14,582 nucleotides of DNA from a virus. Lineage: Duplodnaviria > Heunggongvirae > Uroviricota > Caudoviricetes. Both the position numbers and the translations under genes were made by a program. Positions within the stretch are counted from its first letter, which is position 1. Each line of letters begins with the position of its first letter. The stretch is from IMG/VR virus record IMGVR_UViG_2574180220_000005; one strand, 5' to 3'. Shown here one piece after another: positions 1 to 14,582 of the stretch. The notes under the pieces were generated by a model. That model did no database searches. It worked only from the letters and a program-made list of their open reading frames with translations, and was not told the origin of the DNA.

Positions 1-1362
1 ATGTTTAAACCGGAACTCCTTTCCCCGGCGGGAACGCTGAAAAATATGCGTTACGCTTTCGCTTATGGCGCAGATGCTGTTTATGCGGGCCAGCCGCGTT
101 ATTCCCTGCGTGTGCGCAACAACGAATTCAACCACGAAAATCTTCAGCTCGGCATCAATGAAGCCCACGCGCTGGGGAAAAAGTTTTATGTCGTGGTCAA
201 CATTGCACCGCACAACGCCAAGCTGAAAACCTTTATCCGTGACCTGAAACCGGTGGTGGAAATGGGGCCGGATGCGCTGATTATGTCCGATCCAGGGCTG
301 ATTATGCTGGTGCGTGAGCACTTCCCTGAAATGCCGATCCACCTTTCGGTGCAGGCTAACGCCGTGAACTGGGCGACGGTGAAATTCTGGCAGCAAATGG
401 GCCTGACCCGCGTGATCCTCTCTCGCGAGCTGTCGCTGGAAGAGATTGAAGAGATCCGCAATCAGGTGCCGGATATGGAGATCGAGATCTTCGTTCACGG
501 CGCGCTGTGCATGGCCTACTCCGGTCGCTGCCTGCTCTCTGGCTATATCAACAAGCGCGACCCGAACCAGGGCACCTGCACCAACGCCTGCCGCTGGGAG
601 TACAACGTCCAGGAAGGGAAAGAAGATGATGTTGGCAACATCGTACACAAGTACGAGCCGATTCCGGTGCAAAATGTTGAGCCGACGCTGGGTATCGGCG
701 CACCAACCGACAAAGTGTTTATGATCGAAGAGGCCCAGCGTCCGGGCGAGTATATGACCGCGTTTGAAGATGAGCACGGCACTTACATCATGAACTCGAA
801 AGATCTGCGCGCCATCGCCCATGTAGAACGCCTGACCAAAATGGGCGTGCATTCGCTGAAAATCGAAGGTCGTACCAAATCTTTCTACTATTGTGCACGC
901 ACCGCACAGGTTTACCGCAAAGCTATCGATGACGCCGCTGCGGGAAAACCGTTCGATACCAGCCTGCTGGAAACTCTGGAAGGTCTGGCGCATCGTGGCT
1001 ATACCGAAGGTTTCCTGCGTCGTCATACTCACGACGATTATCAGAACTACGAATACGGTTATTCAGTTTCTGACCGCCAGCAGTTTGTTGGTGAGTTTAC
1101 CGGTGAGCGCAAGGGGGACCTCGCGGCGGTAGCGGTGAAAAATAAATTCTCCGTTGGCGACAGCCTTGAGCTGATGACGCCGCAAGGCAACATTAATTTT
1201 ACCCTTGAGCACATGGAAAACGCCAAAGGCGAAGCTATGCCGATAGCACCAGGCGATGGTTATACTGTGTGGCTCCCGGTCCCGCAGGATCTTGAGCTCA
1301 ATTACGCGCTGCTGATGCGTAATTTCTCCGGGGAAACCACGCGTAATCCCCACGGTAAGTGA
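1..1362 (+). CDS. yegQ: Peptidase U32-family protein YegQ (also called TrhP), full-length 453 aa
   Basis: ORF 1..1362 with ATG at 1-3 and TGA at 1360-1362; translation (MFKPELLSPAGTLKNMRYAFAYGADAVYAGQPRYSLR...) recognised from memory as E. coli YegQ; no search run. Confidence 0.88.
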   Translation: MFKPELLSPAGTLKNMRYAFAYGADAVYAGQPRYSLRVRNNEFNHENLQLGINEAHALGKKFYVVVNIAPHNAKLKTFIRDLKPVVEMGPDALIMSDPGLIMLVREHFPEMPIHLSVQANAVNWATVKFWQQMGLTRVILSRELSLEEIEEIRNQVPDMEIEIFVHGALCMAYSGRCLLSGYINKRDPNQGTCTNACRWEYNVQEGKEDDVGNIVHKYEPIPVQNVEPTLGIGAPTDKVFMIEEAQRPGEYMTAFEDEHGTYIMNSKDLRAIAHVERLTKMGVHSLKIEGRTKSFYYCARTAQVYRKAIDDAAAGKPFDTSLLETLEGLAHRGYTEGFLRRHTHDDYQNYEYGYSVSDRQQFVGEFTGERKGDLAAVAVKNKFSVGDSLELMTPQGNINFTLEHMENAKGEAMPIAPGDGYTVWLPVPQDLELNYALLMRNFSGETTRNPHGK

Positions 1363-1396
1363 TTAATTTCGATTATTTTTCCCGGATGGAAAATTC

Positions 1397-1412
1397 TTAG
1401 AAACCGATCACA
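1397..1412 (+). promoter_or_regulatory. Candidate CRP site (TTAGA-N6-TCACA) centred ~42 bp upstream of the cyaR 5' end, with a -10-like TATCAT at 1434-1439
   Basis: Half-site TCACA at 1408-1412, degenerate half-site TTAGA at 1397-1401, 6-nt spacer; position fits a class II CRP-activated promoter. CyaR is known to be CRP-cAMP dependent (established knowledge); the site itself is read by eye. Confidence 0.45.
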
Positions 1413-1446
1413 TACAGCTGCATTTATTAAGGTTATCATCCGTTTC

Positions 1447-1533
1447 GCTGAAAAACATAACCCATAAAATGCTAGCTGTACCAGGAACCACCTCCTTAGC
1501 CTGTGTAATCTCCCTTACACGGGCTTATTTTTT
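1447..1533 (+). ncRNA. cyaR: CyaR (RyeE) Hfq-dependent small RNA, ~87 nt, ending in an intrinsic terminator hairpin (cccttacacgggcttatttttt)
   Basis: Sequence gctgaaaaacataacccataaaatgctagctgtaccaggaaccacctccttagcctgtgtaatctcccttacacgggcttatttttt matches CyaR as I recall it; location just downstream of yegQ agrees with the E. coli K-12 map; terminal stem-loop plus U-tract visible. Confidence 0.85.
1507..1533. repeat. Prophage attachment-site core, copy 1 (27 bp, AATCTCCCTTACACGGGCTTATTTTTT), overlapping the cyaR terminator; ogr-proximal end of the prophage
   Basis: Exact 27/27 direct repeat with 14079..14105; it is the reverse complement of the 27-nt P2 att core AAAAAATAAGCCCGTGTAAGGGAGATT as I remember it. 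Confidence 0.8.
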
Positions 1534-1597
1534 ACGCACAACAAATTGAAATAAAAGGATTTATTTCTGGTCACGTCCACACATTGACCACATCGAC

Positions 1598-1622
1598 AAA
1601 AAAAGCCCCTCGACTGAGGGGC
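1598..1622 (-). terminator. Rho-independent terminator downstream of ogr (hairpin GCCCCTC-gact-GAGGGGC followed by T7 on the minus strand)
   Basis: Perfect 7-bp stem at 1605-1611 / 1616-1622, and an A-run at 1598-1604 on the plus strand (a U-tract on the minus strand) immediately 3' of the ogr stop at 1636. Confidence 0.7.
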
Positions 1623-1635
1623 TTCCTGTTTCTAA

Positions 1636-1836
1636 TTACATCCACATAATTTGCTGCCCTGACGGCAACGGGTGCGGCCTTACGGCGTGGACTTCTCCCG
1701 GCTTCACGATGTATCGCTGTACCGACTCATAAGTGATGAACGTGGCGCTGCAATTCACGTTCTGACACTGGTGATAACGCTCTTTTGTCGTGTCAGTGAT
1801 ATAGCGACTTGTACGCGCATGTGCGGCATGCTGGCA
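1636..1836 (-). pseudogene. ogr: P2 late-gene activator Ogr, 5'-truncated: start codon and first zinc-finger cysteine lost at a deletion junction
   Basis: Translation ...CQHAAHARTSRYITDTTKERYHQCQNVNCSATFITYESVQRYIVKPGEVHAVRPHPLPSGQQIMWM matches P2 Ogr from its residue 7 onward (from memory). The upstream residues (VTVSASGV) differ and lack the first Cys of the C-X2-C...C-X4-C finger. The only upstream in-frame start is a GTG at 1858-1860. Confidence 0.8.
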
Positions 1837-2662
1837 TACCCCAGAAGCGGAAACCGTCACGGCGAATCAGTGTTGTGACGCCTGACTCGTTAAGCAGGTC
1901 AGCATCGGTGCCGGACTCCTGCAAATCCCAGAATACAGATGCGCTGATGCCGGTAACACCGTTCACCCCGACGTTGGACAGCGTTTTATGCCAGCCCTGC
2001 TCATGGTCTATTTTGGCACGCAGACCCAGCGCACGTGCGGTGGCATACGCGGTGGCGGTGGTACTGGTGACCGTATCCCATGCGAGGAAATCCGGCCAGA
2101 TGACCATCAGCTCACGCTGGCTGAAATTCTGGCGGTAGGCTTTCACCTCAGAAATGGTTTTACAGCCCCATGCGCTGATATACCCGAAAGCGCGCAGCTT
2201 CTGACAGACTGATGCCAGTGCAACAGCCACCTCTTTGGTATCCAGCCCCGGCACACCAAGAATACGCGGTTTAACACCGGTTACCGACTCCGCCGCCAGC
2301 AGGGCTTTCAGTCCGGTGTACTGACCGTTTTCGTCGGTGGTTCCGATGATATTGGAAACAGTCTGCGCGAGTTTCGTTTCTTCGTCTTCGCCGGTGCCGT
2401 CTTCCACGCGCACGACAACGGTGACCGGTTTTGACTGGTCGGCGATGGCCTGCAACGATGCCGCCAGCGTGCCTTTTTTACCGGCCTTTGCAATTGCGCT
2501 CTGCACATTGGTAATCAGCACCGGTTTATTGAGGGGGAAGATTTCCGCATCCGCATCGCTGGCCGTGCAGACCATGCCGACAATGGCAGTGGATACGGTG
2601 GAAATGACGCGGGTGCCGTCGTTAATCTCCAGCACCTGCACGCCGTGATGATAGTCACTCAT
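1837..2662 (-). pseudogene. FI: P2 tail sheath gene FI, N-terminal ~275 codons only, fused out of frame to the ogr remnant (the fusion ORF runs 1793..2662)
   Basis: ORF starts at ATG 2660-2662 with a GGAG Shine-Dalgarno; translation MSDYHHGVQVLEINDGTRVISTVSTAIVGMVCTASDADAE... matches P2 gpFI (from memory) up to ...RRDGFRFWG, then reads ogr DNA in another frame (MPACRTCAYKSLYH*). P2 FI is ~396 aa, so ~120 C-terminal codons are missing. Confidence 0.85.
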
Positions 2663-2756
2663 CCGTTTAACTCCGTGGTTAATGGGTGCAACTATTTTCT
2701 ATTGGGCAGTGCCTGAGACGCTATTTGACCTGTCTGGTCAGTGGATGAAACAACAG

Positions 2757-2785
2757 ATAAAGAAAAGGCGGGCAATTCGCCCGCC
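2757..2785 (-). terminator. Rho-independent terminator for the minus-strand cargo gene (hairpin GGCGGGC-aattc-GCCCGCC followed by TTTTCTTT on the minus strand)
   Basis: Perfect 7-bp inverted repeat 2767-2773 / 2779-2785 with a T-rich tract on the minus strand (2757-2766), lying ~150 bp 3' of the stop at 2938. Confidence 0.6.
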
Positions 2786-2937
2786 TGTCCTGACTTGCAC
2801 TCACTCATTTTCCAACTGACAATTTACATAGCCCAAACGCTATCAAATCTGACAGCCTGCTGTGAGCGAGGAGCAGACACATGAACCACACACATCATCC
2901 AACCACAGTCACGATAAGTATTATGCACTCTGTATAA

Positions 2938-4551
2938 CTATATTTTACCCGAAAACTCACCAAAATATGGTCTGAGAGCATTTCTCATTGACTCTCCACT
3001 TTCATTATTAGCCATCCTGACCACTAATTCAGCAAGCTGTCCATTAGCCAGCCCCAGATGCTTACTTACTTGGGATGAAAGGCTTTTCCTGTTATAAAGT
3101 TTTAATGCAAGAAGATAATCACGTTTCTCAACTGCATTATTAAACAGAGATAAACTTTCATCATAAAGCTCTTTAACATTAATTTGTGACGTCAACAACT
3201 CAAGAGCTCTACTAAGAGCATCGACCCCTTTTGCTTTTTCATCAAAACAATTAAGCATGAATTTAATTTCGCCAGCCACACGCAGTGAAATCTGAGTATC
3301 CAGCTCTGAGGATATTTTACGGAACACAAAATCTTTAACTGATTGTAGATCTTTATCTGGATTCCTGACTAATCGTTCGCTAACTAAAGTTATAACTTCC
3401 GGAACGCAAAAGAGATTTTCGACTTCAGCCACGCTTAGAGTATAAATACCGTATTCCAGAAGCGATTGAATTTCATTTTCAACACGTCTATCCCTATCAA
3501 TAATACCAAAAACTTCCATATAATGGAGTTTTTCACTGGCTCTTAGAGCTTTAACATTTTGTATTACTTGACTACAAGAACCAGATGGTATCACTAGATA
3601 ACTATTTAACACAGCACGATAAAGGGATACATCATAGCTTCCATTTTCCCCCTCAACAAAAACAATTGGTTTTCTACTACCCAATATTTCAATTAATAAA
3701 CTTTCTGGTAGGCCTTCGACATCGGGAACATCTTCCCAATCCCAACTGGAACCATCATAACTTTTTAACCAGATTTTCTTTGCATCATGCAGTGCTGCAG
3801 CAAAATCAGTATCATGAGTCATATATACAAACAGGCAATCAGGTCGGAGTTTTTCTATATCCTTCCATAATGGAACTTGTACAGATTTGTGAAGATGAAT
3901 TTCAGGCTCGTCTATGACAATAATTCCATTTTCGGGTGCTGCAAGACATTGCCCAATCAGATAGAAAATAACTCGCTCACCGTCGCTCATTTCCGAGGGG
4001 TTATAGACAGCCTCGTTATTTCCTTTTGCTCGTGTTTGAATTGTTAAACCGCCTAAAACAAGCTCTCGGTGAGGTAATGTTTTTTCCCAAATATATTTAA
4101 TTTTATCTAATTTAGTCGTCGTTGGTTCAATTCTTTTTTCTGAAGATTTAACTAATTCAATATATTTCGAGTCTTCTTCAATTTTGTCTGAAAAGAGATA
4201 CACCATTAATTTACCATAATCATTTAATGATGATATGGCAGGGTTACTTCCCCAGCGATAATTCTCTTTATACCAAAGTGGTTCCGACCCTTCCAAATTT
4301 TCAATTCCATAGAGTAAATTATTCTGTGCTTGTTGAAGCGAAGTTGGTGTTGTATGGTCAGGCATCGCTAAAGCCCGCTGAGCGGAAATACGATGAACAA
4401 TATTTCTTTGAGGAGATTTTAGATCCATCCATGTCCCAAGGCGAGACTTTCCAGAGCCATTCGCACCGATAATAAGCACGCTCTGATTAGTCTCTATTTC
4501 CGCTAGGTCTTTTTCTTTTGTAGGTAGTGTAATTGAAAATGAATTGCTCAT
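2938..4551 (-). CDS. Cargo gene 1: 537-aa ABC-type ATPase fused to a TOPRIM/DUF4435-like domain and a helical C-terminal tail (OLD-family or PARIS-like single-polypeptide candidate defence nuclease)
   Basis: Intact ORF with a strong RBS (AAGGAGGG before ATG 4549-4551). Walker A GANGSGKS (aa 29-36, nt 4444-4467), ABC signature-like SDGER (aa 189-193), Walker B IIVIDEPE (aa 210-217), H-loop YMTHD (aa ~246). TOPRIM-like Glu in PIVFVEGE (E300, nt 3652-3654) and DxD in GIIDRDRR (D352/D354, nt 3490-3498). Lower G+C than flanking P2 genes by eye. Sits between FI and G, the P2 Z/fun hotspot position. Confidence 0.6.
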   Translation of the reverse strand: MSNSFSITLPTKEKDLAEIETNQSVLIIGANGSGKSRLGTWMDLKSPQRNIVHRISAQRALAMPDHTTPTSLQQAQNNLLYGIENLEGSEPLWYKENYRWGSNPAISSLNDYGKLMVYLFSDKIEEDSKYIELVKSSEKRIEPTTTKLDKIKYIWEKTLPHRELVLGGLTIQTRAKGNNEAVYNPSEMSDGERVIFYLIGQCLAAPENGIIVIDEPEIHLHKSVQVPLWKDIEKLRPDCLFVYMTHDTDFAAALHDAKKIWLKSYDGSSWDWEDVPDVEGLPESLLIEILGSRKPIVFVEGENGSYDVSLYRAVLNSYLVIPSGSCSQVIQNVKALRASEKLHYMEVFGIIDRDRRVENEIQSLLEYGIYTLSVAEVENLFCVPEVITLVSERLVRNPDKDLQSVKDFVFRKISSELDTQISLRVAGEIKFMLNCFDEKAKGVDALSRALELLTSQINVKELYDESLSLFNNAVEKRDYLLALKLYNRKSLSSQVSKHLGLANGQLAELVVRMANNESGESMRNALRPYFGEFSGKI

Positions 4552-4813
4552 TTTTTGCCCTCCTTGTTCGCATGGAGTTTAATTAAAACTCAACATCTTA
4601 TTAGATACAACTATTCTTCTTATCAGCTCACAATTCCCTGAAGGTAACTTTTGGTTGCATCTTTAGCAAGATGTTAATATAAGGTAGTTTCATGATAATC
4701 ATATCCAATAGTGATAGAACATTAAAGTATCCGCTCCTGGCACAGAGCGTACTGTCAGATTAGGCTTAACTCTGTGCCATAGATACGTTTGCTCACTCCA
4801 GAGATCATACAAC

Positions 4814-5341
4814 TTATTGCGGCATTTCCGGCCATTCAGGATTTGCAGGATCCACACGACTGACCAGAACGCTGTAACGCTCCCATGCATCCAGTCGGCT
4901 ACGCTCCTCATCTGTTGCCATGTTCAGTCTGACAGCGCGATCCAGCGGCAAAATCACGGATTCAGCATCTGCAAGAAGTCTGGCTTTCCGGTTTTCTGCC
5001 TGCTGCTGCAATTCCTCTGCCGTATAAATGCGTTTAATCACTTTGCCGTCCTTAAACATCCAGTTCCCTGAAATGTCCGCCCGTCGGTTAGCAGTAATAT
5101 CCGCCACTTCAACAACACTTAATCCATCCGGTCTGATAGCTGTCACATCCTTTTCCACATAGCGGATGATATTATCTTTGTCGTACGCTATTTTTAGCGT
5201 GTCATCAGCAAAATACTTTTGTTCTTCGTACCAGTTCTTACCATCTTCTGAAAAAAACCAGACAACATCAAAGTCTTTTGTCAATTGATATTGTTCAACC
5301 GTTTTTGGATTACCTGCCGTTATATTTATCAAATGCTGCAT
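4814..5341 (-). CDS. G: P2-type tail fiber assembly protein gpG, 175 aa, intact
   Basis: Translation [40 protein letters not shown]...[14 protein letters not shown] is the same length as, and closely resembles, P2 gpG (from memory). Confidence 0.8.
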
Positions 5342-5344
5342 AAA

Positions 5345-5590
5345 TTATACCTGCGCCACGTTATACCAAGTCCCGTTAATGTATTTCTGCACCGGTCTGT
5401 AATATACGCCACCAATGTTATCGGCAGAGTTTGAGCCGGTATCCTGAACAATAATGCCGGAATATACACACCCGGACGGTGCCTGATGTGTCCATGTCAT
5501 ACCATTGTTCGCAGGTTTGTATGTGGCAGCACCACCAAGCCGGATATCCCGGACATAGCGTGAATCAAAGTTGCCATAGTTAGATGGTGA
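5345..5590 (-). pseudogene. H: Tail fiber gene H, C-terminal ~80 codons only
   Basis: Minus-strand frame ending at TAA (plus-strand 5345-5347) encodes ...NYGNFDSRYVRDIRLGGAATYKPANNGMTWTHQAPSGCVYSGIIVQDTGSNSADNIGGVYYRPVQKYINGTWYNVAQV, a P2-like tail fiber C-terminus. There is no start codon, and it abuts the J fragment in a different frame. Confidence 0.55.
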
Positions 5591-5726
5591 TACGGGCGAC
5601 CGCCTCCTGCTGGTCTTCCGGGTAAAGGGAAATCAGTGTCGCCTTGCGTTCGGCAAGAATGGTTTCAAAGTCCAGCTCCTCGACCACATCCGGTGCGGGT
5701 AGCTGGTTCAGGTCGATAATCGGCAT
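5580..5726 (-). pseudogene. J: Baseplate gene J, N-terminal ~45 codons only, ending in a premature stop at the deletion junction
   Basis: ATG at 5724-5726 directly after the W stop; translation MPIIDLNQLPAPDVVEELDFETILAERKATLISLYPEDQQEAVAR matches the P2 gpJ N-terminus (from memory), then ITI and a stop. Confidence 0.7.
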
Positions 5727-5730
5727 GGTT

Positions 5731-6078
5731 TCAACTCACAGGGATGGTTAACGAAAGTGGCTGGCCGGTGTCGTTGTGCTGGCCGGTCAAAGTGACAGTC
5801 ATTCGCCCGTCAAAACTGCGCTCAGTGGTGACGGATGACAGGGTGATGCGGGGTTCCCATTTCAGCACCGCCATGTAACAGGCGACCTTAATCTGCAACT
5901 CAAGCGCCGGGGTCTGCGGCTGGTCAATCATTGACGCCAGCAACGAGCCGTAATCACGACGCATCACCCGTGAGCCGATCGGTGTGCGCAGGATATCGCC
6001 GATACTCTGGCTGATATGCTCAAGGTCAGTGACAGTCAGGCCATCACTGCGATTCATTCCGAGATAACGCGCTGTCAT
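5731..6078 (-). CDS. W: P2 baseplate wedge protein gpW (gp25-like), 115 aa, intact
   Basis: Translation MTARYLGMNRSDGLTVTDLEHISQSIGDILRTPIGSRVMRRDYGSLLASMIDQPQTPALELQIKVACYMAVLKWEPR... matches P2 gpW (from memory). Its start overlaps the stop of the upstream V fragment (ATGA). Confidence 0.85.
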   Translation of the reverse strand: MTARYLGMNRSDGLTVTDLEHISQSIGDILRTPIGSRVMRRDYGSLLASMIDQPQTPALELQIKVACYMAVLKWEPRITLSSVTTERSFDGRMTVTLTGQHNDTGQPLSLTIPVS

Positions 6079-6300
6079 TTTGTCCCCTGTGTCCAGTTGT
6101 CACCTGACTTAACACCACCGTGACCGTGGTCATCCACCTGAACGCCGTTAGAAGTGAATTTCCCGTCGGTATCCGCCGTGGCTGTCTGGAATATGACGTC
6201 AGCGCCACCGACATCACCAGCTCGTTTATGGCTATCCGCAAGACCATGACCAGCAGTGGACGCAGCGCCACCTATGAGGCCAGCCGCAGCGAGGAAGCCA
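6075..6300 (-). pseudogene. V: Baseplate spike gene V, C-terminal fragment (upstream boundary uncertain)
   Basis: The minus-strand frame ends ...GKFTSNGVQVDDHGHGGVKSGDNWTQGTK with a stop overlapping the W start; the His/Gly-rich C-terminus resembles the P2 gpV apex. The expected ~210-aa ORF is absent. Confidence 0.5.
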
Positions 6301-6404
6301 GCCACGCCGACCTCGCCTGGGCGACCATGCACGCCCTGTTAAATGAGCCACTCACCGCCGGTATCAGCACCCCGCTGACATCCACCATTCTGGAGTTTTA
6401 CTGA
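6300..6404 (+). pseudogene. P: Probable 3' remnant of the large terminase gene P (5' boundary uncertain)
   Basis: The plus-strand frame ends ...LAWATMHALLNEPLTAGISTPLTSTILEFY with a stop overlapping the Q start (TGATG), the arrangement expected for the P-Q operon. I cannot confirm the protein match from memory. Confidence 0.35.
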
Positions 6405-7438
6405 TGAGCAAGAAAAAAGGGAAAACACCGCAACCTGCGGCAAAAAAAATGACCGCCAGCGCCCTGAAAATGGAGGCATTCACCTTTGGTGAGCCGGTGC
6501 CGGTACTCGACCGCCGTGACATTCTAGATTACGTCGAGTGCATCAGTAACGGCAGATGGTATGAGCCGCCGGTCAGCTTTACCGGTCTGGCAAAAAGCCT
6601 GCGTGCTGCCGTACATCACAGCTCACCGATTTACGTCAAACGTAATATTCTGGCCTCGACATTTATCCCGCATCCGTGGCTTTCCCAGCAGGATTTCAGC
6701 CGCTTTGTGCTGGATTTTCTGGTGTTCGGTAATGCGTTTCTGGAAAAGCGTTACAGCACTACCGGTAAGGTCATCAGACTGGAAACCTCACCGGCAAAAT
6801 ATACCCGCCGTGGCGTGGAGGAGGATGTTTACTGGTGGGTGCCGTCCTTCAACGAGCCGACAGCCTTCGCGCCCGGTTCCGTGTTTCACCTGCTGGAGCC
6901 CGATATTAATCAGGAGCTGTACGGCCTGCCGGAATATCTCAGCGCCCTTAACTCTGCCTGGCTGAATGAATCGGCCACGCTGTTCCGCCGCAAGTATTAC
7001 GAAAACGGCGCACATGCCGGATACATCATGTACGTCACCGATGCCGTGCAGGATCGCAACGATATCGAAATGCTTCGCGAAAACATGGTGAAGTCGAAAG
7101 GCCGCAACAACTTTAAAAATCTGTTTCTCTATGCCCCGCAGGGGAAAGCCGACGGCATTAAAATTATCCCGCTCAGTGAAGTGGCAACGAAGGACGATTT
7201 TTTTAATATCAAAAAAGTCAGCGCCGCTGACCTGCTGGACGCACACCGCATCCCCTTTCAGTTGATGGGCGGCAAGCCGGAGAACGTCGGGTCACTGGGA
7301 GATATTGAGAAAGTGGCAAAGGTCTTTGTCCGCAATGAGCTTATCCCGTTACAGGACAGGATCCGCGAGATAAACGGCTGGCTCGGTCAGGAGGTCATCC
7401 GCTTTAAAAACTACTCACTGGACACTGACAACGGCTGA
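6404..7438 (+). CDS. Q: P2 portal protein gpQ, 344 aa, intact
   Basis: Translation MSKKKGKTPQPAAKKMTASALKMEAFTFGEPVPVLDRRDILDYVECISNGRWYEPP... matches P2 gpQ in sequence and length (from memory). Confidence 0.9.
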   Translation: MSKKKGKTPQPAAKKMTASALKMEAFTFGEPVPVLDRRDILDYVECISNGRWYEPPVSFTGLAKSLRAAVHHSSPIYVKRNILASTFIPHPWLSQQDFSRFVLDFLVFGNAFLEKRYSTTGKVIRLETSPAKYTRRGVEEDVYWWVPSFNEPTAFAPGSVFHLLEPDINQELYGLPEYLSALNSAWLNESATLFRRKYYENGAHAGYIMYVTDAVQDRNDIEMLRENMVKSKGRNNFKNLFLYAPQGKADGIKIIPLSEVATKDDFFNIKKVSAADLLDAHRIPFQLMGGKPENVGSLGDIEKVAKVFVRNELIPLQDRIREINGWLGQEVIRFKNYSLDTDNG

Positions 7439-7443
7439 ACATC

Positions 7444-7465
7444 GCCGCCTGCGGGCGGCTTTTTT
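7444..7465 (+). terminator. Rho-independent terminator after Q (GCCGCC-tgcg-GGCGGC followed by TTTTTT)
   Basis: 6-bp GC stem at 7444-7449 / 7454-7459 followed by a T6 tract at 7460-7465, immediately 3' of the Q stop. Confidence 0.75.
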
Positions 7466-7607
7466 ACAACCCGCCATCACGCCCTCACACGCTCACCACC
7501 GCACAAAACAGCCCGCATACACACCAACGCCCCGGCGCACAATCTAAACGCCATCACGACGCGCTCAGACGCTGAAAAAATAAAATCAGCACCCCCGCCA
7601 GCGCGCA

Positions 7608-7626
7608 GTGCTTTCCCCGCCTCGCC
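7608..7626. other. P2 cos cohesive-end sequence (19 nt), within the cos region between Q and cargo gene 2
   Basis: GTGCTTTCCCCGCCTCGCC is the exact reverse complement of the P2 19-nt cohesive end GGCGAGGCGGGGAAAGCAC as I recall it; located where cos is expected, next to Q. Confidence 0.7.
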
Positions 7627-7941
7627 CGCCCGCTTCATGGGGCGGTTTTAATGCAGTTGCATGATGAAACTGAAATCACATCAGCACTGACCGAAACTGA
7701 CAAAAAGAATAGTATCTGACACATGCAAAAACACGCACTTAATATACGCCTATCTATAGCTCCTACAGGATTGTCAAAAAACGACCAACTCGTCATAGCG
7801 TAAACACATTTGGCTCAACGAACACTTACGTTATATGCCTCTTGAACATATCAAAGTCTTAAGGTAGATCTTTACCACTAAGTGGCTATATTAAGCTGCT
7901 TTTTTACATACAATAAAAGCTTTATCGTATGAGGCATAAAA

Positions 7942-10158
7942 ATGGAACTTAGATTAAAAAATGTTACCAGTTATAAGAAAGACGCCTTCACAATACTGAA
8001 TCTTGAAAAAAGAGTAAACATACTATACGGCCAAAATGGTTGTGGCAAATCTACCATTTCAAATTATTTCTACGACTCTACACACACAGATTATAACGAG
8101 TGTGAATGTACCCTTCTTGACAATTACAAACCTCTTGTTTACAACACTAAATTTATTGAAGATAATTTCTACAATGCACAGGAACAAAAAGGTGTTTTTA
8201 CATTAAGTAAAGAAAATGCAGATATTGAAAAACAATTAATTGAAAAAGAAGCAATTAAACAGCAACTCACAGAGCAATATAGACAAAAAAAAGGAGTGTT
8301 ATTGAAATTAGAAGCAGAAATGGAAAAAAAAGAAAATGAATACATCGAATCGATCTGGAAAAAAACAGAACCAATCAGAAACTCTGTACTAAAAACCTTA
8401 ATGAAAGGTAAAGTTGGCTATAAAAGACCTTTTTTTGAGATGATAAAATCATCCTCACCAATCACCTTTATTAATTTAAATGATATAGCAAAAGAATACT
8501 CTATACTATTAGAAAATAGAAACAATGAAACCGCATTAATAACTCCTTTACATCCATATATCCCATCAATTGATGATGTAAATACATTAGCAACACCTAT
8601 AATAGATACAAGCAATAGCTATTTATCAGAAACCATTAATAAACTTCATAATCTTGACTGGGTAAAAAAAGGTAAAGAACATTATTTAGACGGTTCTACA
8701 TGTCCGTTTTGTCAGGAAAAAACTATTAGTCACGAATTTTTAAATGCCCTTAAATCAATATTTGACGAAAGTTATTCAAAGAAAGTAAAACAGCTCTCAG
8801 ATATAAAGTCAGTTTATGAGAAAAATACTATATATCATTTTAACGAAATACAAAACAATATATCATCATGTGCACTAATCAATGAGAAAGATAAAGAGAA
8901 CATTATTTCCAATATTAAAATATTGCAAAACATTGCAGAAAAAAATTTAATAAACATTATTGATAAGATCAACAATCCATCAACATGCGTTACATTAGAA
9001 ATTGATAAAGAACTAGAAAATCATGTTCAGGAAAGCATAGGCGCTGTTAACAAGAAAATAAGAGACATAAATGATAAGGTTAAAAAACTCAAAGAGTATG
9101 AGAATAAAATCGGAAAACAAGTTTGGGGGGCTCTCCATGCTTTTTGCAGCGATGATTTAGAGAATTTATCCAAACACAAAGAAAAATTCTTTGATATCAA
9201 AAAGAAAGTTCATGATGAATTAAATAATATTGAGCAACAAGGAAAAGAAAATAATCTCACAATAAAAGCATTGCGAGATAAAATATCTAACATTGATTCT
9301 ACGATAGACTCAATAAACACCCATTTAAAAAATCTAGGGATCTCTGGTTTTTGTATTGAAAAACATGCAGAAAGAAAAGATATGTACATTATATCTCGAC
9401 CAGGGCATACAAAAAACCAAAATGTTTATAGATCTCTTAGCGAAGGTGAAAAAACACTAATAACGTTTCTTTATTTTTTAGAGTGCTGTAAAGGTAAAAC
9501 CGATAAAAATGATACCGATAGCAGGGATATTTTTATTGTTATTGACGATCCAATATCTAGTCTATCGCAAAACTATGTCTACGACATCGCATCAATTATT
9601 CATCACCACATTATAAAAAATGAATTAACAAAGAAGGTATTAATCCTTACTCACAATCTTTATTTCTTTCATGAACTTATTAAGCTATCTCCTAAAAGCA
9701 GAGAAGACAAACTATTTAAGAAAAACTATTATCTAGGTAGAGTAACGAAAAATGATTTTAGTATAATTACTGAAATACAAAAAAACAGCATACAGAATGA
9801 ATATCAATCTTTGTGGCAAATATTAAAAGATGCAAAAGATGGCAAAGCAAACAAAATCATAATACCGAATATTATGAGAAACATACTAGAATATTATTTT
9901 GCATTTGTTCATAGAACAGATGCTCTACAAGATGAATTAACAAAGTTGGCACGCGACGATAGCAACAGTGATTTCAAAGCATTCTACAGATACATTAACA
10001 GAGGTTCTCACTCTGATGCGGTAAATATTACTGATATGGGCGACATAGACCCAGATAAATACCTAAAACAATTGAGAACAATATTTTCAGCTACTGGTGA
10101 CGAAATGCATTATTTAAAAATGATGGACGAACTAGAAGAGGAGAACGTTACCGCTTAG
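7942..10158 (+). CDS. Cargo gene 2: 738-aa AAA_13-type ABC ATPase with a long coiled-coil insert, a CxxC zinc-hook-like motif and a C-terminal putative RNase domain (RloC/PrrC-like anticodon-nuclease candidate)
   Basis: Intact ORF with GAGG ~8 nt before the ATG. Walker A GQNGCGKST (aa 30-38, nt 8029-8055); ~450-aa helical, Lys/Glu-rich insert; CPFC at aa 254-257 (nt 8701-8712); ABC signature LSEGEK (aa 498-503); Walker B IFIVIDD (aa 530-536, nt 9529-9549); H-loop LILTHN (aa ~571). C-terminal ~160 aa carry R-x3-E (RNILE, aa 646-650) and R-x6-H (RYINRGSH, aa 683-690). About 30% G+C by rough hand count of a 70-nt sample, against roughly 50% for the backbone. Sits between cos and A, the P2 tin/old hotspot position. 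Confidence 0.55.
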   Translation: MELRLKNVTSYKKDAFTILNLEKRVNILYGQNGCGKSTISNYFYDSTHTDYNECECTLLDNYKPLVYNTKFIEDNFYNAQEQKGVFTLSKENADIEKQLIEKEAIKQQLTEQYRQKKGVLLKLEAEMEKKENEYIESIWKKTEPIRNSVLKTLMKGKVGYKRPFFEMIKSSSPITFINLNDIAKEYSILLENRNNETALITPLHPYIPSIDDVNTLATPIIDTSNSYLSETINKLHNLDWVKKGKEHYLDGSTCPFCQEKTISHEFLNALKSIFDESYSKKVKQLSDIKSVYEKNTIYHFNEIQNNISSCALINEKDKENIISNIKILQNIAEKNLINIIDKINNPSTCVTLEIDKELENHVQESIGAVNKKIRDINDKVKKLKEYENKIGKQVWGALHAFCSDDLENLSKHKEKFFDIKKKVHDELNNIEQQGKENNLTIKALRDKISNIDSTIDSINTHLKNLGISGFCIEKHAERKDMYIISRPGHTKNQNVYRSLSEGEKTLITFLYFLECCKGKTDKNDTDSRDIFIVIDDPISSLSQNYVYDIASIIHHHIIKNELTKKVLILTHNLYFFHELIKLSPKSREDKLFKKNYYLGRVTKNDFSIITEIQKNSIQNEYQSLWQILKDAKDGKANKIIIPNIMRNILEYYFAFVHRTDALQDELTKLARDDSNSDFKAFYRYINRGSHSDAVNITDMGDIDPDKYLKQLRTIFSATGDEMHYLKMMDELEEENVTA

Positions 10159-10186
10159 GCCGCATATTATCGTTTTGGGTAAGAAC

Positions 10187-10206
10187 GACGGTGCTTACGC
10201 ACCGTC
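10187..10206. terminator. Hairpin between the convergent cargo gene 2 and A (GACGGTGC-ttac-GCACCGTC); possible terminator or structured element, no U-tract
   Basis: Perfect 8-bp stem with a 4-nt loop, read by eye; no flanking T-run on either strand. Confidence 0.3.
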
Positions 10207-10381
10207 TCCCAACGCCCAAAGCGGTAGCGGTTGTACTGGCGTACATTCACTAGCTTTAACATGAGGCAATCTCCATGCCAGCACTATTGTTGCCAATAGC
10301 AGCCTTTATACCCTTTGTACAAAGCTAATACCAAGAGTAATGCAAAGTAGATGTCCCAAGCGGTAACGGGGCTATTCTATG

Positions 10382-12673
10382 TCAAACACAGAAAAAATCA
10401 AAGCGCCCTATGAATCCCCCCCAACCATCAGCGACCGGATACGTGAATTTTTTCCCGTCATAATTTACGGTCGCTCCACGCGCCAGCGCCTCAAGCTCCC
10501 ATCGCTGCGGCATGATACCGTTCTGAGCAAGGTCAACGCGGATACGGGTGATTTGCAATCGTTCAGACCTGGTCAGTCTGGCAGATGGTGCAATTTCATG
10601 CGGTTTTAACGGGCTTCCGTTTCTTTGCTGACGGTTTGGCGTTCTCAGGTCGTATTTTAATGCGCCCCTGAGCGCCCTCACGACCTCCGGTTCATTCCAT
10701 TCAATAACACCGTCATCAACCAGATTAAGCACTGCTGCGGCGTGCTCAGAAGGTGTGGGAGCCGGTAACGAAGTATCACCACCGGTGAGCTTTCCACAGT
10801 TATTGACAGGACTCCGAGGCGCGGCGATGCCGCTTTTTAAAGTCAGAGGCTCAACGACCGGAACTTTCGGCACAATGCGCCAGTCCGTCGTTCTGGTGAT
10901 ATGAATATGACGCGCGCCGAGATGCGGCGCGTAAATGCCGACCACTCTCTCGACTTCTTCCTCGTACTCGTTAACTTCATCCGACGGACTACGGGCGACC
11001 CTGACAGTCTGACAATCGCGCGGGACATTTGCCCCACCCTGCGCGCTGATATACAACGCAAAATCACCACTGTCTGCGGCGGCGCGTGCAGCCTCGACGC
11101 GCTCGTCAAACTCATCAGCAATGCTGACGCCGCGAGGCAATTTGCGTAGTTCACGGTAAGCCCCCATTGTCGGCAGACCAACCGTTTTAAATTGTGGGAT
11201 GCGCCACGTTGACGCCCATGCGGTAACAGCCGCAGCAGTGTCTTTCAGCGGTCTGCCGGTATCGTTATCGAGCTGACCATCCAGTGCATAGCCATCGATG
11301 TTTTTTGAGATGTATTTCGCGATATACCCCGCAGCACCGCCCTGGTTAAGGTGTTTTGCCTGAAAACGGTTTCGCGCGGCTCCTCTTTCGTCGCCATCCT
11401 CTTTGAGCGCATAGCGACGCATGATTTCGATAATCTGGTTACGCTGGCGTGGATTACAAAAAAGCATCATATGCCAGTGCGGCGTTCCGTCGTGGTGTGG
11501 CTCGACGACACGCAAACCGTAGACCTGTAAATCATTATCTTTGAATGCCGTGCGCATCAGGCTCCAGATATGGCAGAGATAACGCTGCGCATCCTTTGGA
11601 TTAAATGCCTCATCGTTCCAGCCGTGATTTAGCTGGACGGTTTTACTTTCGCCTTTTCCGACCTGACGTGTCGGGTGATACTTTGAAGGCGCGGTAAGCG
11701 TGATAAACATCCCCACATCACCCTCTGCGGCGGCGTAACGCTCAATACCGGCAATGGTGTTCATCAGCTCCATCCGGCGAATTTCAGGATTAGAAATACT
11801 GCCCATCACCTTACTGATAAGGTCGATGCGCTCGCCGGTTTCCCTGTTTTCAAGGTCACACGATTTAAGAAATTCCAGATTTGCCTGGCGGCGTGCACGC
11901 ACATCACGAATGGCATGTTTACTGGCATAAGGAGAACGGTCTTTATTCACCTCCCCGACAGCAATCAGTAACGCCTCATGCCAGCGCATACGCTGGCCTT
12001 TGAGCTGATGAGTCCACCACTCATCGTTAAACAGACGGGCAATGGCAGAATATGCCTGCCTCGTGGTCATCTGTCCTTTACGGTATTTTTTCCAGTAAAG
12101 CGGGGAAATATTGAAAGCACGTGCAGCGCCAGCAACATGACCATAGAGGTGAGCCTGCGCCTCATCCGTAAACAGCGATTCTTTTTCGCCATGTGCATCC
12201 ACCCAGGCATCGCTGAGTTCCTCATACATCATGAAAAGCTGCGATGAGATACGGGCGGCAAACTTTTTCAGCTCCTTGTCATTCATTCCCGGCAGGCGCG
12301 CATAGTGGTCACGCTCTGCCAGAAACAGCAACGACGCGTCGGTGTTCATTTCATGGCGCTGATTCACACGCTCAATGCGCGGCCATAAACGACGCTGAAA
12401 AGTGGATGTGAGGAAATAAAACCCGTGCACCGGGCTTTTATTGCGCCGGATGTAGTCATAGCGTGAAGTAAACAGCGAGCGCAAAAAGTAAGGCAGGCGG
12501 TTAATCGTGGATAAAACACCTTGCATCTGACGCATCTCGTCACGTGTAAGGGGTCTTTCGCGCCCGACGGCCTCGCGTGGCGCGTTCCATGCATAAGCAC
12601 CGGTAAACATCTTACCGGTGCCTGCGGCAAATGCTGACGGAGGGACAAAACGCCCGGAGGCTTTAACGGCCAT
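10382..12673 (-). CDS. A: P2 replication initiation protein gpA (rolling-circle Rep of the HUH superfamily), intact; the ORF track's upstream Met at 12715 is an alternative start
   Basis: Translation from MAVKASGRFVPPSAFAAGTGKMFTGAYAWNAPREAV... matches P2 gpA (from memory). HUH motif PHWHMML and paired active-site tyrosines GYIAKYISK are present. The P2 origin is known to lie inside the A coding sequence (established knowledge; not located here). Confidence 0.88.
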   Translation of the reverse strand: MAVKASGRFVPPSAFAAGTGKMFTGAYAWNAPREAVGRERPLTRDEMRQMQGVLSTINRLPYFLRSLFTSRYDYIRRNKSPVHGFYFLTSTFQRRLWPRIERVNQRHEMNTDASLLFLAERDHYARLPGMNDKELKKFAARISSQLFMMYEELSDAWVDAHGEKESLFTDEAQAHLYGHVAGAARAFNISPLYWKKYRKGQMTTRQAYSAIARLFNDEWWTHQLKGQRMRWHEALLIAVGEVNKDRSPYASKHAIRDVRARRQANLEFLKSCDLENRETGERIDLISKVMGSISNPEIRRMELMNTIAGIERYAAAEGDVGMFITLTAPSKYHPTRQVGKGESKTVQLNHGWNDEAFNPKDAQRYLCHIWSLMRTAFKDNDLQVYGLRVVEPHHDGTPHWHMMLFCNPRQRNQIIEIMRRYALKEDGDERGAARNRFQAKHLNQGGAAGYIAKYISKNIDGYALDGQLDNDTGRPLKDTAAAVTAWASTWRIPQFKTVGLPTMGAYRELRKLPRGVSIADEFDERVEAARAAADSGDFALYISAQGGANVPRDCQTVRVARSPSDEVNEYEEEVERVVGIYAPHLGARHIHITRTTDWRIVPKVPVVEPLTLKSGIAAPRSPVNNCGKLTGGDTSLPAPTPSEHAAAVLNLVDDGVIEWNEPEVVRALRGALKYDLRTPNRQQRNGSPLKPHEIAPSARLTRSERLQITRIRVDLAQNGIMPQRWELEALARGATVNYDGKKFTYPVADGWGGFIGRFDFFCV

Positions 12674-12938
12674 ATGAGCCAAAAGCCTCTGAACAACGCT
12701 TGCTGAGTTGCTCAACCTGCACGTTTAAATCAGCAAAAGACTTTGCGCTTCCGGTCAGAATATCGTGATGCATCAGGCCTGAAACGAGCTGGCTTAATTT
12801 CGGGTAATAACCAACCACCGCCAGCCATTCCTGACCGGCGTTTTTACCGCTTTCCGCTCTCTTTTTCTCGTGGAGAATAAACTGAAAGCTGTCACTGGTA
12901 ACGACATAACGTTCGCCAATTTCAATACGAATACTCAT
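12663..12938 (-). CDS. Small early-operon protein immediately upstream of A (P2 orf83-like; name uncertain), 91 aa
   Basis: ORF with a GGAG RBS, ending 11 nt into A in another frame; its start overlaps the stop of the upstream remnant (ATGA). Synteny with the P2 orf80-83/A block; identity not verified. Confidence 0.55.
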   Translation of the reverse strand: MSIRIEIGERYVVTSDSFQFILHEKKRAESGKNAGQEWLAVVGYYPKLSQLVSGLMHHDILTGSAKSFADLNVQVEQLSKRCSEAFGSYGR

Positions 12939-13027
12939 GCCGTTCTCCGGTAATGTTTGTTTTTTGCTTCAAAGACTGACTGACAGGAAACACAACGCGT
13001 GGCTGACGGGTAAGCCGCACGACGGGC
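12935..13027 (-). pseudogene. 3' remnant (~30 codons) of the gene preceding the orf83-like gene (P2 orf82-like?), truncated at the int junction
   Basis: The minus-strand frame ends ...PSATRCVSCQSVFEAKNKHYRRTA with TGA overlapping the ATG of the next gene; further upstream the same strand is antisense to int. Confidence 0.3.
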
Positions 13028-13999
13028 ATCCGCCCTACTGGACGTAATGGAAAACGCATCCGTAGGAAGTTTGATAAGAAAAGCGAAGCTGTCGCTTTCG
13101 AGAAATACACGTTGTACAACCACCACAATAAAGAATGGCTATCAAAACCAACAGACAAGCGACGTCTGTCGGAGCTGACACAGATCTGGTGGGATTTAAA
13201 GGGTAAACACGAAGAGAATGGGAAATCTAATCTTGGAAAAATTGAAATCTTCACAAAAATAACGAATGACCCATGCGCATTTCAAATTACGAAATCGCTT
13301 ATCAGCCAGTACTGCGCCACCCGAAGAAGTCAGGGTATTAAACCTTCGAGTATCAATCGTGATTTAACATGTATTAGCGGCATGTTTACAGCCCTGATTG
13401 AAGCGGAGTTATTCTTTGGTGAGCACCCTATCAGAGGGACAAAAAGGCTTAAGGAGGAAAAACCAGAAACAGGCTATCTAACACAGGAAGAAATTGCCTT
13501 ACTGCTTGCAGCACTTGACGGCGACAATAAAAAGATTGCGATTCTTTGCCTGAGTACAGGAGCACGTTGGGGAGAAGCAGCTCGTTTGAAAGCAGAAAAT
13601 ATCATCCATAACCGCGTCACGTTTGTTAAAACGAAAACAAACAAACCACGCACCGTCCCGATCTCAGAGGCTGTTGCCAAAATGATCGCGGATAACAAAC
13701 GAGGTTTTTTATTCCCTGATGCTGATTACCCTCGCTTCAGACGAACAATGAAAGCAATAAAACCGGATTTGCCAATGGGGCAAGCCACACATGCACTAAG
13801 GCACAGCTTTGCCACTCATTTCATGATTAATGGAGGAAGTATTATCACGCTACAACGGATACTAGGTCACACGCGGATTGAGCAAACTATGGTTTACGCT
13901 CATTTTGCGCCAGAGTACCTTCAGGACGCCATTTCTCTTAATCCGCTAAGAGGTGGTACTGAGGCCGAGAGTGTCCACACAGTGTCCACAGTAGAGTAA
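13028..13999 (+). pseudogene. int: P2 integrase (tyrosine recombinase), missing ~14 N-terminal codons and its ATG; catalytic domain intact
   Basis: The frame reads IRPTGRNGKRIRRKFDKKSEAVAFEKYTLYNHHNKEWL... to ...TEAESVHTVSTVE, matching P2 Int from about residue 15 (from memory). An in-frame TGA at 13004-13006 leaves no ATG or GTG before the match; the first candidate start is the TTG at 13112 used by the ORF track. Catalytic-site motifs ARWGEAARLK, HALRHSFATH and GHTRIEQTMVYAHF are present. Confidence 0.8.
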
Positions 14000-14078
14000 C
14001 GTTTAAGGGCTTTCAGTGGTAATTTATGCCGCTCAAACCCGCATTGTACCGTTGAAAGCCCCTACTGGTGACACCCTA

Positions 14079-14105
14079 AATCTCCCTTACACGGGCTTAT
14101 TTTTT
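14079..14105. repeat. Prophage attachment-site core, copy 2 (27 bp), int-proximal end
   Basis: Exact direct repeat of 1507..1533, lying ~80 bp downstream of the int stop. Confidence 0.8.
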
Positions 14106-14169
14106 TATGCATAAGCCCTATCTCTGGTCACCGTCTTCCATTGACCACATCGATAGAATCTCCCTTCAT

Positions 14170-14202
14170 AGCACGATGCCTTTCACGTAACGGCATCGTG
14201 CT
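14170..14202. repeat. Perfect 11-bp inverted repeat AGCACGATGCC-N11-GGCATCGTGCT in host DNA between the att core and yegR
   Basis: Read directly from the sequence; no adjacent U-tract, so not a canonical intrinsic terminator. Confidence 0.5.
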
Positions 14203-14264
14203 CGCACAGGTTCCGGCTAAGCACAACCAGAACGCGCATGTTTGACGCTTACCAAAAAATATTC

Positions 14265-14582
14265 TCACTCTCCACATTTGAATGTCAGACGAGCGACGCC
14301 ATGTAATCCTGCACCTTCTGTCTTCAGGTCAACTATCTGCATTTTTTTGCCCTGAGTAACACAGAAATGGGCTGCATCATTTTTTACTATATTTTCTGCA
14401 CCAGATATTCTGCCCCTGGCTAAAGAAGCTTCGGCTTCGGTGTAGTATTGATTATCGAGTTTACGCTGAATATTACTTTTATATGCAAGACCAAATTTAC
14501 CGATACTTGTCTCATCATTATGCACAGCACAACCAGACATAATAAAAATACTAATTAATGATATAGCAGCTATCTTTTTCAT
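14265..14582 (-). CDS. yegR: Putative lipoprotein YegR, 105 aa (signal peptide MKKIAAISLISIFIMSGC with lipobox Cys)
   Basis: ORF with ATG at 14580-14582 (rc) and stop at 14265-14267; same length and neighbourhood as E. coli yegR downstream of the cyaR/ogr region; lipoprotein signal evident. Confidence 0.65.
   Translation of the reverse strand: MKKIAAISLISIFIMSGCAVHNDETSIGKFGLAYKSNIQRKLDNQYYTEAEASLARGRISGAENIVKNDAAHFCVTQGKKMQIVDLKTEGAGLHGVARLTFKCGE

Follow-up and report, generated by a model that had tools for sequence, protein, structure and literature searches.

Hotspots of prophages are now counted among the main reservoirs of immunity in bacteria. The intact P2-like prophages that have been described carry two of them at fixed positions of the phage backbone, between FI and G and between Q/cos and A (Rousset 2022, PMC9122126; Vassallo 2022, PMC9519451). 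Defective P2-like prophages with near-identical defence genes have been reported as well, as 'uncharacteristic genomic regions' with P2 markers (Nucleic Acids Res 2026, PMC13586616, Fig. 6C), and the same study, which surveys the hotspots of P2 and P4, treats domestication, or immune genes outliving their carrier phage, as an open question. The K-12 element PR-X (ogrK and yegZ; 629 bp) lies in the cyaR-yegR site, starts at the att core in cyaR and contains ogr. Among the immune systems, PARIS (AriA/AriB) combines an ABC-type ATPase with a DUF4435/TOPRIM-like domain, and a single-gene fusion of the two has been reported in the literature.

The stretch of DNA analysed here (14,582 nucleotides, hereafter the window) contains a P2-like prophage remnant of 12,599 bp (1507-14105) in the cyaR/trhP-yegR site of the E. 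coli chromosome. Its backbone and hotspot positions are those of the intact prophages, including the one of E. coli 09-00049, with which it shares its cargo alleles but compared to which it lacks 19.7 kb and all phage life-cycle functions. Like the elements of the 2026 survey, it is a defective P2 with conserved defence genes (PMC13586616). In those elements, however, loss is seen as small intergenic pseudogene traces, whereas the remnant has lost DNA by large deletions and is resolved to the base; its parent type is available in intact form, an intermediate has three of the deletions, and frameshifts arose later in the cargo. PR-X occupies the same site but has no hotspots and is far more widespread, representing late-stage decay there. 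The AriAB protein of the remnant has the domains of PARIS in the fused form and carries K103N. The best reading, to which a probability of about 0.7 is given, is that a P2-like prophage of 32.3 kb at cyaR left behind this young, immobile remnant, which represents the early decay of a defence-carrying prophage and no proven domesticated island. The remnant adds one more case to the reported pattern, which it confirms, and current understanding is unchanged.

The remnant and its intact parent

The element is bounded by two 27-bp cores that match the P2 attP core at 24356-24382, confirming a duplication at the P2 att site (Table 1). The attL region aligns to P2 24382-24052, which comprises the annotated core with the IHF and P-arm sites, and on this side the Int P-arm and IHF sites are kept as far as ogr. 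The trhP flank is 100% identical to that of the 09-00049 prophage (L005). Nucleotide alignment to P2 yields seven collinear blocks, six of them at 92-99.8% identity and the G-H' block at 77%, so that both the P2 gene order and backbone nucleotide homology are present. Furthermore, Pfam and P2 alignment assign every ORF to a P2 backbone gene, a fragment of one, or hotspot cargo. These data support the assignment of 1507-14105 to a cryptic, immobile P2-like (Peduovirus) prophage. A P4-like phage satellite was considered and rejected, as int is truncated, A lacks its promoter and the ORFs are all P2 backbone or cargo.

Table 1. Features of the window (positions count from its first nucleotide; a prime marks a truncated gene)
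Feature	Position	Strand	Description and basis
trhP (yegQ), left chromosomal flank	1..1362	+	Pfam Peptidase_U32; trhP annotation in related genomes
cyaR sRNA gene	1445..1530	+	Rfam RF00112, 100.7 bits, E 1.4e-19; 3' end overlaps P2 att core
attL core	1507-1533		27 bp, AATCTCCCTTACACGGGCTTATTTTTT; exact direct repeat with 14079-14105
ogr'	1636..1838	-	5' truncation of 16 nt; alignment to P2/L005, translation vs parent Ogr
Deletion 1 junction	1838/1839		5,576 bp lost: ogr 5' end, D, U, T, E/E', FII, FI 3' end; microhomology TA
FI' (tail sheath)	1839..2662	-	First ~275 codons; ~825/1191 nt kept
Hotspot 1, P2 Z/fun position (FI-G)	2878..4729		Non-P2 DNA, 37-38% G+C
Cargo 1, fused AriAB (single-protein PARIS)	2938..4551	-	537 aa; PADLOC AriAB PDLC02982, E 1.7e-186, full-length match, residues 3-534
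G (tail fibre assembly), intact	4814..5341	-	Protein identical to parent; Pfam Caudo_TAP
H' (tail fibre)	5345..5593	-	3' 249 nt; aligns to L005 14526-14774
Deletion 2 junction	5593/5594		3,379 bp lost: most of H, all of I, most of J; microhomology TAC
J' (baseplate)	5594..5726	-	5' ~135 nt; aligns to L005 18151-18286
W (baseplate wedge), intact	5731..6078	-	Identical to parent; Pfam GPW_gp25
V'	6075..6176	-	3' 102 nt; aligns to L005 18635-18736
Deletion 3 junction	6176/6177		8,525 bp lost: V 5' part, S, R, lysC/B/A, K, Y, X, L, M, N, O, P 5' part
P' (large terminase)	6177..6404	+	3' ~230 nt; aligns to P2 1458-1221, L005 27262-27489
Q (portal), full length	6404..7438	+	One missense, P21L, vs parent
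cos	7608..7626		19-nt cohesive-end site; aligns to both termini of linear P2 record
Hotspot 2, P2 old/tin position (cos-A)	7656..10411		Non-P2 DNA, 27-30% G+C
Cargo 2, AAA_13 ATPase	7942..10158	+	738 aa; PADLOC candidate PDC-S06 (PDLC04886), E 1.2e-254, full-length match
A (replication nickase, contains ori), intact	10382..12673	-	763-aa protein identical to parent; Pfam Phage_GPA
orf83-like (DUF5405), intact	12663..12938	-	Pfam; comparison with parent protein
orf82' (TraR/DksA-like)	12935..13028	-	3' 94 nt
Deletion 4 junction	13028/13029		2,246 bp lost: orf82 5' part, orf81, orf80, B, orf78, cox, C with Pe/Pc, int 5' 38 nt; microhomology CA
int'	13029..13999	+	Without first 13 codons (38 nt), start codon, promoter; Pfam Int_N, Phage_integrase
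attR core	14079-14105		27 bp, AATCTCCCTTACACGGGCTTATTTTTT; Cox sites and P' arm kept just inside
yegR, right chromosomal flank	14265..14582	-	Annotation in related genomes

The parent type is available as an intact prophage of 32,325 bp in strain 09-00049, which occupies the same site, carries the same two cargo genes and is 99.9% identical. Compared to it, exactly four deletions have removed 19,726 of the 32,325 bp (61%). Microhomology of 2-3 nt is found at each of the four junctions, that of deletion 3 consisting of three exact nucleotides within an imperfect 8/10 match, and the deletions arose as separate illegitimate-recombination events. An earlier note on this DNA, made from the sequence, had claimed at least four deletions and an element of about 12.6 kb and had proposed an alignment of the window to P2. 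That alignment shows the remnant blocks to be collinear and, with the parent at hand, maps the deletion ends to the base; both claims, as well as the sparing of the two defence hotspots, are borne out by the resulting map. The inventory in the earlier note placed every element that it listed correctly, but G, taken for a fragment, is intact, and the P' and orf82' fragments had gone unmentioned.

The losses affect 31 of the 38 parent genes, by deletion or truncation, leaving whole only AriAB, G, W, Q, the AAA_13 gene, A and orf83. The remnant does not hold the full phage gene set for capsid, packaging, tail, lysis, regulation and integration: capsid, terminase, lysis, tail-tube and tape-measure genes are missing, as are most tail genes, the repressor gene C, cox, B and the early promoter. 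Autonomous mobility and lytic capacity are lost with them, and the remnant would be unable to make particles, lyse the cell or excise unaided. Some of the retained genes are impaired too. In the ogr fragment the promoter is gone and the C4 zinc finger has lost Cys4, although a GTG at 1860 opens an in-frame ORF of 74 aa; FI' reads through to a stop at 1793, creating a 289-aa fusion ORF that serves as a marker of deletion 1; and the early promoter Pe of A lies inside deletion 4 and is gone.

Hotspots and cargo genes

Both hotspots consist of DNA that finds no match in P2, between P2 17433 and 15357 for hotspot 1 and between P2 33546 and 30295 for hotspot 2, and both positions hold different cargo in other P2-like elements. 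Hotspot 1 differs from the parent by a single SNP, and its AriAB from the parent allele by one missense change (K103N). AriAB unites the two parts of the fused form of PARIS, an ABC (AAA_15/21) ATPase and a TOPRIM-like DUF4435, in one protein (Pfam DUF4435, 9.9e-21, 75 bits, cutoff 27; AAA_21, 1.1e-10, 42.5 bits, cutoff 27). It is predicted to consist of an ABC-type ATPase sensor and a TOPRIM-like DUF4435 nuclease that would cause abortive infection upon sensing a phage trigger. A search against solved structures gave no sequence-level match for the fused AriAB, and no experimental test of the fused form in this remnant was found in the literature. The hotspot 2 protein is identical to that of the parent and is a strong AAA_13 match (Pfam, 1e-111, 375 bits), with a C-terminal part that is PrrC-like by a partial match only (E 9.7e-13, residues 490-730). 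It has no sequence match in NCBIfam or the PDB, and no experimental validation of defence by PDC-S06 was found in the literature searched.

None of the deletions touches either cargo gene or the intergenic DNA that flanks it. The AT-rich cargo modules persist whole, including their own intergenic control regions, together with the flanking FI', G, Q, cos and A. The cell presumably still expresses the single-protein PARIS and possibly also the AAA_13/PrrC-like candidate defence gene.

Copies, intermediates and change within the clone

Strain 700481, for which a closed chromosome is available, and GCA_029997335.1 carry deletions 2-4 and lack deletion 1; the DNA was therefore lost in at least two steps, deletion 1 being the later. 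The exact 289-aa FI' fusion ORF (deletion 1) occurs in 54 blocks of a public assembly collection, the 48-aa ORF across the deletion 2 junction in 94 and the 94-aa P' ORF (deletion 3) in 62. These deletion-specific ORFs come from several sequencing projects, and dozens of public assemblies contain the four-deletion form. That the deletions are an assembly or mis-join artefact can practically be dismissed, since the closed chromosome of 700481 shares identical junctions with independent assemblies from NCBI, ENA and Logan, which number in the dozens. A set of 5,426 complete genomes contains a single one with the junctions of deletions 2-4 and none with that of deletion 1, and metagenome contigs and species-representative genomes gave no match. 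All copies from the exact-protein look-up are near-identical, and all full copies seen occupy the cyaR site. The remnant or parts of it are further joined to a diverged left arm in one context (L034, 96.6% identity) and lie in a rearranged context in another (L032). Long-term conservation of the same remnant across lineages was not observed.

Variation within the clone shows how the cargo fares after the loss of mobility. Six changes fall in the cargo genes, four missense and two homopolymer frameshifts with no synonymous change, and each of the two genes is frameshifted in some members of the clone. Six of the 14 variable sites lie in cargo genes, which make up 26% of the length, and the cargo changes no more slowly than the dead backbone. 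In this clone sample, which is small and biased towards protein-changing variants, purifying selection on the cargo after immobilisation was not detected. One chromosomal site thus offers a clean series, from the intact prophage over the three-deletion and four-deletion forms to those with frameshifted cargo, which makes the fate of immune genes after phage loss approachable by experiment.

Sparing of the hotspots and its explanations

Under a null model with uniform placement of four non-overlapping deletions of fixed sizes, both cargo genes are spared with a probability of 0.011, a value to be read with the crudeness of the model, the demonstrably non-uniform breakpoints that run contrary to it and the post hoc choice of the window for its deletion pattern. 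Eight other P2-like prophages (ET881, ZH177, FXCREC035, FDN-9, WCHEC020031, VE-V10-F, 1916D18 and AST46) resemble the remnant in the multi-deletion decay of the F operon, the V-to-P block and the early region and, with FDN-9 as the sole exception, in keeping both hotspots. They differ from it in their cargo genes, att sites and, mostly, breakpoints; ET881, ZH177, FXCREC035 and FDN-9 lie at cyaR, WCHEC020031, VE-V10-F and 1916D18 at fieF-cpxP, and AST46 at pflB-pflA. Five that decayed independently (ET881, ZH177, WCHEC020031, VE-V10-F and FXCREC035) spare both hotspots with a joint size-conditioned probability of 8.6e-5, a product over elements that were found via backbone markers adjoining the hotspots and hence subject to ascertainment. 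In ET881, where a deletion of ~14.4 kb has reduced G to 87 nt and Q to 84 nt, the two deletion ends lie ~350 bp and <200 bp away from the closest cargo gene on their side. At the cyaR locus, for which the earlier note had called for a comparison across E. coli, the hotspots are kept in ET881, ZH177 and FXCREC035, but both are lost, with no cargo left, in FDN-9 and in K-12 PR-X, the latter present in 359 of the 5,426 complete genomes. Taken together, the data support that deletions spare the cargo at a rate above the one expected from random deletion, with these two counter-examples.

Several explanations compete for this pattern. Purely neutral decay, in which chance and geometry (three long backbone blocks and two short hotspots) spare the cargo for now and the cargo is next to go, has an appreciable minority chance of being right. 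It would account for a remnant that is only ~0.1% diverged from the intact prophage, for cargo genes in which protein-altering changes and frameshifts build up no more slowly than mutations in the dead backbone and for FDN-9 and PR-X, and it gains from the post hoc selection of the finding. The low probability for the remnant, the sparing in all five other informative decayed elements (jointly ~9e-5) and the ET881 deletion, which halts just short of the cargo at both ends, speak against it. An unlikely alternative is selection against the backbone with none for the cargo, in which the lysis, structural and regulatory modules are costly or dangerous and their loss is favoured for that reason, the hotspots surviving only because they sit between the targets. 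In agreement with it, four P2-like prophages, located at three att sites, have independently lost ~8 kb from V to P, including capsid and lysis genes, and F-operon deletions recur, with ogr and FI' adjacent in 75 genomes. However, harmless tail, fibre and baseplate genes are the sole loss in two of the four deletions, gene A persists, as do lysA/B/C in WCHEC020031, and the stop short of the cargo on two sides is left unexplained. On the same grounds, the claim of the earlier note that decay is concentrated in host-killing genes has to be given up. Far less probable is a helper-dependent, mobilisable mini-P2 that a superinfecting P2-like phage could excise, replicate and package, spreading the defence genes. 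The retention of all cis sites (both att cores with arm, IHF and Cox sites; cos; ori in A) and a size close to that of P4 (12.6 kb) would make such mobilisation by a helper possible, and the L034 and L032 contexts indicate that the remnant recombines into other backgrounds. But the retention of cos, Q and A follows from their position next to hotspot 2; the Pfam matches include neither P4-like sid, delta or psu nor any gene for capsid-size control or helper exploitation; the A promoter is deleted, and the P2 A protein acts in cis. Moreover, all full copies are at the one cyaR site, and ordinary chromosomal recombination explains the L034 divergence equally well.

The reading as a young, immobile remnant in early decay is therefore preferred. 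Deletions that clip the cargo are probably disfavoured, or backbone loss is favoured, either of which would make sparing commoner than chance both here and in other decayed P2 elements; at this locus, selection keeping the cargo is inseparable from selection removing the backbone. With frameshifts in either cargo gene already within the clone, cargo retention is biased but temporary. The sequence may be taken to suggest long-term domestication of the remnant, and the earlier note had described it as a cryptic prophage domesticated as a defence island. Its cryptic, immobile state and the above-chance sparing of the hotspots (p ~0.011) stand. Domestication implies lasting constraint, however, yet the remnant is only ~0.1% diverged from the intact prophage, so that this part of the claim is unsupported.

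A broader and tentative view, which probably goes too far, is that the decay of P2-like prophages in E. coli is stereotyped and shaped by selection: the F operon, the V-to-P block and the early region would be lost repeatedly, at partly recurrent breakpoints, and the hotspots kept with att, cos and ori, yielding fixed or helper-mobilisable defence islands. If this were true, the window, its intact parent and the three-deletion intermediate would form a natural time series of the conversion.

Anatomy of the remnant and its parent prophage

The P2-like remnant comprises 12,599 bp between the cyaR side and yegR, and is bordered by a 27-bp exact direct repeat (AATCTCCCTTACACGGGCTTATTTTTT) at positions 1507 and 14079, which alignment to P2 identifies as the P2 att core. 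BLAST of the window against P2 yields seven collinear blocks, while two non-P2 stretches occupy the Z/fun and old/tin positions, the two P2 defence hotspots (Rousset 2022, PMC9122126; Vassallo 2022, PMC9519451). Seven of the 38 genes of the parent prophage are left whole, namely AriAB, G, W, Q, the AAA_13 gene, A and orf83. The inventory of retained P2 elements in the earlier note is right apart from three small corrections: G, listed there as a fragment, is intact, and fragments of P and orf82 are missing from its otherwise correct list.

The parent type is found in E. coli 09-00049, whose P2-like prophage of 32,325 bp occupies this site too, is apparently intact, with no gene flagged as a pseudogene, and has the same two cargo genes. 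The window shows 99.9% identity to this prophage with exactly four gaps (D1-D4), bearing out the four deletions proposed from the sequence, and the trhP-side flank is 100% identical. Exact microhomology at every junction amounts to 2-3 nt only, which points to illegitimate recombination.

Features of the window and positions of deletion junctions and recurrent breakpoints (a slash in a junction marks the joined nucleotides; window coordinates unless a locus is named; L numbers denote comparison loci)
Feature	Position	Strand	Description
trhP	1-1362		Left end of window
cyaR	1445-1530		Rfam, 100.7 bits
P2 block att-ogr	1507-1838		BLAST vs P2
P2 block FI'	1837-2877		BLAST vs P2
Non-P2 stretch 1	2878-4729		37-38% G+C; Z/fun position of P2
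AriAB	2938-4551	minus	537 aa; PADLOC AriAB, E 1.7e-186; Pfam DUF4435 + AAA_21
P2 block G-H'	4730-5399		BLAST vs P2
P2 block J'-W	5591-6078		BLAST vs P2
P2 block P'-Q-cos	6167-7655		BLAST vs P2
Non-P2 stretch 2	7656-10411		27-30% G+C; old/tin position of P2
AAA_13 ATPase	7942-10158		738 aa; 27-30% G+C; PADLOC candidate PDC-S06, E 1.2e-254
P2 block A-orf83-orf82'	10412-13028		BLAST vs P2
P2 block int'-att	13024-14105		BLAST vs P2
yegR	14265-14582		Right end of window
D1	junction 1838/1839		5,576 bp; removes ogr 5' 16 nt, D, U, T, E/E', FII, FI 3' end
D2	junction 5593/5594		3,379 bp; removes H, I, J (H', J' fragments stay)
D3	junction 6176/6177		8,525 bp; removes V 5' part, S, R, lysis, capsid and terminase genes, P 5' part
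D4	junction 13028/13029		2,246 bp; removes orf82 5' part, orf81, orf80, B, orf78, cox, C, int 5' 38 nt
Recurrent breakpoints	6167-6176, 13024-13028		
Recurrent breakpoints, other loci	L010 14752-14760; L011 14757-14759; L016 18241-18243; L034 13444-13448		
Recurrent breakpoints, 09-00049 locus (L005)	18915/6, 27256, 34109-34113, 11459-11477		

Ogr lacks Cys4 of its C4 zinc finger, and Int has lost 13 codons together with its start codon and promoter. D1 creates an in-frame GTG start within FI-derived DNA (1636-1860, minus strand), so that gene callers still list a 74-aa 'Ogr_Delta' protein, though it is devoid of Cys4 and of its own promoter; this reading frame would be transcribed from the Ogr-dependent F promoter alone. 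Misleading RefSeq names are 'sugar ABC transporter permease' for the H' fragment (L002 13921-14169) and 'oxidoreductase' for a P' fragment (L015 32655-33140).

As for the cargo, the 537-aa AriAB protein is by homology a single-protein PARIS system, fused forms of which are mentioned by Rousset 2022 (PMC9122126). The AAA_13 protein has a PrrC-like C-terminal part (match over residues 490-730); proteins of this PDC-S06 type are common in the P2-like old/tin hotspot and apparently experimentally uncharacterised, with no experimental test found in the literature searched. Neither cargo protein had a sequence match in the PDB, and NCBIfam returned nothing useful, the AAA_13 protein having no NCBIfam family. 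The assignment of AriAB as a defence gene is well founded by homology, and the AAA_13 gene is a candidate. A promoter scan gave sites no more numerous than in shuffled controls and was left unused.

Hotspot retention and the functions lost

Both hotspots are intact despite the four deletions, as the earlier note had claimed. Under a null model in which four deletions of the sizes observed fall uniformly at random without overlap, simulated and also solved analytically, the probability that both cargo coding regions are spared is 0.011, although this null is crude because breakpoints are non-uniform. Since the window was picked for its pattern, independent cases were sought with backbone-only queries. 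Among independently decayed P2-like prophages, both hotspots are kept in ET881 (two deletions), ZH177 (three), WCHEC020031 (four), VE-V10-F (two plus an IS insertion) and FXCREC035 (one plus an IS insertion), as well as in AST46 and 1916D18 (one deletion each). In ET881, a ~14.4-kb deletion has cut the genes between the hotspots down to 87 nt of G plus 84 nt of Q. When each element is conditioned on the deletion that led to its detection, the sparing probabilities of the five informative elements are 0.073, 0.105, 0.087, 0.52 and 0.25 (product 8.6e-5), in a sample that is small and ascertained via markers adjoining the hotspots. At the cyaR site itself, the remnant FDN-9 has lost both hotspots in one 22.6-kb deletion, and the K-12 remnant PR-X, present in 359 complete genomes, is 629 bp long and without cargo. 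We therefore read the bias towards hotspot retention as real, of uncertain strength and not permanent.

The idea that decay is concentrated in genes that could kill the host holds in part. D3 takes holin, endolysin and spanins along with the capsid genes, but the losses in D1 and D2 are confined to tail, fibre and baseplate genes, and gene A, for the replication nickase, is whole; the deletions strike all modules. D4 removes C along with the early promoter, which offers a safe route to loss of the repressor. With cox gone and int truncated, autonomous excision would be impossible, and with A deprived of a promoter and B gone, so would replication. The remnant would thus be unable to build particles or to lyse the cell. 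The DNA upstream and downstream of the cargo genes is the same as in the intact prophage, and expression is presumably as in a lysogen. PARIS would then mount an abortive response to phages carrying its trigger, and the AAA_13 protein may provide a second layer of defence.

General domestication of defective prophages is established, as reported by Bobay, Touchon and Rocha in 2014. Defective P2 elements have been described that combine pseudogenised mobility genes with defence genes nearly the same as in intact prophages, domestication being left open for them (Nucleic Acids Res 2026, PMC13586616). The window element therefore belongs to a known type, here well resolved. What is added are deletion maps at base level, a natural series of intermediates, an initial quantitative test, on a small scale, of whether hotspots are spared, the observation of retention followed by cargo inactivation in some descendants, and the recurrence of breakpoints.

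Order of events and decay within the carrier clone

Among 5,426 complete E. coli genomes, the D2, D3 and D4 junctions occur together only in strain 700481, in which the FI-to-ogr block is intact, placing D1 last. Exact-match scans of metagenome contigs and species-representative genomes gave no match to the D1 and D3 junctions. The carrier clone was revealed by exact-protein look-ups of the junction reading frames in an assembly collection (54 blocks for D1, 62 for D3, 94 for D2), and numerous assemblies, drafts as well as those built from reads, proved to carry the reduced element. Among their sources are NCBI drafts whose deposition dates lie years apart and Logan assemblies of public sequencing runs.

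Like 700481, GCA_029997335.1 is an intermediate with three of the deletions. GCA_049981305.1 (L034) combines D2-D4 with a different, 1,414-bp FI'-E' deletion; identity to the parent is only 96.6% in its T-U-D-ogr-trhP arm and 99.4-99.97% elsewhere, which points to replacement of one arm by recombination. The 5.98-Mb chromosome CP050215.1 holds a W-J'/H'-G-AriAB-FI' block with the same D2 and D3 junctions in a scrambled region adjoining rpmE-priA. Around it lie a 186-like int/cI/CP76/Fil module with an AAA_15/DUF4276 pair, a P4-like primase region and a second FI fragment, and the AAA_13 gene is not at the locus; this arrangement suggests that resident prophages have rearranged with each other. 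Such further forms indicate that decay and rearrangement are still under way. The metagenome scaffold ERZ28650030 (ENA) shares all four junctions and its cargo genes are identical, but patches of 2-4% divergence occur in FI', W, P', Q, the cos-proximal spacer, A and orf83. It was left out of the clone set as a probable mixed-strain consensus; alternatively, another P2-like phage may have altered the remnant by gene conversion.

Comparison of the haplotypes found for the reduced clone shows 14 variable positions along the 14.6 kb of the window. The cargo genes, with 26% of that length, account for six (binomial p ~0.15). An enrichment of mutations in cargo, apparent in the first five haplotypes (p ~0.004), faded as more were added, and the claim is accordingly limited to 'no evidence of constraint'. 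The changes are K103N (the window allele), V165G and a 1-nt deletion in a T6 run (position 4080) in AriAB, and N324K, D605N and a 1-nt deletion in an A6 run (position 9615) in the AAA_13 gene. The AriAB frameshift recurs in several read sets (ERR119536, ERR119549 and similar contigs) and is hence no sequencing error; that of the AAA_13 gene is in GCA_014188295.1. All six changes alter the protein and none is synonymous, although the look-up tool favours the display of protein-changing variants. The expectation that cargo is conserved while the backbone decays thus finds no sign at the level of point mutations.

Recurrent breakpoints

Four cross-lineage pairs of deletion endpoints lie within 4 nt of each other, against 0.5 expected (p 0.003). 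A V-side endpoint is common to ZH177 and 1916D18, a P-side endpoint to 1916D18 and the window (TA/TCCGCCGTGG), and the left end of D4 coincides with the right end of the FDN-9 deletion; in FI, the ends of three deletions fall within 18 nt. Common ancestry would account for the three V-to-P deletions with shared endpoints, but their flanks diverge by 2-10% and resemble each other no more than they resemble intact phages, which makes independent origin more likely. Recombination by Int at pseudo-sites was not adopted as an explanation, as the mean likeness of the breakpoints to the att core is barely above background (p 0.037, post hoc). A TCCGCC motif adjoins several breakpoints, a post hoc observation with inconsistent offset.

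In 75 complete E. coli genomes, ogr and an FI fragment are no more than a few hundred bp apart; P2 decay thus often proceeds through loss of the FII-D tail block. One large group of these, at fieF-cpxP, includes WCHEC020031, AMA1167 and KBN10P04869.

Upstream of the window, a ParD/ParE toxin-antitoxin pair lies between yegP and trhP (L005 2909-3503; L017 12765-13359) in the carrier clone, 09-00049, 700481, FXCREC035, ZH177 and FDN-9, and is absent from this position in K-12 and ET881.

Follow-up and report, generated by a model that had tools for sequence, protein, structure and literature searches.

The gene and its surroundings

The window, a stretch of DNA of 14,582 nucleotides, represents the yegQ(trhP)-cyaR...yegR attachment region of Escherichia coli with a P2-like prophage in it. 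Between what is left of the tail-sheath gene (FI) and the tail-fibre assembly gene (G), a single open reading frame encodes a protein of 537 amino acids, called here the ariAB-like gene (Table 1). The product is 100% identical to the RefSeq protein WP_032170940.1, annotated as 'DUF4435 domain-containing protein', an accession of which no mention was found in the searched literature and supplements. In a previous sequence-only reading of this DNA the gene had been placed at 2938-4551, and these coordinates were found to be exact, the reading frame intact and all motifs located at the residue numbers given. The gene had also been credited with its own strong ribosome binding site and with a higher AT content than its neighbours. 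Both statements hold, as AGGAGG is present at 4564-4559, and the GC content is 0.372 in the ariAB-like gene versus 0.569 in the FI fragment and 0.449 in G. No sigma-70-like promoter meeting the scan criteria was found in the 262-nt spacer upstream of the gene. The intrinsic terminator that had been assigned to the gene is indeed present downstream of it, at 2786-2766, with a 9-bp stem containing seven G-C pairs and a T-run. However, it is located within the flank 2400-2879, whose sequence is shared at 95% identity by a prophage with other cargo. Since this flank is common to a differently loaded prophage, the terminator belongs to the backbone of the hotspot and did not arrive with the ariAB-like gene.

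Table 1. Positions of the ariAB-like gene, its predicted domains and the neighbouring features in the window
Feature	Position	Strand	Basis and remarks
Tail-sheath (FI) fragment	1793..2662	minus	Pfam Phage_sheath_1, Gp18_domIII_N; deletion join at ~1838
Intrinsic terminator	2766..2786	minus	Terminator scan; ~150 nt past the ariAB-like stop
Variable cargo cassette, 1,854 bp, GC 0.368	2880..4733		blastn against the strain JNU prophage
ariAB-like CDS, putative single-chain PARIS	2938..4551	minus	ORF, ATG start, 537 aa + stop
Helical C-terminal domain, AriB-like, ~aa 396-537	2941..3366	minus	Basic, pI 8.7; K489 nearly invariant
DUF4435 TOPRIM nuclease core, ~aa 283-395	3367..3705	minus	Pfam DUF4435, PADLOC AriB, conserved acidic residues
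ABC ATPase (sensor) domain, ~aa 1-282	3706..4551	minus	Pfam AAA_21, motifs, conservation, AF2 secondary structure
Shine-Dalgarno AGGAGG	4559..4564	minus	Sequence; 7 nt 5' of ATG
Tail-fibre assembly gene (G)	4814..5341	minus	Pfam Caudo_TAP, E=1.6e-34; annotation in intact prophage

The borders of the cassette were defined by blastn comparison with the prophage of strain JNU. The flanks at 2400-2879 and 4734-5400 are 95-96.6% identical in the two prophages, and what lies between them is not related: the cassette of strain JNU measures 847 bp and encodes a 'lysogenic conversion protein'. The flanks were present in 881 of the 5,426 complete E. coli genomes, with ariAB-like cargo in only six. The ariAB-like sequence was 99.7-100% identical in six complete genomes, some of which have intact prophages. 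An identical gene is carried by E. coli 09-00049, whose prophage is intact, with the tail-sheath and tail-fibre assembly genes on either side at full length. The ariAB-like cassette is a variable, compositionally foreign cargo between the G and FI flanks. In phage P2 the V-W-J-I-H-G late operon ends on one side of the fun site and the FI operon begins on the other, and cargo at this site would not interrupt late transcription. The fun(Z) gene of P2 has the same G/FI insertion site and is likewise moron-type cargo, but the cassette itself is unrelated to it. The fun locus was described as the second defence-enriched site of P2-like phages, and three other anti-phage systems were found there (Vassallo et al., PMC9519451). 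The occurrence of the flanks and the documentation of the locus thus agree with the proposal in the sequence-only reading of a defence cargo at the P2 Z/fun hotspot. The placement between FI and G was likewise correct, but the truncation of FI by a deletion had been missed.

This deletion is one of four internal ones in the prophage of the window, which had likewise gone unnoticed. Together they have taken away the start of ogr, the C/cox region, the start of int and most of the genes for tail, baseplate, head and lysis, and the ariAB-like gene stands intact in a prophage stripped of most of its structural genes. Mis-assembly of the window was considered and dropped, since strain 700481, whose genome is complete, has two of the four deletions as well, annotated as pseudogenes. 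No report of an AriAB at the P2 fun hotspot in a decayed prophage beside yegQ/cyaR was found in the searched literature. It may also be mentioned that two defence cargos, AriAB and an AAA_13/PDC-S06 gene, are retained by the host during the decay of the P2-like prophage that surrounds them.

Domain architecture and catalytic residues

The N-terminal part of the protein matched Pfam AAA_21 (E=1.1e-10; 42.5 bits, above the cut-off of 27), and AAA_15 with 27.8 bits, under its cut-off of 32.1. The motif set of an ABC ATPase is complete, comprising Walker A (GANGSGKS, 29-36, with K35), the Q-loop (Q58), the signature (SDGER, 189-193), Walker B (IIVIDEPE, 210-217, with D214 and E215) and the H-loop (YMTHD, 243-247, with H246). 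A helical insertion in this domain at about residues 72-158 has four short helices in the secondary structure predicted by AlphaFold2 (AF2). The following region matched Pfam DUF4435 (PF14491) at residues 293-426 with E=9.9e-21 and 75 bits versus a cut-off of 27, a match which spans only positions 1-135 of the 238 in the model. It contains the TOPRIM motifs PIVFVEGE (295-302, with E300) and GIIDRDRR (349-356, with D352 and D354), together with D307 and E376/E378. Residues from about 384 to 537 were predicted to be all-helical by AF2.

Conservation was assessed in 133 diverse full-length relatives having 35-53% identity to the query. Residues E192, D214, E215, E300, D352, D354 and E378 are invariant in this set, K35, S189-G191, H246, D307 and K489 are almost invariant, and Q58 is present in 121 of the 133. 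With AAA_21 and DUF4435 both over their cut-offs and the motif residues invariant or nearly invariant, the compact ABC ATPase at the N-terminus and the TOPRIM-like glutamate and DxD (E300, D352, D354) that had been proposed from the letters of the sequence were confirmed. The same data bear on whether the gene is still functional. The four deletions in the surrounding prophage could suggest that it is a non-functional, decaying remnant in a dead prophage. However, the reading frame has its full length in comparison with relatives of about 540 amino acids, every catalytic residue is intact, a ribosome binding site and a terminator are present, and the near identity of the sequence in six complete genomes extends to intact prophages. 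We therefore consider it very unlikely that the gene is a remnant.

Assignment to the merged AriAB class of PARIS

Among the curated defence models of PADLOC, the AriAB model PDLC02982 matched the protein end to end (E=1.7e-186), with residues 3-534 aligned to positions 25-568 of 570. The match to a longer AriAB model, PDLC02981 (694 positions), was weak (E=1.8e-17), and the models for AriB only (E=8.1e-18) and AriA only (E=1.6e-14) matched the respective halves of the protein. The models for GajA, PtuA and ATPase-Toprim covered the ATPase segment only, with E=1e-7 to 1e-9; the GajA match was confined to residues 121-230 (E=2.7e-9). No NCBIfam family was assigned to the 537-aa protein at its cut-off. 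Given profile E-values between 1e-20 and 1e-186, the match of the ariAB-like protein is not due to chance. Its family is an already known one, as the curated defence models call the gene PARIS (fused AriAB). In DefenseFinder the merged AAA_21+DUF4435 class of PARIS is named PARIS_II_merge, a label that is found in genome surveys. A dedicated profile for the AAA_21+DUF4435 fusion was used by Rousset et al. 2022, who counted fused ariAB in PARIS, and two 'merged' clades with a single origin from the two-gene clade 9 were described by Burman et al. 2024. Judged by its profile matches, the ariAB-like gene is a member of this merged class (AAA_21+DUF4435), with nothing detectably different at the family level. 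The sequence-only reading had considered a PARIS-like single polypeptide consisting of an ABC ATPase and a DUF4435/TOPRIM domain, and this possibility is the one borne out by Pfam (DUF4435 and AAA_21) and by PADLOC. It had also judged the protein smaller than a rough estimate for a fused AriA-AriB, so that it might instead be OLD-like or unclassified. The size argument was dropped because PADLOC has a separate model, of 570 positions, for the short fused class of about 540-570 amino acids, and the OLD-like or unclassified assignment is without support, as the TOPRIM is of the DUF4435 type and the curated AriAB model fits the full length.

Structure comparison

The AlphaFold2 model of the full-length protein was a confident one, with a pLDDT of 89 and a pTM of 0.78. 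When it was searched with Foldseek, GajA (8u7i) and the OLD protein of Thermus scotoductus (6p74) came out on top with E of about 1e-6 and TM-scores of 0.2-0.3, and the other top matches were the ABC-type ATPases PtuA, UvrA and SMC. What these full-length matches show is probably for the most part the ABC fold common to all of them, and they are uninformative on the effector. Because the list was topped by ABC-type ATPases, the C-terminal half (residues 276-537) was re-modelled alone, giving a pLDDT of 91.6. For this half the best Foldseek match was AriB (8ux9_A), with probability 0.99, E=3.7e-3 and a low TM-score of 0.33-0.37, and in a second structure ranking class 2 OLD (6.6), GajA (5.9) and the Thermus OLD (5.6) were placed behind AriB. 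The comparison of models with OLD and AriAB structures that had been recommended together with the sequence-only reading therefore ranks AriB first and OLD/GajA lower for the C-terminal half. The effector half is accordingly predicted, from the model, to have an AriB-like fold. The alignment with AriB comprised 184 residues versus about 110 for the TOPRIM core, so that the helical tail of 170 residues, previously called unexplained, corresponds at least in part to the helical domain of AriB.

In sequence searches of the PDB with the single sequence and with a profile of 28 sequences, only marginal matches to AriA (E=0.03-0.3), PtuA, GajA and ABC transporters were obtained, and AriB was not found by either. 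A profile built from 26 diverse C-terminal halves also did not detect AriB in the PDB at E<=10 and gave only spurious helical matches. As AriB escapes the PDB profile, the link to the solved AriB rests on Pfam, PADLOC and the structure comparison.

The full-length matches raise the question of whether the protein could be a class 1 OLD-family nuclease like Old of P2, which would act on DNA or sense RecBCD status and would not be a tRNA-cutting enzyme. Proteins of the OLD family (P2 Old in class 1; Ts and Bp OLD in class 2) and GajA have the same layout, a single chain with an ABC ATPase at the N-terminus and a TOPRIM at the C-terminus, and a role in phage defence. P2 phages are, moreover, the classic carriers of old. 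However, the TOPRIM of OLD and GajA is TOPRIM_OLD, while that of the ariAB-like protein is of the DUF4435/AriB type; no match to Pfam TOPRIM_OLD (PF20469) was obtained at E<=0.1, compared with the 75 bits for DUF4435. The restriction of the PADLOC GajA and ATPase-Toprim matches to the ATPase segment, against an end-to-end match of 1e-186 to AriAB, the low TM-scores of the full-length matches and the structure ranking of the C-terminal half all disfavour this assignment. The surroundings differ as well. Gabija has a GajB-like (UvrD-like) helicase as partner, but none is adjacent here, where the neighbours are the tail-sheath and tail-fibre assembly genes, and old of P2 sits in the tin/old hotspot whereas the ariAB-like gene is in the fun hotspot. 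An OLD-family nuclease is thus very unlikely.

Distribution and mobility of the family

In an exhaustive search with clustering at 50% identity, 2,850 clusters reached E<=1e-3 and at least 1,207 reached E<=1e-30, the median length being 541 amino acids, and 2,754 relatives were obtained by a word-indexed search. All 120 relatives inspected among the matches listed carry both PF14491 and PF13304. Most of the matches listed are about 530-558 amino acids long, apart from three fragments of 383-427, and their hosts include Enterobacterales, Vibrionales-like marine gammaproteobacteria, Psychrobacter, cyanobacteria (Nostoc, Anabaena), Bacteroidota and Brocadiales. Genes of the family were found in four unrelated contexts, namely the P2 prophage, a different E. 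coli genomic island, Nostoc and Marinobacter, and across these four no conserved neighbour or separate partner gene was present. The copy in the different genomic island, carried by other E. coli strains, is 88% identical. Merged AriAB is a single-gene system that stands alone and is mobile by horizontal transfer. Among 50,697 phage records searched by tblastn there was no sequenced P2-like phage with an ariAB-like gene, and the only fused homologue, that of Oenococcus phage phi9805, was distant (28% identity).

Mobility and persistence of this kind could also be expected of a PARIS-derived gene with a function other than defence, either a toxin/antitoxin-like addiction module stabilising the element or a lysogenic conversion function. 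The fusion of an ATPase with a nuclease resembles a fused toxin-antitoxin, the gene persists in a decaying prophage and its relatives are present in different mobile elements. In the searched literature, including the supplements of two hotspot papers, neither a functional nor a structural study of a merged AriAB was found, and hence no experimental evidence of defence by a merged form. On the other hand, deletion of either gene of the PARIS system of E. coli B185 was non-toxic, which argues against a classical toxin-antitoxin (PMC9122126), the literature describes the locus as a hotspot of defence genes, and the family is covered by curated models of defence systems. A non-defence function is for these reasons considered unlikely.

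Comparison with the two-gene PARIS of E. coli B185 and a proposed mode of action

The PARIS system of B185 consists of AriA with 464 amino acids and AriB with about 305 (PDB 8ux9, 8v45-8v49). In this system AriB is released from the AriA hexamer on trigger binding and then dimerises; the triggers are Ocr and Ptr1/2, and tRNA-Lys(UUU), -Thr and -Asn are cut in the anticodon stem (PMC11464382, PMC12409363). The acidic set of AriB, E26/D30/D88/E90/E122 (PMC11464382), is paralleled by the TOPRIM residues of the ariAB-like protein. Sequence similarity to the solved AriA is marginal, that to AriB is undetectable by HMM, and the better Pfam match of the ATPase is AAA_21 and not AAA_15. Two further differences bear on the mechanism. 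First, ariA and ariB are separate genes in B185, whereas here a single ORF links the two parts covalently, which excludes release of the effector as a separate subunit. Second, the distance from Walker A to the signature is 154 amino acids here versus about 328 in AriA, as determined from the alignment of query residues 188-256 to AriA 366-434 and of the Walker A lysine K35 to K39 of AriA (PMC11464382). About 174 amino acids of the insertion in B185 AriA are thus missing. In AriA this insertion provides the IS1/IS2 coiled coil as well as the trigger pores, both central and radial (R116, R119, R168, R172), and given the shorter spacing the trigger-pore and coiled-coil region is largely absent from the ariAB-like protein.

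Taking the family, the fold prediction and the locus together, we think it likely that the gene encodes a single-chain PARIS, a stand-alone defence cargo at the fun hotspot, in which a phage-triggered TOPRIM RNase would cleave tRNA and cause abortive infection. The anti-phage function, the protein trigger, the tRNA substrate and the abortive outcome are the most likely ones by analogy with B185 PARIS (PMC11464382, PMC12409363). The N-terminal ABC ATPase would serve as the sensor, and the C-terminal DUF4435 domain would be a two-metal TOPRIM ribonuclease held inactive within its own polypeptide or oligomer. Recognition of a protein of an infecting, competing phage, in an ATP-dependent manner, would lead to a conformational change by which two nuclease domains pair and host tRNA is cut; translation would then stop and the infection abort. 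As the effector is not releasable, activation must be an intramolecular or intra-oligomer rearrangement. One example of such a switch would be an ATP-driven dimerisation of the heads, by which two tethered TOPRIM domains would be brought together.

Trigger, substrate and oligomeric state may differ from those of B185. A more far-reaching proposal, which we put forward tentatively and hold at somewhat less than even, is that the short merged AriAB could be a different machine from the B185 system, with another sensing surface and perhaps other triggers, a head-to-head dimer switch and other RNA targets. If so, merged AriAB would represent a minimal one-protein sensor-effector. [quoted passage not shown] The ariAB-like gene is a clean natural example of a very widespread merged class, which has at least 1,207 clusters and occurs in several phyla. 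Another difference from the B185 system may be added here. The AriA residues D401 and E404, which contact AriB, would correspond to S223 and V226 of the ariAB-like protein according to the offset of the ungapped alignment.

Decay of the P2-like prophage and retention of its cargo

The region carrying the small RNA CyaR is the attachment region, and E. coli strain 09-00049 has an intact P2-like prophage there, between yegQ and yegR. With this intact prophage as the reference, four internal deletions were found in the prophage of the window, with joins at about 1838, 5592, 6170 and 13026 and overlaps of 2-10 bp at the joins. The repressor is missing and the integrase gene has no start codon. The prophage is decayed and is no longer capable of virion production. 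Intact genes within it are gpA, the portal gene and both cargo genes, namely ariAB, the merged single-chain PARIS gene at the fun locus, and a second gene described below. Strain 700481, whose complete genome is NZ_CM129038, shares two of the four deletions, and the genes hit by them carry pseudogene annotations there.

Features of the prophage, its surroundings and the ariAB homologues
Feature	Position	Strand	Description
CyaR (RyeE) sRNA	1445-1530	+	Rfam 100.7 bits; between yegQ/trhP and prophage end
Perfect inverted repeat	4739-4778	-	9 bp, GGCACAGAG ... CTCTGTGCC, 22-nt loop
Second cargo gene	7942-10158	+	738 aa; between portal gene (Q) and gpA
Deletion, about 5.6 kb			removes start of ogrK, D, U, T, E, FII, part of FI
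Deletion, about 3.4 kb			removes most of H, I, part of J
Deletion, about 8.5 kb			removes V through most of P
Deletion, about 2.2 kb			removes early region with C/cox, plus first 38 nt of int
542-aa ariAB copy, loci L003-L006	6001-7629 (L005: 5123-6751)		

The second cargo gene occupies the classic tin/old hotspot and is very AT-rich, with a GC content of 0.30. In Pfam its product matched AAA_13 (E=1e-111), and in PADLOC the candidate system PDC-S06 (E=1.2e-254); a PrrC-like match over aa 490-730 was weaker (E=9.7e-13). The gene may encode another ATPase-linked system of the anticodon-nuclease type. Single AAA_13 genes are among the P2 hotspot cargos listed by Rousset (Table S5).

Upstream of ariAB, the inverted repeat lies about 36 nt past the stop codon of the tail-fibre assembly gene G. 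It is part of the conserved flank, has no T-run and may mark the end of the late operon preceding ariAB. The promoter scan accepted no sigma-70-like site within the 262-nt spacer that precedes ariAB.

Homologues of ariAB in other elements

A copy of ariAB encoding 542 aa and 88% identical was found in other E. coli strains, in a genomic island completely different from the P2-like prophage. The gene is thus a single unit that moves from one type of element to another. Its neighbours there include RadC, Antirestrict, DUF932, DUF905, IrmA and YfjS_YafY genes and a GTPase, together with variable DUF3800 or MUG113 genes. In the collection of 50,697 phage records searched by tblastn, the only match was a full-length fused homologue with 28% identity in the temperate Oenococcus phage phi9805 (36758-38284). 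Its annotation reads 'ABC transporter' ATP-binding protein, but it is probably a misannotated merged PARIS.

Follow-up and report, generated by a model that had tools for sequence, protein, structure and literature searches.

The window analysed here is a whole stretch of 14,582 nt from a Caudoviricetes record (IMG/VR IMGVR_UViG_2574180220_000005). It contains an element of 12,599 bp delimited by two att cores, in agreement with the ~12.6 kb given in a preliminary description of this DNA, and the element is inserted between yegQ/cyaR and yegR, i.e. at the P2 attachment locus. The window was mapped piecewise by blastn against P2 (NC_001895), which yielded the following segments:

1507-1838, P2 24382-24052: att, IHF site, P arm, and ogr without its first 16 nt
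1837-2877, P2 18477-17433: N-terminal part of FI, and pF
2878-4729: no P2 homology, low GC
4730-5399, P2 15357-14689: G
5591-6078, P2 11427-10940: J' and W
6167-7626, P2 1458-1: last 237 nt of P, then Q, tQ and cos
7608-7655, P2 33593-33546: cos, right-end side
7656-10411: no P2 homology, low GC
10412-13028, P2 30295-27679: A, orf83 and orf82'
13024-14105, P2 25437-24356: int without 14 codons, Cox boxes, P' arm and att

Relative to P2, the window has lost C, cox, orf78, B, orf80 and orf81 together with Pe/Pc, and O, N, M, L, R and S along with the lysis genes; also gone are I, H, FII through D, most of V and of J, almost all of P, and the start and promoter of ogr. The two foreign inserts occupy the two known P2 cargo hotspots. 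Gene order, att bounds and intact cargo are those of the class of defective P2-like prophages that carry hotspot defence genes. The individual genes, sites and deletion junctions (J1 to J4) are:

1-1362: yegQ/trhP, left host flank
1445-1530: cyaR small RNA gene (Rfam CyaR, 100.7 bits), whose 3' end overlaps the left att core
1507-1533: left att core, 27 nt, direct repeat, 0/27 mismatches to the P2 attP core
1532-1596: IHF site and P-arm Int arm-type sites of the left junction (sites annotated in P2)
1636-1838, minus strand: ogr remnant, first 16 nt and promoter gone (the blastn match ends at P2 24052, and ogr starts at 24036)
1793-2662, minus strand: N-terminal fragment of tail sheath gene FI, 275 aa, running out of frame into ogr (Pfam Phage_sheath_1)
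1837/1838: J1, joining ogr' to FI', with a 2-nt microhomology; diagnostic of the 12.6-kb form
2938-4551, minus strand: fused PARIS AriAB, 537 aa, in the Z/fun hotspot (PADLOC E 1.7e-186)
4814-5341, minus strand: remaining late gene G, for tail fibre assembly (Pfam Caudo_TAP; 76.6% identity to P2 G)
5591-5593: J2, within the J'/W region
5591-6078, minus strand: J' fragment and baseplate gene W (GPW_gp25; blastn, P2 11427-10940)
6167-6176: J3, which removed P, O, N, M, L, the lysis genes, R, S and most of V
6167-6403, plus strand: 3' 237 nt of the terminase large subunit gene P (blastn, P2 1458-1221)
6404-7438, plus strand: portal gene Q, intact, 344 aa (Pfam Phage_portal)
7444-7468, plus strand: tQ, rho-independent terminator of the P-Q operon (terminator scan; corresponds to the P2 tQ annotation, 160-181)
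7601-7655, minus strand: 55-bp cos core common to P2 and P4 (alignment with P2, P4 and an intact prophage)
7656-7941, plus strand: cargo-specific upstream region of the PDC-S06 gene (blastn against P2)
7942-10158, plus strand: PDC-S06 candidate defence gene, 738 aa, in the old/tin hotspot adjoining cos (PADLOC E 1.2e-254)
10382-12673, minus strand: replication initiator gene A, 763 aa, frame open (Phage_GPA, E 2e-124)
12663-13028, minus strand: orf83 (DUF5405) and a 3' fragment of orf82 (blastn, Pfam)
13024-13028: J4, which removed orf81, orf80, B, orf78, cox, Pe/Pc, C and int codons 1-14
13028-13999, plus strand: integrase gene without its first 14 codons, start codon and promoter (translation; Pfam Int_N and Phage_integrase)
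13965-14062: P' arm Int sites and Cox-box region of the right junction (sites annotated in P2)
14079-14105: right att core, 27 nt, a perfect repeat of the left and equal to the P2 attP core
14265-14582, minus strand: yegR, right host flank

The interval that first drew attention, 7444-7940, is the entire intergenic region between Q and the cargo gene, from the tQ terminator up to the cargo start codon; the Q protein itself differs from P2 Q at 5 aa and from that of the intact sister prophage at 1 aa. The 19-nt cohesive-end sequence of P2, GGCGAGGCGGGGAAAGCAC, had been reported at 7608-7626, and it is indeed there, on the minus strand, as a single exact copy; allowing up to 2 mismatches, 0 of 200 shuffled sequences matched it, and 0 matches are expected by chance. 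For its surroundings, the circularised cos regions of P2 and P4 were aligned with the window and with the intact sister prophage of strain 09-00049. The 55-bp core common to P2 and P4 cos (PMC5694545, PMC2231350), laid out as 29 nt on the right-end side followed by 19 and 7 nt, is identical to P2 at 54 of 55 positions; the sole mismatch is also present in the intact prophage, and P4 differs there too. Across the 339 aligned bases of the cos surroundings, the window matches the 09-00049 prophage except for one private SNP outside the core.

That SNP, at position 7594, is a C in the window and an A in P2 and all relatives, and sits 14 nt past the cohesive end on the Q side. The P2 base was found in 119 of 120 P2-like contigs of IMG/VR and the base of the window in 1 of the 120; when region 7556-7626 was compared with phage records, at least 30 matched it at 70 of 71 positions and none at 71 of 71. 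Inactivation of cos by this change was considered and judged unlikely, since the position lies outside the P2/P4 core and the P4 sequence is unrelated there. P4 is packaged by the P2 terminase all the same, so the substitution is probably tolerated for packaging. On the cargo side, P2 homology ends at 7655, 29 nt past the cohesive end, which is normal, since the cos-adjacent defence hotspot begins at that point in all P2-like phages (PMC9122126). The P2 packaging site is truly present, and it is predicted to be usable.

Both att cores have been kept, as the preliminary description stated, in the form of perfect 27-nt repeats at the two ends. The accompanying sites show few mismatches to P2: 0/28 in the P arm, 2/34 in the IHF site, 0/27 in the cores, 0/74 in the Cox-box region and 0/27 in the P' arm. 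Gene A was likewise described correctly as intact with an internal origin: its frame is open, its product and the gpA of the intact sister prophage are 100% identical, and the ori nick site falls inside it at window position ~10815, with the 80 nt around it identical to P2, whose record (NC_001895) also places the nick inside A. Judged by these alignments, the cis sites that a helper would need (att arms, cos, ori) are all intact.

The trans functions have fared differently. Four deletions, at J1 to J4 in that order, account for 5,573 + 3,374 + 8,506 + 2,237 nt (19.7 kb), each with a microhomology of 2-5 nt at its junction; the J1 deletion was measured against strain 700481 (below) and the J3 deletion against the intact prophage. 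The integrase of the window has no canonical start codon and Pc is gone too; the annotation of strain 700481 lists the same truncated int as a 'phage integrase' of 323 aa. The part lost from ogr includes Cys4 of the zinc finger. With int truncated and cox deleted, the element is predicted to be incapable, by itself, of either excising or integrating in a recipient.

Expression of A is also in doubt. The suspicion that its early promoter had been deleted proved right: Pe (P2 25884-25912) falls within the deleted interval P2 25438-27678, and B is deleted as well. Upstream of A on the minus strand no promoter was detected above chance (4 weak sites versus 2.8 ± 1.6 expected), and there is a terminator-like hairpin at 13172-13148. 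Read-through from yegR into A was considered; it would need ~1.5 kb of transcription antisense to int and would meet this hairpin, and it is unsupported. Given the deletion of Pe and B and the want of an above-chance promoter for A, the element probably cannot replicate on its own. Further, gpA is said, after work by Lindahl in 1970, to act preferentially in cis, so the gpA of a helper would be a poor substitute in replicating the element.

Homology (PADLOC AriAB and PDC-S06) identifies both cargo genes as defence genes, as had been proposed. AriAB combines the Pfam domains AAA_21 and DUF4435 and lies in a low-GC insert without P2 homology, and PDC-S06 is an AAA_13 ATPase (Pfam AAA_13, E 1e-111). 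The PDC-S06 protein is identical to the copies in intact prophages, and AriAB is 1 aa away from its counterparts in other strains. The cargo-specific region upstream of PDC-S06 has one promoter-like site, a weak one, at 7716-7745. Single-base frameshifts occur in AriAB or PDC-S06 of some members of the lineage and may be assembly errors.

Close relatives allow the history of the element to be read in steps. In strain 09-00049 this locus is occupied by an intact prophage of ~32 kb that has both cargo genes and is ~99.9% identical to the window. Strain 700481 has an 18.2-kb intermediate that shares J2-J4 and retains FI-D and ogr, from which the window differs by one extra deletion, that at J1. 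J1 was found in 0 of 5,426 complete E. coli genomes, and J3 and J4 were each found in one of these 5,426, which is strain 700481. Metagenome contigs and GTDB representatives yielded neither J1 nor J4, and in IMG/VR J4 turned up in one provirus fragment, which corresponds to window 2938-14582 apart from 2 mismatches and shares its yegR flank.

An exact-protein look-up with the FI'-fusion ORF revealed the 12.6-kb form in 54 index blocks, from which 24 contigs were read and six representative places displayed in detail. All six lie beside yegQ, parDE, yegP, baeRS and mdtD, and the remaining 18 of the 24 contigs grouped with these representatives, their neighbouring genes being mostly shared; the five displayed loci that span the element have 1-5 changes relative to the window. 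The same type of look-up gave no match for the junction-spanning ORF 12922-13254, nor for the 295-aa Int' ORF, a query that carries a private SNP (13217) changing residue 36.

The look-up with gpA hit 911 index blocks, most of them from intact prophages that sit at yegR and share this cargo, and it also yielded two further remnants. That of JS316 arose by a single deletion (P2 1959-23803) and measures 11,262 bp, keeping int, C, cox, B, A, cargo, cos, Q and ogr; that of L3452210II has a deletion of P2 1978-19106 and measures ~16 kb. Their junctions are private, each found in one complete genome. Over 4.5 kb of left flank JS316 is identical to the window lineage, and over 2.3 kb of right flank JS316, L3452210II and 700481 are identical to one another. 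The left flank of 700481 is identical to the window lineage for 1.16 kb past att and is then 3.7% divergent; these flanks place a homologous-recombination breakpoint within yegQ, not at att. Transfer mediated by att was also considered as the reason why 700481, with its divergent left flank, shares the element, and was set aside, as identity passes att by 1.16 kb and the right flanks are identical. No transfer bounded by att sites was seen in the flank comparisons of the window lineage, 700481, JS316 and L3452210II.

These comparisons suggest that one clonal background was lysogenised once and that the prophage then decayed along at least two independent routes; on the same grounds the 12.6-kb element belongs to one E. 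coli clone and is inherited vertically. Turning to cos-bearing contigs of IMG/VR that extend for 6.6 kb or more on the Q side, we found the full Q-P-O-N-M module in 24 of 25, a survey too small and too biased to rate cos retention in remnants.

The preliminary description had imagined a P2-like superinfecting phage mobilising the element much as a satellite is mobilised. The likeness to satellites does not hold up. The packaging signal is helper-matched, the cos core being that of P2/P4, but own integration and excision functions are missing with the truncated int and deleted cox, and genes for sensing or manipulating a helper are likewise missing, no sid, psu, delta or epsilon homologue being found among the ORFs of the window. 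Nor is the element found in multiple unrelated hosts or sites: the 24 contigs all share a single locus and type of flank. The one related complete genome examined for a co-resident P2-like helper, that of 700481, yielded none.

The anatomy of the element, the integrity of its cis sites, the loss of its trans functions and its vertical distribution are direct observations. From them we infer, with less certainty, why cos has been retained and to what degree a helper could mobilise the element. The reading that we favor, and consider quite likely, is that cos is a passive, intact relic in a young, vertically inherited, decayed P2-like prophage. The starting point would have been an intact 32-kb prophage whose Z/fun hotspot contained PARIS (AriAB) and whose old/tin hotspot, next to cos, contained PDC-S06; 19.7 kb would then have been lost from it through four illegitimate deletions at microhomologies of 2-5 nt. 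The cos site may persist because decay is recent (~99.9% identity to intact sisters), and it may also be sheltered by its position in a 500-nt spacer between the retained Q and a cargo gene whose upstream region abuts cos. Inheritance would be vertical, and competence of the cis sites (att arms, cos, ori) a by-product. A P2-type helper providing Int, Cox, terminase and capsids could probably still excise and package the element at low frequency, and its establishment in a recipient would need Int in trans or homologous recombination; the comparisons give no sign of such an event or of selection for it. Three observations run counter to the decay reading. Every cis site for excision, replication and packaging has stayed intact, beyond what random decay strictly demands; the block of Q, cos, cargo and A was kept on both independent decay routes, which could hint at selection on it, though two routes are a small sample and the cargo gene by itself would account for this; and the 700481 comparison reveals some recombination close to the element.

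Other explanations differ in what they take cos and the cargo to be doing. One, which we regard as possible though rather unlikely, has the cargo exported by homologous recombination: an incoming or resident P2-like phage would take the PDC-S06 or AriAB cassette by way of the Q-cos/A or G/FI flanks, with the remnant acting as a reservoir for hotspot swapping and cos perhaps as a recombinogenic end. Kilobase-scale flanks 95-99% identical to P2-like phages bracket both cassettes, the block of A, PDC-S06, cos and Q occurs in many intact prophages (the 911 gpA index blocks), recombination driven by cos ends has been proposed for exactly this hotspot by Rousset et al. (PMC9122126), and defective elements have been raised as possible swap partners (PMC13586616). 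However, there is no direct sign of the remnant as donor, and the cargo alleles, the same as those of intact prophages, point to no direction of exchange. A little less probable again, in our estimation, is that cos has been kept by selection, either because the spacer holds the promoter or regulation of PDC-S06 or because the host has domesticated the block of Q, cos, cargo and A. The transcript starts of old/tin in P2 sit between cargo and cos (P2 record), the intact cargo proteins match those of functional prophages exactly or almost exactly, and the block has been kept on both independent decay routes. Yet the cargo-specific upstream region excludes cos and has just the weak promoter-like site noted above, the frameshifts in some lineage members (if not assembly errors) speak against selection on the cargo, and two routes are too few for statistics.

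Mobilisation by a helper, in which a superinfecting P2-type phage supplies Int and Cox and excises a 12.57-kb circle, its terminase cuts cos and the particle delivers the defence genes, would make the remnant a proto-satellite or 'hitcher'; as an account of this element we find it improbable. Its feasibility stands up well. The att arms, cos core and ori are intact, and the C repressor is absent, so the host would not be immune to the helper. The terminase of P2/P4 prefers covalently closed circles, which it cuts at the 55-bp cos, and packages cos plasmids of 5-10 kb (PMC2231350); titres are high, at ~2e9 TU/mL for a pUC-based cos plasmid that a P2 delta-cos lysogen packages in P2 capsids and ~9e9 TU/mL for an 11.55-kb cosmid in P4 capsids (PMC9942202). 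As such small circles are packaged, the size of the element should be no barrier, and the earlier worries over size limits and cos flanks are largely answered. Cox acts in trans, complementing cox-defective prophages (PMC3936717), helpers are common, with P2-type late genes in ~28% of complete E. coli genomes, and defective prophages as proto-hitchers are a recognised concept (PMC11389934). It is on occurrence that the proposal falters. No copy was seen beyond one locus and clonal background in the look-ups and junction scans, the junctions are private, and identity with 700481 continues 1.16 kb past att into host DNA. A transduced copy, with Int truncated and promoterless, could not integrate unaided; Pe and B are deleted and A has a terminator-like hairpin in place of an above-chance promoter; helper gpA, if reportedly cis-preferring, would replicate the element poorly; and genes for manipulating the helper (sid, psu, delta, epsilon) are absent and ogr is truncated. 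The real obstacles are thus a single-copy substrate that needs excision in trans, doubtful replication, and no unaided integration. Helper-dependent transduction is possible in principle, by analogy with these packaging systems, but that a helper has ever moved this element is unsupported by the comparative data, and the idea itself is already established. The defence genes would more probably exit through homologous recombination with incoming P2-like phages, across the Q-cos and A flanks, than through helper packaging. Least probable of all, we think, is a broader proposal in which P2-like prophages at this locus repeatedly shrink to 11-18 kb mini-P2s made up of att, cos, ori-gpA and cargo, these being genuine proto-satellites that helpers package at relevant rates. 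This would be an early stage of reductive helper-to-hitcher evolution, with the window's element at a later, more crippled one; its strongest candidate would be the 11.26-kb element of JS316, in which int, C, cox, B, A, ogr and cos are intact.

Read as a decayed prophage with a relic cos, the element can be set among known systems. The classical extreme among cryptic P2 prophages is the ogrK/yegZ remnant of K-12, which lies at this locus. Defective P2 elements with conserved defence genes are a described class (Nucleic Acids Res 2026, PMC13586616), in a study that also raises their mobility as a question. The window's element resembles them in its site (yegQ/cyaR-yegR), in P2 synteny broken by internal deletions, and in the loss of mobility and structural genes with the Z/fun and cos-adjacent defence genes intact, but unlike them it is young (~99.9%) and keeps both att sites with their arms, the cos core, and gpA with ori. 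Its cos resembles that of P2/P4 in the identical 19-nt end, the 29-nt right-hand part held in common with P4, and the position between Q and variable cargo; it differs from P2 cos by the private substitution 14 nt past the cohesive end on the Q side.

Comparison with the satellite P4 and with P2-P4 cosmids also cuts both ways. Size (12.6 kb versus 11.6 kb), a cos matched to the P2 terminase, absence of capsid and terminase genes, and defence cargo beside cos are all similar. Unlike P4, the element is without a functional integrase or excisionase, an autonomous or helper-induced replication module with a recognisable promoter, and sid, psu, delta and epsilon, its ogr is truncated, it stems from the helper lineage itself, and it shows no sign of spread. 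Defective lambdoid prophages of E. coli O157 have been excised, packaged and transferred in experiments, using functions of co-resident prophages (Asadulghani et al. 2009, as recounted in PMC11389934); the element in the window, as far as its letters tell, resembles those prophages in keeping its cis sites.

The window provides a clean, datable case of stepwise decay, from intact prophage to 18.2-kb to 12.6-kb form, with independent sibling routes alongside. Its defence cargo and all its cis sites have outlasted the trans functions, and such an element will be no surprise to specialists. For the proto-satellite question, a mini-P2 of the JS316 type is a better object than the element described here, which may serve as a test substrate. 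If helpers do move such remnants, 'dead' prophages would stay in the mobile pool of anti-phage defence genes, and elements of this kind would be a record of a satellite arising from its own helper lineage.

The host sRNA gene cyaR (RyeE) was detected at window positions 1445-1530 on the plus strand (100.7 bits) and at its 3' end runs into the left att core (1507-1533); after integration the end of the sRNA gene therefore comes from P2 core sequence. Further into the element the ogr reading frame stays open:

1636-1860, minus strand: ogr-frame ORF, 74 aa, GTG start

Some annotations label this ORF Ogr_Delta; it lacks the ogr promoter, and the first zinc-finger cysteine motif has changed from CPLC to SGVC.

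Codon 103 of the fused PARIS protein AriAB (window 4243) specifies Asn in the window vs Lys in strain 700481, which carries an 18.2-kb decay intermediate; the nucleotide is G in the window and in the lineage contig L128, and T in 700481, in strain 09-00049 (which has an intact sister prophage) and in four other lineage contigs. Two assemblies of the window lineage, draft or Logan, each have a 1-base deletion causing a frameshift, in PDC-S06 for L129 (equivalent of window 9615) and in AriAB for L130 (equivalent of window 4080); these mark either the onset of defence-gene decay or homopolymer assembly errors. Among relatives covering position 13217, the substitution there (His to Asn in Int', the truncated integrase) occurs in the window only, and another at 14129, which lies 24 nt beyond the right att core, is one that the window has in common only with an IMG/VR provirus fragment (L006).

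The window lineage and strain 700481 are identical from about window 346 through the whole element. Upstream of this point (the yegQ 5' part, parDE, yegP and baeRS) they diverge by 3.7%, with 125 differences in 3.3 kb, as measured by comparing L002 with L128 (window 102-345 and upstream). The boundary is a homologous-recombination breakpoint within yegQ.

Adjoining the cohesive end, and within the P2/P4 cos core, is a GC-rich hairpin followed by TTTT (7626-7645, plus strand). One arm of the stem differs among P2-like contigs in IMG/VR (CCGCCC, CCGACC) with no compensating change in the other; thus the stem may not be the feature recognized by terminase. In one sister prophage (L136, GCA_024768055.1, 15374-17676), intact otherwise, the cos-containing spacer that separates Q from the PDC-S06 cargo gene has been invaded by an IS21-family element (istA/istB).

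Four 'complete' E. coli chromosome records, NZ_CM129038.1 (700481), NZ_CP058618.1, NZ_CP076527.1 and CP169397.1, have as position 1 the exact start of the prophage gpA gene, annotated 'replication endonuclease'; these assemblies may have been re-oriented on the phage replication gene rather than on dnaA.

One of these, NZ_CP058618.1 (strain JS316), bears at the same locus an 11,262-bp mini-P2 (L142 1-7584 plus L143 2323-6000) that arose independently of the window's element, by a single deletion (P2 1959-23803) whose junction is private to the JS316 genome. It is nearly equal in size to P4 and keeps intact int, C, cox, B, orf80-83, A/ori, PDC-S06, cos, Q and ogr. As a proto-satellite, i.e. a remnant possibly movable by a P2 helper, the JS316 mini-P2 is a much better candidate than the window's element.

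Follow-up and report, generated by a model that had tools for sequence, protein, structure and literature searches.

What is known of RloC as a defence system comes mostly from biochemical work. As defined in the founding paper (Davidov and Kaufmann 2008), its members are proteins of 658–897 aa that combine ABC motifs with a CXXC in a coiled-coil insert located between Walker A and the signature, and that end in an Arg-X3-Glu-X36–52-His array, often with Ser before the His; the genes are stand-alone and rarely linked to a restriction-modification locus, and low expression was predicted for rloC genes generally (Davidov and Kaufmann). The biochemistry of tRNA wobble nucleotide excision and of the DNA-dependent ATPase switch comes from GkaRloC and AbaRloC only. 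Mutation of the triad of GkaRloC abolished both nuclease activity and toxicity; its nuclease is activated by linear DNA and ATP, and the hook mutant C291G uncouples this activation. In vivo, RloC is switched on by inducers of double-strand breaks. In a published survey, RloC groups among the LmuB/SbcC homologues.

The 738-aa ORF found in the window (the whole stretch of 14,582 nt analysed here) is an already described member of this family, catalogued in 2008, 2013 and 2022, and is not new. Entry 51 of Table S1 in the founding paper is E. coli APEC O1 YP_852004, 738 aa, with “phage replication initiation, capsid” as its neighbours (Davidov and Kaufmann 2008), and “E. coli APECO1 RloC” is included in Fig. 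8 of Klaiman 2012. WP_001583661, the accession of the window protein, was listed as a one-gene P2 hotspot locus of the class named “RloC-like”, which has 420 occurrences (Rousset et al. 2022). The literature (2008, 2012, 2013, 2022) and PADLOC already cover the gene, the family to which it belongs and its place in the P2 hotspot; no experiments with the APEC O1-type orthologue were found in the literature.

The cos-proximal cassette and its single gene

As a single-gene moron cassette, rloC sits at the cos-proximal hotspot (Table 1) of a P2-like prophage that has since decayed, with loss of the terminase, capsid, lysis and early genes. The initial annotation had placed an intact 738-aa ORF between cos and gene A, in the slot of tin/old in P2, and this placement was borne out: the 19-nt cos sequence is exact, aligns with P2 cosR 33575–33593 and lies 315 bp away from the ORF, while the blastn alignment to P2 breaks off at 7655 and is recovered from 10412, a point within the 3′ end of gene A, which is 99.5% identical to its P2 counterpart from 10412 onward. 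The low-G+C segment enclosed by these two points therefore replaces orf91-tin-old of P2, and rloC is transcribed in the direction that old and tin have in P2. The reading frame, which starts with ATG, is intact over the coordinates given (stop codon included), and its G+C content of 29.6% (28.6% in the first 70 nt), compared with 52.8% for the portal gene Q and 53.2% for gene A, agrees with the rough earlier estimate of approximately 30% in the first 70 nt against a backbone of approximately 50%.

A search for a partner gene gave only ORFs of at most 53 aa in the rest of the cassette, so the single-gene system proposed from the sequence holds, with portal gene Q and gene A as the only neighbours. 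A candidate promoter could be written down upstream of the gene, but shuffled sequence would be expected to contain at least as many promoter-like sites as the region does; the old and tin transcripts of P2 likewise start within the variable part near cos. Downstream of rloC, the scan of the + strand detected no intrinsic terminator, and a GC-rich hairpin without a T tract is present at about 10185–10206.

Near-identical copies of rloC were found in 42 complete E. coli genomes (identity of at least 99.4% among the 15 listed), some of them inside intact P2-like prophages, and the exact 738-aa sequence is present on 793 contigs. Additionally, a P2-like prophage that is intact has an rloC allele of 58% identity in this slot. 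The prophage in the window also carries a fused PARIS AriAB of the Toprim type at 2938..4551, separate from rloC.

Table 1 Coordinates of the rloC-type gene, its motifs and predicted domains, and the flanking P2-type features in the window
Feature	Coordinates	Strand	Basis or remark
P2-type portal gene Q, left conserved flank	6404..7438	+	Pfam Phage_portal; phage portal annotation in identical E. coli loci
P2 cos, 19-nt cohesive end sequence	7608..7626	-	Identical to GGCGAGGCGGGGAAAGCAC throughout; chance expectation, 0 matches
Variable low-G+C cassette	7656..10411	+	Replaces P2 orf91-tin-old; G+C falls to 0.27–0.32
Candidate sigma-70-like promoter in cassette, weak	7716..7745	+	Consensus only; CTGACA-18-TAATAT, 9/12 matches
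Shine-Dalgarno GAGG	7931..7934	+	7 nt before ATG; read directly from sequence
rloC-type gene, 738 aa	7942..10158	+	AAA_13, PDC-S06, identity to APEC O1 RloC orthologue
Walker A GQNGCGKST, aa 30–38, with K36	8029..8055	+	G30, G35 and K36 invariant in 88 and 66 homologues
Predicted helical insert, aa 93–446	8218..9279	+	AlphaFold2 model, pLDDT mostly 80–95; between two ATPase lobes
CPFC putative zinc-hook motif, aa 254–257	8701..8712	+	Loop between helices 238–248 and 264–273
ABC signature LSEGEK, aa 499–504	9436..9453	+	G502 and E503 invariant in 88 and 66 homologues
Walker B IFIVIDD, aa 530–536, then D-loop PISSLS	9529..9549	+	D535, D536 and P537 invariant in 88 homologues
H-loop/linchpin T570-H571	9649..9654	+	Invariant in 88 and 66 homologues
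C-terminal all-helical domain, about aa 612–738, putative anticodon nuclease	9775..10155	+	
R646-N-I-L-E650, Arg-X3-Glu of putative triad	9877..9891	+	R646 invariant in 88 and 66 homologues
S689-H690, putative triad His with preceding Ser	10006..10011	+	39 residues past E650
P2 replication gene A, right conserved flank	10382..12715	-	Pfam Phage_GPA E = 2e-124; convergent with rloC

Family assignment, motifs and predicted domains

Profile searches, suggested in the initial annotation as a check of its RloC/PrrC proposal, supported it. Pfam AAA_13 covers the full length of the protein (E = 1e-111), the best match among all libraries was the PADLOC PDC-S06 profile PDLC04886 (E = 1.2e-254, aa 2–730), and the PADLOC PrrC profile gave a weaker match (E = 1e-12, aa 490–730). 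The protein is identical to YP_852004 of E. coli APEC O1 at 737 of 738 positions, the APEC O1 copy is also located between Q and A, and one public source labels the exact sequence “wobble nucleotide-excising tRNase”. At the level of sequence, orthology to RloC, the self-contained ABC-ATPase/anticodon-nuclease protein, is well supported by these comparisons. A sequence search of PDB with the whole protein gave no match at E ≤ 1, so no solved relative is recognised by sequence; NCBIfam yielded nothing meaningful, and PHROGs yielded families of unknown function only.

Two sets of homologues served to measure conservation, 88 from databases and 66 from a sample of genomes at species level. All of the motifs occur at the positions read earlier by eye, including RNILE at 646–650 and RYINRGSH at 683–690, and the complete set of ABC motifs is present: Walker A, LSEGEK, IFIVIDD-PISSLS (530–542) and T570-H571. 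The best structural matches of the AlphaFold2 model in Foldseek were the heads of Rad50, SMC and Lamassu LmuB with their coiled coils.

The insert of approximately 450 aa, Lys/Glu-rich and helical, that had been proposed between Walker A and the signature proved to be helical in the model, but smaller: the larger figure includes parts of both ATPase lobes, and the insert proper extends over about aa 93–446. Its richness in K and E was correctly noted but incomplete, with I and N also abundant. The model divides it into stalk helices (93–141 and 403–446) and a distal helical region. Every homologue has both C254 and C257 (88/88 and 66/66), which form the sole conserved Cys/His columns within aa 90–450. 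This predicted helical insert with its CXXC between Walker A and the signature matches the published RloC definition, and the RloC-like zinc-hook arrangement suggested earlier stands accordingly as an arrangement; CPFC itself is a putative Rad50-like zinc hook that would bind zinc and mediate dimerisation. The predicted secondary structure comprises a short stalk and a distal region, not the long two-helix coiled coil of Rad50, so the geometry of the RloC sensor may differ from that of Rad50.

For the C-terminal domain, an RNase centre had been proposed from R-x3-E and R-x6-H, of PrrC/RloC or HEPN type. R-x3-E and H690 proved to be conserved: beside the invariant R646, 86/88 and 65/66 homologues retain E650 (Asp in the exceptions), 87/88 and 64/66 retain H690, and 86/88 and 65/66 retain S689. 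The resulting array, R646-X3-E650-X39-S689-H690, has a spacing inside the published X36–52, and 36–39 residues separate Glu from His in 77 of the 88 homologues. The other half of the proposal is not supported in the form given. HEPN domains are all-alpha with a conserved Rx4-6H motif. R683, the Arg of R-x6-H, is kept in 73/88 close homologues and in only 23/66 of the wider genome sample, so R-x6-H is not a feature of the family, and the HEPN-type centre as proposed would depend on an arginine that the family does not conserve.

Structure prediction and a fold search, also suggested earlier for this domain, returned no convincing nuclease match (Foldseek of the domain model against PDB, nothing below E 0.95). 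With aa 600–738 alone, PADLOC and Pfam gave AAA_13/PDC-S06 only, with no PrrC or HEPN family, and the PADLOC PrrC profile gave no match at E ≤ 10. The match of the whole protein to PrrC is lost on this segment, so homology to the nuclease domain of PrrC rests on the short triad motif.

Proposed mechanism and alternative readings

Taken as a whole, the explanation that we consider probable is an RloC orthologue in a P2 moron cassette working as an anticodon nuclease, by a mechanism inferred from the RloC proteins of Geobacillus kaustophilus and Acinetobacter baylyi. Like old and tin in P2, the gene would have its own promoter on the side of cos, and its transcription would probably be weak. The Rad50-like head would keep the C-terminal nuclease silent, as would the helical insert, whose invariant CPFC would pair with that of a second chain via a zinc ion. 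DNA ends or double-strand breaks, for example from infection by another phage, would then stimulate ATP hydrolysis and turn the nuclease on, and the R646/E650/H690 centre would cut tRNA anticodon loops first on the 3′ side of the wobble base and next on its 5′ side, thereby excising it. Translation would stop and the infection would abort, in a form not easily reversed by phage tRNA repair enzymes. We infer abortive infection, proposed already from the sequence, as the function of the window gene by analogy with these systems.

An unlikely alternative, but the one that survives best, is a true RloC-type tRNase with a role other than phage exclusion, either as a DNA-damage-responsive translation brake for the host or the prophage (e.g., in SOS or induction) or as a selfish stabiliser of the element. 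The prophage has decayed, yet rloC was kept intact, and no published plaque assay proving phage protection by any RloC was found in the literature, both of which would suit such a role; however, the slot holds proven anti-phage genes, namely old and tin in P2 and the systems validated by Rousset et al. 2022, and low G+C together with alternative alleles is typical of defence cargo. A damage-triggered tRNase and abortive infection are, moreover, compatible with each other.

The loss of the terminase, capsid, lysis and early genes, a G+C content far below that of the flanking phage genes, the low rloC expression predicted by Davidov and Kaufmann and a promoter prediction no better than chance could also be read as marks of cargo that is silent or has lost its function as the prophage decays, its intact frame going unexpressed, for example as silenced AT-rich foreign DNA. 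This is very unlikely, however, given the intact frame of 738 codons with all of its catalytic residues, the good Shine-Dalgarno sequence, and the spread of the near-identical gene (42 complete genomes) and the exact protein (793 contigs), with copies in intact P2-like prophages. We give the least credit, and very little of it, to a Rad50/SbcC/LmuB-like DNA-end sensor that defends by acting on DNA, with a non-RNase C-terminal domain engaged in protein interaction or acting on DNA, for which the Rad50, SMC and LmuB heads as best structural matches, the weak PADLOC LmuB match (E = 2e-10) and the fold searches of the C-terminal domain could be cited.

The anticodon-nuclease explanation invites a broader and more doubtful reading, which we offer tentatively: the P2 cos-proximal slot may serve as a swap site for equivalent modules, each consisting of an ABC-ATPase DNA sensor and a tRNA-cutting effector, and the remnant in the window may be an anti-tRNA arsenal domesticated by the host. 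If so, RloC would do the job of Old, detecting the ends of phage DNA or intermediates of its replication and then destroying tRNA, but its nuclease would be unrelated and its sensor would bear a hook, with CPFC in the predicted distal helical region. Given that rloC and the fused AriAB share a prophage that has decayed, domestication by the host may have turned the remnant into a two-pronged arsenal, in which different sets of tRNA would be targeted and escape would be harder for tRNA-encoding phages. On a small scale, the pair illustrates how defence genes can survive the decay of the phage that carried them.

The value of the locus as a discovery is small. Its practical value is that it offers an E. 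coli allele in a tractable host/phage system, next to the well-studied Old, and so a convenient model for the infection trigger, for the tRNAs removed and for wobble-base excision set against phage tRNA repair.

Comparison with known systems

Two labels can be put aside briefly. PDC-S06 of PADLOC only labels AAA_13 single-gene loci as bioinformatic candidates and adds nothing functional beyond RloC; it was rejected as a pointer to something new, since it is given as no more than a prediction in the papers where it appears. HepS, the HEPN tRNase of Gifsy-1, was rejected since its architecture is unrelated.

Rad50, SbcC and Lamassu LmuB share with the window protein the head fold, the coiled-coil stalk and a hook of the CPxC type, but they work with separate DNA nucleases (Mre11, SbcD and LmuA) and have no C-terminal tRNase domain. 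P2 Old, an ABC ATPase with Toprim, occupies the same genomic slot as rloC, and PARIS AriA/AriB, as the fused AriAB, is carried by the same prophage. Both resemble RloC in coupling an ABC-ATPase sensor to a tRNA-cutting effector with abortion of the infection, whereas their effector is a Toprim nuclease instead of the RloC/PrrC-type helical domain, a CxxC hook is absent, and no homology is seen outside of the ATPase core. The window protein does not belong to the OLD family, neither Toprim nor DUF4435 being matched in Pfam or PADLOC.

PrrC of the E. coli prr locus has in common with the window protein the ABC motifs and the idea of an Arg/Glu/His nuclease triad, R320/E324 of PrrC being the counterparts of R646/E650. 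It is, however, a protein of about 400 aa with a PrrC box, a Walker A ending in Arg and no coiled-coil/zinc-hook insert, always embedded in a type Ic hsd locus that silences it, and the window protein shows none of these traits. The 738 aa, the helical insert of approximately 350 aa, the phage neighbours in place of hsd genes and the missing nuclease-domain profile match on aa 600–738 place the window protein outside PrrC.

RloC itself (GkaRloC, ACIAD0152 and YP_852004) is matched in the ABC head, the CxxC helical insert, the Arg-X3-Glu-X39-Ser-His centre, a size within the family range, and a stand-alone gene without restriction-modification linkage. The window protein differs in its length (738 aa against 804 aa for GkaRloC and 826 aa for AbaRloC), in an insert predicted as a short stalk with a distal helical region, and in its carrier, which is a P2-type prophage hotspot and not a transposon or a chromosomal island. 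The genome contig scan returned 80 closer homologues of 720–790 aa, with no Geobacillus or A. baylyi among the matches listed, and the most distant homologues, used as seeds of a profile search, led mainly to a streptococcal clade. Compared by published residue numbers, K44, C291, D572, R692, E696 and H737 of GkaRloC are colinear with K36, C254, D535, R646, E650 and H690 of the window protein.

The single-gene cassette between cos and gene A

The 19-nt cohesive-end sequence of phage P2 was matched exactly at 7608..7626 (0 matches expected by chance). In blastn comparison with P2, homology extended through 48 bp of the cos region, stopped at 7655 and restarted at 10412, just within the 3′ end of replication gene A. 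These boundaries bear out the location proposed in the initial annotation, the tin/old slot. In phage P2, the interval between the cos region and A is occupied by orf91, tin and old, and the latter two genes are transcribed towards A from a promoter adjoining cos. Since P2 homology is found only from 10412, the cassette's right recombination boundary falls among the final codons of A; the last ~30 nt of this gene (10382..10411) lack such homology, and the encoded C-terminal tail of gpA differs from that of P2 gpA.

The cassette is a single-gene one, because no ORF longer than 53 aa was found in it apart from the 738-aa rloC-type ORF. The start codon of this ORF is preceded, at a distance of 7 nt, by GAGG. 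The AT-richness noted earlier was confirmed: the G+C content is 29.6% for the ORF and 28.6% for its first 70 nt, against 52.8% for the portal gene on the left and 53.2% for gene A on the right. The ORF itself and all of the named motifs, from Walker A to RYINRGSH, were found at the residues assigned by eye, so the observation stands. The best promoter candidate is a sigma-70-like site at 7716-7745, inside the cassette; such sites occur here no more often than in shuffled sequence. The rloC and A genes converge, and the stretch separating them contains a hairpin of 8 bp, rich in G+C, at 10185..10206 (GACGGTGC-TTAC-GCACCGTC); the hairpin has a T tract on neither strand and was not called as an intrinsic terminator.

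Features of the window, of the 738-aa protein and of loci carrying its homologues
Feature	Position	Strand	Remarks
Tail sheath gene	1793..2662		truncated
Fused PARIS protein	2938..4551	-	537 aa; PADLOC AriAB, E=1.7e-186; Pfam DUF4435 + AAA_21
Baseplate (V/J) and terminase genes	roughly 5342..6403 (converted window coordinates)		pseudogene fragments only
Low-G+C cassette	7656..10411	+	2.76 kb; replaces P2 orf91-tin-old, same orientation
rloC-type ORF	7942..10158	+	ATG start; 738 aa
Walker A GQNGCGKST	aa 30-38		K36
Zinc-hook motif CPFC	aa 254-257
ABC signature LSEGEK	aa 499-504
Walker B IFIVIDD	aa 530-536
T570-H571	aa 570-571
RNILE	aa 646-650
RYINRGSH	aa 683-690		window 9988..10011
N-terminal ATPase lobe	aa 1-90		AlphaFold2 model
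Helical insert	helices 93-141, 276-309, 315-344, 356-401, 403-446		AlphaFold2 model; all long, with shorter helices after the first
CPFC loop of the insert	aa 249-263		AlphaFold2 model
C-terminal ATPase lobe	aa 452-611		AlphaFold2 model
All-helical domain	aa 620-727		AlphaFold2 model
E. coli homologue, 58% identity	5001..7208		locus L089
Serratia homologue, 65% identity	5001..7220		locus L088
Pseudomonas homologue, 32% identity	6001..8163		locus L004

Family assignment, conserved residues and predicted structure

RloC has been defined as a distant PrrC homologue of 658-897 aa that shares the ABC motifs of PrrC, carries a predicted coiled-coil insert with a CXXC zinc hook and a C-proximal Arg-X3-Glu-X36-52-His, with the His often preceded by Ser, and is rarely linked to restriction-modification loci (Davidov and Kaufmann 2008, PMC2610378). 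The 738-aa protein possesses C254-P-F-C257 and R646-X3-E650-X39-S689-H690, and its gene has no restriction-modification neighbours. The residues studied experimentally in Geobacillus kaustophilus RloC (GkaRloC), K44, C291, D572, R692, E696 and H737, are colinear with K36, C254, D535, R646, E650 and H690, and in each protein 281 residues separate the hook from Walker B. The RloC-type reading is thus supported by the features of the 2008 definition, and membership of the family is nearly certain.

The profile searches proposed initially gave full-length matches to Pfam AAA_13 (residues 17-716, E=1e-111) and, as the best PADLOC match, to the candidate single-gene system PDC-S06 (E=1e-254). The far weaker PADLOC match to PrrC (aa 490-730, E=1e-12) comes from the ATPase C-lobe; when aa 600-738 were scanned alone, only AAA_13/PDC-S06 matches, and no PrrC match, were obtained. 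Searches of NCBIfam and of PDB sequences with the protein gave nothing useful.

Two independent sets were used to assess conservation: 88 database homologues (alignment A2) and 66 drawn from a collection of genomes sampled at species level. G30, G35, K36, C254, C257, G502, E503, D535, D536, H571 and R646 are invariant in both sets, and for E650, S689 and H690 the exceptions number one to three sequences per set. Of the two catalytic motifs suggested at first, R-x3-E stood, with R646 as the conserved catalytic arginine; R-x6-H did not stand family-wide. R683 and R687 occur in 73 and 69 of the 88 database homologues, which are close relatives, and in only 23 and 22 of the 66 from the wider sample, which mostly have Ser and Asp there; the family as a whole therefore does not share the canonical HEPN Rx4-6H arginine, whereas N686, S689 and H690 of the same motif are conserved. 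The Walker B motif ends in Asp-Asp (IVIDD-P; aa 535-536, window 9544..9549) across the whole family, whereas that of a typical ABC ATPase is Asp-Glu, with the catalytic glutamate. The Asp-Asp ending may be linked to the ATPase activity of GkaRloC, which is reported to be weak and to depend on DNA.

Within aa 90-450, no Cys or His column other than C254 and C257 is conserved, so that zinc coordination by four ligands would require a second chain, as it does in the Rad50 hook. The hook sits within a conserved block, N-x-D-W-V-x-x-G-x9-C-P-F-C-Q-x-T (aa 219-257, window 8596..8712), in which D239, W240, G244, P255, F256 and Q258 are conserved at ≥90%. Sequence constraint therefore reaches well past the two cysteines, and the block may represent a specific interface.

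The full-length AlphaFold2 model (mean pLDDT 84, pTM 0.52) comprises four parts. The insert described initially as Lys/Glu-rich was estimated at ~450 aa, a length that takes in portions of the two ATPase lobes; AT-rich codons account in part for the composition of this stretch (K 13%, I 12%, N 9.5%, E 9.5%). Judged by its predicted secondary structure, the insert appears to consist of a 45-50-residue stalk with a helical region at its far end, unlike the long two-helix coiled coil of the Rad50 type. The best Foldseek matches, in a PDB set holding neither RloC nor PrrC structures, were Rad50, condensin/cohesin/SMC heads, Lamassu LmuB and retron/Septu PtuA.

Distribution and previous descriptions of the gene

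Complete E. coli genomes with an identical or near-identical gene number 42; in each, the gene lies between the portal and replication endonuclease genes and is annotated only as "AAA family ATPase." The exact protein is present on 793 public contigs and is called "wobble nucleotide-excising tRNase" by one source; several of the full-length homologues (25-65% identity) from Proteobacteria, Bacteroidota, Bacillota, Helicobacter and others bear this name too, and homologues in streptococcal prophages are annotated "translation-disabling ACNase." Among deposited phage genomes, none carried the window allele, the nearest being that of Enterobacter phage ENT4 (65%). The 58%-identical allele occupies the same slot in an intact E. 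coli P2-like prophage, and the Serratia and Pseudomonas homologues are stand-alone genes in non-P2 islands, the latter near an integrase. The family thus moves between P2 hotspots and other mobile islands.

The gene, its family and its interpretation are already known, and the initial annotation re-derived a published one. E. coli APEC O1 carries at the same position a gene whose product is identical to the 738-aa protein at 737/738 residues; it was listed as RloC orthologue no. 51 (YP_852004, 738 aa), with flanking genes given as "phage replication initiation, capsid" (Davidov and Kaufmann 2008, Table S1, PMC2610378), and "E. coli APECO1 RloC" was aligned with Photorhabdus PrrC (Klaiman et al. 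2012, Fig. 8). ABC-HEPN proteins frequent in integrated prophages were typified by APECO1_4465 of avian pathogenic E. coli, with PrrC, RloC and APECO1_4465 as a single HEPN family (Anantharaman et al. 2013); APECO1_4465 is likely the same gene. The protein's own accession, WP_001583661, appears as a one-gene P2 hotspot locus, and "AAA_13," with the note "RloC-like," as the fifth commonest P2-hotspot system, with 420 occurrences (Rousset et al. 2022, Tables S5A and S5B); the table of experimentally tested systems in that study has no AAA_13 entry. What value remains is that of a tractable orthologue for experiments, rather than that of a discovery.

The decayed prophage and the proposed mode of action

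The P2-like prophage of the window, inserted beside trhP/yegQ (1..1362), is heavily decayed. It lacks the capsid, lysis and early (C/cox/B) genes; the early region from orf83 to int is missing, P2 homology ending at 13028, and a shortened ORF of 295 aa is all that remains of the integrase. Decay was singled out in 1793..2662, 5342..6403 and 12939..13999. The decay has spared cos, gene A and the portal gene, as well as the two defence cassettes, which are intact. The second cassette, an intact PARIS island of low G+C content (about 0.37), is located at the P2 Z/fun hotspot between the truncated tail sheath gene and a tail-fibre assembly gene; with the RloC cassette, the remnant prophage would thus hold two different tRNA-targeting abortive systems.

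In GkaRloC and Acinetobacter baylyi RloC, alanine at any triad residue ends tRNA cleavage and toxicity, and the wobble base is cut on its 3′ side first and on its 5′ side second. The nuclease stays latent until ATP hydrolysis, with linear and not with circular DNA, turns it on; the hook mutation C291G makes that of GkaRloC constitutive. [quoted passage not shown] By homology, the P2-borne RloC would idle as a hook-linked dimer and sense DNA ends or breaks made by a superinfecting phage; ATP hydrolysis would then free the R646/E650/H690 nuclease, which would remove the wobble nucleotide of certain tRNAs, and the infection would be aborted. This full scheme is probable.

The main alternative is that the tRNase is chiefly a DNA-damage-responsive translational brake and not an anti-phage device, because plaque-assay evidence of protection was found in the literature for no RloC; even so, this reading is rather unlikely. 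That the protein acts on DNA and is not an RNase, or that the intact gene is silent cargo, is in either case very improbable. The proposed abortive scheme for RloC is paralleled by the usual tenant of the slot, P2 Old, which recent work describes as an ABC-ATPase sensor that responds to DNA substrates and destroys tRNA.

Follow-up and report, generated by a model that had tools for sequence, protein, structure and literature searches.

Loss of the lysis-lysogeny switch and of the integrase start in a P2-type prophage remnant of Escherichia coli

A cryptic P2 remnant, ogrK-yegZ, lies in the E. coli K-12 chromosome between cyaR/yegQ and yegR and keeps only the ogr/D' end of the phage. Prophages that have lost recombinase or excisionase functions become fixed in the chromosome, or 'grounded', after which further deletions follow and useful accessory genes persist (PMC6379469). 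In integrases of the P2 type, the N-terminal domain binds the arms, the central domain binds the core and the C-terminal domain catalyses (PMC3448106). Alignment positions 16, 19 and 21, occupied by Y, D and R in the P2 group, have been proposed to determine arm specificity, and int-defective point mutations map there (PMC3448106). In the excisive complex of lambda, the N-domain of Int connects the arm sites with the core sites (PMC4880445). In P2, the promoter Pc drives the C-int operon and controls repressor and integrase together, and Cox acts as the directionality factor for excision, so that cox-defective prophages yield no free phage (PMC3936717). The interval between genes A and Q is a known defence hotspot of P2 (Rousset et al. 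2022, PMC9122126).

The stretch of DNA analysed here (the window) comprises 14,582 nucleotides and is an exact piece of JJME01000044.1 (GCA_000627835.1). Judged from its sequence, it is a P2-type prophage remnant of E. coli located between cyaR/trhP (yegQ) and yegR, the same chromosomal site as that of the K-12 remnant. Its layout was established by mapping the window on the whole P2 genome and from the PGAP annotation of the closest complete genome. The host genes trhP (1-1362) and cyaR (an sRNA gene, 1445-1530, Rfam) are followed by one copy of the att core, which is 27 bp long (1507-1533; the att cores, the P' arm, the Cox region and the junction described below are given without a strand) and also forms the cyaR terminator. 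An IHF site (about 1532-1565) and the P arm (about 1569-1596) adjoin this ogr-end core. The ogr gene, without its first 16 nt, extends to 1838 and is fused to the first 275 codons of FI (1837-2662). A fused PARIS gene (AriAB, 2938-4551; PADLOC 1.7e-186) sits between G and FI at the position of P2 fun(Z), and beyond it lie G (about 4814-5341), a fragment of H or of another gene (about 5345-5600), W with the 5' part of J (5591-6078), a V remnant (about 6079-6166), the last 238 nt of P (from 6167), Q (6404-7438) and cos (7608-7626), of which the 19-nt cohesive end and the flanks are kept. A PDC-S06 ATPase gene (7942-10158; PADLOC 1.2e-254) is found between A and cos/Q, where P2 has old, tin and orf91.

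At the opposite end, the P' arm Int-binding site (13965-13991) contains two TGTCCACA repeats, at 13972 and 13983, which can be compared with the arm-site consensus tgTGGaCa (PMC3448106). The Cox-binding region of attP (13989-14062) is kept as well, and the second 27-bp att core copy, beside int (14079-14105, AATCTCCCTTACACGGGCTTATTTTTT), marks the point where P2 homology ends and yegR follows; P' arm, Cox sites and core are all identical to P2 attP. Direct-repeat att cores that are identical over 27 bp are hence present at the known P2 integration locus, as in a defective prophage. Because the cores match each other exactly and the att region on the int side has the P2 sequence at every base, all cis recombination sites survive. 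In comparison with P2, four deletions were mapped (int'-orf82', P'-V', J'-H/G and FI'-'ogr), which take a prophage of about 33 kb down to 12.6 kb, and the three besides int'-orf82' took most head, lysis and tail genes. Absent from the remnant are C, cox, B, O, N, M, L, the lysis genes, R, S, I, FII, E, T, U and D; this loss of genes for excision and virion production is that of a 'grounded' P2-like prophage.

The int'-orf82' deletion has its junction at 13027-13028, as placed by three-way alignment, BLAST coordinates and a base-by-base comparison with an intact sibling prophage, that of E. coli 09-00049 (NZ_CP015228.1, 2675751-2686411), which occupies the same site beside yegR. Window positions 13027-14105 correspond to P2 25434-24356 with 99.9% DNA identity and one mismatch, running from int codon 15 to the attP core, and positions 10412-13028 correspond to P2 30295-27679 with 99.5% DNA identity, covering A, orf83 and the last 30 codons of orf82. 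Since these flanking identities of 99.5-99.9% extend over kilobases, chance is not an issue. In the three-way alignment, the window follows the orf82 track up to ...CACGACGGGCA and the int track from CATCCGCCC..., and the dinucleotide CA at 13027-13028 is common to int (P2 25434-25433) and orf82 (P2 27679-27678). Missing with respect to both P2 and the intact sibling are 2,246 bp (P2 25433-27678). The deleted block held codons 1-14 of int (MAIKKLDDGRYEVD) together with the int Shine-Dalgarno sequence GGAGGG; the repressor gene C, the promoter Pc, the operators O1 and O2 and the promoter Pe; and cox, orf78, B with its terminator, orf80, orf81 and the first 44 codons of orf82. The 09-00049 prophage is 99.9% identical to the window at 6167-13028 and 99.7% identical at 13024-14582, but unlike the window it has a full 1,014-nt int and the 2,246 bp with int-C-cox-orf78-B-orf80-orf81-orf82 complete; its terminase gene is also full-length, whereas that of the window is truncated.

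A sensitive tblastn search across the whole window did not find the C, Cox, Orf78, B, Orf80 or Orf81 proteins of P2 (best E = 0.22), which bears out an earlier reading of the DNA, made from its letters and open reading frames (the sequence-only reading), that repressor, cox and B are absent. The same search did detect Orf82 residues 45-74, Orf83 1-91, Ogr 6-72 and Int 15-337. We suggest that a single illegitimate-recombination event at the 2-bp CA microhomology brought int codon 15 up against codon 45 of orf82 in head-to-head orientation, and that this one microhomology-mediated deletion removed the entire lysis-lysogeny switch.

What remains of the integrase gene, int' (13028-13999, plus strand), consists of codons 15-337 of P2 integrase and the stop codon, and RefSeq calls this exact span as a 323-aa CDS. 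The plus-strand frame ending at 13999 reads, from 13028, IRPTGRNGKRIRRKF... to ...HTVSTVE. BLASTP against P2 Int (NP_046786.1 / VINT_BPP2, 337 aa) returned a gap-free match with 322/323 identities over Int residues 15-337, beginning with IRPTGRNG (13028); the sole protein difference is H78N (A at 13217), within the core-binding domain. The catalytic region is intact, with HALRH and VYAHF present and a match to Pfam PF00589 Phage_integrase (9.8e-22), and so is the core-binding domain, where Pfam PF24624 Int_N (7.3e-25) is matched over the full profile, starting at residue 57. Both profiles score for int' as they do for full-length P2 Int.

Upstream of the junction, the int frame is closed on the plus strand by a TGA at 13004-13006, and a second in-frame TGA lies at 12977-12979. 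An in-frame ATG at 12953 was considered as an upstream start of int' and rejected, being a dead start because TGA 12977 and TGA 13004 come after it. Between 13007 and the TTG at 13112, no ATG, GTG or TTG occurs in the int frame, and the first canonical in-frame start is this TTG (Leu43, 13112-13114, plus strand), which the GenBank annotation uses (295 aa). The sequence-only reading had described an integrase that lacks its start codon and about 14 codons, matches P2 Int from IRPTGRNG, is preceded by the TGA at 13004-13006 and keeps a catalytic domain with the HxxR box and the YAHF tyrosine; the alignment with P2 sets the loss at exactly 14 codons, and the BLASTP and Pfam matches agree with the remaining points, to which the second TGA is added. 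The search for an upstream in-frame ATG or GTG that it had asked for yielded the ATG at 12953, cut off by the two TGA codons. Its view that translation could start only from the TTG at 13112 holds for canonical starts, as in the 295-aa GenBank call, but RefSeq calls a start at ATC 13028.

A functional P2-type heterobivalent tyrosine integrase requires a complete arm-binding domain (about residues 1-45), from which residues 1-14 are deleted here; it also requires transcription from Pc and an initiation codon served by a Shine-Dalgarno sequence, and in int' the ATG, the GGAGGG and the Pc region are all deleted. By spacing, the proposed arm-specificity positions 16, 19 and 21 would correspond to Y11, D14 and R16 of P2 Int, of which Y11 and D14 would be lost. 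A PDB sequence search with the N-terminal 71 residues of P2 Int returned no arm-domain structure, the only match being 5C6K, which begins at residue 46. AlphaFold2, run on the single sequence of full-length P2 Int, gave a mean pLDDT of 38, with only residues 1-40 at 58-80, and this low-confidence model shows three strands (residues 3-5, 11-15 and 25-29) and a helix spanning residues 32-43. The same arrangement of strands and helix is known for the N-domains of lambda and Tn916 Int. Because residues 1-14 are gone, a product initiated at the ATC might, going by this low-confidence model, be without two of the three strands, and a product initiated at the TTG would be without the whole arm-binding domain. 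The latter would equal the fragment in PDB 5C6K (P2 integrase 46-337) plus three residues; 5C6K is itself an engineered laboratory construct. By analogy with lambda Int, truncated Int products should not perform attL x attR recombination.

The signals for expression of int' point in the same direction as its truncation. Pairing with the anti-Shine-Dalgarno sequence at the 16S 3' end amounts to -10.0 kcal/mol for the native int GGAGGG, -3.8 kcal/mol for ATC 13028 and -3.0 kcal/mol for TTG 13112. Promoters and Shine-Dalgarno sequences were assessed by consensus scans, which are only suggestive. No promoter-like sites were found by these scans on the plus strand between about 10,200 and 14,300, and the 4 minus-strand promoter hits inside int, against 2.4 expected, are at chance level; the nearest plus-strand gene is followed by several hairpins on that strand that resemble terminators. 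The scans suggest that neither ATC 13028 nor TTG 13112 has a usable Shine-Dalgarno sequence or promoter. As Pc lies inside the deletion, the loss of int' would be transcriptional besides translational.

The databases treat the gene differently. GenBank records a 295-aa protein from the TTG (EZK33179.1), and RefSeq/PGAP a non-pseudo 323-aa CDS from ATC 13028, with WP_032296015.1 in the strain of the window and WP_032170946.1 in strain 700481; an exact-protein look-up returned no recorded gene for the 295-aa N78 variant. In reporter constructs, AUC initiates at 0.02-3% of AUG, and UUG at 10-100% of AUG given a good ribosome-binding site (bioRxiv 10.1101/063800). Given such near-cognate initiation, trace synthesis of int' from read-through transcripts is possible, but there is no positive sign of it. 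The preferred reading of the gene is that of a pseudogene within a 'grounded' prophage, probably neither expressed nor active.

On the other side of the junction, orf82' (12935-13027, minus strand) keeps the last 30 codons and the stop of a TraR/DksA-type zinc-finger gene (residues 45-74, 100% identical to P2); it retains only the second CxxC motif and is flagged as a pseudogene by PGAP. Its stop overlaps the ATG of orf83 (ATGA), and it is the minus-strand remnant, coupled to an orf83-like gene, that had been noticed upstream of int' in the earlier reading. The orf83 gene itself (DUF5405; 12663-12938, minus strand) is intact, 91/91 identical to P2 Orf83, and has lost the early promoter Pe. Gene A (10382-12673, minus strand), which encodes the replication endonuclease (763 aa) and contains ori, is likewise intact and promoterless after the loss of Pe. 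At 12935-13126, antisense int and orf82' together form a chimeric ORF of 63 codons. A 777-aa minus-strand ORF was considered as P4 alpha primase, which is of similar length, and this was rejected, the ORF being P2 gpA (PF05840, 99.5% DNA identity to P2). Loss of C alone would derepress Pe and switch on cox, B and A, which would be harmful. In this remnant Pe was lost along with C, an outcome that would have silenced orf83 and A instead of derepressing them, and we infer that the switch deletion was tolerated because Pe went too and left both genes silent. The repressor can probably be lost safely only through such a combined deletion of the switch region.

Like the cargo of accessory loci, the defence genes predicted by PADLOC occupy the interval between A and Q (old/tin) as well as the place of fun(Z); the latter we take, in view of the P2 annotation, to be a second variable locus. 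After grounding, the genes in these hotspots may simply stay as fixed chromosomal defence genes. The sequence-only reading went further and proposed that the absence of repressor C frees the cargo from prophage immunity control. This is not supported, because C never controlled those lysogenic-conversion loci in P2: old, tin and fun have their own mapped transcript starts (P2 annotation) and are lysogenic-conversion genes, expressed while C is present (PMC9122126; P2 annotation).

The distribution of the junction indicates how the element has been inherited. With a 301-bp junction query, 1,604 of 5,426 complete E. coli genomes match in part, and only 1 of the 5,426, strain 700481 (Pakistan, human stool), holds the query contiguously, with 100% identity. 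The truncated protein that is identical to P2 is on record in 30 contigs as a 323-aa call and in 51 contigs as a 295-aa call. At six representative places (24 contigs read), the neighbours and the 43-bp junction string are the same, and the intact relative is without the string. The identical junction is found in at least seven independent assemblies (about 26-28 contigs), and the deletion is fixed in a lineage. In strain 700481, whose portal protein and PDC-S06 ATPase have the same accessions as those of the 09-00049 prophage, the genes FI through D are still present and ogr is complete, while another 5,574 bp are deleted in the window; because strain 700481 has the int-orf82 deletion without the 5,574-bp one, the int-orf82 deletion is the older of the two. 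The element appears, from these comparisons, to be decaying stepwise in a vertically inherited lineage. PGAP gives the K-12 name ogrK to the ogr copy in a related strain, and the window represents an earlier stage of decay than the K-12 remnant, since both ends, A, Q, W, G and two defence genes are kept.

We consider it very probable that ordinary prophage decay explains these observations: the deletion of the switch region would ground the remnant and leave int' without promoter, ribosome-binding site or early canonical start. With no Cox and no competent Int, the remnant is presumably unable to excise itself, and a prophage in this state would neither excise, replicate nor lyse. The earlier suggestion that the element is locked in the chromosome and its cargo stably inherited stands in so far as self-excision is very unlikely and the junction is identical in at least seven assemblies; it was incomplete with regard to the decay of the prophage and the loss of Pc. 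Immobilisation is in fact over-determined, three further deletions having occurred besides the loss of the switch.

One alternative is that int' is still translated at a low level, from ATC 13028 or TTG 13112, into an arm-crippled or arm-less Int capable of core binding and cleavage-ligation, which would not excise the element but would have a residual role, for example interference with incoming P2 Int at the core site. The frame is called as a CDS in both annotation pipelines, P2 Int 46-337 is stable enough to crystallise (PDB 5C6K) and non-AUG initiation is measurable in E. coli, but the gene has no Shine-Dalgarno sequence, Pc is deleted and the scans found no replacement promoter. The reading frame remains open, with 322/323 identities to P2 Int 15-337, yet this carries no information, given a divergence of the remnant from P2 of only about 0.1%, and the one substitution acquired in this strain, H78N, is non-synonymous and gives no hint of constraint. 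Low-level expression with a residual role is accordingly an unlikely reading. Still harder to credit is the idea that the junction arose in assembly, or that it reflects a natural alternative arrangement of genes in which a shorter integrase is functional. The window does come from a 2014 short-read draft, and nothing else speaks for it; the same 43-bp junction recurs across seven independent assemblies, one of them a complete chromosome, the two genes that meet there are each truncated and abut without any added sequence, and among the 1,604 of 5,426 complete E. coli genomes that match part of the query only one has both halves joined. We regard this explanation as almost certainly wrong.

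The retained parts also raise the question of mobilisation by a helper. Because all cis excision sites are intact, a P2-type helper could still excise the remnant in trans, and a superinfecting P2-type phage might then excise and package it in the manner of a satellite, which would make it a helper-mobilisable defence island. In favour of this are the identical att cores, the retained P, P', Cox and IHF sites, the survival of the 19-nt cohesive end with its flanks, the intact A and ori, and a size of 12.6 kb, close to that of the P4 genome. A, however, has no promoter, and satellite-type hijacking genes are not present: sid, psu, delta and alpha of P4-like satellites were not encountered, and all genes of the remnant are P2-derived or hotspot cargo. 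Random decay also predicts that these parts are retained, because they adjoin the retained defence genes and the ends, and the junction lies at one chromosomal locus only in all assemblies, which argues for vertical descent and not for transfer. Satellite-like mobilisation therefore seems very unlikely. The more speculative form of these ideas, in which the element is a P2-derived, helper-dependent defence island or, alternatively, the arm-less Int from TTG 13112 is a core-site competitor against incoming P2, is equally given little credence. If it were true, helper-dependent excision and packaging, with a P2-type phage supplying Int and Cox, would spread PARIS and PDC-S06 horizontally.

Under the preferred explanation of ordinary decay, the mapped feature is real but ordinary, a probable pseudogenised integrase in a decaying P2 prophage. 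The mechanism is the same as in grounded and cryptic prophages generally; in this case the damage consists of one deletion in the switch region, with the att sites left as they were. The locus also exposes a clash of annotation, an unflagged 323-aa 'phage integrase' in RefSeq against a 295-aa protein in GenBank, and predictors of prophage completeness or mobility that count integrases could be misled by int'. For the biology of P2-like prophages, the remnant offers a clean, datable example of grounding in which the repressor, both promoters, the excisionase and the integrase start were lost together. With two predicted anti-phage genes fixed in a lineage that is sampled in dozens of assemblies, it may also serve as a tidy case of defence-gene domestication.

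Besides the deletion that removed 2,246 bp of the switch region, including the first 14 codons of the integrase gene (the int deletion), the prophage remnant carries another deletion junction at window positions 1837-1838, where the tail sheath gene FI breaks off after codon 275 and runs out of frame into ogr, itself missing 16 nt at its 5' end. The resulting FI-ogr fusion ORF (1793-2662) is a product of this junction. E. coli strain 700481, the closest complete genome with an identical int deletion junction, retains the 5,574 bp deleted here (the remainder of FI followed by FII, E, T, U and D), and the FI-ogr deletion is therefore younger than the int deletion.

Positions 5345-6403 form a mosaic of late-gene stubs, in which the terminase gene P, reduced to its final 238 nt, lies directly against a remnant of V, W is intact and J is reduced to a 136-nt stub. 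One piece of this mosaic is labeled by PGAP as a 'sugar ABC transporter permease' pseudogene, which is probably a misannotated tail-fibre fragment. Between Q and the PDC-S06 gene, at 7608-7655, the 12.6-kb remnant has kept the 19-nt cohesive-end sequence of P2 along with its flanks and thus still contains a cos site.

Despite the decay of the surrounding prophage, the gene for a fused PARIS protein (2938-4551, minus strand; 537 aa) is undamaged and occupies the site at which P2 itself carries fun(Z). This single-gene system (match to PADLOC AriAB, 1.7e-186) combines AAA_21 and DUF4435/Toprim domains. The A-Q (old/tin) hotspot, adjoining cos, harbors a gene on the plus strand (7942-10158) for an AAA_13 ATPase of 738 aa, which matches the PADLOC candidate system PDC-S06 (1.2e-254) and shows a weak PrrC-like match at its C-terminus.

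The host sRNA gene cyaR (1445-1533, including the att core; Rfam RF00112, 100.7 bits) has the 27-bp att core as its 3' end; the P2 core therefore provides the cyaR terminator, and the 3' end of the sRNA is regenerated on integration. Just past the prophage end and outside the window, strain 700481 carries a ParD/ParE-RelE type II toxin-antitoxin pair between trhP and yegP (18352-18946 of its stretch L003).

The sole difference between the truncated integrase gene (int', 13028-13999) and P2 int is the non-synonymous change H78N (13217), which is specific to this strain pair, as the P2 base is present in strain 700481. Annotation of int' is inconsistent: RefSeq/PGAP presents an ordinary 'phage integrase' of 323 aa with a non-canonical ATC start and no pseudogene flag, whereas GenBank gives 295 aa from a TTG start. 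Such inconsistency would mislead tools that score prophage mobility by integrase counts.
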